Assembly: GCA_973895155.1 (NCBI GenBank)
Contig: OZ316892.1
Location: forward strand, 10,862,320 to 10,926,319
Length of the DNA stretch: 64,000 nt
DNA from: Marsupella aquatica
Taxonomy: Eukaryota; Plantae; Marchantiophyta
Reading direction: 5' to 3'
In this document: piece after piece, positions 1 to 64,000 of the stretch
Layout of the letters: each line of letters begins with the position of its first letter
Numbering within the stretch: the stretch's first letter is position 1
Program-made: the position numbers and the translations under genes
Notes under the pieces: generated by a model
Database searches by the model: none
Told to the model about the DNA's origin: nothing
Seen by the model: the letters and a program-made list of their open reading frames with translations, nothing else

Positions 1-1408
1 GATCAAAATAAGAGACATGCAAATTTACTCTTTACGTCAATGATTTAAAGTCAAAACATTTGGATAACTAAAACTTTTATTTTGCAGAGAACCATAGAGA
101 TCATGATAAACCTGTCCATATACTGATGTTTTTTTGATGCGTCATTTCATGCATCTTTTGACAAAAACTTCCTAAAACCTTTCTGAAGGGTTCTAGTCAT
201 AAACAAGCATCTTTGTATATGTGTTCAACCTTAGGGGGCAGAGGTCCGAGATGTGCATCATAACCAAGAATTGACCTCTGCCAGCTAACAAGGTCTACTT
301 TTTGAAAAGTAATCGAAGAAATTCATACTCCGGCTTTGGTCAGCAGGAATTTCCATTCAACTTTGGTCAAAGTGAAAACTTTGAAGGTCTGATAGTTTTT
401 CTGGTGCATTGCTTTGACCCACAAAATATACCAGCCATCTCTGGTTAATGGACTTTATGGATAGGTTTAATATGGTGCAACTTTCCTTTCACCTGTCTAA
501 GATTTACATTGTCTTTTTCCAAATAAGCGTGGAATACAGTTTACAACAGGGGCTGGAAAACTTTGATGTTGATCCTAGTCTCAAAGAATCCATCACAATC
601 AATCAACAACCAAAGTTTGCTTGTGGATAAGAGGAGACTCTAAACCCCCTCAAAAAGGGGACATTCAAAGTGTACCTTACCGTGATTATTATTTTCATCA
701 TGGTTTTGTTCAGTTGAGAGTACTCTCGTCCATATAGTCGCTATCAATCCCTATCACATGATCCATTACCCTCACAATTGGGGAGGGGAATCTAGCCTTG
801 TGTTCCACACTCTACACATGAGTTGACATAGCATCGTGAAATTTTCATCATGATCCAAATGCATATGCTATCATATATTCGACCTCTTTCCTTGTCACCA
901 TCCATCATGTGTCCTTCTTGTAAACAGCACCTGGGGATAAGTTCTTTCTTCTCCCAAGAATAATGTTAATGTAGAAACCCTTTGGAAAAACAGCCTGAGG
1001 ACCCAAATTCTTATTTTTGAGATTCGACCAAAGAGTTACTCATTAAGTTATTGTGATGTGAACCAAGTACCAAGCCAGGCTCAATAGAAAAACATTCACA
1101 ATGAAAGCCAAGGCTCATAATGAGCCACATCCCCTGCCCAAACAACTCCTCCCAATGCCTGGTGTCCCTAGAGTTTTCTTAGGTTCACACCAAAGACTTA
1201 CAGTGTACCCCATTTTGAATGGGGTTTGTGTTAAACCATGCCTGCCCTTCAAAAGCTACGGTTACCCGCAGCTACTAGTAACAGTAATTTTTTTCCTGAA
1301 ACTGTGATGTAAAATGTCACGGTAAAGGAAAAGACAAGTGGAATGTGAAAAAGGGGGTCTTGGACACTTCCCCTTGTGTATAGCCAATAGTGGTTTCAAA
1401 AGAGACTA

Positions 1409-1775
1409 CACTGTTCACCGTAATTAGTGTGACTAACACTAATGTGAGATCAACTTGTGAATTAGTGTTCATCACACGAATGTTTGCTAACACTATTTTT
1501 GCACACATGAATTAGTGTTACTATGGTCTCAAGAGTGAATAAAATAGAGGGAAAAACACTGTTTTGAAAAATACACAACAATTAGAGTTACTTTGGACTC
1601 AAGATAGTCCGGTTTTTACTTGCAATATAAACAAAAGTGGAAAAAAACTGTTCAGAAAAAATGACAAAAATTAATGTTACTTGGATTCAAAATTATGTTT
1701 CAAAAAAATAGTGTTAGTAACACTAATTTTGTATTAATGCTAATTCTTGCATAACACTAATTACCTTGAGCAGTG
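1409..1775. mobile_element. MITE, Tc1/mariner-like non-autonomous element (~367 bp)
   Basis: Terminal inverted repeats CACTGTTCACCGTAATTAGTGT and (reverse complement) CACTGCTCAAGGTAATTAGTGT match at 19/22. TA flanks both ends (1407-1408, 1776-1777). The AT-rich interior has repeated AATTAGTGT/ACACTAATT motifs. Confidence 0.6.
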
Positions 1776-3115
1776 TAGGTGTACCTAGCGGGATTTGACC
1801 ACAGACACTACCTCCCACAGAGCTACGCACTATCAGCTAGTGGTACTTAAAGTAAAATTCAGGTCAAACTGCTCAGGCAGCAATCCGTGTAAGGTTGTGT
1901 GAATAGGCTGAACTTGCCTTGAAGTTGCCTCTCATCCTCAATTAGAAAAACATACAAAATTTGTACCGAAGGGCCGCGGAAAAGTACTCAATTATAAGAT
2001 ATGGAGTTTCATGTGGATACGCAACTTGAAACCAAGTCTGCGTAATGGTACTTCTCATGTCATGGTCAATCACCATTAATACCCTAGCCTTTATCCTTGT
2101 GAGGATAAGAGATCATACATGGGACAACTCAAACATGGGTGTTTTGTGCTAGCTGGCATTGCTGTACTTCTGGAGGTTTGTATTTTTAAGGCATTCTTTG
2201 GGCTTCTTGCCCTTATCCCCTTAAAAAATTGTAAAGAAAAAACACCAATAAAAAACATTTAGAGAACTAAAGAGAACCTCCTGGGACTATACAAGGATCA
2301 CCGGATGGACACTTCTTCTTTTCTACTCAGATTTCATCCCAGTTGTCAATTTAGAGTGACGAGTCTGTCTTCACTGTCAAAGACTTCAGGCGGCCGTTTC
2401 AGCTCCTAGTTTGCCCAAGTCTACATGGCAGTTGGTGGGTCCCAATGAGAGTGAAGGCTGAATGGTGACCTACAGTAGACACTGTTTTTGTGACTAAAGC
2501 TTCAGACCACCTGAAGAGGTGGTCTAAACTGTATCCACTCAGCCTCTTGGAATGCAATGATTTCATTCCCCATGCACTAAAATGTAGCCCATCGTATTTG
2601 GTCTGGGAAAAGTATTACTCCGGTCTTATAAACTGCCCCTTACTTAAAATAGTTATTTTCCTAGTTTCCTAGTGGAGTGCACAATCCTTCATGGATATCC
2701 CAAAGCGTGCACGCACATTGAAAGAACAGATTAGATGCCCACTAAAGATACAGCTCGACAACTGGTACTCCGTAGTAATTTATTATTGTTGTTGTGCTGC
2801 TTGGATGTGTCATGTGTGAGGTACCGTTGTCTCACCATGACATAGGGCTGCTCCATGGGTCTAATAAAGTATATATTGTTGAAGGTTCCATTTTGCTGGC
2901 CACAAGCACTACCCCATGTGCATGTTTGCCTCTAAGGTATCGGAGCTGGCCTGAGACTGGCGATGCTGGACATGGCAATACCTTAATTATACCGTGGTTT
3001 GTGGTCTTCAGCCGTGAAACATTATTTAAATTTACTTCCTAGCGACCGTGTTAGGAGGCCAGAATTCTTTCCAGCCAACCTGTTTTCTGAGAGGTGGCTA
3101 TCCAAAATATGTGAC

Positions 3116-3230
3116 TGTGATGATAAGAATGCAATGATGTTTGTATAGTCTGGAATGTTTATACATATAGTGGTGTCGGATGACCGGCTGGTCCGGTCGT
3201 CCGGTCAATGGGAGGAGGTAGAGTCTAACA
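3116..3230 (-). repeat. 3' LTR of the Bianca-like copia
   Basis: Identical to 7380-7494; TG...CA termini; PPT at 3231-3239. Confidence 0.95.
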
Positions 3231-3589
3231 CTCCCCTTTGTATATATAGTGACAACTATATAGACAACATAGACTATACCTATTATATCATGTTCATAGA
3301 AAATACATGATATAAGTACAATAGAGGTAAACTGCCTCGTTAAAAAACCTTTATCAACTCTAGCTAAATAAAAACTATACCATTGTAGCAGAGAAAAAAT
3401 ATGAGTGCTAAAGGAAAAAGAGTGCAGCCTAACAGTCCTCGTCGTAATAAATGTCAATATTAAATAAAGTTAGATGCTATAGTAAATCTAGCTTTAACAT
3501 TTGTCGCAACAGTAGGTCGTCAGCATCATGTCGTCAGCAGCATCAATCGTCATGTGGAGTAGCAGTTTCCACGGTCATCATGCGTCATA

Positions 3590-5942
3590 CGCTCCGCAGT
3601 CCAATCGCCTGGTAGTGTCGGTGATGAACGGCTGGCGATAGTGATTTGGTGAAGAGATCCGCACAGTTGTCTGCACTTGAAATTTGTAAAATGTTGATCT
3701 CTGTTCCATGTAACTCATGGGTGTAGAAGAACTTCGGAGCTATATGCTTTACGCGATCGCCTTTGATGAATCCTTTCGTGATCTGCTATATACATGTTGC
3801 GTTATCCTCAAAAATGTCAGTAGGCTTCGTTAGTGGTGGTAGGCCGCATTTGGTGTTGATGTGATTTATAAAGGATCGTAACCAAACGGCTTCACGACTA
3901 GCCTCGTGTAGGGCTAAGATTTCTGAGTGATTCGATGAGGTTGCTGTTAGGGTCTGTTTCACGCTTTTCCAAGAAAAAGCGGTACCCCCTATAGTAAAAA
4001 CATATCCGGTTTGGGATTTTGCGGTATCAGTGTCGGAAAAATATCCGGCGTCCACATATCCTATGAGTTCGTGGTTTGCACCGAATGGGTAAAATAACCC
4101 TGTATCGGTGGTGCCACGCAGATACCTAAATACGTGCTTAACTCCGTTCTAGTGTCTGGCTGTGGGAGTTGCACTGTGTCTAGCTAGTAAGTTAACTGCA
4201 AATGCAATGTCTGGTCGGGTCTGATTTGCTAAATACATTAATGCTCCTATCGCAGAAAGATATGGAGTTTTTGGTCCTAATATTGGTTCATGTTCTTCGC
4301 GCTTGCGAAAAACGTCAGTATTGTTTTCTAATGAACGTACTACCATTGGTGACGTCAATGGGTGTGCTAGGTTCATATTGAATTGTTTTAGGATCTTTTC
4401 GGTTTGTGTTGTTTGATGGAGCATCATGCCAGTAGGTAAGATCTCCAGTTGTAAGCCTAAGCAAAAGTTTGTATGTCCAAGGTCTTTCATCTCAAATGTT
4501 GATTTAAGACGAGTAATAGTATCTTCTATAATTTGGGGTGTCCCAAATATGTTTAAGTCATCGACATAAATAGAAACGATGACATATTCGTCATCCATAT
4601 GTTTAATAAATAAACATGGGGTAATTGCATCATGGGAAAACCCATGGCAATCATTTTATCAGTGAATCTTTGATACCATACTCTGCCACTTTGTTTCAGG
4701 CCATATAATGCCTTCAACACGCGGATAGCTAGTCCACGATGAGTATTCGGTACGGTTGACACAGGGGTGTCATTGTTATGAGTTACATGTGTAGATGACA
4801 CATGAGGTGTAACTTGAGATAATTGTTTTATAATCTTATGTAAATATGGAATATGCGATGTAGCGCCTTGAGCTAAAGCTCGGCGACGTTGCTCCAACTC
4901 GGGAGGTGATCGCATGTATAGACAAGTGTCTAAAGTTCCATATAGATATGCGGTCGCAACATCCAGTTGTCGCATCTGTAGTTTATGGAAAATGGCAAAT
5001 CCGATAAGGTATCGGAATGTTGTGCTATCCATAACCGGTGAGTAAGTTTCATCGTAATGAATTCCCGGTTGTTGGGTAAATCCTTTCCCTACCAGACGTG
5101 CTTTGTAGCGTACAACCTGGCCTTTATCATTTCTTTTGCGGACGAAGGTCGACTTGTAGCCAATGAGGTGTACGTCTTGCGGTGTTGGCTCAACTGGGCC
5201 AAAAGTGTGTCTGCTTAGTAGGGAATCTAATTCTCCGTTGATAGCTTTTTGCCATTCAGGCCAATCTTGTTTGTTTTGGCATTCTAAGATGGATATTGGT
5301 TCGGGTGTATCGTTAGTGATATGTGTTGCCACCATTAATGCAAAAGCATCATCTATTGAAGTAATATTTCTATCCCACATCGCACCGGTGTGTGAGTAGT
5401 GGATAGAGACCTCTTCATGAGTTGTAGATTCAGTATGATCGACATCAAGTGAATGGGGTATAGATGAACTACGCCTTCTTGGTTGTTTATCTTTTGATCC
5501 CAAGGGTCTGCCACGTTTGGTACGAGGCTGAGATGTACTTGCTGGCTCACTTGATAATTCGATGCGAGCAGATGCTCTCGCAGCTGGAATATGTGAGCGG
5601 CTAACTTGTGATGTATCGACAAAAGCGTCGGGAAGTTCTTCCACAATCTTGTGGAGTTGTAAAATTCATTGAACTTCTTTCTCCCCTTGATTGGTTCTAA
5701 GGTCTTGCCAAAATGGCGAATGTCTTTCCCACTCCAAAGGTGGTTGTGGGTGTGCAGGGGTTATTAATGGTGGGTAAATATGCTCATCAAAATGGCAATC
5801 TAGAAATCTAGCTTTAAAAACATCACCCGTTATAGGCTCCATATATCTTATGATGGATGGGGAGTCGAATCCGATGTATATCTAGGTAGTTGCCACCATC
5901 GATTTCTAGGGCTGGAAAGGTTAGTTTCTCAAGGTTGGCCAT
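3590..5942 (-). pseudogene. Disrupted gag-pol: about 20 gag codons fused to the post-integrase linker, RT and RNaseH
   Basis: ATG 5942 starts MANLEKLTFPALEIDGGNYL (Bianca-type gag start), which joins directly at ~5881 to YIGFDSPSIIRYMEP. ORFs 4553-5644, 4149-4598 and 3786-4055 are RT/RNaseH pieces separated by a frameshift and stops. The 3' end coordinate is approximate. Confidence 0.88.
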
Positions 5943-7360
5943 CTCTAAGGGTCCTAGCGTTCAGCGGTGGTGTGCGTGTTTATATAATATATATATAGTC
6001 AAAAGACAATGCACATTTGCCGCATGCAATGGTGGAAAAAGGGTTGAGGAGGGCAATCTAAGTCATTGGGGAGTAGAGCAAGAATGATTGGGTTTTTGCA
6101 GAATTTAGGGTTTGCACTTAGTAAGTTGGTTTTCTTTGTATATGTATAACTGCATGCTCTTCTTTGTATTTTAGGTTTCCTTTGTATTTTTGGTGCTGTT
6201 ATCCAGTTGTGCACTTAGGGTTGCAGTTATGTGTTTGAGTGCTCTTCTTCCTTTGTTATTTCTAGTTCCATTGGAAATGAGTTGCGCTTAGGGATGGATT
6301 GGTGGTTAGGTAATTTATCTCGTGAGGCTATGGTACCCCTCTCGATCTGGTTTGCCTTCACGATCTCCTTCAATGTCTTGGCTATGGCCGATTGCTTGGT
6401 TCTTCTCGCCCTTCCTCGCTTTGCCCTCTCTTCCTCCTTCGATGGCGTCCTCGGGCACTTCTTTCTTCCTTCTTGAAGTTAGTCTACTGCATGGTCCTTC
6501 TTCTTGTCGATGGTCCGAGTTGGGGTGCGTAGCCACCTCTACTGCTTGCTCGCTTATGGACTTGCCTGCTGTCGGTCTCACCTGTCTTTTACTCCATCGG
6601 CTGTCATTCAAATTGGCAGTGTACACTTCCCGAGTTGGTTACTAATTCATTTAGAATTTCAAGAGAGGTCTAATTGAATTGAAACGAGCATCCACTTCTC
6701 TGCTTTTTGCGCAGCCTGATCAGCTGAGTCACATGTATTCCTTGGGTCTCAATTACTTCCTTATCAATCTCCTTTAATCTTAATTGCTCTCAGTCCCGAT
6801 CGATTTCTTCAATCGATCCTCTTTCGTCATTCCCTGTTGCCTCAGTAATTCTCTCGCGCTCCATTGTTCTGAACTTAATTGAGTGATTGTCAGCCGTCTT
6901 GTGAATTGGAGGGTTCTGAATTCATGAACCGAGAGTTACTGATTCAATCTGCTTTTTTATCGATCCTTTTCTTTGCATCCCTCATGTATCGCCTTATGAA
7001 TGCGAGTTCTTTTCTCATCAATTCTTCCCTAGAATTTACTGAAGATCCACTATGTCCTTATCAGTTTCTGTTTGCCTTCGTGGTGTCCTACTGATTGGGT
7101 CTCGTAGCATTCAATTTTCTTCTAATTTTGTTCTTATCAATTTTCGATCTCCATAGGCCTTTGAAAGAAAAGTTCATGGCCTTCTTGTTTTGCTGCTGTC
7201 TTGTCTTCGTTGCGGGAGGGTGCGAAAGTATTGATTCACTTTTCCCAAAAACGAGTCTGCCTTTCTCCTTCGTCAATCACGCTTTATCCTACATTCTACA
7301 TTAAAAAAATTTGTCAATCTTCCATAGTCTTCTTTTCTTTCTTCCTTGCTCCGCTTGTTG

Positions 7361-7378
7361 AGCTCTCGTACTGATAAT
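7361..7378 (-). promoter_or_regulatory. Primer binding site, half-tRNA-Ile type (TTATCAGTACGAGAG)
   Basis: Lies immediately inside the 5' LTR. Resembles the TTATCAGCACG PBS of Bianca elements (complement of the tRNA-Ile anticodon arm) rather than the TGG 3'-end type. Confidence 0.7.
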
Positions 7379-7379
7379 G

Positions 7380-7494
7380 TGTGATGATAAGAATGCAATG
7401 ATGTTTGTATAGTCTGGAATGTTTATACATATAGTGGTGTCGGATGACCGGCTGGTCCGGTCGTCCGGTCAATGGGAGGAGGTAGAGTCTAACA
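7380..7494 (-). repeat. 5' LTR of the Bianca-like copia
   Basis: Identical to 3116-3230. Confidence 0.95.
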
Positions 7495-10400
7495 GTGACT
7501 GATTTCAGCGGAAAATTATTTGTTTTCCATAGCATTTTGCCTCATCCAATTTCTTTCACGCAGTTACATCTTGGTTTTTATTTTCTTCACAATTTCAAGA
7601 AAAGGTCAGCATATTTCTACGCATCAGAACTTGTGTGTTGAGTGCCAAAATTTCTTTAATTAATGCAAGACCATAATTATGCCTATGAAGGGGGGGGGGG
7701 GTGGGCCGGCGGGGAAGGCGGGGAATGTGTTTGCAGGTCCATTGTGCTTGTTTGTCTACTACTTCACATAGTCACCTTACTACACTAAGATCTGTTGAGA
7801 TCAGAGATGAGGAGGTTGTAGGCAAGGTTTCCCAAGACAAAGGTAGCGGACTGGACAGTCAGAAATATCACCATAAACTGCTTCTGTGGTCGACTGTAGA
7901 GTGTTATGGTACTCTGCCCTTTGCAGTTCCTTGTAGGTGATCGATGTGAAATGACCCCTAACCTGGGTGTTTAGAAACTGCAAACCTTTTGTTCTTCCTG
8001 CCTGTTGTCACTAGCTGTTCCTGTTCAAGTGGCCTTCGGTAAACTCTTGTGAAAACACATCCGCCCTAACTTTGAGTCCCACTAATAATACATCCTCCTA
8101 CTCATAGCATGTGACTGGTAAAGGAACCCTTTAGTCTATAACTTGGGCCTGCATCTTCGCTCCCTCTAGGTGAATTATTGGAGGTGTGGTGCATCACGTT
8201 ACTGGTTTTGTTTAATGTTTTCAGGGTATTTGTTCCCCTCATTGCAGCTTGCCAATGATATCATGATTTTTGAAAGTTTATTATATGAGACTCATTGGGG
8301 AAAAGAACCCAACCACCATGTCTGACACAGAACTCAGATAGACCATTGAAACTCGGATAGACCACTTTCAAAGACTATGTCACACTCAAATAGTATTTTG
8401 TATGATTCATGGTCAAATGCTAGGGTCCATTCGAAGGTCAGCTTTGACTCAGTGTAGGAGTAAACAGAAAACTGTCAAGGTGATTTTGTACCCTTTTCTG
8501 ACCCAAAATCAGTTATAAACTCAACTACGTTTATTTGATGAGGATTGCAATACAAGATCAAACGAAGGGATCTTCAGATGCGCATGATTCAATCCAAGAT
8601 CAAAGGAAGGGATCGTGAGATCCTCATTTGGGAGTATATTCCCAAGGATGTTTGATGTCTTATCTAAGCCAGGCATCGCCTTTTTGCACTTTAACTGCCA
8701 AAAGACAGGAACATCACAATGGGAACCAGGTTTAACTGTCTACTGATTTCTCCATAGGTTCTTTACATGTCTAATGTATATTTCATTTTTCGTGCAGTCA
8801 AATTGAGTAAGAGTTGGCTGAAAGAAAGGTAAATCCTCTTGACAAATAAAAGTTATTGTTAATATCAATAACATATAGGGAGACTCAAATATCCAACCAT
8901 TTTGGATACTTCCGAGAGGACTTCCAGTCTCCCTGAAAATGGCAGGCCCCCTTTTTACTTTTCTAAACAGTCCCTTTCAACAACAATAACCGCAACAACC
9001 GTGTATTAGATAAGAATAAAAACTGCTCAATTTTGGACTGTGAGGCGTCTGCTCCAAAGTCATTCATTTCAGCTTTAGCTTGTATCAGAATCCTATGCAC
9101 AAACCATTTGAGATGGAATCCTTAGCTGTTGCACACGTGAGTATTTAAGCAGTCAAGGGAAAGCATCAAAGGAGCAGGGATGAGTTCCTAGCAAGCTCCG
9201 CCTGGACACCATGGCCTTGCATTGGTGGTACGTCCAAGATCATCAAGGGTGCCTGCACGGGTAATTGTGGGGCAGCAAAAACACCTTGCAAAGTTGCCGG
9301 ACCACAAGTTGGATAAGGGTGTGATCAGGACTCTTTGATCACAATTAGATTTGCAGACGTACATGGATGCACTTGAGTAAGACAAGCCTTTGATGTGGTA
9401 CACTAATTGAAATCGGCGATGGATTAGGCAGGGCGTAGGGTCATGGGACAATGCATATGCCATGATCAATTGTGTGCGGTTTGGTTTTCAAGCTTGGTAC
9501 TTTCTTTGAATGTTGGCCTGTCAATATACTCTTTGCACTTTCGTTTAAATTTTTACTCACCTTTCGAAAGCCCCTTTGCTTCCTTTTGCTTTATGGTTTG
9601 GTTTGATGTACTTTTTGTATGCATTGAAAATTCCAAGGAAGAGACTTTTCCACAACTTTTACCTTCTTCTTTGGACACACATAGGCCTCGAACTACACGA
9701 GTTCAGGGCACCTCCATACCAGTTAACATGAGCATTCAAAGGGTTAAACTAAGGACCGTGAACGCTTGGCCTATCAATCCTGATTTGGTGTATCTTAGTT
9801 TGCCTGTAAGTCTTTCTGTTCGCCCTTTTTCAGTAAATTCTTTCTCCGTATACCTTTTCTCTTCTTATTTGCATAAAGTTCCACATACAATAAAGGAAAC
9901 GACCTTGATTGGACTGCTTTGGCTCTGTGTTCTTAGCTACAATATCCTATGGTCATTCAAAGCAAAAGATCTTCCAGTTAAATTATGAGACCTACTCAAC
10001 CCACTTCAAAAGCGTTGGAGAAAACAAGAGAGGTGGAATGCACAAACTACATATTAGATTACAAAAGAACAGAAAGCTCCCAACCAGACCCCAAAAGCAG
10101 GAGACCCAACAGAGGAGAGAAACAAGGGAAAATATATCTCAAACTACCAAAAAGACAGAATTACCAAACCCGGAGACATGATCCCAAAGTCAGAAGGCCC
10201 AATAAAAGGAAGAAGAAGTGAAAGACCCCAAAGGACTAAAGAGGCCCAACAAACCAAGGGAAGACCAGAAAGTCAAAAAGCCCAAGAGCCAACAAACCCG
10301 TGAGTCTAGACAATACCTATTTGTAACCACTAAATCCATTCCTCGAGACTAAGCCGAAAAGCTCTAAAACAAAATAGGGCCTTCGAAGTTTTTAAAAGGG

Positions 10401-10654
10401 GCCTTGTATTTGGGAAATTTGGTTTTGAAAGTGAAACACAAAGAAAAAGCCATGAAAAGACAAGAATGAAAAAAGAACTCGAAACTCAGAAAACGTCCCA
10501 ACCCACAAGAGAACCGTAAGTACAACAGTCCCGTAGTCCTTCTCCCGTGAAAGCGCACGGCAAACCCTCCCGGACGGGAGCGGGCTCGACGGGGCGGGAA
10601 TAGCGTTCCCGTTGACACGGTGGACCAAAAGCGCCATCTCCAGCCAGCGTGAGA

Positions 10655-10730
10655 GCGGCACGTGGGACCGCTCCCACGACCCACACTGTTGCTGGAGGGT
10701 GACAGCCAATCAGCGCATGTATATAATCTG
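10655..10730 (+). promoter_or_regulatory. Possible Pol II core promoter (G-box, CCAAT, TATA)
   Basis: GGCACGTGG at ~10657, CCAATCA at ~10706 and TATATAA at ~10720 occur in order, followed by CT-rich leader-like sequence. No CDS could be assigned. Confidence 0.3.
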
Positions 10731-13294
10731 GCAGCAAGGACTCCGAATCACGACCACGCCAACCCATCTCAGACCAGACTATTATCATTATTGCCCGTCG
10801 TTCACCCGCTCTCCCGTCGGTGAATCGGTGCTCTGATGCTCTCCCCCTCGAGTCTCGTGCTCATCGATCCAGTCACCCTTTATCGGATGTTTGTCTGAAT
10901 TCTCAAGCTGTTTCCACGGGTGCAGATCCTGCAGCTTTCCCGGATTGACCTGTTTCTCGTTAGTGTTGTTTTCCGGGCTTGCGTCGCCGGAATTGTGAGC
11001 CAAAGCAGCTGCTGCTACAGTCTGTTGCTTGGTGGGCTCCGTCCGTCTGTAATTCTGTATCATTCGATTTTTGAGTGTTCTTGCATTGTCGATGTCTTTT
11101 GTTGTCTCCCCTTGTATCTAATCTGCGGATCTGCTCGATCCTCGTTCCTGGCGTAGAAGGAGAGGTTGTAATTCCGATTTGATGTTGTTCTTCGTGTTGC
11201 TGTCAATTTCTGTTTCTCTGGTTGTCGCTCAGTCGATCAGCTTGTGAGAATCATTCCACTCCGACTCCCGTTGGTGATTGTGCCGTCGATCTTTGGTGTC
11301 CGACTGATTCTTCGGCTTGCATTAGCTCGGCACACCTGTCTGTCCTTCGTGCTCATCTAAGTAGCGGTCTTCCGTTTGGTGCGATTTTCACTTTGGACCC
11401 TGCGGGAGGTGAAGCGTTGCACTTTGTTGCTCGACTGTCGAGCCTCTTTCTCAATTCTACCGTGGCTGTTGTCTTTCTTGGAGGGCACCGGAGCTAACTA
11501 GATATAGCTACAGGAGCTACAGGAGATACAGTTACTACCAGCCAACAAGACACGAGTAGCATCTCGCTCGCAAGACGATAGAGCATATAAGCACCGGAAT
11601 GCTCACTGATCTAGGTTTGTTTCGGAACCCCTTACGTCTACATGGCGAGGTAGAGATCACGTAAGCGGAACGAAAGAGAGTAGATTCGCAAAACAAGCAA
11701 AACAATGCTGCGATAACATCATCCAGAGAGGGAGAGAGAGCATGAGAGTGCAAATCATGAAGTGAATATGAAGAACGTGTTTGTGTGACACCATCAAACT
11801 ACACCAGAGTCGGAAAGGCCGTGGGATAGTGCCTGACTGCCTGCCTACCTGCCTCCTCCTCCTGACCTGGCGCAGGTGCTCGAAGAGCTCGAAATTTAAT
11901 GCGGGGCCTACTATTATAGTTTTTGTTTCAGGAGAATCGCAGTACCTACCCACTGTACCCATAACGTGTACCACCACCGCACTCATACCGTCCCGCCTGA
12001 TTGCTCATCCATTCAACGACTCCGGTAGAGTCCTGCGGTCTTACTCAAAGTACCGTAGAAGGGTGTACACGTATCTGGGGAATTTGAGGGACGTTTCACA
12101 GAATCGGGGAAAGCTTTTTGTTCGGCTGGCCAAAGTTGACTGTTGTAGACGTTGAGGGTAGGGCCTAGTGTAGCTGATTGAGTCCTACAACGTGGGAGGA
12201 GGGGAGACGGGGAGCACTGCAGGGGTGGGACCGTGGGAGCAGGAAAGGGGGAGGGCGGAGAGGAGTGTGGGGGGAGGGAGCGGAAGGTCGAGTGGTTGGG
12301 GCAATTAAATTGGGGTCACGAGCAACGTTGTTTTTTTTTTTCCTCCGTCCGGGCAAGGTTTCTCTGCGACGACTGCTCTGCTCTCATCCGCTCTGTTCCA
12401 TTTTGTGCATTGTTTGCGGGTTCCTGGCCGGTGGTGGCATTGCATCTGCCGTGCGCCTGGCTGGCTCTGTCGTTGGGGCAAGCAATAAAGTGTGAGTTGG
12501 GGGAATTTCGGGTGCTTGGGAATTTCCATCTGTCTGCCACGGAGAAGATTGCGAGGAGTGTGATCGGTAGATTGGTTGGGACGGGATAGAGGTGGGGGAG
12601 GAGGTAGGGGAGGGAGGATTAATTTGGGTTTCGTTTACCTTGTTAGGGTTGCGAGATTGGTGCATTGGGGAAGAGGCTTTTAGATTGGGACGGGGTGGAA
12701 GGGCCTGACTAGATCTTATCTGTGCGAAGTAGCTCTCTTCCACTTCATTAGATAAGGTGGAGGGCAGAGAGTGAGAGATCGATATAAGAAAAATTTGATC
12801 GACCGAATTGAGATCCTGATCTACCTCTGTCTTTGTGCCATCTGCTGGGAGCGGACGCAGTTTGCAATTTGCTGTGACCCCATCCTCATGCGCGTGGCTG
12901 TCTGATCTATATTTGAGAGAAGACACGTGACGATTTTGCCAGTGAAGAGACTCTTCTCCCGATAAGAGATCCATCGCAAGCAGTAAGGTGTAGTCTTCTC
13001 GTCGGAGGAGACCTATCTAAAAGCTGCTGCTGTGCGGGTTGACATTACAAAGCATCCAGTTTTCATCAAATCTGTATCTGAGTGCTCGTCGTGGTAGGTG
13101 TGACCTGGAAGAGTTGTTCATACTGTTGATTCGGAGCACGAAATTCTGTTACTCTCTCGCTCTCTCTCGCTCGTGGTGAGGAGACGGAGAGGTCTCATCT
13201 GACGCAACGGGTGGGGTCTTCAGTGGAATCTTTCGCGAAGGGTGCAGCTGATCGAGTGCGTTCTCCGGGTGACAGAGCCGGGGGAGGAGAGGAG

Positions 13295-16200
13295 ATGGCG
13301 GCCTACTGTGGCACTACCGGCACATTGCTGCAAGGAGCAGCAGTGCCCGTGAAGGACTTCGCAAGCAGAACGAACGACTCTGCGAACCGCATTTTCACAG
13401 TGGCTCAACCCCGCTCACGTAATTTCAAGCACAAGCTCAACCCACTGGTCACTGCTTCTTGCTTGTCTCGTTTCGATCGTACGCAATTGCTGTCGCACTC
13501 GTCGTTTCTCCATCATGCCAGAAACGGTCTCGAAGCATTGTCCCCTCGTCATTTCCAAGAAGGACGAAAGGGGTCGCAGGGCAGCTTTGCCCGAGATGAA
13601 GGTGTGGACCCCCCCGCTCGTCATCCCTCCTGTCACTTCCTCCCACCCGACCCCTTTCTTCTTGTCTGCTTGGGATTATTTTTCCAGTGCTTTAGTTCCT
13701 TTAACCAATTCTGTTTCGAGCATGGTAGAGGATACGCACTCTGCTCCGCTCTCCTCCGATCGTCGGAGCCGTCCTCCCGCAAAATGGCTGGATCGGATTC
13801 GAGTCCATTATCTGTGTCATAGCGCAGCAACAAAGCTAGATATAAGATCTTTATGAGAAATTGTCTATTATACCTGGAGGTAAGGGGGAGGGACGAAGGG
13901 AGAGATGTTGGTCAACTGTTTTGTGCGCAACGCAACGGTGTGTGAATGGATCAATATGAGGAGAAATTCTTAATCCCACCCGCAGCAGATCCGCTGCAGT
14001 GTTAGACTCTTCCGAAGGGGCACCCACAGCAGATCAGAAGCGGCGGGAAAGATCAATCACGCGTGGAATAAATGAAAATAATTTGTTTTCAGGAGGAGAC
14101 GGTTCTCTCGCGGCCGGGAACTGTTCATAGTAGACCTGGGTGGATTTTGGGTGCGGAGACACTTGGATCCAATTGTGGTGGACCATCCGTTTCGCAATTC
14201 TAGATATGCGTGCCGCACAGCAAAATCTATGTCAGCAATTCTAGATTTGCCTGCCGCACAGCAAAATCTACGTCAGATCAAAGAGTCAAGCTTGAGGCTA
14301 TCGAGAAGTCTAGTGACAGTCGGTAGGAAACTTTGGATGGGAGGTGGAAGCCAGTTGTAACATACTTTCCCTGATTTAGTTGAAGAGCCGAGATAATCCA
14401 TGAGAGTGCTTGAAAATCTCACCTCCAGTAGTGTCTCAAGGATGAAAAACGGTCTCTTGTTTGCCAAAAAATCCTGACGTCCCCCGTAAATCGAAACTAC
14501 TCTTGGAAGCCCTACGAACGAATGATAAAATCTAGGTTATTACGTTAGACGATACTAGATGGTGTCGGAACTTCTTACGAAGAAGTTTCAAAAATGCATC
14601 AAATGTGGTGAGTTTCAAATTGCTTAGTTTCCGTAATCAGAGCCACCCGGGTGAAACATATCTTCGTAAAGCCGTGTAGATTACCTACTTCGTTACATAT
14701 CGCGGGTTAGGGCCCTGTCCTTGTCGTAGACCACATTGAAGAAGAGGTGCGGCATTTTGTAGAGAGAAGTCACTTTGGAGCCGCTTTGCACAGCTTACAG
14801 CTATATGTGAGTTTACAGCTATATGATGAATTACTCACATACTTATCCTTTTCTATGTCCGTTCTTTTACAGGGACCGTGAAGGCATTGGCAGCAGATGG
14901 CAATGGACGTCCTGTGGTGTCAAAACCATCAGAGATGGTCGTCTGTTTCGGGGAGATGCTGATTGATTTTGTTCCCACCGTCGGAGGGGTGTCTTTGGCG
15001 AAGGCCCCCGCTTTTAAGAAGGCACCGGGAGGTGCACCAGCGAATGTGGCTGTGGGAATTGCTCGTCTGGGGGGCGCTGCCGCCTTCATGGGAAAGGTTT
15101 GTCAACTGCACAGTGCCCATCTTCTTACAATCTACATGTCTATCTATGCTCATCTTACAACCTACCCATAGTCTATGAATTGACCCACCTTTGACGCCTC
15201 GAAGCTCAAGGAAGACTCCTCTACTTCGCCAGCCCAATGTCATCATCGGCTTGGAACTTTTTCCATCTTCCCGTTTTATCCGTTATGATCATTCTCAGTT
15301 GTTGAACCTTTCCCGTATCTTTCGGTAGGATAAGCTCGACGGTAAGTTTTTGGTTTCTCCCCCAAGTCTTCTGGTCCGGAACTCCCCGACACTAGTAAGC
15401 TCACGAATTTCATCCGTAGGATAAATTATGGATACTCAGCATTAACTTACGGTGAAAGTGCACGAGTGGCCCGTGATTCGAGGGGCTTGGTCGTAATTGC
15501 CGGTCAATGTACTTGTAGCTCGACAATGTACGGTAGGTAAGTTTGAGAGCAGTAATGTTCAGCTTGTTTAAGGCGGACCCAGCCGATTCATACTCTTTAT
15601 GTCAACTGATCGTCGATGCAGCACGACAATTCTTTATACGTGGAGCTTGTCAGTAATTACCTATTAATGTATTTGCCGTAAGATGATGTATAAGGGAGGT
15701 AATTTTCAGGACGGTGATTATAAGCATGTACTACACTGATCCAGCTTCTCCTTCAAGTCTCAGATGGTTTCTCGGTTCTTGGGATCTAAATAGTTGCGTC
15801 GTCCTGAGTTGCTCTTCTATACGGTACTTAATGGAGCGGACAGGGTGTCGTAAGGGCAGCAATCTGCTATTTTTTTGTCCAATGTAACTCGTCTTGACGG
15901 ACCTATTGCTGAATTTTTGTATGTTCTAGTTTGAACTTTGTTAACATGACAACGCTGCGTACAGGTGGGCGATGATGAGTTTGGATACATGCTGGTTGAC
16001 ATTCTCAAGGAAAACAGAGTGGAAAGTCGCGGTGTGCGTTTTGACCCTGGAGCACGGACAGCTTTGGCCTTTGTCACACTAAGAGAAGATGGGGAGCGCG
16101 AATTTATGTTCTATCGAAATCCCAGTGCAGATATGCTACTGGAAGTTAGTGAGATCGACCTTGAGCTTGTGCAGCAAGTGAGTCAAATCATTCATGTATT

Positions 16201-17718
16201 TCATCGTAACAAGGATTGATATTACTCTTTTCTTATATTGTATGATCTTCTGTCCTGACCGAAAGTGGTTGTCTCGTTCAGGCAACTATCTTTCATTACG
16301 GATCAATCAGCCTTATTGCAGAGCCCTGTCGATCTGCACACATGGCTGCCTTGGAGGCTGCAAAAAAGGCAGGTGTCTTGTTGTCATACGACCCCAATTT
16401 AAGGCTTCCCCTCTGGCCATCCGCAGATGCAGCTCGCAAGGGTATCAGAAGCATTTGGGACCAAGCTGACATTATCAAGGTACACCTCACTGAGTTACTC
16501 TGATCTCCGTCAAGATTAAAGTTGTGGGGGTGAGGTTTGCAGGGAGGGTAGGGTGCGTGGGTAATCTTGCAAAACAGTTTTGAAATCGAATGCAGGGTGC
16601 AATGATGTCCTATTACCTACGTTGAATATTCTTATTTCTTTAATTGAATGATTCTTTCCATTCTTTGTCATGAAGGTGAGCGAAGAGGAAATTACTTTCC
16701 TCACCGAAGGTGGTGACCCTTATACCGATGAGGCAGCATTGAGGCTTTGGCATCCGAACCTGAAGCTCTTGCTTGTAACTGAGGGTGCAGATGGATGCCG
16801 CTATTACTGCAAGGTAAAATACTAGAGTCCCAATCTCTTGAATGATTGAATAGAATGCTTATACCAAAGGTTATATGGGTCTTTCTATTGGCTTAATTTG
16901 AAAACTGGAGTCGAGCACTCCCTATGTGTCCAATGCATCATTCCTGGTAACAAACCAGAAAATTACGGACAGTAAACCTATAAACTAATCCAATGAACAT
17001 GGCTTGCATAAACTGATCGGGACTGTGCTTGTCAGAACTTTTTTGGCCGGGTTGAGGGGCTGAAGGTGACTCCCGTGGACACAACTGGTGCTGGGGATGC
17101 GTTTGTTGCCGGTTTGCTGTCTCAACTTGTTCGAGACATGTCTCTTTTGGAGGTATTCTCACTGTGAACAAGCAACAATCCTGGACAGTCAGATGTAATT
17201 CATCCACGCGATGGACAAGTTTTTGTCAATTTACGATGCGTTCAAGTTGAAAAGAAAATCATTCATCTAGATAATTGGCCTGTAAGAGTACAATTGCAGT
17301 CAAGTATTTGATCGGACACACTTGTGTTTGGGGGAAAGAATGTCATTCCGTTTTGCCATCTTGATTTTCTTGTGCGTGGTGAGGGTCACCGGAAAGATTT
17401 TTCATTATTCTAGTTTAGTGGCAAACCTAAAACAATTTGTGTTCATTTGACAGCAATTGGTCTACCAATATGATTCATCCTCCTGGACTATCGTCAGTTG
17501 TCTATGAACGCTGCATATGTTGAGTAATACCAAAGTTGATTCAATCTTTATTCTGTGCTAAGCCTATTGTTGGATTCTCGCAGGATGAGACAAAGCTCCG
17601 TGAAGCACTCAGATTTGCAAATGCATGTGGTGCAATCACGACTACAGAGAGAGGAGCCATCCCTGCTCTTCCCGATAGAGACACCGTTTTGAGGCTAATA
17701 AGTACAGTCACAGTTTAA
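13295..17718 (+). CDS. FRK: Fructokinase (pfkB/ribokinase family), probably plastid-targeted; 7 exons, 443 aa
   Basis: Exons 13295-13601, 14873-15096, 15965-16177, 16282-16479, 16676-16813, 17036-17152 and 17584-17718 all have GT-AG boundaries with consistent phase. Motifs: [83 protein letters not shown]. Exon 1 looks like a transit peptide and is less certain. Confidence 0.95.
14194..14275 (+). repeat. 41-bp tandem duplication in fructokinase intron 1
   Basis: GCAATTCTAGAT(A/T)TGC(G/C)TGCCGCACAGCAAAATCTA(T/C)GTCA occurs twice. Confidence 0.85.
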
Positions 17719-20689
17719 GCTACTCATTGTTAGAGAGATTATTCTGAGGCAAATAAGTAACGTCACATTTTGAGTTACTTGAAAACATAATGATGAAACA
17801 AACCAGGGGGGATTCACACGTCCAAGCCGATGTGCCTCTGTTCTTTCGTTTTGTGTCTCCTATAGGGGAGCTATGTAGAGGTCTTAGTTGGGGATCTTTC
17901 AGACTGTGGTGCGGCAGTTTTTGTAAATACTACTCATAGAATGCACTCAGGCAAGGGGTGTCTTTTGTGCTCCTTTTTTGTGCAAATCTACAGTGCTCTA
18001 TCTGCCATGATAAAGGGAACGCACTAACTATTGTGTTTCGTTTATTTAAACTGGAGATCCGGGAATCATACTCTCTAAATTGTCACCTGTATTTGGTACT
18101 TCAGTGTCAAATAAGCTTCTTCTTTTTTTCCTCCCAGGTCTCCTTTTGAATGTTGTCTACGTACTGACAAGTGGCCCTTGACAAGCAGATAGGCCAGCGA
18201 GTGTGCTGTCTACAACACCTGAGCCAAACTCATGGCAAGGATACACAAGATGGCGTCTCAGGACTAGCCAATCCATGTAACTGGGCCACGTAAACCAGTG
18301 CGCATCATAGCTTCTCAAGAAGATATTGAAGACGAGTATCAAGGGAAGAAGCCAATCCTCCCAGAGTGTATTCTAAACGAGAACAAACAAATGTTGGACG
18401 GCAAGTGATTAAACCAATTTCTGCTAGCACAGTTTGAAGCAATGCAATCATCGCCTTCTTACACCCAGTTTTGCATAGAATTTAGATAACTACTATCTGT
18501 TGATGCCAGCATCCTGTTTTATTGAGAGATTATTATTTGGAAGGAAAATTGAGGAACCTAGCGATTTGCACCTCAGAGCTGTTCCTGCATTAAACCCCTC
18601 AACCCCAAGAACAGCGCGAGCACGGTGACGGACCACACCCAATCAAATCGAAGGAATTTTGCCCAAAAGATGCAAATGAATCATTTCTTGAATGCGGATT
18701 AAGCCCTAGTTGGACTTCATTTGCGTCACATTATTATGAAAGATAATGTTTGAGACGTCCGAAACTCAGATTGCAACAAATTGAATTGAGTACTGCGCAA
18801 TCTTGCTTCTGCTTTGTGAAGACTTATACTGTGAACTTTTAGACTCTCTTCTAACGGTAGGTTCAATGTGCATAGAGATCGTAAAGTACTCCCCCATTAA
18901 GAGCATGTATGGAACGACAAAGCTTCCAGATTCTGGATTACACAGAAGTACTATAGGTCACATACACCTAATGATCGTCCAAAACAAGACGCTGTTTATT
19001 TACAGAGCAATAAATTGAAATAGAGTTTTAATTGAATAGATTGCCAATGACTTCCAGAAAAAAGCATGTATGGAGTCTTTTATAGATAGGACCAGCTTCT
19101 TTTTTACTAACAAAAAAAATGCCAACTTTTATCTGGTTGAAAGGTCTTAGTCACTTGTGGCGAACATCTGTAAGGACAATCAGCAAAACTTTTTGTCTAA
19201 ATACCCAGTTTTCCACCTAGCCAGCCACAAACCCCATTAGCCAGAAACTGATAGTTCTTTTAAAATCTGGCAGTCACAAATTAATTTAAGAATAAAGAAG
19301 AATTTTCAGTGTCTTCTCCTACAATTTGTCACCTTGTGGAAAAGAAAAAATCAATAAATTTACTATGGCATTACCTTTTTTGTTGAAAAGGCTGAAGTGT
19401 GGGGAATACCATAAACTTTGGAAAATCCTGAGAGGAATACAACAACTGCCACAAGGATAGAGAGAGGATTGAATCAGATCAAAGGTGATATAACCCCCAA
19501 GAGGCAACCCAAGACCAGCAAACCAAACTTGGCTGAAGAAATGATGTAGAGTAAAAACCAAACCCAACATACAAAACTTTCTCAGGGGCTGAAAGCAAGC
19601 GAGCAGACCAAGAACAACTACATTGCGCTGAAGGAGGGGAGCATACCTCCAATCCAAAACCCAGAGAAAAGGACCAGGGTGACAAAGCTAGATTCCACTT
19701 TGATGAAGAAAAAAAACCAGTGGATTGAGAACTGTAAAGCCCGAGAAACACTAGGACTGCAAAGCCATGATTTAAAGGGAAAAGAAAACTGTATGATCTC
19801 AAGGGAAGAAGCTCCCCAAAATAATCTATATGAGACCCCCGAGATGGGCCTGCTGCTCTCACACTTGCTGTGAGTTGTTTCTTTGTTGGTATTTTAGACC
19901 ATAATTGCACAACATGTACAATCGCTGTAGCCCGTTAGATGTTGAGTTACTTAGCTGGTTCTGAGTTTGGTTTGATGACATGGGTTGACCTGGACCAAAT
20001 TTTTAGAGACTCTAATGCCCTATTCATTTGTTTCAAATAAGATTATTTGTACAGTATATCTATAGAACACTTGCTTATTCAACTTTTGGTTCTGGACTTT
20101 TGGCAACTTTGAACGAAGTGAAGATGGTGTGAATTCCAAGTGGCGGTCACCATCCAGACCTACTCATTTCCTACCTATTTCTATTGCCAACCCTTTGGTA
20201 GGACCCTTGGTGTGGCTACCAACATGACTTAGGTACGATCTGTTGATCCAGTCTCACAAGAATCACCTTCTCATATTTATCTTCAATCTCCTTGTCATAC
20301 CATTAATAAGCAAACATGCAACTTAATTATAATACTTTATTTTACCCACAGTCATATTGGACAAAATTTGCCAACATGCTGGGTTGGATGGGTGCAACCC
20401 CATATATCATTCCCAAATATCACTCTTTACTTTAGTAGCTCATTTAGTTTACTCTATCATGTAGAGCAATCACACTTGCAACAACACACACATGTGAACA
20501 TCCACTAAACAAATACTCAATACAAGATATATGTAATTCATCTCTAAAAGGCTACCTCCACAGGAACACATATGAGAGCATTATTATACTATGGGCCCAC
20601 CTGCCACTCCACCCGCCATACCAAGTCTCCACATTGTAAGCTCTCCCTATCACTCATGCAGATGGATCCATAGCATTGAGCCAAAGTTA

Positions 20690-20817
20690 CACTTAGGAAC
20701 TAAGTCTTACTAATGAATATAGTACCAACACATCTAATCTTAGTCAAGTATTTTACTACACTTGTACTAATTGCAGTTACCTAGTAACTCTAGACCCAAG
20801 CATAAATGCCTAACATA
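20690..20817 (+). repeat. Old dispersed repeat, related copy at ~61560-61685
   Basis: Both loci share ordered blocks AGTCTT.CTA.TGAATATAGTA, CACATCTAA.CTTA..AAGTA and TAACTCTAGACC.AAG..TAAATG..TAACAT. Confidence 0.6.
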
Positions 20818-23800
20818 TAAATGCTCACTTTCTTTTCTGTCAAAGAGAGCTTGGTCCATTGGTGCATTGAAATCACAAGGTCAAATGCTGTGGTCCATCC
20901 TAACATAAAGTAAACCCCCAAGGTCCTCACTTATTTTCTTTTCATCCATCACCTACAAATAAAAGACAATTCTGGATCAAACAACAACAGTTCTGGCACA
21001 CTCAGGTTTTGTTAATCTTGCTAGATTTCTGTCAATTTTGGCAAAACCAACATTTTCTTCTTAAATTTTACATATTTTTCATTTCTTAATCAAAAATTGG
21101 CGTGTTGTGTGACTTTCAAGAATGCAATGAGAGCAATACTTTCATAATTCTAAAATTTGTTTAGTCAAGTTCCTTCTCGACCCCCCCCCCCCCCCTTTTG
21201 CCTATGCCAAATATTCAAAATCATCATATTTATCAAACACAAGATAGAAACAATATTGCACATGACATTCAAACCCAAATCAATTTGCCTATATAACATA
21301 AAAAAATAACAATTCCACACAGATTACTACAAGAATAAATTCACGGTCGCCCAATACTTACTTCATAATTTGTCATAGTTTACCTCTATGTTAATCAAAA
21401 CACTTGCAGTTACTCATACAACTAACCATAGTCAAGTGAGAAAACATTGAAAACTTACAAAAGCAAAGTAAAGTTACCCAAGAAACCTCCCACAAATATA
21501 AATTGCAATGCCCATATCACATCTAGTAGTGTGTATTGATTATCACCATCAAATAAATTCAAGTGGTAGTTCTGTAAAGCCAAAACTCCATCTTGAACCC
21601 CAAATTGCCATGCAGGTTTGACTCAGAGACACTCAAACCCCAAAATGACTCAGTCTTCCAAACTCTTGAGTCTATTCTGTTGTTTACTAAGTCCTAAACT
21701 AATTGAAAATGGCCAAGTGGTAATACCCAAAGAGTATTAAATCTGGGGTATTAATAGAGTGATATTGACAAAGTTTTGAGACCCATTTTTCTTTGTTGAG
21801 CTCCTTTTAAATTTTGTTCAGACAAGCACAACGTACTGTCATTCATTTGATATTTAAGGCGTTGAATGTCACTGCAGTTACATGACACAAAATACTAACA
21901 TGAAATTTTTCTCTAACCTTTTATGCCAAGATGCAATTGAGCATGTAGTTTGTGATACTCATATTACTGTTGGCTTTCAAATACTGCTGGTTGCTAAAAT
22001 TGGATTGCTGCAAATGAATGAATCAATGGTCAGCCTTCTTTGTTGGTCCAACATCATGGTAGAGCCAAATACACTAAATGACTATTTTTTTAATACTTGT
22101 AAATTGCAATTTGTTTTTGGCTAAATTTGAGCTTTTAGAGGGAGGCTGAGACACACAAGGTAATGCTTTAGCATTGCTCATTGCTCTTATATGCAAAGAG
22201 CAATATTGGAATCACAGTTAGGGCTTGAGTGATTCAAATTCAACTCTCTAGTGGAGTCAATGATAGAAGGTGGGGAAGTGAACTAAGGAAGGCAGAATCT
22301 TTAAAAGTATGAAAATTTAACTATTTCTTGGGAGTGGGCCCTCATATACATAGTTTTGCCACTAACCATGGTTAGATCTTGATCTAGCCCGGATTAAGAA
22401 CTACTAACGACAATGTGTCAATAATTTTTTATCAATGTTTGTCTTTCTACAAGTTTAATCTAGATTTTCATGCCTTGGAAAAAAAGGGTTTCCAAAAATG
22501 AGATCCAACATCATGTTATAAAGTAGAGAGTTTTTTATTGGGTTTAGTGAAATACTTATAATTTTTTGTGCAATTCAAAGACATTATGGGGAAAATGATG
22601 CCTGGATAGACCCCTAGGTTTGTCAAAATGCTCCCATGGATTTTGCAACTAAGTTGGACTGTATTGTACTCACAATGTGATAGGGAAGATTCTCAATTAG
22701 TCCATCCCAATTGTATGGTTTCTATCTACGGTCCATGGGAGCATCATTTTCCATTATGGGTGTTTAAATCCATTTTGTAAATTATATTAATTGTAGGGTT
22801 TCGAAAACCAAATCTAGGAATGTTCCAAAAAGTTAAAGGGTTGAAACAGAAAAAAATGCCCAAGATATAAGACCCCTTGGAGTGAAGACCCAAGATAAAC
22901 CTTACACTCCCAGGCAAGCTATTGCTGCTCAATTGTAGCAATAGTTTCCTTCCTTCAATATGTCCCTCAGTCCGTTGTCCATATGTAAGACCTTTGGCTA
23001 GGTGGCGAGCAACTTCAACCTTCTCCACAGTCCTCAAGGCGATCTATCACCGAGTCAGGTTTGAATCTAATTAAGGGATAGGATGACCATTCTGCACATG
23101 TAGCATATCCAAGCGTTGCCATTGATATTAGAAGGACCACAGATGTCACTTGATGCAATGCACACGTCCAAGGCTTCAAGAACGTTGTACTTGTTTGATA
23201 GGTAGTAGGAAAACTCTCTATCTCTATATAGAGCAGCCCAGTGCCTTTTCCAATATATGAAGCACTTAGGGAGGCTTTACAAGACTTGGGAGGCACTTGT
23301 GACTCTTTTCAATCATATTAAGTTGGAGGGCCACTTCTTATTCTAAATACAGACTCCAAACCAAGGATCCGTTGAAACGAACTTCAACAATTGCAAATCC
23401 CTTGAATGAAGCCAGGAGCCACAGTATGGAATGTTTGAACCACCTCTCAAGCACTAAAATTCTATACAAAAGTAGACACTCTACATCAGCATTTTACTTG
23501 GGTCCACTACTTGCAATCTTGCTTGCCATACAATAGGATCCATACACACTGCACTTGAATGGGCCCTCAGTCGGGTTCTTGTAAGGCCAACTGCAGCTGT
23601 TACCACTACTTGTATGGACTAGATTGAACGTCAGAGTGGATGAAAGTAATTGTGATTTACTTCATGATTGCCATTTTTCTTTAAAATCAAAAGAATTCTT
23701 TGATACTTTTTGTACTTTAATGATCAAATTGCACCTTGGCTATTTTGGTCACTGGTTAAGCAAAGTAGTTCTGGTTGGCTTGGAATGATCTGATGGTCAA

Positions 23801-26215
23801 AATGTTCCAAGGTTTGGTCATTGAATGGTTGCCATTGTCCTCACCCCAAACCATGGCACCCTGTCCACCCTTCTACCTTGGGGATGGGTCTTGTGCTTCA
23901 CCCCTGCCCCAGTACACGTGGACACATCCTTGTTGAGTCCCTCAATCCCCAAGCCCTTTGTCAACAGTGAGAGTAGATGCTGAGGTTAGGTTAAGGACAA
24001 TGTGGACCCTGTAGTGCAAAAACCTTGCAAGATATACACCGTTAGCTCACTCCAAGCTAACCAGAATTAATTTGCTTATGGTGAAATAAGATGATAGATT
24101 ATTAATCAATTAAACTAAAAAGAGTGGGAAAACATATATTTTGACATATATATTAAACTAAAAAGAGTGGCAATGTAGTAATCTTTGGGGTCAACTATAA
24201 AACATTGTATTAACAACATCCAATCCAAAATAGTTAAATTTCTAAAAAGGGTAAGAGGTAAAAGAAAGTATTCTAAACTCATATTTGTAAAATATTTTCT
24301 AATATATAGATTTTATGGAGTAAAATAGTTATTTATTTATTAAAATAATAATAATCTTAGAATATTTTCTTTATAAAACATGTGTATTTATATTAGGCTA
24401 GGATTGCATATAGTACCTCAAAATATACACTAAGTTAACCCCCCAAGTAGTATATCATTGGATAAAAAAAAATCAATGAGCCAAAACTTGTTACCAAACT
24501 ATCGGAGAATAGCTGAGAAAAGACACTCAAAGATTCTAATAATTGCTTAGGTCTTCTAGTGTATTATTTCCTATTTCTGGAGCATTTTTGGCAAGAATAG
24601 TCTCTCAAAATTTGAGCTGAAGCTCTCATTTTTTGGAGCATGATATCCCACAATGCAGTCTAATAGTACATTCGTATATACTTAAATCCACTAGACTTTG
24701 TCTTTGTATGTTTCTGAACTTTTTAAAAGAAAATGCCCATCATCACTGTAGCAGCAGTGTGAGGGCATTTAAAAATTTGTCCTCTTCTTGTCTCTACGTA
24801 AAGAAAGTTAAACCAAAACTTGCACTAATTTTGGTTTTATAATAGGGGCTCTCAAACCTCTAAATTTGATGGACCCTTACAGTAGTCAAGGTTAGGGAGA
24901 CAAAAGTAAGGGACTACCAAGAATGGAGAATGTTTTGCCATAAGGATTGGTCATGCCATGACCATAAGTCACACTAGAGGCTACCGAGAAAAATAATTTT
25001 TTACATAATTGTGAAAAAGCTAGGGCCAATGGTTAATGGCCAAAAGCCATCATCTCTAACTACAAAGTAGCCATCATTTCTAACTAAGAAGCTGCTTGGA
25101 GACGCCCTAATTGTCTTTCTGCCTTGCGCTAATATTGGCTTCAATAATTGATCGTAAGTCCCCTTGCAGTAAAACTGTAAAAGGGACCGTTGGTTGCATG
25201 CGACACCCGCGACTGATTAAATAACGGTCTCTTTCCCGTCTTTGGCCACCTGAGTGTATAATGTCATTTAGAAGCACAGCACGCTAGTGGTCTCCGGAAT
25301 TCGTGTCCGTGACATATTACTGCAACCATACTCTTACTGTAATTACGTTGTAATAAGACTTCCCTGTAAATCGTGTACTCTTTCACGGCCGCAAGAACGG
25401 TAAAGATGTAACTCGCTATCCATCCCAGCCGTTAAGCCGTGAGACCGATCGTTTTCCACTGACGGTAACTGCGTACGCGGGGATGTCAATGGGGTACGTG
25501 AGGAGTGTAAGGTGTAAGAAAGACTAGGACGACGAAGAAGAAACGAAGAAACACAAAGTGCAGCGAAAAAAGGAATCCATTTATTGAAGGCGGATCGGTG
25601 ACTACTCTCGATCGTTCGCTTCTGTATGGTTGGGGATTATGCTGTTGATTGATCCGCTACTGGGCGTTACTCATGATGGAAATTCGTTGTTCTGCCGACG
25701 AAGAGACGATGGATGAGAGCGAGACCGGACCCGTAGTAGAATGGTCGGGAAGAGAAAGGCAGGGGCAGGACAGATTTCCTACCGTTGGAAACGTTCATTT
25801 CCTGGTCGGATCTGTTAGAATGCGAGCGAGGCATTACGCTCGTTCGACAGGCAGCTATCCTTTCCGTTCCTAGCTGCTTTGGCTCTCCATGGTCTCGTTC
25901 GGTAGATTTCACCCACTACTTCTTTACAAGTTTTTGCAGTCTTCATTTTCACGGACTGACTGACCTTGACCTGACCTCATAGTTCAATCCCAGCTCCTCC
26001 TGCGCTTTCTCAGTTAAGGTTGAACTTCAGTGAGTGCAAGATAGACAGTAGTGTGCGAAGCGAAGGGATTTCGTGTACACAGGAACAAGGAGAGCTTCCA
26101 TTACAATCGCTTTTGTCGCTTGAAAGATCTGTCTCTCTATTTGCATCCCTCTGTGTTCCTCTCTCCCTCTCTCTGTGTGTGTCTCGAGGTAGGCACAAAA
26201 GGGAGGGTGAGAACG

Positions 26216-27414
26216 ATGGAGAACGCTGCGAATCTACCTTGTGACTCTGTCGCTTCAGTGAGAGTCACCTTGATGGAAGTGGATCCTGCTGCCACGAGGA
26301 AGAGTTTTTGGAAGGAGGACAATGCCGCTGTGGCCATCACCATTTTGCCGACCGCAATTGCATCGCAGGATTGCGGCACAAACGAGAACGAGATCTTGTC
26401 CCCTTCGGAAGTGATGCAGGAGAATAAAGCTCCGGTGACGAAGACTCCGATGGCGGGAGCAGGGCTTCTGAAGAAATCGCTGCCGTTCAGAGAGCGGAAC
26501 ATGGAAGAGGGGAAGAAATTGCTGCCACCGCATATCAAAGTGCCCCCAAAGAAAATGTTCGGGTATCCTGAAAGGTGTCCCTCTCACGCATTGCCCTGAT
26601 TCAACATTCAATTACGTCGTCTGTTCCTGTTTTTGATAAGATTCTTGGTTCCCTCCGTCTTCATTGCTACCACGAAAACCGACCAGGCCACACATTTAAC
26701 ATTCGCATCCATTTTGTTCACTTGGCCGAGCTGAATTCCGTGAGCTGAAAAATAATTCTCTTTGTGGGAACTGGGGACAACTGTGCACATTTGATCTCCT
26801 TTGTTGCAAATATTCTCCGCGTCCTTCCAACTTTGGTACTCAGACGCTCACAGGGACGCCTTGCTTTCCCTTTGCCCCAACTGGATGTCTGTGTTCTTCA
26901 AATTCGAGTATCCCCTGTTGGGGACTGTGGAGAACGTTCAGGGACAGTTCAATTGCATTCGTTCAGTCTCCTTCCTTCCTTTCTCTGGGTCCTTTCCGCA
27001 CTTCCGAGGGACATTCCTAAACCCGAGTTTGAGTTTGAGGTCGAGCATTCTCATTGCGGGCATTCCTAGAAAAGAGTTTGGAGTGTCGAATTCAACTATA
27101 TGCGGCAATGTCATGCTGTTGGAAACAAGCCAGGTGGGCATTCAGCGATGAAGGGAAAGAAGGAGCTCTAGTCCGTCGCAGCCGTGCATCTATTTTAGTC
27201 CTACTTCATTGAATTATTCTTCTGAGCTGACACCACACCCTCTTTCCCCTGCAGATATAGGAGCCCCACAGATGCAATGGTATCTCCAGTTTCAAGAGGA
27301 TTGCTTACGCGAAACAGGAGGCCTGCTCGGACTCTAGCCCCAATGGGTCCTCCTAAGGTAAGTCCGCTTGAGATACCGTTGGAGTCTGGCGAATTTTTAG
27401 GTAGATTTGCTTAA
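26216..27414 (+). CDS. Small conserved plant protein of unknown function (YRSPTDxxVSPVSRGLL motif); at least 2 exons
   Basis: Exon 26216-26574, a GT...CAG intron, then an exon from 27255 give in-frame FGYPER|YRSPTDAMVSPVSRGLLTRNRR, a motif recalled from uncharacterised plant proteins. The 3' end is either the TAA at 27414 or a splice at the AAG/GTAAGT donor (27357) to an unknown exon. Confidence 0.7.
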
Positions 27415-28752
27415 CGAAGTATTTCACACATGGAAAATGGGTTTTTCTCACTGACGGGGTTCTCGATGCAGGCATTGGAGAACACATTCCACGACGTGGT
27501 GGTAGATGTGATGGGAGGAGAAATTGTATCCAATGAAGTGCCTTCCCAGTCATATTTTTAGCTTGGTACGTCGTGATTGTCCACTCATAGAAGTGCCCGA
27601 CCGATGTAGTTGGGCAATCATTTAGCTTGGCTTTCGCCAAGTTAAGGTCTACTTATAACGCTTGTGTATATTGCCAAGGAAAATGGGTCAAGTTGAGGCC
27701 CTGACGCCCATATCTGCTGAGGTCGAAGTGCCGGCCTAAGTTTTACTGTCATCAACGACAGAAAGTCGAAGCAGCATGTTTACTCGACATACTGAGAGCT
27801 TTCTAGATTTTGGAACGGATGACGTTAGATCAATATTTATAGTGCATAGAATAGAATTGTATTCACAATGGTGCCTGAAGCTAACACCGTAGCCTTTTTG
27901 TAGAAAGAGCAGTGATCAGGTATCATTGATTATTAGGGAGTTTCGCCGGTTGGAACTTGGTTGTACAGGAAAGAAGCCGAAAGTTTACGCATTTTACGGA
28001 GACTCTGCTCGATTGATTCTTGCTCTTGTTTTGTGCGAGCAATGTGATTATTTTTGTTACGGATGCTTAAATGAACTCAGAAGCACGAAACATCAACAAT
28101 CAAAGGTTTCTGCAATATTATTTGTATTTTGAATCATGAAAGATAATTTCGGCTGAAAAATGTATCTGGATAGTACACCAGCAATTGCAGTCTCTAACCA
28201 GAACTAGACGACGACACAAAACAGAATATGTAATTAGTACAACATAATACGGTGATGGAAGTCTCAAACTAAACTCTGGAATGTCTCGCGAGACAGAATG
28301 AGCATGAGAACGAGACAGAATCACAAACTTCCAAACAGCTTTGACAACAAGACATAACACTTTTCAAAACGAGACACTAAATACTACATGGCAAAATAAT
28401 ATTAGACAACTGGCCACCAAGTCAGGTTTCTGCGATAATTTTGAGTGAAGATAGGCAGATTGGCTGAAAAGTACAATGCAAAATCAAAGATTTGAGTCAC
28501 ACCGCAAAATCATTCTCCCTAGTGCAGAAACTGCCAAAATTTATTCGCGACCTCCCCACTACTGAACGAACGGTGCTGCACTCATGCTGAACATTCGAGT
28601 AATTTGTATCGCAGTAGCAGAGCACAGTCCCTCGGCAAATGGCTGTGTCGCAAAACAAAAGGAATATGTGATTCGCGAAACAGAAAAGTTGCCAGTTGGT
28701 AAATGTATCAATCAACCAACTTCCAACAGATTCGACCACAACACCGTGCATG

Positions 28753-29020
28753 TTCAAAACGAGACTCATGATGCTGCTCATTCATTTTAAAAACCATATG
28801 CCTTCGGGTCTTTCTGAGGGGAGCACGGGACGACAATGTGCTCTACATACATCTGGAGAGTAAGAACACTTAACTGAATGTAAAACAAATTCAAAACGAG
28901 ACTCATGATGCTGCTCATTCATTTAAGAAACCATATTGCCTTTGGGTCTTTGTGAGGGGAGCACGGGACGACAATATGCTCTACATACACCTGGAGAGTA
29001 ACAAAACTTAACCGAATGTA
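28753..29020 (+). repeat. ~137-bp tandem duplication with a partial third copy at ~29124-29162
   Basis: TTCAAAACGAGACTCATGATGCTGCTCATTCATTT...GAGGGGAGCACGGGACGACAAT...CTGGAGAGTAA...CTTAAC.GAATGTA at 28753-28882 and 28890-29020. Confidence 0.9.
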
Positions 29021-29734
29021 GCTCAAAGAGTCCTCATGAGCATGTACATCTCAGACAGAAAAAGAATTGTAGCTGATTTTTTAGTCCACGTGAGCTGACG
29101 AGGGTGGTTTCGTAGTCCTATTCGTACATCTGGAGTGACCGAAAACTTAACTGATTGTAGCTAATTGTTGAGACCGCATGAGCTGACCAGGACACAAGGA
29201 CATGTAGACACCGAAGTAGGCACATCTTAAGCTCTTAACAAATAGACAGGACAGGATACCAGCATGATTAAAACCGAAGGCCAGTAGTCCCTTGCCATGG
29301 CAAAGGACGATGCTAAGTAAAGCCGGCCGAGTGAATAGTTTGTGTAGAAAAAGAATACTTGAAGCTTTGAACAAATTTGTCCCAAAAGCAATTTACATGC
29401 AACCCCTAAACCACATACCCGCTCAAGTTACTTTTGTTTGAAAGACATTTCTTGTTTGAGGCTCCAGACAAAATCACTTCTAAAGCAGTTGTCATGCAGA
29501 TCTTTGGTCACCTCTCGCCGAAAACCAGAAAAGATATTAGTCATGCATCCCACTCAAGTTGTTGTACCATTTTCCAATGAGGGGAGACTTCAAACCTGCA
29601 CTAAATGACGAGGGCTTGCCGTATGCCAGCGTCGCTCTAGATGCCTCCTGTCTCCCGGTTTGGACTTGCCCGGCAAATAGACCGTTTTAAGGCCGTCAAC
29701 CGGCAAGCCGACACCCGGTCTCTCCCGGTCGTCA

Positions 29735-30366
29735 TCATCCGGTCCCGGCCCGAGTAAATCCGGTCCCGGCCTGAGTACTCCCGGTCCTCTTCCCTCCCGG
29801 CCCCGGACCCTAAACTTCCCCCGGCCCGGACCCTTCACCCTCCCGGCCCGGACCCTAACGCCCCCCCCCCCCGCCCCGGACCCTTCACCCTCCCGACCTG
29901 GACCCTAAAGCCCCCCCCCGCCCCGGACCCTAAAGCCCTCCCGGCCCGGACCCTAAAGGCCCCCGCCCGGCCCGGACCCTAAAGCCCTCCCCCCGGCCCG
30001 GACCCTAAAGCCCCCCCCGGCCCGGACCCTAAAGCTCCCCCCCCCTCCCTCCCCGGACCCTAAAGCCCCCCCCGGCCCGGACCCTAAAGCTCCCACCCCT
30101 CCCACCCCGGACCCTAAAGCCCCCCCCCGGCCCGGACCCCCCCTCCCGGCCCGGACCCTAAAGCCCCCCCCTCCGCCCCGGTCCCTAAAGCCCCCCCGGC
30201 CCGGGCCCACCATGAGGGACCGGGTCGGGCGGGGGTGGGCCGGGCCGGGCCGGGCCGGGGGGGCTTTAGGGTTAGGTCGCGAGGAGGGCAGCCGCCGGGG
30301 GGGATCGGGCTCGGCCACCCGGGGTCGGCTCGCGAGGTGGGGTGGGGGGATGAGTCCGGGACCGGG
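29735..30366. repeat. Left subterminal array of the hAT element (CCGGACCCTAAAGCCCC units, then a G-rich segment)
   Basis: More than 10 degenerate CCCGGACCCTAAAG(C)n units; extreme GC content. Confidence 0.9.
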
Positions 30367-30368
30367 GC

Positions 30369-30456
30369 TATAAAGTGAGGAGGTCTCCTCACTTTCTCTC
30401 ATTACTAACTTCTCAACTAAAGTTTGCTTGTTTTGTAGGAGAGACCTTTGGTAAGT
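30369..30456 (+). promoter_or_regulatory. Putative TATA box and 5'-UTR splice donor for the hAT cargo transcript
   Basis: TATAAAG at 30369 directly follows the GC array. Donor TTG/GTAAGT at 30451 precedes a T-rich intron, with a candidate acceptor TTCAG at ~31055 upstream of ATG 31169. Confidence 0.45.
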
Positions 30457-31168
30457 TTTTCTTGCTTTTGCTTATGTTTTGCTTAGTTTTGAGTTTAGTT
30501 TACTAGTTTTTGAATTGTTTTGAGTCTTTTTTTTGCTATGCTTTGCCATGTATGACTTTAACATTTAGTTTTAATTTGGAGGGATATTAGTGTTCTCACG
30601 AATGCGCATGCTTGGAGCTTATGCTTGGCATGTGGTATTTCGTATGAGAGGACCTAATATTGCCTTAATAGTTTAGTGTGATTTGTGAATTGAGTGGAGT
30701 ATTTTCTAGGATAGAGATTTTCATGTACGCATGCTTGGAGTTTCCGCTCGGCATGTGGTACTCTGCATGGATATCTCGATTCCTTGTAAATATTTCCACA
30801 ACATTTACAAATGACATCTAAATTATAGGTTTCACATAGATTGGAATAGGAATGTAACAACTTGAAGAAAAAGACATCTTTTGTGCGCATGCTTGGAGTT
30901 TCGGCTTGGCATGTGGTATTTCACATAGTTGTCTTTCCCCTTCATCGTTGTTACTTTCAAAGTACTAAACAAACGAATAAAAAATTGAACAAATATTAAA
31001 ATTTCATTGCTTGGGTATTATTGGTACCAACACAAAGTGTGAAATGACATTTCAGGATTTTTGATCCAGCTTTATTGTACTTGCATCATCCATACCCTCG
31101 GCAAGCAGCCAACACACTCCGTAAGCGCCTATTCTTTGTCCTACAACTTGTTGTGGTTACTTGAGAAC

Positions 31169-32826
31169 ATGGCCGCTGCAAATGTGAGTGTAGAGTATAT
31201 GAAACTTTTTGAGGCAATGAAGACCATGCTAAACGAGGGATATCAACCAGATCCTCATGCCCTCAATGCTCTACGGAATGCTCACAAAACCTTAGAAATT
31301 TGTAAACATGGCAAAACCTTAGGGAAACGGAAACATAGAGGAGGAGCAATTGGTGCTGCATTGAAAGAGAGAAGGCAACATGTGTTAGTTGCGATTTGGA
31401 AAAAGATTCTATATCCCTACACTTTGCCAGCACAGTATGAGCAGGATGGCTTTGAGAGGAAGTATGCTATGCATGGAGTAGAGGGTTACAAAAACCTTTT
31501 AAATGACATGTGACGTTGCATGCGTGAGACTGTGGAGAAAGAAGAGGACATGACCCGAGATGAAATTGCTGCCTTAATAAGTGATTTTGAGAAGCCGGGT
31601 GGATTTGTTGAACATTTGACGTTGAACTTTGCGGTAAATCTTTGGGACAAGTTGGAATCCAATTTGGATGAGGCTGGGGCCGTCATGCTTGGAGTTCCTG
31701 GGCTATACACACATAGAAGAGATTTGCTAGCTAAATGGAGCAAAGAGTTAGCAATGGCCAAATCGGAGAGTAATGTCAAATATGCAAGCAAGGTCGTGCA
31801 GTTTGGAGAGATTGGCATGGAGGTTGCAGATAGAGGAACGCGTCCATCACGAGTTGTTCCCATGGTCAGGAGTATTCATTTCTTGAGGAGGGAGCAAGTA
31901 TCGAATTTGCATCGCATTGGAAGCGGCATCCAAGGACATGTGTTCATATGTCATATATTGGATTGCCCATTGATTCCTCGAAATGCAACACTGGTTGCAA
32001 AACGATTTAAGGATGGAGACCGGCACAAGAGACGAACAGATGCCTTACAGAAGTGCTCATGGGAGGTTTGAATCACAAAAGAATAATTGGGGTCTTGGCA
32101 ATGACTATCGAAGATCCACCGAAACTTATCTATGACCATTACAATGGAGGAGACTTGGGAAGCTTCATAGATAAGTGTGGGAAATGGAGTAAGAGCAAAG
32201 GGAAGACACAATCCACTTTTGAGGTTGATGTGACATTCATATCCAAAAAGAAACTCTTTTTGGAACATCGTTTGGGGATTGCTATGGCTCTATTGGAGAC
32301 CTTGCAATATTTGCATGCACACGACCGTTTCCATTGTGATCTTCATTTTGGGAACATCCTTCTTCACTTTGATCACGAGGATGATTTGGCAATTAGAGTT
32401 TATGTAGGAATATGTGATTTTGGGTTGTCCAAACACAAGTCACAATGCACATTACCACAAAATCGAATGTGGCCCACCCCTACAGAGAAAGCAGTTGCGT
32501 ATCAAAAACAATATCCACAATTGGCGCCTGAGCTAGTTCGTTCCGATCCAGTAGAGTACAGTCAAGCAACTGACATATATGCTTTGGGCAATGTCTTTGA
32601 GACATTACTCACAAAAAATTGGGATGGAATGACCCCAATGACACGATATTTGAATAGGGGTTGGAATGCTAGAGAGCATGGCCTTAAATTGGATATTATG
32701 ATACGTGACATGATGGCCATTGATGTCAAGAAAAGAATGGATTGTGTTCATTGGAGTTTGAGAATGATGAGGACATTCCAAGATTGTAGATTAGTTCAGC
32801 ACAATAGTCCTTATCTAAGAGATTAG
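31169..32826 (+). pseudogene. Cargo gene 1: N-terminal helical region plus TKL-like protein kinase (~552 aa reconstructed)
   Basis: ORFs 31061-31513 and 31520-32071 are in frame across one TGA; a 1-nt frameshift near 32050 joins 32053-32826. Kinase motifs: IGSGIQGHV, VAKRF, E of helix C (ALQEVL), HCDLHFGNILL, ICDFGLS, LAPE, TDIYALG. Confidence 0.88.
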
Positions 32827-33010
32827 AGATTTCATAGTTTCATCGTGAATGACAATGATAGATGTCATGAACTATTATCTATTTAATCATGTCATATGAA
32901 TTAAATGTATTACTCATTTTGCTTCATTGTATTTTGTTATCAATTTTATCTTGAAGGGTGTATGGTGAATGAATGCTAAAAATGTTTTTATTATTGTAGA
33001 ATCTGCAAGG

Positions 33011-34825
33011 ATGGGAAAATGGGATTTGGAATCCGACGAGGAGGAAAAACCTAAAAAGATTCTATATTTATATTTACAACCTGCTCAGGATTTACACCTT
33101 TGGTCTCAGGATCAATACGCTGAAGAAGATTCTCAACCCATAGACGAGGACATTGGAATGAGTAGCAATCATGTAGGGCAAAGCATAACCAAAACGGATG
33201 AGGACACCAAGGATGTTGAATGGAATATCACAATGCCAAATATGAAACCTCCTCACAATGAATGACCCATCAACGCCAAAGAATTGGAGATATTGATGCC
33301 ACGTGTGGAGTTCCAAAAATGGATGAAAATCATTTTTGATGATGAAAATTTATGGGCCACAAGGTCTTGGATGCAAAAGAAGTACACAATGTCCAAGGTA
33401 ACACATGTGGAAATTGGCAAGCATTGGCAGCAAAGATTTCGAGAGTATGCTCCAAAGAAAGCGTAAGGCAAAACAAGCTCGGTTTATCCTCCTTTTCTCC
33501 GACTCCTAATTGCTGAATTTATTCTCAAGTGGAAGGTGGATTATCGTTGGGAAACAGAAGAGGGCAAGATGACTCACTCTGTACATCAGTCTGTCCTGGA
33601 CATTGCAGGTTTCAAGAACAACAAAAATACTACAAAAGATATGTCGAGTCAAGCAACCAACAAAGGGTCAAAAAGAAAGATACATGATGTGCAAGACATT
33701 CATGCACATCAGAAAGATAAGCCGACTGCACTGGAACGACTCTTCACTAAATCTGAAAGTTTCAGCGCACCAAAACATGTGGACAAAATATCAAACATTG
33801 CAGCATCTACAAGTAACAATTTACCAGAAAAGTTCACTGGTGTTTTGGATCCAAAGAAAGAATCATTGAGCATGGAGATTGTGTGCAAAAGTTTGGGCAC
33901 AGAGATTGGTCATTTGATTGAGAATAATCTCCGCACAAAGTTTTGTCTTGACCTTTGTGAAGCTGGCAGCATTGACTACTACAAGTCAAAGTTGCAAGAT
34001 AATGTTTTGAAGATGAAAGCAATGGAAAAAATGCCCATTCAAAGTGTGACTACTTTGGAGGTGAAGGAATACAAGGTGCAACTGTACGACAAGATGGAGG
34101 AGATTGCAAAGCTCAACAAACAACTTGCCCAAAAGGATGGTCAATGTAGTAAAATGAAACAAGTTCAAGAGGCAGATAGAGTCATTGAGGATTTGAAGAA
34201 TCAGGTTGCATCACAAGAGGTGATCATAAGCAATCTGCAAGAGGAGATCGAGCAAATGAACACTGCTGAGGTGGATGGGCAGTCAGACAAGGAAAAATCA
34301 AGATGCAAGAACTACAATTATATGAACTTGCAAATGATTGATCCTACGGGAGAATCTCATCTTTTTCCAGATGTGGAGGAGGATCCAGAAGATGTAGAGA
34401 AATTTTTTGACAAGTGGAAGACCGATGAAAGTATGGCCCAATTTGTTTGAGAAAAGGATGGAAGATGTACTTGGTGCTTGTATCCATGGGGTCCTGAATC
34501 TGTTTCCATTTTGGGAACATGCGGTCACTTATGGCATCATGCTTGCTTGTTTCGGTGGATGAAGAAGAGCCGAAAATGTTGGTGTCGGAAACCATTTCAT
34601 GAACGAGAGTATGAGCAACGAGGTTTGTTGAAACAAATACCACCAATGGAGACACAGCAAGACACTGAAGACATGACTCAAGAGAGTATTGCAATGGCAC
34701 AGATCGATTCAAGGCCCATTGACAACTTCATAGTTAATGAATACAACTTGTTAGATGGTGACTTTGACAATTTGCTATTCAGCGGTAGATTCCAACAGTG
34801 GAAGGAATATGCCATGGCGAATTGA
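33011..34825 (+). pseudogene. Cargo gene 2: coiled-coil plus C-terminal RING-H2-like finger (~604 aa reconstructed)
   Basis: ORFs 32969-33265, 33284-33466, 33536-34450 and 34478-34825 share one frame, broken by 3 single stops. The coiled coil is at ~34060-34270. RING pattern: CTWC-x14-CGHLWHHAC-x9-CWC. Confidence 0.8.
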
Positions 34826-35048
34826 CCAACAACAGATGAGCAAAACATGCAGCGATCTATTCGTCGCCATCGTCGTCGTCAGCAACTGGTAGAGGTGAAA
34901 GCAAAAGCGCAAGACAATGAGAACCCAAATGAGTAGATTGCACACACAATGTTTAGTATAGCATATTTTATTGCATAGGACATGCACAATCCGACATAGT
35001 ATATCATAGTTTGTTGTATAGTACTAGCATGTAATACCTAAACAGATA

Positions 35049-36998
35049 TCAAGGTTGTGACGAAAAGTGCCTTGTGTTATTGTTCTCATTTTCTTGCAAC
35101 TGTCGATCAAATTGAAATTGTCTTGTCATCCATTGGACCGGATCTGCGCTATGATATTCTTGAAATGCCCCAACACGGGCATGTATGCTTGATGTGTATG
35201 GATTTGTCATGTTCTGTCTTTCATACATATTTTGTGTTGGAGAAGCATGTTGTCCCCACTGTGCATCATCAGGTTGCGCAAACAAAGTTGATGTTATTCT
35301 CTCAGGACAGAGCTCCGATGCAGCACCTCGTCGTTGAAATAAGTACGAAGTACTTGCTTGGACATCATTTTGTAGATTCAATGTTGGGTATGTGAAGGAT
35401 GGGTTTGGTTGGGAAGACACTACAAAGTTTGCATCAAATGAGTAGTCCTCGTCATCCTGAATTTGAGACTCATCGATTGTAGGGAACATCATTAAATCCA
35501 TTTCATCTTCCCATTCTCCGACATCACTTATTTCAGTATCTGGTGGAATACGAGTCAACATGTCACTATCAGTGTGTAATGATAATCCTTGCAAAGCCTC
35601 ATCTGCGTCATCAATTGTATCAAAATCCTTCACGTCATCCTCTCCAAGAGCTGCACATGTAACACCATGTTGTTTAGTGTGACATCCTTCTATGGAAGTA
35701 GGCCTCGGGCCATCATTTGTTGCTGTTATTTCATCATATCGTCTATACATAGACGTATGAGGGTTTCTCACCTTCGTGAGCCCTTTTTGCACCCTCGAAT
35801 TTGTGAATACAAAAACCAAGTCTTTTGCCCAATCATTGGTCAACCTATTACGGCTTTTTGAATGGATAAAGCCGTACGAACTCCAATTTCGTTCGCATGA
35901 AGATGCACATATTTGTTGATGCGTGATTCTTCTCGCCATCAATCTTAGCTCCGCGTAATCAGCTCCATACAAATGCCACCATTCTCCTGGACTTAATTTT
36001 CCAATATTTGATTGTGCTCCTCTAATTGCAACCGATGAATTTGGCAATTTTTGAGCCTCAAATGCCTGCATTTGGATGTCAGAAATAAGTGTCGTCACAT
36101 CTCGATCATGGTTGATTCCTGCCTTCACCTTGTGTTCTGCATATCTACGAACATAATCATTGAAGCTTCTATACAGTTCTGCATCTCCTGCCACATCTTC
36201 ATCTTCATCGAAGAAAAATTGAGGATTCAGATATGCTGCTGCTAACATGAAATCAGTAGTAAGTGATTTTTGTCGTTCCATATACACTTTCATTATCTTT
36301 GGTTTTAAGTAATCTGTTACTAATGTACAACCCTCCATGCTCGCCTCCAGTTTAGCTATTCCTTTTTTCAAGCTCCAATATAGCCAAGGAGATTGTGGTG
36401 AAACTCCATCGAATTCTCGCAACATCTTCACCAACGGCAGAAAAAAGCAACTGTAGATTTTACTTGAGCCCAAAATGTATCTTGCTGTATCCACGATTTA
36501 AGTTCGTCTGCCTTTCCCCTCGTCATATGCCCCTGTGACTTTGGTCGAACTGGCAGACGATCACGATAGGATTGCCATTTATCATCAGTGACCATTTGTT
36601 GTAAAGCTCCTCTTAGCTCCAATGCTCTCTGCGCCATTAAAAAATTTGTTGCAAATCTCGTTGCATTTGGATTTAACATCTTCCTGTCACCAGATTTCCT
36701 CACAAATATTGCAGACAACTTTTGTGATGATGTAACTGCTTTAACTATCCATCTCAAGTGCTTAAAAATCATTTTGAATGGATTTTTTTCTGCTCATCTA
36801 GCACAACATTCTTGTGGCCACACATGTCTTCTAGCAACAAATTAAAAACGTGGGCAGCACACCAACTTCATGTCACATGCGGATATTTTTTCATGACTAT
36901 CTCTTCACCTGCTACACGATTTGCAGGCGCCCCATCGGTAACAATTTGTATGATGTGATCGGCGCCAATGTCATCTATGTATTTTAACCACATGTCAC
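35049..36998 (-). pseudogene. hAT transposase, central and C-terminal part (DUF659-like/RNaseH-like core and hATC dimerisation domain)
   Basis: Motifs QIVTDGA, WCAAHVFNLLLED, PNATRFATNF, AAYLNP, EWWHLYG...ASSCERNWSSYGFIHSKSRNRL. One internal stop, a frameshift near 36440-36490, and interruption by the copia at 36999. Confidence 0.93.
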
Positions 36999-37343
36999 TG
37001 TTAGATATTGCTCTAGTCTTGTGACTCATGAGCTAACTACAGTTAGGCTAACTCGGGTTAGGACTTAGCTAATGTTAGCGGTAGTGCTGTTGTGTATATA
37101 GCCAGGGCTGATGCCAGACCCTGGTGGAACTTAGGCTCATTGTTACGGAGCTAGTTGAGAGATAGGGAGAGCTTGTGCTGTGGATGCTTGGTATGGCCGG
37201 TCGGCCTAGAGTGCAGTAAAGCTCTTGTGTGTTCCCGTGGACGTAGCCTCATGCAGAGGTGAACCACGTATCTCTCTGTGTCGACTATTGTGCGTTGGAG
37301 GGGTTCATGGGCTTGCCGTTACGAATGTCGTCAATGCTCAACA
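36999..37343 (+). repeat. 5' LTR of the nested copia
   Basis: 345 bp, nearly identical to 52917-53260 and 58906-59249. Confidence 0.96.
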
Positions 37344-38824
37344 AGTGGTATCAGAGCATGCCTGGGAGGTGACGAGGTTTTTTCGTGACAGGTTTTTTTT
37401 TCCAGCGTTCATTGTCGATGGTACATTCAGAGTTTCATCGCATGAAACTCGAATGTGTGTGGCTGAGCGGATAGGTTAGTGAGAGGGTTTTCTAACGGTG
37501 GTTAGAACTCGCTGATCGGTATCCGTGGTGCGGAGGAATTCAAATTTGCGTCATTCAGGTTTTATTCGTGTTTGACAGCTTTTCGGGGGAGAGACCAGAG
37601 ATCGCGTTCTTCAACGGTCTGAGCTATGCGGTGCGGGAGGGATCGCACATTATAGCTCAAGTTGAAGGTTGAAGCGAGCTGGTCATTTCAGTAGCTGGAT
37701 TGCTGCCGAGTTGTAACCGAGTGCGACATGATGAGTGAGGGAGGCGTTCAGGGTTTTTTCACAAGCTATGGAGCTTGTTCACATCTGAACCGGGTTTCTC
37801 TTCGTGACGTTCGACTCGGTGGAAGAGATGTGAAGTGCCACGGCTCAACGGATTGATCGCGGTGAGGCGGTCGTTTTGAGTCCGGGATTGGTACTTGACG
37901 CGGAGTGAAGGCGACGCGGTGGAATTAATTTACTCTGTTGGAACAGCAGAATGTGCCGGTGATATTCGGCCACTTTCCCCATCGGCGGTGGTCACTTTCC
38001 TCAAGCAAACGGCAAGGCAAGAGTATCATTTTTGCTTTGGGTGGCAGTTTTGTTTTAGGTTACTATAGTGTGATTTTTTTGTGTGTATACACACGTAGTA
38101 AACTAAATTTTTTTGGGGGGCCTTTCGCCCTTCGCCCGAGCGCCCCTTGTATTGCCGTCAGCCGCGAAGCGGCTGTGCCCTTCCGGCTCCCTCCTATCTC
38201 GCCGGACCAGTACCCCAGCTGCGTACGCAGCCGTATTTTCACACGAGTGAACCTCCTGTGTACCTCGGCATTGTACCCGGCCCTTATACCGAGTATTTTT
38301 TGGTAAGGGGCCTTTGCACCCCCTTTTGGGTGCTTTTTTATTTCCTTCTTTTCCTTCCCTTTTGTTCTCCTTGTCACGGGACCTGCCGCCCTCCGATTTA
38401 ACCGCTCCGATAGGGGGAACGGCCCCCTGTGAGACCTGTCGGACTGTGCGGGAATATTCCCGAAAAACAGAGAGCTGTTTTTCGGTCGTCCGGCAAAGAT
38501 TCTGTCCGCCGAACGGTAACTTTTTTGGTTCTTTTTTGGTGAGGAGGTTGCCACTGGAGTTAGCAACGTGGCGCACCGATCACATCACGATTCCGATGAC
38601 GGGTTATACTGGGTATTTTGGTTATTCTCCGAGGTGGTCAAAATGGGGGAGTTTCCCAAGGTTTTACCCACCCCGACCGAAATTTGAATAACTTTTCCGT
38701 CGAATTTTGATTTTGATTTCGGCTTTCAGTATTGGACTCCTAGCTTCGTGGGCTACGCGGCGATGTTGAGTTTTGAGTTTTGTGAGAAGTTTCAAAAAAA
38801 GACGTTTTTTCGTGATTGTTTTAT

Positions 38825-41800
38825 ATGAGTGACTCGGAGGATACTGGAAGAATTGGCGTCGGTGGAGCTTCAGGATCGCGACGTTCAGGCGGAGAGTCTG
38901 AGGAGGAGCTGCTACCGTTTGAGGAGGAACAAGTAATACCGGTACGATCACCGGTGCAACGTGCAGTGGAGGAAGCTGTACTACTACCAGAGCTGTCGGT
39001 AGTGGGGAAGAAGAGGCAGATGGCTAGATTTGGAGGAGTGAAGTTTGAGGTGGAGAAGTATGATGGTCGTACTGATTACTTGTTGTGGGAGAAGCAAGTG
39101 AAGGGTGTTCTTCGGGCCATGGGCTTAGCTCATCTGCTTTCTTCGCGAGAGCAATATGATGGAGAAGAGGAGATCTTAGAGAAGCAGTGGAGACAGGAGC
39201 AGGTGATTGTTGTCAATGCAGTGATGCTATATCTCAAGCCGCACATCATCAAGCAGCTGGATGATTATGCGGATTGCGCGTCACTGTTCAAGGTTCTTAG
39301 AGAGAAGTACTACCGGGAATATGCGTCAGACCGGCTGTACAAGAAGTCTCTCTTGATGAGCCTCAGGCTCAAGGAATGGAGCAAGATGCAGGATCACCTG
39401 GATGAGTTTGACAGTCTAGCGATGGATCTGTCAAACCTGGGAAAAGGAGTTGAAGATGAGGATAAGGCCTTGCTTCTGCTAAGCTCCTTACCGCCGTCAT
39501 ATCAGGGCTTGAAACAGGTGCTCTTGTATAGAGATCTAAAGTCCATTTTGTATAATGAGGTGGTGAGCTCCTTGCTGTTTGATGATGTTCAAAAGAAGCT
39601 GGGTCAATCACAGACAACATCTTCTTCTGGCACTGCGTTGAATGTGAACCGTGGAAGAGCAGCACAGCGCACGAATGGGCAGAACAGGTTTAGATCTACA
39701 TCACGGGGGAGATCTAAATCCAAAGGAAAATTGGAAGAGAGGAAGCCTCTTGCATGTTGGAATTGTGGCAAGCCAGGCCACATGAAAAGGGATTGTCGAG
39801 TAAAGAACCCTACTGCATCTGCTAACGCGGCATCGAGCTCGCATGAGGTAGATTTACTCGATGATGATGACATATTGTGATGTCAAGGTTATGCTCTCAA
39901 CGTAGTGTCAAATCCAGAGAGTGATGACTGGATTCTAGATAGTGCATGTACTTTTCACATTTGCTCTAGGAGAGATTTTTTCAGTTCTTACACGGATTCC
40001 AACGGGTCAGTGTTGATGGGAAATGGAATCCCATGTCAAGTTGTTGAACTTGGATCTGTAAGATTTCAGATGTTTGACGGTGCTGTGAGAACGTTGAGGA
40101 ATGTGAGACATATTCCCAGCATGATGAAAAATCTCATTTCACTTGGAGTTTTAGAAGCAAATGGCCATCAGTGGAGTTCTGCTAATGGTGTCCTTCAGGT
40201 TTCAACTGGTACTAAAGTTGTATTGAAGGGAAAGAGACATAGCAATCTATACATTTTGGAGGGCTGTGGAGTTTGTGATGAAGCCAATGTAACCTTATCT
40301 CATGAGGAGACGGCCCGGCTGTGGCACTTCCGTTTGGGCCACATGAGTGAAAAAGGTTTGGTTATTCTTCAGAAGAAAGGATTACTTTCTAATTTGCAAT
40401 CTTGTAAGTTGGAATTTTGTGAGCACTGTGTGCTAGGGAAGCAGCACAGGAAACCCTTCGGAGTTGGAACTCACACCAACAAGGAGATACTTGAGTATGT
40501 ACATAGTGATGTGTGGGGTCCAGCCCCTACTCCCTCACATTCTGGATGATTATACTATGTCATGTTAATAGACGATTACTCAAGGTATGTGTGGATATAT
40601 TTTATACACAGTAAGTCTGATGTTTTTGCCACTTTTAAGGAGTGGAAAGCCCAAGTTGAGAATCAGACTGGTAATAAGGTGAGATATCTACGATCGGATA
40701 ATGGCGGTGAATATAGTTTCGGGGAATTTAGAACGTATTGTAAGGATCAAGGGATAACCCACCATCTCACAACAAGTTATACTCCTCAGCAGAACGGTGT
40801 TTATGAGAGACTCAACCAAACACTGTTGGACCGCTCGAGGAGTATGATGAGTCAATCATGCTTACCACATGAGTTTTGGGCTGAAGCTGTCAACACTGCA
40901 GCTTATTTGGTAAATTTTTCTCCATCCAGTTCTATTGGATTCAAGACACCATATGAAATGAGGTACATGCGTCCAGCAGATTATTCATATCTGAGGATTT
41001 TTGGATGTGATGCTTATGTGCTTACACCTTCCCAGCTTCGATCCAAGCTGGAGTCCAAGTCGAAGAAGTGCATATTCCTTGGCTATCAGAAAGGTGTGAA
41101 GGGTTATAGGTTATGGGATCCAGTAACCTGTAAACTAATTGTCAGTAGAGATGTGTCCTTTAATGAGTCCAGATCATCAAAGGAGGGGGAGAGTTCTCAG
41201 GACTCCCATACTGACAAGGGGAAATCTCCCATCCCGGACCCGGTTGAGGGGGAGATTAGTCATGATGCAGTTCATGACAGGAGAGATGGAGAAGCTCCGG
41301 GCTTGGAGCTGGTTCCTGCGATGGAACAAGAGGAGCAGATTGTTGCTAGGGTACCTCAAATTCAACCAGCAACAATAGCAGATCAGCCTGAGTCATCTAC
41401 TAGAAGAACTTCCAGTCGTTCTACTAGAGCTCCTACCAGGTATGGTCAATGGGCAGACTCATCTAAGCTAGATGATATTGACATTGCACCTGATGATGAT
41501 GACATGACTTTGATCTTGGAAGAAGGAGAGCCTTCTTCGTACAGTGAGGCTTGTGCTTCAGAGCAGAAGCATGAGTGGAATGCAGCAATGCAGAGGGAGT
41601 TGCAATCTTTGAGTGACAACAAGACATGGGAGCTGGTGGAGCTTCCAAGAGGTCAGCAAGTGGTGGAAAGCAAGTGGATTTACAAGTTGAAGGACAGTCC
41701 TTCAGAGGGTGGAGATAAGATCTACAAGGCAAGGCTTGTTGCCAAGGGGTTCACTCAGAAGAAAGGAGTGGACTACAATGAGGTCTTTTCACCGGTGGCT

Positions 41801-42757
41801 AAGTATTCCACAATTCGGATCTTGTGTCAGCTTGTTGTGTTTTTTAATCTGGTGATGGATCAGATGGATGTTGTTACTGCTTTTCTCTATGGCAACTTGG
41901 AAGAGATGATCTTCATGAGACAACCACTAGGCTTTATGAAGAAGGGCCAAGAGAACTTAGTTTGCAGATTGCTCAAATACTTGTATGGATTGAAGCAATC
42001 TCCCAGACAGTGGAACAAGCGGTTTGATGATTTCATGCTTGCTCAAGGTTTTACAAGGATGGTGTATGATCCTTGTGTGTATACGAAATCAGTCAAGAAT
42101 GATGTATTTGGTTTCATCATTCTGGTGATCTATGTGGATGACATGCTGATTGTGGCTAAAGATCAATCTGAGGTTGACAATCTCAAGGCGAAATTGAGTG
42201 CTGAATTCAGGATGAAGGATCTTGGTAAGGCCAAAAGGATCTTAGGGATGGAGATTTTTAGGAACTCTGATACTGGACAGTTGTGCTTGAGTCAAGGCCA
42301 GTATGCGAGGAAAGTACTTGCACGATTCAACATGGAAAACTGTAAGCCAGTGAGTATTCCTTTAGCTTCACATTTTAAGTTATCATCGGCTTTCTCTCCT
42401 ACGGATTCTGTGGAGAAAGGTTTGATGGCTAAGATTCCTTATGAGAAGGCAGTAGGTAGTCTGATGTATTTGATGACTTGTATTAGGCCTGACTTGGCCC
42501 TAGCGATGGGCAAGGTTAGCAGATTCATGTCAAATCCAGGGAAGGTACATTGGGAAGCTGTGAAGTGGATTCTCAGGTATCTGAAGGGTACACAGGACTA
42601 TGGATTACTATTTGATAACAGATCAGATAGAACGTTAGTTGGCTATGTAGATTCTGACTATGGAGGCTGTCTGGATACAAGGAGGTCTACAACTAGGTTT
42701 GTATACACTCTTGGAGGAGGATGTATCAGTTGGAAATCTACCTTGCAGAAGTGCATT
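38825..42757 (+). pseudogene. Copia gag-pol (gag, zinc knuckle, PR, GAG-pre-integrase, INT, RT, start of RNaseH)
   Basis: Motifs KFEVEKYDG, CWNCGKPGHMKRDC, WILDSACTFH, LWHFRLGH, HSDVWGP, LRSDNGGEY, YKARLVAKG, YVDDML. One frame with in-frame TGAs at 39878 and 40547; cut by the CACTA at SWKSTLQKCI. Confidence 0.95.
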
Positions 42758-43402
42758 CACTACAACACTACCGACCCCTTTTGCGAACCCCGTCCCATCG
42801 CAACTAACAAAGGACCAAATTATGAAATTCTGGCGTTTGCGAAACGCTACGCATCGTAACTCTTTCGCATTCTTTGAAACCCACAGCTTCACAATCGGAC
42901 TTTCGCAACCCCTTCGCAACACCTTCGCACACTGCGAAACTTATTTTATCGCACATAAATCACATTTATGCGATCTCGACAGACTCTTTATCGGTTTGCG
43001 ACGCGCTCTGAACTATAACTTATTTGCGAAGCTGTTGTCTTGACAATTCCGTTGCCATTCATATTGTATCGCATAACTGCATCAGTCAGGGTGTCGCACA
43101 ATTGCGGAACCAAAAGTATCGCAATGTTCCAATAATCAATGTATGGCAAGTTTGTGATAGTATGGCGTTCGCATGTGTTTCGCAAGGATAGTTTGAGGGC
43201 TTGGTTTTGTATATTTGGGTTCATAATTGGGTTGGGGTCTTATTTCTCCACATGAAGATACCAAAGCAAAACTTTATATATGCCAAAAATCCCTGAATGT
43301 ACAAAAATTAGGGTTTTCTAAAACCCTATGGGGTATCAAATACCAAGACACTGTCCTTTGACTAATCCATATGCCATACGGAGTGAACTACATCTGCATC
43401 CT

Positions 43403-45428
43403 CTAGAATGGAGCCCGCCTACTCCTCTTTGCTGGCCTCTTCCCCTTGTCCTTCTTGCTTTGGGCGGGACGAGCTGGACGGGAGGGGGGTGGTGGTGGTG
43501 GTGGCGGTGGTGGTGGTGCCTGCTGCTCCTCCCCATCTGGCTCATCCTCATCATTGTCATCATCCTCATCATCATCCTCCTGGTCTCCTGGTGTGCTAGG
43601 TGTGGCAGCACTCCCTGCCCCTCTAGACCCACTCGTGGTGGCCCCGGTAGTGTCCCCATCATCAGCGCCGCTATCCTCCTCACTGCTATCCTCACTCCCC
43701 TCCTGCTCCTCCTTATCCTGCTTCCATGTCACAAGGTTAATTCGGGTTTAGGGTTAATAGGAAAAATGTATAAACCTTATAAATGGAATGGGTGCGGGTT
43801 TAGAAGGGTACTACAAATCACTCACACTAGCCAACTCTGCATCAACCAACTCAAAGAGATGTCTGGCCCCATGCTCTGCCCCTATCTCCATCTCCTTTGT
43901 TGTTATCTTGCGGCGGTACCTCTTATACTACCACAAAAAAATGAAACACCAAAACATAAGGGGCCCGGGTTAGTAACTAAGGGTACTTAAGCAAAAAAGG
44001 AATCCTAAAAAGGGTAAAAAGGGTACCCTAACCAGAAAAAACCCCATTACCCTAACAAACAAGCTTTGCGAAACTCCCACCTTCGCAAATTCAAATATAT
44101 TTAAGTTTGCGAAATAGACTGCGAATTGGATTGCCTCGCAATGGCTTCGCAAACCTTACGGGAAAAAGGTTATAATAGAGTTTGCGAAACAATTGCGAGG
44201 CAACCCGCTTCGCAATTGTTTCGCAAATTGTGCTTTTAAAAAAATCCGAGAAATGGCTAAGGCACGCAATGTGTCAGGGTGACCTAAAATGAAAGGGGAG
44301 GCCATAAGGGGTAAAGCAGAGGTCTGCAAGGGGCATTGCAGGCAAGCAAACAACAATTGAAGGCGAAGGAAAAGAAGCAGGGGAGGAGGGGAGAGGACTC
44401 ACGAAGGTTGCTTTCAGGTCGGGAAGTCCACCTTGCCCCATCTTGTGTGTGGTCTTGGGGCGTTTGCTGACTCGGTCTGCTGCAAGGATGAACTTCTGGG
44501 GTGGTGTCCCCACTTCATCCACGATGTGCTGCAGCTGAGAGACCTTCTCAGCCAATGCCTTGAGGTCTTTGTCTGACTTCCCGGCCTGAAGTGCCTTGGC
44601 CTCCTTCTCCTTCCAGAATTGGAGGTCCTTGGTTGCTTTCAGCTGCACCTCGACCTTATAGAACGCGTTCCACACATCCTCTGTGAATTGCACTGGCCTC
44701 CTCACGTTCCTGTACTCCTGCAAGCTTGCCAGGTAGGCCCTCACCTTCCTCCTATCATGGTATCGTGCTTGAGACATTGAATTCGAAATTCTATTTGTAA
44801 GCCACTGGTCATCAATCTCTGCTCCATTTCTGAATGAATCTTTGACCTGAGTCATTACTTTCCTCTGCTCTGCTCTGCTTAGTTTCCCCCACTCAACACC
44901 TCGTGCAAAGCTAGTCCTCACAGCAAGCCTGATAGTGCTCTTTGCCCCAATGTAGGCCAACTCAGTAGGAATGCCCTCAACCAAGGCAATCAATGGCAGC
45001 TTCTTCCTCTCTTCCTCCTTTTTCCACTGCGCCTCACGTTGTGCTCGAATCTCATCTCGTTCCTCCCTTCTCCTCTTCTTTTCGAGGGCTGCAGGAGAGA
45101 GTACTCCTGCCTTAGCCCTCTCCTCCTTCTTTCGTTTATTCTCTCTGGCCTTCTCCTCAGCTACAGCCTTTGCCTCTTTCTCCCTCTGAGCCTACCCTGC
45201 TGCAACCCCGGTTTGCAAAGCTTGCCCTAGAATTGCACTCAAAGAAGCAATCCCAGCTGGTGTACTCAAATCCAAATGGCTCAGCTGTGTGGCATTGAGA
45301 TGCTCGGCCATCAAATTCGTCCATTGATTACTCTCCTCATTCCTGTTCCCTCCATTGCCATTGCCACTCCCACTCCCACTCCCACTTGCCCCTGCCCCAT
45401 CCCCTCCACGCCCTCCACTAGAATCCAT
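43403..45428 (-). CDS. CACTA ORF2/TnpA-like gene, divergently transcribed, 3 exons (~480 aa) with one premature TAG
   Basis: Exons 45428-44403, 43927-43826 and 43717-43403 have GT-AG boundaries, all phase 0; TAG at 45192-45194. Contains a charged coiled-coil, HKMGQGG (resembling the H..G..G motif of En/Spm ORF2 proteins) and an acidic, poly-Pro, basic tail. Confidence 0.6.
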
Positions 45429-46794
45429 AGCTATCCAACACCAAGCGCGCACAAGCTCTCCTCCTGCCCTCCCTCACTTCAAAAAACGTCGAATGGGCCT
45501 TGTAACCCGGCGGGAAGGTCCGAATGCCCAGACAAAACACATTTGCGACGCAGTCCACATCGCAATTTGCGAATCAGCCCGCTTCGCAACTAGTATCTCA
45601 ACTTTCCAAAACCAATGCGAAACCACACGCTTCGCAAAGCCTTCGCAAAGCTGCAGACACGCGAAAAAATGCTCTCGGGCTCTGTTTTTCTGAAGCTATT
45701 GCGAAACATTTTGCTTCGCAAATAATGTGACCAAATTCTGAAGCAGGTTGCAAAGCAGGTCGGTTCTCAATATCGTGGCAATTCCTGGCGAATTTTTTTT
45801 TCACATTCTTTCCCTCCTCCTTTTGTTTAGGCCATGTAAGTTATACTATGCCCTTTTGTGTAATTAAGAAATTCCACCGTTTCAAATCCCGGCGTTTGTT
45901 AGGGTTGGGTCTTGGATGAAGCTGGTTTTTTTAGGGGTTAAAAGCGAGATTACCAGTCAAACATTCCGTTTTTTAAGCTATACATGGTGTGGGTGTAGGC
46001 TAATTTTGATAAGAGTTGGGTTTTGGTTTAAAATTAATAAGTGAGGAAAGGGTTTAGGATTAAAGTTGGGTTTGGGTTTAGGGTTTAAGTCTTTAATTTT
46101 GGGTTTAAGCAGGGTTTGCATTTGTGGTTGTAGGCTTTTAGGGTTCAAGCAAGGGTTTAGGGTTTAAAACAAAAGAGAGGAAGGGGATTGGGAGTGAGGG
46201 TCTAGGTTTTTGTAATAGGTCAGAGGTTTGGGGGTGAGGGTTTGGAAAAGGCAAAGCAAGGTTAGATGAGATTAATGTTTTAGTTGTTTTACCATGGGTT
46301 TTATGGGTTTTAATGGGTTTTATGGATCTTTTGGGTTTTAATGGTTTTTCCATGGGTTTTATGCTAACAAAGGAGGAGGAGCTATGACAACTTGCAGGGT
46401 GCGGCACTTTTGCATGAATTGATACTAGCTAATGCGTATGCATCGTATGAGCCCGGGCATCTGGAGGTACGGACTAAAATAGATGGGTCTAGTTAGGCTT
46501 ATTCATGTAATTAAAATTTTTGGTTCCCACTATCTATAAAGAGGACATGTATGTAAGGTGTTCGCTTTGTGTACTTGCAGCTTTTCTCATACTTCCAGAT
46601 TCGGTTCATTATTTTAGAGCCACAAGACCTATTGGCACCGCTGAGCCTGGGTCTCAGAAAGATATTTTTTAGTGTTCCTTTTGTGTTTGGTTTCATGTCA
46701 TCATTACTTGAGAACTTACATTTGTCCAGCTTGATATTGTGATGTTATTTGGTAATAACCCCTAACTTGCAAATTATACATCTTTGTAGGGGCA

Positions 46795-47945
46795 ATGTCT
46801 TCATCTTCTAAGATCTCCACCACAGATTCTTCCTCCTCCGATGAAGATATACCACCTCCTCCTCAACCTCACACGACTGCACCTCCTCCTCGTGGTCCAC
46901 CCCGTCAGCTTTGCCAATGTGCCAAATGCGTGGGTCAGGTTTCCCAAAAGTCCTATATATGCACCCAGCATATTGAGAGATATGGACGTTACGGACGTCA
47001 TACAACAGGGGCTTCCTCATCCCATGTGGTAAGTGTTTACGCCTTAGTTTCTACCCTATTTCCACATTGCAATGGTGAAGGTTTTTAATTTCACACCTCT
47101 TGTTGTTTGTTTTGGTTTGGGTGGAATAGGTATCTAGTAGGCCTAGACCTGCGGCATCAGCACCTTATGTCCCATCACAAGGTGTTCTAGATGCTATAGG
47201 CAATGCATTCTCACAAGCCTTGGGTCTAGCAACAACCCCCTCCAGTCCTAGGGCAGTTGGGGGTGAGCCTGTTGTCCCAAGAGGGAGAAAGCGTTCCAAG
47301 AGACGGCCCCGAGGGGATACTGATTTGTACAAGGCAGTGGTTACCGGTAGGTGGGGTGATTGTGAGTTTACTGGCAGATGTGTTCCTATCATCAAGGACT
47401 GGGATCCCCAGACTCTTGGTTTGCCACAAGAGCTTTCCTATGGTGAGGAGGTAGAGGTTTGGGGAAGACGTTGGGTTATCAAACCTTCCACACTTGGGGA
47501 TAGACATGGCTATGGAGTTTTTGCTTGTGAAGACATCATTGTGGATACCGAGAGTGGTAGTGGTGGACGCGGTCGAGAAGGACCTACGTTGTTTCCTTAT
47601 GGTGGACCCATCTACAAGAGAAGACATTGGAACATGATCCTTGCACAACATCCTGAGTGGAAGACTTATGCCTTGGAGTTAGATACTTTTGATGGAAACA
47701 CTAGGAGGTATAGTGAGGAGCGGGTGATAGATGGGGACCCCATACGAACTGGGTATATAGCTGGTTTCATAAACAGTACTGTGGGGACTCGCCCCAAGCG
47801 TAGGCAAAATTGTGAGTGGGTTTTCATTGAGGGTCCTCCACCAGCCCCTTATGGCCAGACATATCATCATGACCATTGTCTGGTTGTAGCTACTAGGACC
47901 ATTCACTCAGGTGATGAGTTGTTTACTCACTATGTGTGGGATTAG
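46795..47945 (+). CDS. Transposon-encoded zinc-knuckle plus SET-domain protein (349 aa; exons 46795-47028 and 47130-47945)
   Basis: Exon 1 has CQCAKC-x13-HIERYG (CACTA transposase-associated type). Donor GTG/GTAAGT and acceptor AATAG are phase 0. SET motifs: IKPS..GYGVFA..DI, FPYGG, YAL, IDG, GFINS...NC, VVATRTIHSGDELFTHY. NLS-like RGRKRSKRRPR. No stops or frameshifts. Confidence 0.82.
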
Positions 47946-50900
47946 AAAATGACCATACACATGGCGTTTGGCCACATTTTGTATTTACACCAGTACCGAT
48001 ATTATTTCATGTTTACACACCCCCATATATTCTTCTACATGTTGTAACTATTTGCTTTGTAACTTTCAATTGTTTGCATTGTTTTTAGAATGTGCGACCC
48101 TCTCAAAATATGTTACCGCGGAGATTGAGAGCAGCATATCGGGAAATGGGTATGCCAGAAGAAGGACAAGGCTCTGAGTCACATTCCTCATCAAGTGACA
48201 GTGGAAGCAACAACCCTGATTGCAATGTACCCAGAACATATGAACAGGTTATTGATGACCAAGATAGAGCCATGGATGATTTTATGGTTGATTGGTTTGG
48301 TGTTGACGTCCCTGGTGATGATGCTGAGGTGTCTGCTGATCAAGGAGGTCATGTGCCCCCCAATGATCCACGACCAAGACATACCCCCAAGGGACAGCGC
48401 CAATGGGAGGAAGCAGAGGAACATGCCCGAACTCCTATCTATGAGGGTGCTCGTTTGAGTCATCTTTCTGCTATCTTGGGGTTGATGAATCTACAGGCCA
48501 AACACAAGGCAAGCAATGCCTTGTTATCTGATATGTTTGCACTTTGCAATGACCTTATGTTACCTTCTGGCAATGTGTTGCCAGGAACTTGGAAGGAGGC
48601 CAAGCGTGTTCTCTCATCAATTGGCATGGAATATCATATCATTCATGCATGTGTGAATGATTGCATGTTATTTCATGGGGCCGATGAGAAGAAGACACAG
48701 TGTACTGAATGTCATGAGCCACGGTATGACCCCAACATGATTACAAAGAAGGTGCCAAGAAAAGCTGTTCGTTGGTTTCCCATCATTCCTTGGTTGTTGC
48801 ACATGTACAGGTGTTCTAATTTGGCAGAGTTGATGGTATGGCATAAGACTCATCGATCAAAGCCTGGTGTTATGCGGTTGCCAATTGACTCTCCTGCAGT
48901 CAAACATATTGAGGAAACATGGCCAGACTTTGCACATGATCCTCGTCATGTGAGGTTGGGATTGGCATCTGATGGGGTTAGTCCTCATGCCCTTGGAGGC
49001 AAGGGAAGACCTACATCAGTTTGGCCTATGGTTGTGATGAATTATAACCTTCCACCATGGCTATCCATGAAGAAGGGGTTCCTCTTGCTGTCTTTGATTA
49101 TTCCAGGTCCAAAAAAGGTGAAAAACTTTGACACTTATTTGGCACTATTGATTGGAGAACTCCAAAAACTGTGGGGTGGAGTGTGGGCATATGATGGCAG
49201 GAAAAATACAGGAGGCATTCCACGTGTATTTAAATTGAGAGGGGTAGTTTGTTGGACAATGCATGACTATCCTGGTAAGATGACTTTTTGACCATATGCC
49301 ACCCTTCTTTGATATGCTCTTTAATATACTTGTTTGTCATGTGACAACCCTAACATTTAGTCTGGTTTTATTTTTGGTGTAACCAGGGTTTGGCTTTGTC
49401 TCTGGATTGCAAACTCAGGGGTACAAAGCTTGCTCCACCTGTGGTCCACAATTGCAAGATATGGCAATTTGGTCCCCATGGCTTAGGAAGATTGTTTACA
49501 TTGGGCATACAAAGTTTCTTCCAATGGGGCATGAGATGAGGTCTGACCCACTTTTATTTTCCTCCTTTGACATGCCCCTTAGTGATATGCGGGAAATTCC
49601 GGAACCAACAACTTTTGGGCATTGGAAGTCACTAGCTGATAGGGTGGCAGACCCTGATGATCCCCTCACCTTTGATGGTACTGGGTTGACGAGGTGGAGT
49701 ATACTAGCCAGTTTGCCCTATTGGTCAGAGTTGAAGATCCGCCATCTTTTAGACCCCATGCACATAGAGGGAAATGTGGGGAAGGCGTTGATAGCTCATT
49801 TTTATGGGGAGAAGGACACTAACTTCAGGGAGGCATGTGAAGAGTTGGAAATGCATCCAGATGTATGGGTACAAGTTGATCCTGCCACAGGTTTGGAACA
49901 TCGTCCTTCTGCTCCTTGGGTGCTTAGTGTTGGCCAAAGATGTGAATTCCGGAATCGTATAGGGGAGATGCAATTTCCTACAGGCTATGGTGCCAATTTG
50001 AGGAAAGCTTTTGGGATGGAGGACAATCACAAATGGCCACGGTATCTCAAGACACATGACTATCACCGCTTATTGCAGCATATATTGCCAGTGGCAATTA
50101 TAGGGTTGGGGATCAAAGAAGTGCAAGATGCCATTTGGTCATTGGGTCGTTTGTTGAGATGGATATGCTCAAAGGAGATATATGTGGAAGAGATTCCTGG
50201 AATGGAGGTATTGGCAGCTGAGGTGGTTTGCAAGTTGGAGAAGGCCCTCCCTCCTTCCTTCTTTGATTGTCAGGTTCATTTACTTGTGCATCTTGTGAGG
50301 GAGGTTGCCATTGCTGGTCCAGTTCATTGTCGATGGATGTACTGGCTTGAGCGTTACATGTCAGTCTTGAAGGCTTATGTACGTAACCGTGCACGAGTGG
50401 AGGGAAGCATAGCTACAGGATACTTGGCTGCAGAGAGCATGTTTTATTGTAGTAACATCTTGGCCACCATTGATCGGACTTTACCACGTACTTGGATGGA
50501 GGAGAGGCAAGAGGAGGAGGACCGTTTAACAGGAGCAACAAAAACACGCATGCTTACATCAACAGAGTGGACACAGTTGAATACATTCATGTTGAGTAAT
50601 AGCAATGTCATGGATGAATGGAGGGAGTTTTATGACAATGCCAAAAGAATGAGTCAAAGGGCAAGGATTTTTCCTAAGTTGCATGAGTTTATGAAGGAAA
50701 AGTTGGTTGAGTTGGATGGCATTTTGGCACAAGGAGGAGATGTCTCACAGTTTCCTACTATGACAAATGACATTCGGACCATTGTTCATGGCCCTTTGAG
50801 AGTGGTAACATCCAAGACGGCCATGTGGACCCAAGGGAGACACTTCAGGTTTCACTAGTTCCTAACCTTGTTTTCCATATTCATGTACTACTACTTAAGA

Positions 50901-51506
50901 TATAGTAATCATTTTACTTAAGATAAGTGTGTTTTTCTCTTTTGGTATGAAAGGTTCCTCATAACATGATTAGTGTTTTTTGTGTAGTAGTAACAATATA
51001 TGGGTCTTGTTAATTTCAGGATTTCTTCCCTTGATGAGAAGAGGGCTCGTACTTTTGATTGTGGAGTTCAAGGGCAGTTTTGTCAGGACTCCCGGAGTAG
51101 CCGACATGACAGGAACATTGTTCGTGATGTTGTGCCACACTATGGGAAGATAGAGGAGATTTTGGTGGTCTCATATGACAACCAATCTAAGTTTGAGGAG
51201 TATGTCTTCAAGTGCAAGTGGTTCAAAGTGAACCTTGTTGGTAATAATCGCACTGTACTCCAAGATGAGAGTGGGTTTACACGGTTGAGGACAAGTGCCA
51301 CTAGTTTTCAAGCATCTCATTGGCAAACGTCAGAGCCATTTACTTTCCCATCTCACTTGGAGCAATGTTTCTACGTTCCATACCCCTTAGACCCAGAGTG
51401 GTCACTTGTCATCACATATGTGCCACGGTCTCGTTCCATTGTTTCAGACAAGCCAGACACTATTTTTGTGTCAGATGTAGAGGACATTGAAGGTGACCAA
51501 GTGTGA
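46795..51506 (+). CDS. CACTA TnpD-like transposase (Transposase_21 plus DUF4218/DUF4216-like regions), apparently intact, ~1122 aa
   Basis: Exons 46795-47028 (shared, inferred), 48089-49274, 49387-50848 and 51020-51506 have GT-AG boundaries and consistent phase. Motifs IHACVNDCMLF, RHVRLGLASDG, YNLPPW, MHDYPG, LDPMHIEGNV, LKTHDYH, GPVHCRWMY, FKCKWF. Confidence 0.92.
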
Positions 51507-52364
51507 GAGACACTTATGGATATTTAAACCAAAAATCTATATCATGGATTGTTCATGTTGTTTCTTAATTAATATTTCATACACCATTAGTGTGGTAGGT
51601 ATTTTCATTTTGGACTCCTACTTTCAAAAGAGGTCATGCATATAAGTGACATGGGTACTCCCTCCCTTATCCCTCCTCCCTCTTTGAACCCAAACTCTCC
51701 TTCCTCTTCCAAAAACTCCATAGCTTTTTCTCCTCCCTCCCTCTTCGCTAAAGTCTCTCCTATTTTTAGTAAACCCTCTTTGGACTCCCTTCTTCCTCCG
51801 TCCCTCATCCACCTTCCAACTCCCTTCCTCCCTCTTTCACCTTTCACCTCCCTCCCTCCTCCTCCCCCATTCAAACTCTAACCTAGATGCACACACAAGT
51901 CTAACATAAACGTTTGCGAACTGTTTGCGAAACTAAACAAATCCCAACCAAATCGCAATTCTGCCATTTAAACCGTTTCTCAATTATTCCATACTATACG
52001 CTTCACTATTTTGCGATATCCAGACCATCCCACCTTTACCATCCATATTGTTTCGCACATTTGCCATACAAACCCATCGCAAATTGTTTGAAGCTAACCT
52101 TTTCGCAAACATCCTCCAATCCTAATTGTTTTGCATCATTAATGTTACCGTGGTTTCGGACTTTCGGAGCAGTCGCGGAGCCTTCGTAATGTGTTTTGTA
52201 ATCTCTGTAGTTTCGCAAACTATTGTGATACAATAAAGTTTGCAAAATGTTTGCGATGCAAATTGCGATGCGTATTGAGTCATCAACGGTTTGAAGCATC
52301 TGGAATCGCAAACGTGTGTCCGGACTCAAATGAGCTTCGCAAAAGGGCAAAATATGTTGTAGTG

Positions 52365-52709
52365 ATATCTCAGTCTACTACAGAAGGAGAGTATGTTGCA
52401 GCAGCAGAAGCAGCAAAGGAAGAAATTTGGTTGGACAAGTTAATTGCGGAGATGGGTTTAGAGCATGGCAAAATGACTCTAAATTGTGATAGTCAGAGTG
52501 CTCTGCACTTGGCTGCTAACCAGGTGATGGATAGCAGGGTGAAGCACATTGATATCAGGTACCATTTTATCAGGCAAGCAGTGTCTGATAAAACTTTTGA
52601 GCTAGTCAAGATTGATGGAAAGCTCAATCCCGTTGATGCCTTTACCAAAGTGATTTCTTTGGAGAGTTTCTCAAGACATCGTGCTACTTTGCAGGTTTTG
52701 CAGTTGTAG
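52365..52709 (+). pseudogene. Copia RNaseH C-terminal part (continuation after the CACTA)
   Basis: SQSTTEGEYVAA, CDSQSALHLA, KHIDIRYHFIR, NPVDAFTK. Confidence 0.95.
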
Positions 52710-52916
52710 TGCAAGTAGAGTTATTTAACAATGTGTGACTATTTGTATATGGATTACTCATTCCTGTTTGGCTACGGCTTAGTTCTAGTTAACCCTTAGT
52801 TAACCCTTGTGGTTTTTAGGGGGAGACCTGGTTTGGTGATTGTCTAGAACTTCCCGCTGAGGATTCCATATGGTAGCATTTAGTCTAGTCCCCAAGACAA
52901 GAGTCAAGGGGGAGTT

Positions 52917-53260
52917 TGTTAGATATTGCTCTAGTCTTGTGACTCATGAGCTAACTACAATTAGGCTAACTCGGGTTAGGACTTAGCTAATGTTAGCGGT
53001 AGTGCTGTTGTGTATATAGCCAGGGCTGATGCCAGACCCTGGTGGAACTTAGGCTCATTGTTACGGAGCTAGTTGAGAGATAGGGAGAGCTTGTGCTGTG
53101 GATGCTTGGTATGGCCGGTCGGCCTAGAGTGCAGTAAAGCTCTTGTATGTTCCCATGGACGTAGCCTCATGCGGAGGTGAACCACGTATCTCTCTGTGTC
53201 GACTATTGTGCATTGGATGGTTCATGGGCTTGCCGTTACGAATGTCGTCAATGCTCAACA
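52917..53260 (+). repeat. 3' LTR of the nested copia
   Basis: 344 bp, preceded by the PPT and followed by TSD GTCAC. Confidence 0.96.
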
Positions 53261-53545
53261 GTCACCAAGATACTTCCCATCTTTCTTGTCGGCTTGTGCA
53301 GCGTTCCAACTATCCAAAAAGAAATCTCCTTTTGAACTCAACAACATGACATTCATCAAAGGTTCCCTTCGGATATTTTCCCATCCATCGGATGAAAGGG
53401 AATATCCAATAGGTTTTGCCTCCTTCATTGTTTTTGTCATGTCCTTTGTAAGATCAACTCTAGCCTCCTCCAATAATTTCATTCTCAAATTTCGCATACC
53501 CGGAAGAGAATATCCATTTACAATCCCTTTCGAGGTTTCTGTGAC
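53261..53545 (-). pseudogene. hAT transposase 5' fragment (N-terminus apparently missing)
   Basis: GYSLPGMRNLRMKLLEEAR...SLSSDGWENIRREPLMNVML...KDGKYLGD joins in frame across the TSD to MWLKYIDDIGADH at 36993. Confidence 0.9.
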
Positions 53546-53998
53546 CCGGGCCGGCCCTCTTTCCTCCCCCCACCCGGCCCTCGTCCGCCCCCTCCCCAGG
53601 CCCCCCTCCACCCGGGCCGGGCCTCCTCCCCCCCCCCACCCGGGCCTCCCTCCTCCCTGCTCCCACCCCTCCCTTCACCCGGGCCGGGCCTCCTCTCCCC
53701 CGGGCCTCCCTCCACCGGGGCCGGCCCTCCTCCCTCCCCCCACCCGGGCCTCGTCCTCCTCCCCACCCGGTCTCCTCCCCCCCCCACCCGGGCCCCCCTC
53801 CACCCGGGCCGGGCCTCCTCCCTCCCCCCACCCGGGCCCCCCTCCACCCGGGCCGGGCCTCCTCCCTCCCCCCACTCGGGCCTTCCTCCACCCGGGCCGG
53901 GCCGGGATGTAAAGCCGGGGCGTAAAGCCGGGCCGGGGCCGGGTGACGAGAGGTAAGGGGGGGGGGCCGGGCCGGGAGAAGTTCGGGCCGAGCCGGGG
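53545..53998. repeat. Right subterminal array of the hAT element (CACCCGGGCC(GGGCC)TCC units)
   Basis: More than 10 degenerate CACCCGGGCC units with C tracts, followed by a G-rich GCCGGG segment. Confidence 0.9.
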
Positions 53999-56900
53999 AA
54001 TAATGACGAATATGCGTCAAATGAGAGCATTTCAGACCGGCAAATGCCGAGTTTACGTGCCCGGCAACTCGGCAAGTTGCCCGTCACATCAAACCGGGTC
54101 CTGTCTCTTTGCTCAGGGCTCAGTTTAATTAACGAGCTAGTGGGGCCTGTAATCCTGCAGTAGATACATCCAAAGACGGAGAACATCCTGACTAGACAGT
54201 GTTAATCGATCAGCCGGGCACGCATTGGCAGATTCCCTTGAACCACAGTAATTATAATGAGCAGATGTTCCGAGAGGTTTGCAACAGTGTTCTGTCGCTC
54301 CTCTCATCATATGGCTTACGCGTTTCATGAAATGCAATGTTGTGGGTTAGGGGAACCACTTAGTGCACTCGCGTCCCTGATTGGCTTGATATTCAACGAA
54401 ACCCGAGGCTGCTAACAGCCATCTCTGCAATCCCTGCTTCATCAGTCTGTTGTGCATACCAACCCCTCGATCCTCGACGGCTCCAACAGCCTCCTCCTGT
54501 CTAACCCAACACGAACACTGTAGCCGTGTTCAATCGGTTCCAAGCCGGTTTTATTTCATTTCGCTGTTCATCAGAGTCCAGGCCGACAAGACTAAAGGCC
54601 CATTGTGACAGTAAAGCTCAGCATTGACAGTGCTTATTATTATTAAGCGCCCACAAACGGCATGAACATATTATCTACGGTATGACTTATTGCACACCGC
54701 TTGTGACACGTGAGCGGATGTCGCAACTAAATTTGTATTTTATTGCAAAAGCTGACCCGAGTGAGATGTATCCTCGACCGAGGTTTACGACCTTGAGGAC
54801 CACGCGGTGCTTACAGTATCTCCTGTTCACCAATCTTGGTCCCGTAAACTTGCAACAGAGATTTTGGGATCTTAATTTCCACGTTGCAGGAAAGCAAGAT
54901 ATATCGGGTATTCCTAGTGCGCACGGTGGGTAAAATAATATATGTACCCTCGATCTGGCCACGCTACCGTTGCTTCCGACTGAGCTCGGCCCCATGACTA
55001 CCGTGCAAGAATGCAAACGCTGGCGACACTACAGCGGAAGTTCACTTGATCAACTTGTCACGTACAGATAGAAACTAAACTGAATACAGAAGGTCAGAAA
55101 AATTCGTGGTGGCAAAATCTTTCTTGTCCTGTAACAATGAATGATCCCCATGTGTCGCGATTCTCAAAGAGGTAGACAGAATTCTCAACATGATTCTGTG
55201 CCACAAAGCAGAACTTTGTTATCGTCACTCTCGGGAGTGTTGGCATTGCGCATCGTATAATACAGTTTTTCCCACGGAACCTCTCAGGCTGGACCAATTT
55301 CTCCATCGTGTGCAAGAAAGTATTATGCTGAGTGAAGGCATCCAAGTACGTAGCTATCCGGAAAAACATGTTTGATCTCAATTACAGTTCATTTTGGTCA
55401 ACTCCCTGGCTCTGGTGACGAACTCATCTAATCGATCTGGGTTTGAGTTTAAATGGTGTTGCACGAATCATAGCAGAAAATTAAACTGATTGAACAAGGT
55501 CCACGATCTCCTTCCTTGAACCCTGTGTCAAAGATCTGGTCAAATCGATCGATCGTTTCACGAACTCTGCTTGACTCATATTCGTCACTTAATCCTCCCC
55601 GCTCAACATGACACTTCATCACCACTCTCCAGCCAGCCGGGCTTAGTTAAATAACACAGCAGTTGGATGGTGCTTGCAAATTATGCACGACACCCATGGA
55701 GTTATTTCTGTTTGGTGGCCGAATAATTCACCACCAGCCTTTCCCAGAATTATTACAATTAAGTAACTCATTCAATGAAACTTTACAAGCACATTGATTC
55801 GAATGTTGAGCTGAGTTCACAAGTACGTTAAAACCTTCAGGTCGTTCAAGGCATTCTCCTTCTAGTTTCTACTGTGCAATTTTATCGAAAGGCTGTTGAA
55901 CAACACATTGACCAACGAGGTATGGACAGGGGTGCAAAACGGTCTGTCTATATAGGCCATTTGGACGATTCTCCTGTCATAGATACTATGCTTGGACTGA
56001 ATTCGACATCCTGACGTCCAGTGAAAAATCAGCCATAGCCATTCTTAGGCCCCAATTTGTTGCTTAACAATTCTGGTGTCGGTATTTTGAAGACGGGCAA
56101 GGTGATCAACATTAGATCGGAGATATAAATTTCTGAATATAGGAATTAGTAATTAGGATACACATGGTGCTTTGGGGAGTCGAGGGACAAAACTCTGGAT
56201 CATGAGACAGACGAAAAATGAATAATTTCGTATGTATCATCTTTGAGCCAAACTTAAGCTGTCTTGCAGCAATTCAGGCCAGTGTGTCATTCGAAGAGTA
56301 ACGTTCGAATGGATGGAGGACATCGATTCTGTTCGAGACAATCTACAGTCTGTTATCGTCGGATTAATTCGACTCCACTCATTGGCCTTCCGATAAGGGA
56401 CTGTATGAAACCTGCCAATCCGGTGTCTTCTGAATACGGTATCCCGGTGAAGTGAAACAGCCGTCCCCTCGGACAAATCACACTAAATTCCTGCCAAACA
56501 GGATCATCCCTATAACTACTGGTGAACCGTAATTAGCAACTTAGCCTACTGCTGGGTCAACGCGCCTTGCAACTGGGAGGTTGAGTTTTTCACGAAGGCG
56601 CACATGTCGGACTACGACTGGATGTGATTTACGCGAACATCTTCACCTCGATCTAGAATTTAACGGCTATTGCTTACCATGTCCATTTATGTGTTTTAAG
56701 GCTGACAATGGTGACGCACATTTGAGTTCATGAACTGCCTACTTTTTCCCTCTATATGCTTGTCGGGCTGTCTACAGTAGTTGTCTGGTTACCCCATTGG
56801 CTCTCTAGTGTTTTTTGTCAAATTGCACACCTTCTGCCTATTTCAAAGGCAACAACTGATAAAATGCAATGATGTTAGGAGGTTCGTGCATCATTTCTCC

Positions 56901-58138
56901 CTCATTTACATGTTGTCCTTTAATATCATGGTTAAGAGCTCAAAGCCTTCACAAAAGATGTCATTGCAGACAAGAAGTCATTACATAAAAGATTTCTTGG
57001 TGTTATTGTGCAAAACATGTTGTGGAGGAAGTCATTGAGGAGAAAAGTGTCATTGAGTCAAGGTGGAGGAAGTCATTGAGGAGAAGAAGTGTCATAAAGG
57101 CAAGGTGAAGAGATCTGTACAAGACACTCTACAAGTTATTTTGCAGAACAGATTACTGTAAATTCTTACATCTGCTTGATATTTTTATGACAAGGATCAA
57201 CAATGGTCACATATTGGATATACAATCATCACATTGACCATAAAAATACATACATCTAATGCAAAATGAGTTTCAATATGCAAAACATTTGTCATACTAA
57301 CAATCTGGATATTAAATGGATATACAACCCACTTTGGTGATGGACGGGCTCTATGGGGTCCAAGTACGGTCATGCAACAATTTTTTATTATCTCATCTCC
57401 CTCTCCTCTCTCTCCTCCCTCTCCCCATATGAAGGAGGTGGTGAAAGCAAATGTGTGATGGACAGACATATTGTGTGGGATGGACATAAGAAGGGCGACC
57501 AGTCCTGCAATCGGTCCGCCTCTTTGTCTGCATCATGCGCCATTTGCTTTCATCCCACACCTGAGTGGCAAGAGTGAAAGGTATTGTCAATGTTGATGTT
57601 TTTAGCTGACACAAAATTATGTGGGCAAAAAATTGTCTGGTGCCAATGGGTTGCAAGGAAAACCAATCTTACTGGGAAGGCACAAACTTTATTGGAGAAA
57701 AAAAATATCTATGCAAACAAAAAATATGTAGGGTGATCAAACTAAGAAATTGGGAGACAAACTAAGATAAGTAAAGTTTAAGTTAGGGCCAGAAAGAAAT
57801 TGTGCAAGGTTGAATCACCTTGCCACAACAATTGGCCTGCACTCACAAATGGAAAGGAAAATTTCCAACTCCCCTTAGAAAATCATGAAAGGTACGAGGG
57901 GGTGGGCAAGGGTTCAACTTGGCCCCATGAATTTGACTGGCAACCCAAAAGAAATCAAAGAACATCACCACCCCTATCCCTCAACACTATTAGAAAAACC
58001 AGGAAAACATAATGAGAAAAATAAGAAACAAAAATTAAACTTAAACCTAAACAAGTTATAATTCACACACATAAGAAAACCCAAGTAGCCTATCACCCCT
58101 CCTAAGATAATAGGCCTTCCTTGGGCACCCCACCCCAA

Positions 58139-58470
58139 TGTTGAACTAAGACGTCATTCGCAATGACCATACAACCATGACTTATTCCATGCACACGTAG
58201 TCGACACAATCTCTACGTGGTTCACCTCTTCTCCAAGGCTACGTCCACACAAACACTCAAGCTTTACTTCAAGAGTAAACGAACACACATGCTCTCCCTC
58301 TTCCTCAAGTTGCTCCGTTACAATGAGTAAGCACCACACACCAGCGGCTTACACTAGCCCTGGTATATACAAGGTCACACACGACTAACCTAACCTCAGC
58401 TAAGACCCTAACTGTGGTTAGCCTAAGTGCCGTAACCTTTGAGTCACAAGACTAAGAGCAATCCTTAACA
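58139..58470 (-). mobile_element. Solo LTR of a related copia family
   Basis: TG...CA, 332 bp, TSD CCCAA on both sides. The reverse complement starts TGTTAAGGATTGCTCTTAGTCTTGTGACTC, similar to the 36999 LTR start TGTTAGATATTGCTCTAGTCTTGTGACTC. Confidence 0.85.
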
Positions 58471-58905
58471 CCCAATACACACAATCCAATGGTGACCAAA
58501 ATGAGTCTATATACTGTGTTTGATGACTGGATTGTATTCCGTCCATTCAAGTTTGTAAGCACACTATGAATTTTTTGACAGGTTTACATATTATAGTAGT
58601 TGATGACAATGCACCAAAATGGGTCAGAGAAAATCCAATGATCCAGCAAGGAAATGTTGCCCCATCTAGTGCTTGTCCAGAGGGGAAGATATTTTCTTGT
58701 AGTGGATGGAGGTGGAGGTGCTGGCATAGTGATTGTAGTTGAAGATTTGAGCAAAGTAGACGACGTACCAGGACTGGACTAGCCAACTTTTATTCTTGAC
58801 TTACATTTTCCCTCCACCAACTTCAAGTGTACATTTGTTTATTGAATTGTCCTTTGAAATTGGATGCCATGAAGTTTTGATTTGTGTAAATTGGTTGTTG
58901 TTGTA

Positions 58906-59249
58906 TGTTAGATATTGCTCTAGTCTTGTGACTCATGAGCTAACCACAATTAATCTAACTTGGGTTAGGACTTAGCTAATGTTAGCGGTAGTGCGGTTGT
59001 GCATATAGCCAGGGCTGATGCCAGACCCTGGTGGAACTTAGGCTCATTGTTACGGAGCTAGTTGAGAGATAGGGAGAGCTTGTGCTGTGGAAGCTTGGTA
59101 TGGCCGGTCGGCCTAGAGTGCAGTAAAGCTCTTGTGTGTTCTCGTGGACGTAGCCTCATGTGGAGGTGAACCACGTATCTCTCTGTGTCGACTCTTGTGC
59201 GTTGGATGGTTCATGGGCTTGCCGTTGTGAATGTCGTCTATGCTCAACA
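58906..59249 (+). mobile_element. Solo LTR of the same copia family as 36999-53260
   Basis: 344 bp, highly similar to both LTRs; TSD TTGTA on both sides; no PBS or PPT adjacent. Confidence 0.95.
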
Positions 59250-60439
59250 TTGTAGATGGAGGGAGAGTTGAAGCGGGGGAGGTTTGGCAGGCACAGCAAC
59301 TCAAGAATTTAGCTGGGAGTTTGATCAAATGTGCTCCTACTAGAAAGGTAGTCTCTTTTTGAAAGATATCACCTGTCCATTATTTGTTGTTTGTTGTTGG
59401 GGTCATCCAAGGGGTCATCACCTCCATGACTAGAGCTCTGAGCTAGTACTACTGATATTGGTGCTAAGGTGTCACCTTATTGACTGGAGCTTTGAGTGAG
59501 ACAATACTGATGTGTGTGTTTGGATCATTACCCTCTAAAGCAAATGAGTTTCTTGCCTGGTTTCTTGCCCCAGTGCAAAGTAAATACACAACAAATAGAG
59601 AAAATAATTTTTTAAACCAACCAATTGTGCCCCTTCAATAAACCTGACCTAATCTATTGTGCATGGCTCAAAAAGTTTTGCAATTTAATGCCATCATGGA
59701 AGAAAGACCCAATGCACCCAACACTGTGGTAGTAACAAGAGCAATGGCATAATGGTTTAAATTGAATTATCACCCTATTCATTAAAAGTGTATTTTATTT
59801 TGTTCACTTTTAGGCCTCTAAATGTTCACTTTTTGGTCTCTAAATGTACACTTTTTAAACCCAAAAGGTACACTATGGTATAATACTCCACACCTAAATG
59901 ATCAATTGTAAACTTGAGGTGACAAAAATGATCTTGACTAGAAAGAGTCTCATCCTAGTTCATTTACAAAGGATGAACATGGTGTTACATGTGATGGCCA
60001 TCAACTTTGTTTCTTGCCTAATTGTACACTTTTTGAAGGCCAAATGTACACTTTCTATTGCCCAAATGTTCATAAATTGAATAATAATTCACTTTTAATG
60101 AATAGATTGATAATTGAATGTGAAAATGAATGTGATATTGTTGCAACTCAATGCTTGCACACCACCCTCCGACTGTGTGCACAACACCACCAAATGTAAG
60201 TTGTTGGTACTTAACTTTAGGTCCTGGTTAGCTTAATTGGAGTGCAACTTAACCATTGCTAAGGGTTACTGAGGGCCTGAGAAAGAAAAGATTGTGTCAT
60301 AGAGCAGCTTATCCTGTAGCTTGTGGGTTTCCATATTAAAGAAACAATTGCTACTCAAAGACACCATGCACATGTGCAACATCCAACGAGCATCCAAGTA
60401 GTTGGCTCCATTCAAAGGAACACACAAGACAACTTTACC

Positions 60440-61520
60440 TACTGATGTCTAAGCATATTGGCCATATTGAAATTGTGGAGTAACCTCTCCCTATATCCTA
60501 GATGGCTGTGTAACAATGAGCCTAAGTTGCACTGGCGCTGGGCTGATCAGGATGCGGCAATTAAGTATTTTGGCACGGACCGCTGATTGCAGATTACATG
60601 TTATGCTTTGACCCACTCATATTGACTACTCTCAATCAAACCGGTTATGGGAGGTGGCATTGTCTTAGGATCATGATTGGAGTGGTGTTTGGAGACACCT
60701 CTGGTCTTCTGACATCTCCTCCCATGTCAAAGTGTTTATCTGGCATGTTCTTGCTCAAGGTCTCTTTACTGATTCGCGTGCCCTCTGTATTCAAAAAACA
60801 GATGGCTGCTGAAGCATCTGCCCAGGATTTGTTAAGACCATCCCCCATCTTTTCTTTGCATGTTCATATTGGGGTTCATATGTTGGCCGGTGCTGGATAC
60901 ATACCCAATGTTGGTTAAATGGTGAGTGCATCAAACTTGGACTTTAATTGACATACTATTTTGCTGAAGTACTAGATCACTTGACTGCTGTTGTGCAGCC
61001 TCTATTCCAGGGACTACGTGTTCGAGATTGCTTAGGGCTAGAGAAGTGCTTGCAGCAGAAACAGTCTGCATGATGAGACCTGCCCCTTGGCTTCTATAGT
61101 TCCCCCTCGGAATTGATATATTTTCTCCATGACTTGCTCCCAATTTGCTGCCAGCTAGGAAGAGGAATCCTCTTTTCATGCCCCTGATCAGAGCCCAATG
61201 CACTTAGGATGCACACTTGGTACTGATTACCTGGCCATTGTGGGATGGATAAGTCAGAATGTGACCTGTGGATGTGCTTAATGTAGATTTGTTTGTGTTT
61301 GTTGACAAGTCTTCATGATGTCCCTTACTTTTAGACTGCAGTGTGGATGGGCAGGGTGACTCGGGCTGCGGTTTTTCCAGTGTGCCGCAACCGATGCTTG
61401 TTGTTCTTTTCTGTTTTTTCTTGGCTTGTACTCTGAGTGCTGTTTTGCCTTTTATGGCCTACTGCCCGGCCTGCTGGTTATCCCATATATTATGTTTCAC
61501 TTGGAATAAAGGTCTTAAAA
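60440..61520 (+). mobile_element. Degraded L1-like LINE 3' fragment (zf-RVT region)
   Basis: Around 60690-60865 the sequence reads WRPLWSSDISSHVKVFIWHVLAQG...GC*SIC...TIPHLFFAC, the LINE ORF2 C-terminal zinc-finger pattern. AATAAA and an A-rich tail near 61505-61540. Boundaries approximate. Confidence 0.6.
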
Positions 61521-64000
61521 GTTACAAAACAGAAACAAACAATGACAGAGCCTAAATGTCACTCACTTAGTCTTGCTAGTGAATATAGTAGTAGCACATC
61601 TAACCTTAACTAAGTATCTGATTATGGTGTAGACTAATCTCTATTACATATTAACTCTAGACCTAAGAGTAAATGTATAACATGCCAGACTATAGCATAT
61701 GTATGGTTATTGCAAATGTATGGTGTTATTCAGCCTCTGACTCTGGCAATTTCAAAAGCATATTTCAAAGAGGAGAAATAGTTCCCATAAGGTACCCAAG
61801 AGGACATTTGATTTGGCCCCACCCTTACAAAGGAACCCTTTAGGACTTTCCAATAGTAAGTTGTTGCTAGGGTTGTTCATATAGAAGCTCTCGAGAAACT
61901 TGGATCTCCAACGGTTTCAGCGATAGATTCCTTCACTTCCAAAATTCTCGCTCCAATTTGACCGGCCCCGGGAAATGAGCGGCTTCACATGTAGCCCTGC
62001 TGTGTTGCTCGAGGGGCACTGTCCACACGGAGATTCCAACCCAAATTTTTTGGCGTCCTCTCGCTATACTACTCATTTCGGGGCTTATAATAGAACCGGG
62101 TTTGTTGCACAAGCTGGACTGTAAGACAGCATGATACCACGTACCAGCCAACAATAAATAAACTCCCAATTGTGTCCTTTGTAGACCTTTAGACTCGACA
62201 AAGACAGAGGTCCAGCAGGTACAAAAAACTAGATCCTTTTTGAGAAGCTCACCCACACTTGTGTCACACTTGTCACTCTTGCAGGAATGCCCACATGCGG
62301 ACATGCATGATGGTGCATGGGCTTGAATCTCGGACCACTATAAGTAACTTATTAAGTCCTGGGCATTTTCTCGAGTCTTGGCCGAAAGTCCAGACACAAG
62401 TTGCTTCAATTTCTAGACAACGTTCCCCTAAACTATATTAAAATAAAATAGAGATAAGTAGACAATAATGTTAATTAAGCTTCTCGGATGAATTATATGC
62501 ATTTATTTCATACATTGCCATGAATTTATGTTCTTTTGTTTGTTTGCGGTTCATCCACGTTTTTGTTTTTGTTCAATGATTCCACCTGGGCGCAGTATTG
62601 TTGTCGCAATCTGTACAGCTTTGTTCCTAATATTGGCCAATTGTGACTAAAGTGAGGGGAGTGGTCAGGTCAATTGTCTCAATTGCAAGCCCAAATTAAC
62701 AGATATCCCTAAGACATGGAAGGAGTGAAGCTTCATATTCTGGGCACAAAAATAACAAATTTCACCTGACAACTAGAATAGTTATGGTCAAAAGTTATGA
62801 CCAGAATTTGTTTGTCCTATTGCTAAAGGAATGCGATGCCCTAATGGAACCCGGAATTTTGGGTCTTGTGAGAAGCCATTTCCTCTTCAATTCTTCCTTT
62901 AAACCCCCGCCCCCCAACTGATAGATCCAGGTATCCATACCTCCTCAGTTTTAGTTAATATAAAAGGGAGGGAATCCTTGCCTCATCCGAGAGTTTTGAC
63001 TGCCGAACTAGCCTACAGGTTAGGGTGTGGGAAAATTCTAAGATTTTTGTAGCAATCAAAAAGTGTCACATCTGGTCCTGAGGACCATCCAAAAACAGTG
63101 AAGGGCTTGAGAAGTATAGGAAAGTAGGTAAGGGCTACTGTGTATTTCCAAGTGGCCTACCACCTTGAGAACAACTATGATCTAAGGGGCAACTAATAAG
63201 ACCAGAAGAGTAATTTGAGGCAAAAAATTGGACTTCTTCCAGCCCACTTAGATTCCAATATACACTGGCCAGACCCAAAATGAGTTTTGGTTAGGCCATG
63301 TGAATGAGACATCTTTACATTGCAGAGTGGACAAAAGTTTGGACCTGCTCTAGAGTAAGCCCAATCTTTGGACAAAAAGTTCTCACCCTATTCCGGGTGT
63401 GGTTGAGATAGGATTTGGATTCCCAAGTTCTAAAATGCCAGAAATGACATTGTGAAGAGGCAGGTCATCAACATAGAACCACCAAACAATAGTTTGCTTG
63501 TAGCCTATATTTGTCAATTAGAATTCGATTGCTTTAGTCTACAATGTGAGCTCTACGGTTTTTTTTATGTCCCGTCAATGTACAATGTTTTATGTCATGT
63601 GTACACCGCCAAAAGCAGAATACAATGTGAAAACTTGAATCAGATAGATGTCTTTGTCGAGGGATTTACGATCACATGTCTGATCATTTTGTTAATTAAT
63701 TGCATCACATGGCTGACATTCACTTCGCGCTATTCTCACATTAATGAGTGTCATGATCTGGGAGTTCTCATTCCAGTAAGACACATTAATACCAATGTAT
63801 TTTGGAGGTTACGAGGTACCAACACTGACGAAAGTCCATGAGTTGTGAACGATGCTCATTGTTGTGCACTTTTCTTTTCGTATATTTTTAAGTGCTCATT
63901 TTTTACCCTTTCAATGTTTGTAAGATAATACATGTTCTCTTGATTTCGTTAATTGTTTATTTGTAAAAATATTGCATACATTGCAAAGCCAATATTTACA

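Follow-up and report, generated by a model that had tools for sequence, protein, structure and literature searches.

Few transposon-encoded counter-silencing proteins are, to our knowledge, known in plants. The DUF659-type hAT transposons presumably represent the plant Ac/Tam3-related branch. Transposons with accessory enzymes are already known. Fungal hAT7 elements carry TET/JBP genes, and IS3EU elements carry TET/JBP together with alpha-kinase genes (PMC12730594); the targets of VANC proteins are tandem non-coding repeats within their own elements (PMC5735166); the KRMA kinases of nematode Mavericks resemble CtkA/HipA and ride virus-like elements, and msft-1/tlpr-1 is a MULE-borne toxin-antidote pair whose toxin is a protease (10.1101/2022.07.12.499685). 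An earlier note on this DNA had stated that hAT elements normally code for nothing but a transposase; this is too strong, fungal hATs with TET/JBP genes or with histone H3 copies having been published. Among the papers listed by full-text literature searches none describes a hAT carrying a kinase and RING pair; Repbase Reports and most subscription journals lay outside these searches, so that a Repbase entry may exist.

Here we describe such an element, probably from a liverwort, in a window of 64,000 nt (i.e. the whole stretch of DNA analysed). Its kinase and RING genes are very probably selected accessory genes of the element.

Boundaries and content of the element

The hAT element occupies positions 29654-54098. 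Its inverted ends measure 9 bp, the 8-bp target duplication is exact, and the transposase, of the DUF659 type, is encoded on the minus strand. The features of the element are the following:

29646..29653, no strand: target-site duplication, left copy, 8 bp, TCCTGTCT
29654..30368, plus strand: left end, TIR CCCGGTTTG (29654-29662) and GC-rich subterminal array of ~15 units of ~25 bp (CCCGG/GGACCCTAAAG)
30369..30374, plus strand: TATAAA box, cargo promoter predicted from the sequence
30451..31055, plus strand: predicted 5' UTR intron, GTAAGT donor at 30451, TTTCAG candidate acceptor ending at 31055
31169..32826, plus strand: kinase gene, 552 aa, from ATG 31169 to TAG 32826
32827..33010, plus strand: AT-rich spacer of 184 nt between the kinase and RING genes
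33011..34936, plus strand: RING-H2-like gene, 641 aa, four in-frame stops at 33263 (~33265), 33464, 34448 and 34823
35049..36998, minus strand: 3' part of the hAT transposase (end of DUF659, dimerisation domain, acidic tail), one stop and two frameshifts
36999..53260, plus strand: Ty1/Copia retrotransposon inside the transposase, 5-bp TSD GTCAC, LTRs identical at 338 of 344 positions
42758-52364: CACTA element interrupting Copia
53261..53545, minus strand: remaining 5' part of the hAT transposase (start of DUF659), N-terminus deleted in the window copy
53546..54098, minus strand: right end, GC-rich CCCGGGCC subterminal array and 9-bp TIR CCCGGTTTG (54090-54098)
54099..54106, no strand: target-site duplication, right copy, 8 bp, TCCTGTCT

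Taken alone the TIR 9-mer is at chance level (12 matches with at most one mismatch, 10.84 expected). The boundary is nevertheless real because the 8-bp duplication is exact, which by our own arithmetic has a chance of ~1.5e-5, and because terminus 54098 is common to the family. DUF659 was matched in both halves of the transposase (Pfam, E=1.2e-10 and 8.6e-13) and Dimer_Tnp_hAT at E=2.6e-9. The element thus displays the hAT superfamily characters, i.e. an 8-bp TSD, short TIRs with CCCGG-rich subterminal repeats, and DUF659 and dimerisation domains, and the initial reading of a hAT with a left TIR and a convergent transposase is borne out.

The copy in the window is dead: its transposase has lost the 5' end and carries the Copia insertion with the nested CACTA. 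Copia and CACTA are later insertions and lie outside the cargo module. The N-terminus, where a hAT transposase would have its BED zinc finger, is thereby missing; in other copies the transposase frame continues past 53545 (~27 letters shown). Two further ideas about the ends were discarded. Methylation-protected ends are unsupported by the CpG observed/expected ratios, which indicate no better preservation in the ends (0.63-0.70) than in the flanks (0.68-0.75). As for a telobox in the left array, AAACCCTA occurs 0 times and only ACCCTAAA is present.

Other copies of the family

At the right terminus (54098) 7, 20 and 17 contigs, from three sequencing runs, continue into unlike flanks with an agreement of 0.39-0.48, and the depth of run X2 is in the thousands inside the element and 31 just outside 54098. 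Four of the five stops in the cargo genes (31511, 33265, 33464 and 34823) are replaced by sense codons in other copies; these four lesions are private to the window copy. The order of the module was recovered in several contigs: record 21 extends from the left end across the kinase into the RING gene, and record 22, diverged and 7334 nt long, has kinase and RING genes spaced as in the window copy. Cargo and transposase are adjacent in other copies as well, the end of the RING gene being joined to the end of the transposase in records 6, 12 and 24. Circumstantially, kinase P0002 and RING protein P0010 come from the same source, both with a longest contig of 5391 nt. The kinase and RING cargo therefore belongs to a multi-copy hAT family.

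The kinase and RING genes and their homologs

Upstream of the cargo genes, the TATA box and UTR intron previously proposed are represented by TATAAA on the plus strand at 30369, the donor at 30451 and the candidate acceptor at 31055; these signals stand, and splicing of the intron is a prediction. A 27-nt hairpin-forming motif occurs three times in the predicted intron (30606, 30729 and 30887). A second candidate acceptor lies in the spacer (AG at 32998-32999), 11 nt before the ATG of the RING gene. The same 11-nt offset between acceptor and ATG is found in L001, a metagenome locus, whose spacer is 182 nt.

The kinase frame of about 552 aa is confirmed, with two lesions in the window copy, a stop at 31511 and a one-base frameshift near 32045, and a Pfam Pkinase match (E=2.4e-14). 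It comprises a helical N-terminal domain with a basic patch, followed by a TK/TKL-like kinase domain with the loop HCDLHFGN. Active eukaryotic protein kinases share a Gly-rich loop, the beta3 Lys, the alphaC Glu, HxDxxxxN, DFG and an APE-like motif. All six are present in the window translation, in P0001 and in P0002, which suggests that the kinase is active. Among 11 homologs scanned, HxDxHxxN and DFG were each found in 10. The residue two after the catalytic Asp is His, versus Lys in most Ser/Thr kinases. The basic patch (residues 35-58) recurs in 13 of 15 kinases, these being hand-picked homologs scored without a shuffled control. A structural model of the kinase matched only generic kinases, both cellular and viral, and gave no indication of a viral origin.

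The RING gene had been read as 604 aa ending at 34823-34825. It is in fact 641 aa long with four stops and ends at 34936, because homologs extend past the stop at 34823-34825, where a sense codon stands in other copies. The order of the protein is acidic tail, unnamed folded domain, KRK linker, coiled coil, RING and basic helical C-terminus. Its RING has the spacing C-x2-C-x14-C-x-H-x2-H-x2-C-x10-C-x-C, the last cysteine pair being C-x-C instead of the usual C-x2-C. The window RING-H2 matches Pfam at E=4.7e-5 and 24 bits, under the cut-off of 27.3, and the best zf-RING_2 score was 26.8 bits against the same cut-off. Seven of the 11 proteins scanned have the eight-ligand C3H2C3 pattern; the four others are P0009, which ends before the RING, P0007, which departs there, and two short fragments. 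These motifs point to a putative E3 ligase. KRK lies at residues 204-234 in six of seven RING proteins (hand-picked homologs, without shuffled control).

The model of homolog P0015 has a long coiled coil, with a mean pLDDT of 49 and values below 50 in the RING region, and Foldseek returned nothing for this model at E<=0.001. A wide structural search with the RING protein was filled by coiled coils, so that the N-terminal domain was barely probed, and an Atlas search with residues 72-215 gave no usable match. For the complex predicted between kinase P0002 and two parts of RING protein P0010, alignments not being used, the median score was 0.01.

Full-length homologs exist for the kinase (P0001, 553 aa; P0166, 547; P0173, 540) and for the RING protein (P0015, 632 aa; P0011, 643; P0010, 624). 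They align colinearly over their full length, so that no coding introns are needed, in agreement with the tandem intronless genes first described. The only named close homologs are from the liverwort Calypogeia fissa, where the kinases lie on at least 8 contigs, mostly as fragments, and form two diverged subfamilies. In a FastTree analysis a clade of 18 rows (support 98) unites the close kinases and separates them from named host kinases; the tree holds 120 of 166 rows, 46 having been dropped for lack of the catalytic-loop motif or for shortness. Only one RING homolog is named, P0007; at the RING it diverges from the family, and it lies on a 27.2-Mb contig that is listed for none of the Calypogeia kinases. 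A metagenome scan yielded 19 loci, of which L001 (1561 nt) is the only close kinase relative; it has 33 codons of frame after the kinase, whose match to the RING gene is unproven. In a viral collection the RING alignment gave 135 pattern matches and 0 confirmed relatives.

Compared with L001, the kinase has a dN/dS of 0.14 (254 codons) and 0.20 (111 codons), from a single pair near saturation (dS ~1.8-2.0). By this codon comparison the kinase is under purifying selection.

These data bear on the possibility that host genes are carried passively (transduplication), amplified with the element and of no use to it. Capture and amplification of host histone H3 by a hAT is published (PMC6710886), the window copy is decaying, and the search, which returned no close parent gene of the cargo among its matches, was made without the host genome. 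Passive carriage sits badly with a kinase dN/dS of 0.14-0.20, at dS near 2, and with homologs 36-62% identical that retain full length, catalytic motifs and zinc ligands. The cargo coding regions are moreover intronless, unlike a nearby host gene, which is divided into exons, and no named ordinary host kinase appears among the best 17 kinase matches. We consider passive carriage very improbable. Nor does the cargo resemble a Pack-type capture, i.e. a decaying fragment or chimera of host genes, given its full-length colinear homologs and the kinase dN/dS. The closest homologs among the matches are not intron-containing host genes, and other copies do carry the module. The proposal of full-length element-borne genes thus holds, on the multi-copy family, the sense codons at the lesions, the transposase linkage, the intact homologs, the kinase dN/dS and the lack of a close ordinary host kinase among the matches.

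Possible roles of the pair and comparison with known systems

What selected accessory genes of this kind do for the element is a matter of weaker probabilities. Our tentative reading, to which we give somewhat less than even chances, is that the pair forms a nuclear phosphorylation/ubiquitination module weakening host silencing of the element. Both proteins would be nuclear, as their conserved basic patches suggest, and a single promoter, the one next to the left end, would serve for both, probably through two alternative splice acceptors. The kinase would mark a host silencing or chromatin protein and the RING ligase would tag the marked protein for removal; the unnamed N-terminal domain of the RING protein and the non-coding repeats of the element possibly steer the module to the element. 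Such an anti-silencing or anti-defence role is suggested by nuclear-signal-like motifs and by precedent. In Pfam neither cargo protein matched VANC, a DNA-binding domain or any known reader of chromatin.

The same conservation and nuclear-signal evidence would fit regulation of the element's own transposase, the kinase activating it or coupling it to the cell cycle, with the RING ligase clearing spent or excess transposase, thereby limiting damage to the host. Two extra genes (~3.6 kb) would be a costly self-regulation because most hAT elements move with their transposase alone, and we regard this explanation as rather unlikely. It draws on the linkage of the pair to a single type of transposase, and on the transposase-derived RAG1, whose RING finger works as an E3 ligase (PMC1131882). 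The window transposase also has a long, acidic, Ser/Thr-rich tail.

Liverworts are haploid-dominant, which would suit spore killing by a toxin-antidote pair: the kinase would poison cells or spores without the element and the RING ligase would destroy the kinase in carriers. The tight tandem linkage of the cargo genes points the same way, nematode MULE TIRs enclose such a pair, and Maverick cargo kinases resemble toxin kinases (10.1101/2022.07.12.499685). But the window kinase is TK/TKL-like, unlike the HipA/CtkA type of the Maverick kinases, and with many dispersed copies nearly every spore would inherit the antidote, so that the drive would fade. We hold spore killing to be quite improbable.

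Within the anti-silencing reading, a more specific version is that a bryophyte hAT lineage has its own phospho-degron pathway, complete in itself, in which one promoter and alternative splicing would yield a nuclear kinase marking a host silencing protein and a RING ligase destroying the marked protein. This version seems doubtful to us; if true, it would be a virus-style counter-defence unit in a simple cut-and-paste element. The plant counter-silencing examples compared here act on DNA methylation or histone methylation, and a conserved kinase and RING pair would show a DNA transposon carrying its own signalling and protein-degradation enzymes. Since intact homologs are public (P0001, P0166, P0015 and P0011), a liverwort model can be used to look for the substrate directly, and the substrate would indicate which host protein is most important in the silencing of DNA transposons in bryophytes. 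Liverwort annotations contain a set of unnamed kinase and RING gene models without introns, which the family accounts for as transposon cargo.

Among known systems, the fungal TET+ elements likewise combine cut-and-paste transposition with full-length accessory enzymes, and the layout of IS3EU is that of the window element, with a kinase gene opposite the transposase and a second accessory gene between (PMC12730594). They differ in host kingdom and superfamily, their kinase is an alpha-kinase and not TK/TKL-like, and a DNA dioxygenase gene takes the place of the RING gene in the middle. VANDAL/VANC of Arabidopsis, the model for the proposed function, shares an element-encoded accessory protein and tandem non-coding repeats (PMC5735166), but it is a Mutator and not a hAT, and its function is shown for VANC, while the window pair would act through protein-modifying enzymes. 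KRMA and msft-1/tlpr-1 offer, respectively, a mobile-element-associated kinase family and a two-gene module inside TIRs; unlike in the window element, no RING protein is described in the available part of the paper (10.1101/2022.07.12.499685). In Pseudocercospora a hAT has also multiplied a full extra gene, histone H3, there a copy of a known host gene and inactivated in all copies (PMC6710886), whereas for the window cargo the matches include no close host parent, and this cargo is, by the kinase codon comparison, under purifying selection. With the DUF659-type hATs the window element has in common short TIRs, an 8-bp TSD, subterminal repeats at both ends, DUF659 and a C-terminal dimerisation domain; to these it adds ~3.6 kb with two conserved accessory genes, under a separate predicted promoter and convergent with the transposase.

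Organisation of the hAT element and of its cargo

The hAT element, its cargo genes and the nested insertions are as follows.

29654-54098, hAT element, 9-bp inverted repeat CCCGGTTTG at each end
30369, TATAAA, upstream of the cargo genes
30451-31055, predicted UTR intron, between TATAAA and the kinase gene
30606-30632, 30729-30755 and 30887-30913, three copies of a 27-nt motif, within the predicted UTR intron
31169-32826, kinase gene, 552 aa, one stop and one 1-base frameshift
184-nt spacer between the kinase gene and the RING start at 33011
33011-34936, RING gene, 641 aa, four stops
36999-53260, Copia element, TSD GTCAC, LTRs identical at 338/344, interrupting the hAT transposase
42758-52364, CACTA element, nested within Copia

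By itself the 9-mer CCCGGTTTG occurs in the window about as often as chance predicts (12 matches at up to one mismatch, against 10.84 expected). The ends of the element are fixed by an exact 8-bp duplication, the identical 8-mer TCCTGTCT flanking it on both sides. GC-rich CCCGG arrays adjoin both termini on the inner side, and CpG ratios gave no sign of the element ends escaping methylation. The transposase lies on the minus strand, with DUF659 in both halves and a dimerisation domain; once Copia is subtracted the element measures 8178 bp. A tandem repeat of ~138-bp units (28753-29191) stands immediately outside the left end.

Upstream of the Tnp2 transposase, the CACTA element has a SET-domain frame (47130-47942; Pfam SET E=4.2e-5, above the cut-off) and a 305-aa minus-strand frame without a name (44277-45191). 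With the SET frame in CACTA and the kinase and RING genes in hAT, two nested DNA transposons thus have chromatin-type or signalling cargo. The window also holds a solo LTR from the Copia family described above (58906-59249; 95% identical to the element's LTRs, 5-bp TSD TTGTA), more diverged LTR-like pieces (58136-58470 and 20512-20692) and, on the minus strand, another Copia-type reverse transcriptase in a decayed state (4152-5665).

The earlier note had placed, beyond a TATA box and a UTR intron, two genes without coding introns and with two or three lesions each, the RING gene ending at 34825 (~604 aa). The 552-aa kinase gene in this setting is borne out, the UTR intron being a prediction, and the lesion count stands for the kinase but not for the RING gene. 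The RING end is displaced: homologs extend beyond the stop at 34823-34825, where other family copies have a sense codon, and the gene therefore ends at 34936. Since homologs of both proteins align colinearly over their full length, coding introns are indeed unnecessary in either gene; the host PfkB-family carbohydrate kinase gene of the same window (exons at 14830-16500) is spread across several frames.

Upstream of the cargo stand a single TATA box and a single strong donor, and a candidate acceptor is retained 11 nt ahead of the second ATG, so that the simplest reading would be alternative splicing from one promoter for both genes. The 27-nt motif is absent elsewhere in the window. Each copy folds as the same bulged hairpin (z -3.1, -3.2 and -2.1) with a variable 4-nt loop, UUCG in one copy. 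Run X5, in which the bulk of the cargo has diverged too far to be aligned, keeps high depth in the two bins over the UTR intron; the motif may thus be a conserved cis-element, and perhaps a binding site in RNA or DNA.

Other copies of the family

Of seven sequencing runs listed, four were set against two stretches of the window; all consist of contigs, and none is recorded as RNA. At the right terminus 7 (X1), 20 (X2) and 17 (X4) contigs continue into unlike flanks (agreement 0.39-0.48); the left terminus is absent among the loose ends listed. Depth in X2, which is not a copy number, drops from thousands within the element to 31 beyond the right terminus. The hAT element is plainly repetitive, with insertions at many sites. 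A 1022-nt contig of X2 matches both sides of the Copia insertion site.

Sense codons stand in other copies at 31511, 33265, 33464 and 34823, the positions of four of the five stops. Homologous proteins read through the fifth (34448) and the kinase frameshift, neither being among the contig differences listed. Forty differences were listed. With 12 that came mostly from a single run set aside, 28 were examined, and in 19 of these the window copy has a C-to-T or G-to-A change, the pattern expected of a silenced element in decay. The transposase frame extends past 53545 in other copies, hence its 5' deletion is private to the window copy.

Other hAT copies carry the module. One contig (record 21) covers the left end, the kinase and the RING start; another of 7334 nt (record 22), its aligned pieces ~77-82% alike to the window, separates its kinase and RING pieces by 2182 nt, where the window has 2203; in records 6, 12 and 24 the RING end is joined to the transposase end. 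Such a pair could act as toxin and antidote, for which there is a precedent (10.1101/2022.07.12.499685), but we hold this to be distinctly unlikely. An internal-deletion derivative, joined from 31899 to 35226 in X2 and X4 (short side 40 letters), has lost the greater part of the kinase, all of the RING gene and the end of the transposase.

Relatives and selection

Full-length homologs were found for the kinase (P0001, 553 aa; P0166, 547; P0173, 540; P0002, 636) and for the RING protein (P0015, 632 aa; P0011, 643; P0010, 624). All close relatives with a species name come from the leafy liverwort Calypogeia fissa, which suggests a liverwort host; Riccia fluitans is the source of one distant kinase relative. 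Calypogeia kinases occupy at least eight contigs of differing size, are fragments except one and form two diverged subfamilies, as expected for transposon cargo. For both P0002 and P0010 the longest contig listed measures 5391 nt and comes from one source, which is suggestive, though no proof, of adjacent genes. Speaking against linkage, the sole named RING homolog (P0007) is on a contig not listed for any Calypogeia kinase.

In L001, a 1561-nt metagenome locus, the kinase is followed by a 182-nt spacer, with an AG 11 nt ahead of the ATG as in the window, and by 33 visible codons of the next frame. Against L001 the kinase dN/dS is below 1: 0.14 over 254 codons and 0.20 over 111, at a dS of about 2. 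The cargo is real, element-borne and conserved. Passive capture of the genes, although it has a precedent (PMC6710886), is very improbable.

In a FastTree tree of 120 of the 166 hit rows, whose deeper joins are unsure owing to long branches, the window kinase falls in an 18-row clade (support 98). This clade is nested in a group of 50 rows, most of them kinases without a name, whose loops read HxDLH or HxDLS; ordinary HRDLK/HRDLA kinases lie elsewhere in the tree. Unnamed HxDLH-loop kinases around it include P0035, P0036, P0038, P0053, P0056 and P0045, among others, one being from Riccia fluitans.

The two proteins and their possible role

By sequence the closest solved kinase is Roco4 (E=2.5e-9), and in fold its model matches receptor tyrosine kinases; the domain is thus TK/TKL-like, without a close named relative. 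It retains the kinase motif set (Gly-rich loop, beta3 Lys, alphaC Glu, catalytic Asp and Asn, DFG and an APE-like motif), with His at Asp+2. Helices are predicted over the N-terminal 200 residues; of 15 kinases chosen by hand, 13 have a basic patch at residues 35-58, in a weakly ordered loop.

In the RING protein, residues ~80-210 form a conserved folded domain, for which no match was found, followed by a long coiled coil and a basic helical end; six of seven RING proteins have a KRK patch. Its eight zinc ligands are conserved, the final pair being an unusual C-x-C, as are two residues that RING ligases use with E2 enzymes, the Trp and the Arg that follows the last Cys. From the conserved motifs, basic and KRK patches, zinc ligands and E2-contact residues we infer two nuclear enzymes. 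The pair might control the element's own transposase, with the RING finger borne by RAG1 as precedent (PMC1131882), but this seems rather unlikely.

Because the genes are under purifying selection and unneeded for cut-and-paste, probably reach the nucleus and have a precedent, we tentatively favour counter-silencing as the reason why the element keeps them: kinase and ligase would disable a host silencing or chromatin factor, and the element would retain both. A function beyond these four readings is unlikely.

VANC, the anti-silencing protein of Arabidopsis VANDAL (Mutator) elements, acts on tandem repeats belonging to its own elements (PMC5735166). Many host-protein contacts are predicted for Arabidopsis accessory TE proteins in a study whose main text does not contain "kinase", "RING" or "hAT" as whole words (PMC13547354). 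Full-text literature searches, which do not extend to Repbase Reports or most subscription journals, turned up no paper on a hAT element with a kinase and RING pair. Accessory enzymes on transposons, kinases included, are already known: in fungi, TET/JBP genes are present on hAT7 and IS3EU elements, and IS3EU also has an alpha-kinase gene, opposite its transposase (PMC12730594).

Follow-up and report, generated by a model that had tools for sequence, protein, structure and literature searches.

In the liverwort Marsupella aquatica, an open exon bearing the motifs of a SET domain was found inside a transposon of the CACTA type. This raises the question whether such an exon belongs to the transposon or is a captured host fragment in decay, and, if it belongs there, what a methyltransferase-like protein might do for a mobile element. 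The window analysed here is a stretch of 64,000 nucleotides, and all positions refer to it. The features which delimit the element and its insertion site are the following:

36999..53260, + strand: host Copia element, with LTRs at 36999-37343 and 52917-53260
42758..52364, no strand assigned: CACTA/EnSpm element of 9,607 bp, delimited by its TIRs, by the empty-site joints 42757->52368 and by Copia domains on both sides
42758..42787, + strand: left TIR, CACTACAACA...CCCTTTTGCGAA, with the flank ATT
42758..43250, no strand assigned: left subterminal region with 10 copies of TT/TGCGCA-type hexamers
52336..52364, - strand: right TIR, CACTACAACA...CCCTTTTGCGAA, with the flank ATA

The element starts with CACTA and finishes with TAGTG, as is characteristic for CACTA/EnSpm transposons, the definition of which follows the accessible part of PMC4158355. 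The sequence CACTACAACA at 42758 recurs as its reverse complement ending at 52364, with 10/10 terminal bases identical, and the two TIRs also have the 12-mer CCCTTTTGCGAA in common. Seven distinct runs, with contigs of DNA or unknown type, were compared with the window; exact splice joints were not observed in these contigs, which has no bearing on expression. In contigs from three of four runs, a joint 42757->52368 was identified which skips 9,607+3 bases. These contigs represent Copia copies without the CACTA element, with a 3-bp duplication; in the window, the target-site duplication reads ATT on one side and ATA on the other, two of the three positions matching. The location of the SET exon inside CACTA TIRs, as stated in the original prediction, was confirmed both by the terminal bases and by the empty-site joints.

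The CACTA element is inserted in the RT/RNase H region of the Copia element. The Copia LTRs differ by 6 mismatches and 1 gap in 345 (98% identity), and the Copia target duplication is 5 bp long, GTCAC. Since the Copia element is young and empty copies of it exist, the CACTA element has therefore moved recently, with the SET exon aboard.

The TT/TGCGCA-type hexamers are present in 6 copies at the right end of the element, and 31 were counted within the whole element versus 19 in the preceding 42.7 kb. Internal clusters of the same hexamers were observed at 44050-44260, in an intron of ORF2, and at 45500-45760, between ORF2 and exon 1; these are candidate binding sites for an element-encoded protein.

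The Copia element itself splits a hAT transposase, with Pfam domains identified on either side (Dimer_Tnp_hAT at 35049-36497 and DUF659 at 53255-53674, both on the minus strand). The hAT region, 29600-54100, has GC-rich repeat blocks at about 29.8-30.3 kb and about 53.5-54.0 kb, and TIRs of the hAT element were not found in it. From the left repeat block to the hAT transposase, the + strand contains a protein-kinase frame at 32011-32826 (PF00069 with E 2.4e-14), followed by a coiled-coil frame at 33467-34450 and, at 34451-34825, by a RING finger (PF13639 at the cut-off). The kinase and E3-ligase frames are possibly cargo of the hAT element. An extra LTR, likely a solo LTR, was observed at 58903-59249; it is 95% identical to the Copia LTRs and is adjoined by an older inverted LTR-like piece at 58198-58470.

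The SET exon and its relatives

Between the TIRs, the predicted coding regions are arranged as follows:

43403..45311, - strand: ORF2, a divergent gene with about three predicted exons, 55-65% identical in related loci
46795..47028, + strand: exon 1, 78 codons, with a Ser-rich start, a CxCxxC-x13-H motif and the phase-0 donor GTAAGT
47130..47945, + strand: SET exon, 271 codons, supported by Pfam SET and a structure model
48089..49274, + strand: TnpD exon 2, with a phase-0 acceptor, ASDG (first catalytic Asp) and MHDY (second); PF02992 with E 7.6e-37
49387..50848, + strand: TnpD exon 3, with C(2)C, THDYH, the catalytic Glu (LERY) and DUF4218
51020..51506, + strand: TnpD exon 4, with DUF4216 and the stop codon

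The SET exon consists of a low-complexity and basic linker (residues 1-61), a small beta subdomain (about 68-110) and the SET core (111-268). The SET motifs had been predicted to follow each other in one open exon, and all of them were located in order in the 271-codon frame: GYGVFA at 127-132, YGG at 157-159, GFINS at 212-216, NC at 227-228 and GDELFTHY at 261-268. The proposed HMMER check gave a PF00856 match to residues 127-268 (E 4.2e-5), the 24.4 bits of which exceed the curated cut-off (22.4). The chain ends with VWD and a stop, 3 residues past the motif-IV Tyr. The basic stretch PRGRKRSKRRPR, noticed before as NLS-like, is present and represents a putative NLS. Joining exon 1 (ATG at 46795) to the SET exon via the GT..AG intron 47029-47129 reproduced the predicted product of 349 aa.

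For ORF2, a main exon to 44403, a small exon at about 43830-43930 and an acidic/basic last exon were predicted. ORF2 gave no Pfam match and is likely a TnpA-like accessory gene. The window copy of ORF2 contains a premature TAG at 45192-45194; at position 45194 a different base was found at full depth in contigs of two runs and partly in a third. In the SET exon, an exchange of Asn209 to Tyr at 47754 is private to the window copy, since Asn is present in 63/69 members and the Asn codon was identified in contigs of all runs listed at this position. The private exchange together with the stop in ORF2 suggests that the window copy may itself be inactive or impaired.

Proteins related to the SET exon have been identified in other bryophytes. 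A word-indexed protein search gave 42 proteins, of which the named ones belong to five Sphagnum species, Calypogeia fissa and Riccia sorocarpa. Among the named proteins, that of the liverwort Calypogeia fissa is the closest, matching at 73% across the SET exon and at 88% across 162 core columns. A whole-library search resulted in 85 clusters at 50% identity, including one repetitive artefact (P0058), and among 50 relatives scanned, 30 contained PF00856 at E<=0.01. An Atlas search with the SET part returned SET clusters from Streptophyta and then Haptophyta, which is to be taken as a lead only, and no match to the SET exon was found in phage records.

One metagenome scan revealed 42 related SET loci. 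TnpD was identified downstream of SET in 23/26 loci with at least 300 bp of downstream sequence, exon 1 upstream of SET in 18/22 loci with at least 400 bp of upstream sequence, and ORF2 upstream in 11/16 loci with at least 1.8 kb of upstream sequence. The order ORF2 / exon 1 / SET / TnpD is conserved across the related loci. In the loci in which TnpD is missing (L025, L034 and L035), a piece of SET breaks off into other sequence. L024, L037 and L039 represent a single fragment truncated at its 5' end; L026 is likewise 5'-truncated, with TnpD present, and L018 and L023 contain exon 1 and have no ORF2 within 2.7-2.9 kb. In four loci, the left TIR was identified about 3.5 kb upstream, at three different insertion sites; among the related loci, none contained both element ends. 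The fragment common to L024:3286, L037:10001 and L039:10001, which come from three samples, follows a pyrimidine-rich stretch ending in GCAA and has an unrelated flank; this fragment is possibly lodged in or near a host gene.

Gene models running SET into the N-terminus of TnpD have been produced automatically for one Sphagnum and five Riccia sequences. Two of them, P0079 and P0086, belong to separate, well-supported branches far from the SET of the window, which implies that the linkage of SET and TnpD is old. The expectation that SET might occur in sister elements and in other bryophytes was therefore borne out in mosses as well as in liverworts.

In the tree, which is unrooted and carries no clade test, the SETs of Sphagnum, Calypogeia and the window form one shallow clade, and a single Riccia genome contains at least two deep SET lineages. 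This pattern could reflect horizontal transfer between bog mosses and liverworts, or old lineages that were retained. In the runs X3, X4 and X12, a second SET-bearing family was observed, which looks more abundant and has the same exon layout with divergent introns; to judge by these sequences, related samples contain several SET-bearing families side by side, at least two in number.

An exon captured from a host SET gene would be expected to decay neutrally. The proposed comparison of dN/dS across copies was carried out on the 27 of the 42 loci in which 80% or more of the SET core is covered. Between the window and these loci, values of 0.14-0.21 were obtained, which indicate purifying selection and amount to about two independent comparisons, most loci being from one family and thus not independent. 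Bootstrap intervals were 0.08-0.33 for the four loci tested. L001 represents another family, at dN 0.09 and dS 0.5 from the other loci. Within one family, sister copies gave a dN/dS of 0.65, and many copies are broken, with stops in the SET core of 10/27 related loci, which is what a neutral capture would predict. However, TnpD likewise gave 0.65 among sister copies, and such a value together with the stops is as expected from decay after insertion. In addition, the linkage of SET to TnpD occurs in three deep branches, and the 85 matches of the whole-library search include no canonical host SET.

At fourfold sites, divergence was the same for SET and TnpD, with 33/66 (0.50) versus 133/255 (0.52) in L015 and Fisher p values of 0.30-1.0 in four loci. 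This implies that the exon has travelled with the transposase. Swapping of a SET cassette was also considered, as the Nei-Gojobori dS was lower for SET (about 0.8 versus 1.2-1.7 for TnpD), and was rejected because the fourfold sites are equal. The single-copy, neutral capture of a host gene, named beforehand as the outcome that would speak against the prediction, is refuted by the selection and linkage results: sister loci keep the layout, and purifying selection is found between families. The probability left to it is negligible.

Predicted splicing of exon 1

Exon 1 ends in phase 0, and the acceptors of SET (47130) and of TnpD (48089) are both in phase 0. In the related loci, the GT of the exon-1 donor was found in 17/17 cases and the AG of the TnpD acceptor was kept in 21/23. 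The seven codons ahead of the first Met of TnpD are conserved, being NVRPSQN in the window and mostly NIRPSED elsewhere. This implies that TnpD exon 2 needs an upstream exon, and exon 1 was the only phase-0 upstream candidate found.

When the SET exon is skipped, exon 1 and the TnpD exons form an unbroken frame of 1,122 aa with GT..AG introns. This frame contains ASDG, MHDY, CSTC, THDYH and LERY, the DDE residues and motifs of a Tnp2 transposase, and its three transposase exons match PF02992, PF13960 and PF13952. The C(2)C and H(3-4)H motifs of CACTA transposases are used here as defined in the available part of PMC12730594. Since one phase-0 exon fits both SET (349 aa) and TnpD (1,122 aa), alternative splicing is likely, and exon 1 is probably common to two predicted splice forms. 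For maize En/Spm, TnpA and TnpD are described as alternative isoforms in the accessible text of PMC13547354.

The CxCxxC..H motif of exon 1 is kept in distant family members. A match to PF13963 (Transpos_assoc) was obtained with one exon-1 homologue only, and it is weak (E 0.031, below the cut-off); exon 1 gave no usable match in the Atlas search.

A different organization would be one in which SET and TnpD are separate genes, or parts of one fused protein, without splice forms sharing an exon. In public gene models, SET is the only partner to which exon 1 is joined, and in 6 models SET runs into TnpD. None of the 14 proteins found with exon 1 has it joined directly to TnpD, and longer proteins holding TnpD residues 1-200 were not found, which is weak evidence. 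Separate tandem genes are also used by some Arabidopsis EN/SPM families, according to the portion of PMC13547354 available. However, the SET stop is separated from the TnpD acceptor by no more than 143 bp, and this acceptor and the codons before the first Met are conserved. Of the 23 loci inspected, nearly all retain the SET stop, and use of the sole donor-like site near the end of SET, which is not in phase, would cost the protein its motif IV. Separate genes or a fusion are for these reasons considered very improbable, and two splice forms with a common exon 1 are the preferred reading.

Fold, active site and possible role

A structure model of the SET protein was built from an alignment of 69 sequences, with a pLDDT of 90.5 and a pTM of 0.86. 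An earlier model from 34 sequences was set aside (pLDDT 54.5). The structure search which had been suggested for the predicted protein showed that the SET fold is present: the top Foldseek matches were SET8, LegAS4 and MLL1, with E values of about 2e-7 to 6e-7, and 293 matches were obtained at E<=0.001. In VIA-align, EZH2, Set1, SET7/9, SET8 and LegAS4 tied with Z 11-12, with an rmsd of 2.2-3.0 A across 117-135 residues. Single-sequence and first-profile searches of solved structures gave nothing useful; with the profile of 69 sequences, the best match was LegAS4 (E 1.3e-5).

The particular likeness to vSET or SET7/9 which had been proposed was not found, as SET8, SET7/9, EZH2, Set1 and LegAS4 tie. 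Algal and giant-virus SETs match the model about equally well (20 at E<=0.001), and in these model comparisons no SET donor stands out. Because the tied matches include enzymes for K4, K20, K27 and K14, the histone mark is not predictable from the fold. SET8, SET7/9, EZH2, Set1 and LegAS4/RomA have the same fold, motif order and Tyr at the catalytic position as the bryophyte SET and are 17-26% identical to it; unlike the bryophyte SET, all of them continue past motif IV.

The motif residues are conserved in a family which has diverged to 25% identity. The motif-I glycines are present in 58/62 and 61/62 sequences, an aromatic Tyr or Phe in motif II in 65/65, two further Tyr residues in 65/65 and 65/68, the motif-III Asn in 63/69 and the motif-IV Tyr in 54/57. 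The glycines of motif I, the aromatic residue of motif II and the Tyr of motif IV are in register with those of SET7/9. At the motif-II position (exon residue 157), Tyr was observed in 47/65 members and Phe in 18/65. This position presumably affects the number of methyl groups that SET enzymes add, and the variation suggests that subfamilies may differ in their product.

Canonical SET proteins close the SAM and lysine pockets with a post-SET segment. Residues 27-210 of the model correspond in the alignment to SET7/9 198-338, after which the chain stops. Of 54 members, 27 end 5 residues or fewer past the motif-IV Tyr and 41 end 10 residues or fewer past it; longer tails are not conserved, and the family has no post-SET or cSET segment. 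The original prediction had noted this missing segment, which proved a weightier concern than was assumed there. It had placed the doubt on catalysis mainly in motif III, with NS for the canonical NH. The His is indeed absent, in 0/69 sequences, and the Asn-His pair is not formed in the family; however, the doubt drawn from it is weaker than supposed, since LegAS4, with YINFS at motif III, is likewise without the His. LegAS4 methylates H3K14, and its cSET helix moves on histone binding, as described in the accessible part of bioRxiv 10.64898/2026.05.29.728679. The family has two conserved insertions and the extra beta subdomain, which are absent from solved SETs. On the basis of the model, either an insertion, a partner or the substrate would replace the post-SET segment, or the protein would be a binder.

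For the zinc-finger-SET isoform, the role of a SAM-dependent lysine methyltransferase which is produced from the alternatively spliced transcript and acts on the element's own chromatin is given an even chance. One pre-mRNA would be spliced in two ways, giving either the 349-aa zinc-finger-SET protein or the 1,122-aa transposase. The enzyme would be brought to the element by the CxCxxC..H finger which both products have in common, or by contact with TnpD or ORF2. The lack of a post-SET segment would be made good by a partner, the substrate or a second subunit, which would close the SAM pocket. The SET protein would then methylate a lysine on chromatin at the copies of the element, and the mark would favour expression or mobility of the element, as an anti-silencing function.

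Alternatively, the SET protein may be a catalytically dead or weak pseudo-enzyme, serving as a histone-tail reader or decoy. By binding lysine or methyl-lysine it would protect the element against silencing, or it would tether the transposase to chosen chromatin. The complete lack of the motif-III His and of a post-SET segment fits this reading, the two insertions and the extra beta subdomain could be binding surfaces, and a reader would show the same selection. In contrast, the Gly and Asn residues on the SAM side and the Tyr at the catalytic position are as conserved as the substrate side, and with LegAS4 an active enzyme without the His exists. A reader or decoy is considered rather unlikely.

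The protein could also be an active lysine methyltransferase for TnpD, ORF2 or a host silencing protein, regulating transposition after translation. SET7/9, which ties for the best fold match, has many non-histone substrates. Lys/Arg-rich stretches are present in TnpD and ORF2, and the SET exon co-diverges with TnpD; the closest profile match, LegAS4, is however an enzyme for histone H3. A non-histone target is regarded as improbable.

With the methyltransferase acting on chromatin as the preferred reading, a more comprehensive proposal can be formulated. In it, a histone methyltransferase encoded by land-plant CACTA elements would have been a splice form of the transposase gene since early bryophytes, one zinc finger would deliver either the cutter or the writer, and the minimal SET would be active only once TnpD, ORF2 or a second subunit completes its pocket. 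Taken as a whole, this proposal is speculative and rather unlikely to hold in every part.

Comparison with known systems

The SET of the bryophyte CACTA elements is real, under selection and mobile, in a layout common to mosses and liverworts. Transposons carrying a SET gene have been described repeatedly, none with a tested function in the literature examined. HarbingerS and oomycete MuDR families and Helitron SET captures are cited in PMC12730594, which refers to Repbase Reports, and in the Bostrychia preprint (bioRxiv 10.1101/2025.02.11.637652), in the parts of these sources which were available. The same preprint describes PAG2 of the red-algal Plavaka elements, members of the EnSpm/CACTA superfamily. 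The original prediction had named SET as not known to be a standard CACTA domain; the EnSpm superfamily provides a precedent for it. For land plants, no report of a CACTA element with SET was found in a literature which was mostly without subscription journals and Repbase.

HarbingerS, the SET-bearing MuDR families and the Helitrons are, like the bryophyte CACTA, DNA transposons with SET methyltransferase-like cargo. They belong to other superfamilies and hosts, and the accessible texts name no land plant and describe no exon shared with the transposase. A transposase or ends of the Harbinger or MuDR type were not found in the element of the window, which instead contains Tnp2 and CACTA ends.

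Plavaka is the closer case, since both it and the bryophyte CACTA are EnSpm-superfamily transposons with a SET whose function is predicted; for PAG2, a change in transcription has been proposed in the available part of bioRxiv 10.1101/2025.02.11.637652. There, PAG2 is described as a separate gene encoding a fusion of an adenine DNA methylase and SET; it is part of a cassette of three genes in elements of 17-19 kb. In contrast, the bryophyte CACTA has a stand-alone SET exon in a plant-type Tnp2 element of 9.6 kb, with exon 1 likely shared. Of a PAG1-3 cassette or an adenine methylase, nothing but SET was identified in the bryophyte CACTA, which has no room and no Pfam match for the rest.

Two proteins from one alternatively spliced unit are known from maize En/Spm and from Arabidopsis EN/SPM3 and 7, as far as the accessible portion of PMC13547354 describes them. 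In maize En/Spm the second product is TnpA, whereas in the bryophyte CACTA the predicted second product is SET, and ORF2 is a separate, divergent gene. Element-encoded anti-silencing factors, shown or supposed, are VANC of VANDAL (MuDR) and the TET/JBP proteins of fungal transposons; according to the available part of PMC12730594, VANC does not belong to the SET proteins and has been demonstrated to work, and TET/JBP acts on DNA. For the SET of the bryophyte CACTA, an anti-silencing role is inferred.

The SET-bearing CACTA places such an exon in mobile elements of land plants, near Marchantia-type models in which its function could be examined. If the protein is active, a transposon would write histone marks itself rather than recruit or block host enzymes, and a SET enzyme would work without the segment thought to close the active site. 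With a shared exon, one splice choice would also govern how much writer is made relative to transposase. From the SET transposons known so far, the bryophyte CACTA is set apart by its host, its branch of the superfamily, its likely shared exon and its truncated C-terminus.

Follow-up and report, generated by a model that had tools for sequence, protein, structure and literature searches.

The window analysed, a stretch of 64,000 nucleotides of a Marsupella aquatica contig (OZ316892.1), contains a complete CACTA (En/Spm) element of 9607 bp (42758..52364, no strand assigned), delimited by its CACTA...TAGTG ends. The terminal repeats are perfect over 10 bp at 42758 and 52364, as expected of this superfamily. 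The left inverted repeat and the left 3-bp target-site copy, ATT, occupy 42755..42767 on the forward strand, with a further matching block beyond the 10 bp, and the right inverted repeat and right target-site copy, ATA, occupy 52355..52367 on the reverse strand; the two copies of this CACTA-type 3-bp duplication differ by one mismatch. The repeats TTTGCGAA and TTCGCAAA form four unstranded clusters (about 42780-43190, 44065-44230, 45540-45730 and 51910-52345) near both ends and at two internal sites, in the manner of CACTA subterminal repeats, and the element holds all nine TTTGCGAA copies and nine of the ten TTCGCAAA copies of the 64-kb window. The element is inserted in a copia pol gene, within its RNase H part, and uninterrupted copia contigs join 42753-42757 to 52365-52368, thus bridging the insertion site. 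Repeated insertion of the element at one copia site was considered and found unsupported, the joints concerned being plain uninterrupted copia copies.

Open reading frames place an accessory gene in the ORF2 position, in divergent orientation on the reverse strand (44274..45473). It gave no Pfam, Atlas or HHalign match (0.2% in HHalign against TnpA), and the window copy carries an in-frame stop at 45192-45194, where family contigs mostly have another base at 45194. All remaining features lie on the forward strand. The first coding exon (46795..47028) comprises 234 nt or 78 codons, with a Ser/Pro-rich start followed by CQCAKC-x13-H-x4-G (CxCxxC-x13-H-x4-G), and ends in GTG/GTAAGT, the phase-0 donor at 47029 that the earlier note had reported. 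Upstream of it, blastn against L001, an independent contig about 70% identical to the window element, revealed two conserved non-coding blocks (46431-46466 and 46599-46661, within 46431..46661), likely to be 5' UTR exons; because these have splice-like ends, 46795-47028 is probably the first coding exon rather than the first exon.

A short intron of 101 nt (47029..47129) separates the Cys/His exon from an exon encoding a SET domain (47130..47945). From the acceptor AATAG before 47130 the frame runs in phase 0 to a TAG at 47943-47945, as had been claimed; this exon of 271 aa with its own stop, a predicted alternative terminal exon, would give a protein of 349 aa together with the Cys/His exon. 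It is followed by an AT-rich spacer of 143 nt (47946..48088; 67% AT, three TGTA, no AATAAA), the predicted 3' UTR and poly(A) region of the SET transcript, which ends in the acceptor of the transposase. The TnpD exons then encode an acidic linker, the start of Transposase_21 and the first two catalytic Asp motifs (48089..49274), the end of Transposase_21, DUF4218 and the catalytic Glu motif (49387..50848), and finally DUF4216 (51020..51506). Pfam thus finds Transposase_21, DUF4218 and DUF4216 in exons downstream of the SET exon. The acceptor TTTTAG before 48089 continues the phase of the Cys/His exon, again as previously proposed, and is in frame through TnpD; the three offsets tried, 48088, 48090 and 48091, meet stops. 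The four-exon TnpD has 1122 aa with no internal stop. It can be aligned with six references, themselves 1092-1134 aa long, over 689-1038 columns, and the D, D, E, C2C and His motifs of CACTA (En/Spm) transposases are all retained.

The joining of the Cys/His exon to the SET exon is well supported, because no in-frame Met precedes residue 169 of the SET exon, which is already inside the domain, and because the same phase-0 intron is present in the independent contig and in Calypogeia and Sphagnum models. Of 32 database proteins with the motif at the exon end, 29 pass into the SET exon at the same point and three run on into the intron; the named proteins with this continuation come from Calypogeia fissa and six Sphagnum species, these gene models being predictions and the near-identical Sphagnum copies not being independent of one another. 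The Cys/His module also precedes SET in all 36 proteins containing the two, distant Riccia lineages among them. By a crude acceptor score, the SET acceptor (47130) falls outside the eight best-scoring AGs. On this sequence evidence, it is very probable that the Cys/His exon is spliced to the SET exon.

A direct splice from the same exon to TnpD would also appear probable, at a lower level of assurance. The acceptor at 48088 ranks first of 97 local AGs by the same crude score. Direct joining was found in none of 14 exon matches and in no protein with the bryophyte-type exon among 332 examined; this is a weak test, because bryophytes are scarce in the long-TnpD search (one bryophyte-named protein among 59). 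Neither joint, 47028^47130 or 47028^48089, is among the 15 of 46 joints listed from contigs of four sequencing runs of unrecorded kind, a further contig comparison having covered a stretch that lies outside the donor. A search of sequencing runs listed no RNA run, a result that carries no information on expression. The first TnpD exon has an in-frame Met at codon 8 (48110), so TnpD could be made without the Cys/His exon; in L001, judged from only 6 bases, the Met is at codon 2.

Conservation of both acceptors among family members had been named as a check in the earlier note, and both recur in L001. This contig has the 234-nt exon, a phase-0 intron of 111 nt at the same position and a SET exon that carries its own stop, and its end (TTCATAG/AATATG) matches the TnpD acceptor of the window (TTTTTAG/AATGTG), so that donor, both acceptors and phase all recur. 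In a diverged subfamily likeness resumes at 48086, which puts the first in-frame ATG 24 nt further downstream. The layout is therefore more than chance. In the family contigs of four runs, the AG at 48087-48088 is untouched among the 40 of 63 change rows listed. Mosses and two classes of liverworts share the layout, at identities as low as about 35-45%, and eight database models that run from SET into TnpD place the two in the same neighbourhood in Sphagnum and Riccia. The representative profile covers 271 positions and has no exon columns, and its search thus caught SET relatives only; among viral contigs, 12 pattern matches included no relatives.

The Cys/His module had been taken to be the usual N-terminus of TnpD, which is supported in the form of a truncated homologue. 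Pfam PF13963, the N-terminal transposase-associated domain, is not detected in the exon, which has neither the N-terminal helix nor the W..HGE end of that domain. HHalign against 34 angiosperm-type TnpD N-termini, a set chosen by the CxCxxC pattern, gave 81.6% (E 1.1e-5), rising to 87.8% with distant members added, while controls gave 0.9% for a different TnpD Cys cluster and no more than 3.7% for 30 column shuffles. The match spans only about 32-37 columns, the core of the TnpD N-terminal domain, and the TnpD exons themselves gave no HHalign match to that domain. Zinc is probably bound by the shared module, which may link the SET protein to the other proteins of the element. Its proposed role as a targeting module that binds the TTTGCGAA repeats found no support, and sequence-specific DNA binding by it is likewise not supported: in the available text on Spm, the sequence-specific DNA-binding domain described is the tandem HTH of TnpA-type proteins (10.64898/2026.08.24.746577), a different motif.

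The SET assignment is based on a Pfam score of 24.4 bits against a cut-off of 22.4 and on structure prediction. An AlphaFold model built from a deeper alignment reached pLDDT 92 and shows a SET fold, as compared to pLDDT 51 for an earlier model from shallower input; PDB searches by single sequence and shallow profile likewise gave no SET match, which appeared with the deeper alignment. Foldseek places the model at E 1.6e-7 to SETD8, with 283 chains at E<=0.001, and its TM scores of 0.43-0.49 to SETD8, LegAS4, MLL1, G9a, ATXR5 and EZH2 single out no substrate class. A SET fold can thus be predicted with confidence. No origin is claimed for the domain, because viral SET structures match the model about as well as cellular ones. 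The GxG SAM motif is kept in 64 of 71 and 71 of 72 rows, the Asn of the knot motif in 75 of 83 and the terminal Tyr in 67 of 71. The usual SET motif is N-H-S; in this family N-S replaces the usual N-H, with Ser in 78 of 83 rows and His in none of 64 matched rows. LegAS4, the best solved match, has Phe at the position of the missing His. There is little room for a post-SET region, because a median of only six residues follows the terminal Tyr.

Taken together, one donor, two in-phase acceptors and a stop within the exon of the first acceptor form the layout of an alternative terminal exon, and sequence, phase and conservation agree with the earlier placement of the SET exon within what is predicted to be the first coding intron of the transposase. 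The overall explanation rather favored here is a CACTA element with a SET exon between its Cys/His and catalytic exons, in which one transcription unit would give two proteins from a shared exon. This model draws on sequence, phases, domains, conservation and intact frames, and both splices and the poly(A) site are predicted from them. The short product would very likely arise through splicing of the Cys/His exon to 47130, with the transcript ending in the 143-nt spacer, giving a Cys/His-linker-SET protein of 349 aa; the long product, a full TnpD of 1122 aa, would likely arise when that donor bypasses the SET exon in favor of 48089. A nearer acceptor and early polyadenylation would make the SET protein common and the transposase rarer.

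The principal competing account of the splicing is that the Cys/His exon belongs to the SET gene only and TnpD is made without it, either from an upstream UTR exon spliced to 48089 or from a promoter in the spacer, with the Met at 48110 as start. The Met itself, UTR-like blocks with a donor upstream, the truncation of the module relative to PF13963, the missing direct database model and the mention of a grape TnpD lacking this domain (PMC8978399, in the portion consulted) all speak in its favor, yet the account is unlikely, given that the exon and the TnpD acceptor agree in phase 0, that the likeness of diverged copies begins at the acceptor, upstream of the Met, that a 3' end and a promoter would hardly both fit into 143 nt, and that TnpD has a typical length when the exon is included. 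A single Cys/His-SET-TnpD fusion of SETMAR type, arising either from a donor within the SET exon or from read-through, is distinctly improbable. The eight database models that pass from SET into TnpD, and the retention of the SET C-terminus in model P0043, would fit a fusion, but these eight join at differing places and mostly cut the SET domain. The eight donor-like sites inside the SET exon comprise seven in phase 1, one in phase 2 and none in phase 0, and close relatives keep the stop directly after the terminal Tyr-x-Trp of SET. Stop read-through fails because SET and TnpD are in different frames across the spacer, and fusion in one reading frame was thus rejected.

The two-product splicing could also be correct and the SET protein not be an anti-silencing histone enzyme; it might act on a non-histone target such as the element's own proteins, restrain the element by placing a repressive mark, or be a weakly catalytic binding domain. 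This possibility, while the less probable one, is the most serious of the alternatives: N-S in place of N-H, the short C-terminus and the lack of closeness to any single histone-methyltransferase class are consistent with it, as is CpG depletion in SET-coding and TnpD DNA equal to that of the adjoining copia (o/e 0.28-0.31 vs 0.29), which argues against long-term escape from methylation by the element. Against this, the SAM-site glycines, Asn and terminal Tyr are kept across a diverse family, LegAS4 also lacks the His and was nevertheless crystallised with a histone H3 peptide, and the text available (PMC12730594) interprets the acquisition of SET domains by several transposon lineages as a countermeasure to silencing. 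That the SET exon is instead a passively captured, functionless host fragment of Pack-CACTA type, its phases matching by chance, is highly improbable. Gene-fragment capture is described as frequent in CACTA elements (PMC8978399, in part), and the window copy has private changes, one of them at a conserved Asn of SET (47754), but the idea is largely refuted by purifying selection, with dN/dS of 0.18 in the SET core and 0.09 in the Cys/His core (the latter against L001), alongside a complete domain with a confident fold and a layout common to mosses and two liverwort classes.

Within the two-product reading, a role in chromatin modification, as first suggested, is plausible for the putative SET methyltransferase. 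The chances are about even that it is a SAM-dependent lysine methyltransferase kept by the element for its own benefit and acting on histones or a chromatin protein, whereby it could ease silencing or tune the element's own activity. It is doubtful that this is a bryophyte-wide CACTA system in which an intron-1 splice/poly(A) switch sets transposase against the element's own histone methyltransferase, with the shared zinc module recruiting the enzyme to the repeats or the transposition complex and a protective mark placed on its own family. The anti-silencing factors reported to date from plant transposons, TnpA and VANC, are proteins that bind DNA; a SET enzyme encoded by the element, if real, would write chromatin marks directly in land plants, and many intact copies of it exist. 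The layout would couple the dose of SET enzyme to that of transposase through a single splice/poly(A) choice, and it offers a way into the function of the Cys/His domain of TnpD, which has received little study. Hundreds of Sphagnum, Calypogeia and Riccia entries named 'SET domain-containing protein' (a single Sphagnum cluster at 90% comprises 360 members) probably represent transposon cargo, which would lead to host SET genes being overcounted.

SET cargo itself has precedents in other transposons (HarbingerS, MuDR, Helitrons and red-algal Plavaka/EnSpm), and the literature searched, with Repbase bryophyte EnSpm entries outside its scope, held no report of a nested shared-exon SET design or of a land-plant case. 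In the parts of the reports available, Phytophthora HarbingerS and MuDR families and SET-carrying Helitrons bear SET methyltransferase genes thought to counter silencing; these are other superfamilies in other hosts, and SET is described there as an accessory gene (PMC12730594; 10.1101/2025.02.11.637652). Red-algal Plavaka elements carry a SET domain within the same EnSpm/CACTA superfamily, a likeness by description only. Their PAG2, an adenine methylase plus SET domain, belongs to another lineage and host and is described as an accessory gene of its own that includes a DNA-methylase domain, and the portion of the source consulted describes no exon common to the transposase (10.1101/2025.02.11.637652). 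VANDAL is a possible functional analogue, with an element-encoded factor acting on its own chromatin via short repeats; VANC, in the accounts drawn on, is a MAIN-related protein from a separate gene with demonstrated sequence-specific binding (PMC12730594; PMC13547354). SETMAR resembles it in uniting SET and transposase parts in one gene, according to the excerpt used (PMC8616336), and differs in that SET and the catalytic core are here predicted in different proteins. Both SETMAR and CSB-PGBD3 are host genes with a captured transposase, while here a mobile element holds the SET exon. In CSB-PGBD3 the alternative terminal exon is nested and the upstream exons are shared. The closest parallels are maize En/Spm and Arabidopsis EN/SPM3 and EN/SPM7, CACTA elements for which the available text describes production of TnpA and TnpD by alternative splicing (PMC13547354; 10.64898/2026.08.24.746577). 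As in these, a transposase and a second protein are predicted to come from one transcription unit by splice choice; unlike in En/Spm, the second product would be a SET protein and not an HTH-type TnpA, its exon is a predicted early terminal exon that precedes the catalytic ones, and the element's other accessory gene stands apart in divergent orientation.

The 78-codon exon at 46795-47028 encodes a Cys/His module (CQCAKC-x13-H-x4-G) and ends in a phase-0 donor, GTG/GTAAGT. The acceptor before 47130 opens an in-frame 271-codon exon with its own stop, in which Pfam places a SET domain above cut-off, while the acceptor before 48089 leads, in frame with the Cys/His exon, to the exons of TnpD, the catalytic CACTA transposase, which carry Transposase_21, DUF4218 and DUF4216. 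The coordinates that the earlier note gave for the exon, donor and acceptors all proved correct, and both acceptors are in frame from the one donor. The SET exon nested in the CACTA transposase gene is a real and conserved feature.

The surrounding CACTA element is complete (42758-52364), with 10-bp terminal inverted repeats and a 3-bp target duplication that has one mismatch. It contains 9/9 and 9/10 of the window's occurrences of the clustered repeats TTTGCGAA and TTCGCAAA, respectively. It interrupts a copia pol gene, and contigs with an uninterrupted copia join across the insertion site. The host copia element spans 36996-53260; its two LTRs (at 36996 and 52914) are near-identical (97% over 300 nt), and a stop at 39880 divides gag from the following frame. 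Another, related LTR copy lies at 58903 (95%). Outside the CACTA element, GC-rich tandem repeats with GGACCCTAAAG-type and CCCGGGCC-type units lie at 30000-30290 and 53540-53980. The nearest named relatives of the element's proteins come from a leafy liverwort, peat mosses and Riccia. Private changes in the window copy include an in-frame stop in its divergent gene and a Tyr at a conserved Asn. The copy may be past its active life, although its TnpD is open.

It is very likely that the Cys/His exon splices to the SET exon. The first Met of the SET exon is residue 169, within the domain, and a SET protein therefore needs an upstream start. An independent metagenome contig, L001, which is about 70% identical, has the same arrangement of a 234-nt exon, a 111-nt phase-0 intron and a stop-terminated SET exon. 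Among 32 retrieved proteins with the exon-end motif, 29 go on into the SET exon at the junction and 3 into the intron. Named exon-SET proteins, which are gene predictions and in Sphagnum closely related copies, come from Calypogeia fissa and from Sphagnum jensenii, S. troendelagicum, S. balticum, S. fallax, S. compactum and S. tenellum. A Cys/His module also precedes the same SET family in far more distant Riccia lineages, and this order holds in all proteins with both (36/36). P0184, a 423-aa database protein from a 2141-nt Logan contig, has the module and SET in a single called protein; it could reflect either an RNA after splicing or a version of the gene without introns.

The junction with TnpD is predicted and, on present comparisons, likely: the module match, an intact frame, a strong acceptor and its conservation all argue for it. 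The exon profile aligned with the N-terminal domain core of 34 angiosperm-type TnpDs (HHalign, 81.6%, E 1.1e-5), a short match to a set selected by its CxCxxC pattern. Inclusion of distant members gave 87.8%; as controls, a different TnpD cysteine cluster gave 0.9% and 30 shuffles at most 3.7%. The module is without both flanks of PF13963, the TnpD N-terminal transposase-associated domain, which PMC8978399 describes as a regular first domain of CACTA ORF1. HHalign found no such module in the TnpD exons themselves. The join yields a stop-free frame of 1122 aa, comparable in length to six reference TnpDs, in which the D, D, E, C2C and His motifs are present. Of the 97 AGs between 47029 and 48400, the one at 48087-48088 ranks first for its pyrimidine tract on a crude score. 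The corresponding acceptor in L001 is TTCATAG/AATATG, a subfamily about 86% alike retains the acceptor (among 40 of 63 difference rows), and the likeness of a more distant subfamily picks up again at 48086, ahead of the first ATG in frame (48110).

A TnpD lacking the module is allowed by a Met at codon 8 of its exon together with upstream UTR-like exons. The exon was joined straight to TnpD in none of 14 exon hits, and none among 332 proteins had a bryophyte-type exon so joined, although the search for long TnpDs yielded almost no bryophyte models (1 named of 59 results). Eight database models cross from SET into TnpD; they bear out that the two are neighbours in Sphagnum and Riccia, but the place of the join varies among them. 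A fusion of SET with TnpD is unlikely: none of the 8 donor-like sites within the SET exon is phase 0 (each is phase 1 or 2), and read-through would meet frames offset across the spacer (47946-48088). The preferred reading remains one exon with two alternative acceptors. A single promoter would drive the whole unit; transcripts spliced at the near acceptor and ending in the AT-rich spacer would encode the Cys/His-SET protein, and those that pass on to the far acceptor, the stronger of the two, would encode the transposase. Two conserved non-coding blocks resembling 5' UTR exons lie at 46431-46661 (271-500 in L001); the second ends AAG/AT in the window versus CAG/GT in L001, and its donor may have been lost in the window copy.

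A profile search for the SET family gave 127 representatives. The model from an 83-sequence alignment (pLDDT 92, pTM 0.87) has a SET fold and matches SETD8, LegAS4, MLL1, G9a, ATXR5 and EZH2 about equally (TM 0.43-0.49); viral SETs match similarly. The family conserves the GxG motif, the knot Asn and the terminal Tyr; Ser stands in place of the usual His, and only a short tail follows the terminal Tyr. The His is also missing from LegAS4, the solved structure whose sequence matches best (E 1e-7). For the single pair with L001, dN/dS is 0.18 in the SET core and 0.09 in the Cys/His core. The protein is predicted, with good probability, to be an active methyltransferase, and a pro-element chromatin role is put forward tentatively, at somewhat less than even chances. 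P0237 and P0312, Calypogeia fissa proteins of 503-506 aa, are distant family members whose Cys/His-rich N-terminus is a different one. The Sphagnum clusters of the retrieved proteins P0004, P0006, P0018, P0038 and P0013 have 360, 112, 168, 226 and 75 members, many labelled SET-domain proteins, and are probably copies of this element's cargo.

The suggestion that the Cys/His exon is a targeting module was not borne out, as the sequence-specific domain described for Spm is a tandem HTH of TnpA-type proteins (10.64898/2026.08.24.746577). A more natural candidate for repeat binding is the divergent accessory gene (minus strand, 44274-45473 and 43403-43747), which has a charged helical region and what is probably a second exon, acidic and rich in Pro and Lys/Arg; repeat clusters lie on both sides of the gene. 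Pfam, Atlas and HHalign gave it no family match, and none to TnpA.

In full-text searches of the open literature, outside which subscription papers, Repbase Reports and supplements may bear on the point, no description was found of a SET-bearing CACTA element in land plants or of a SET exon using the transposase's first exon. The accessible section of PMC4158355 treats CACTA transposase introns with no mention of mosses. TnpA/TnpD alternative splicing has precedent, and layouts of this kind show rapid turnover (PMC13547354). SET genes are carried as cargo by the HarbingerS and MuDR elements of Phytophthora (PMC12730594), by Helitrons, and by the Plavaka elements of red algae, which belong to the EnSpm superfamily (10.1101/2025.02.11.637652); SETMAR presents the opposite arrangement to the SET-bearing CACTA element (PMC8616336). 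The nested SET exon is a variant on two themes already known, SET-carrying transposons and the alternatively spliced En/Spm.
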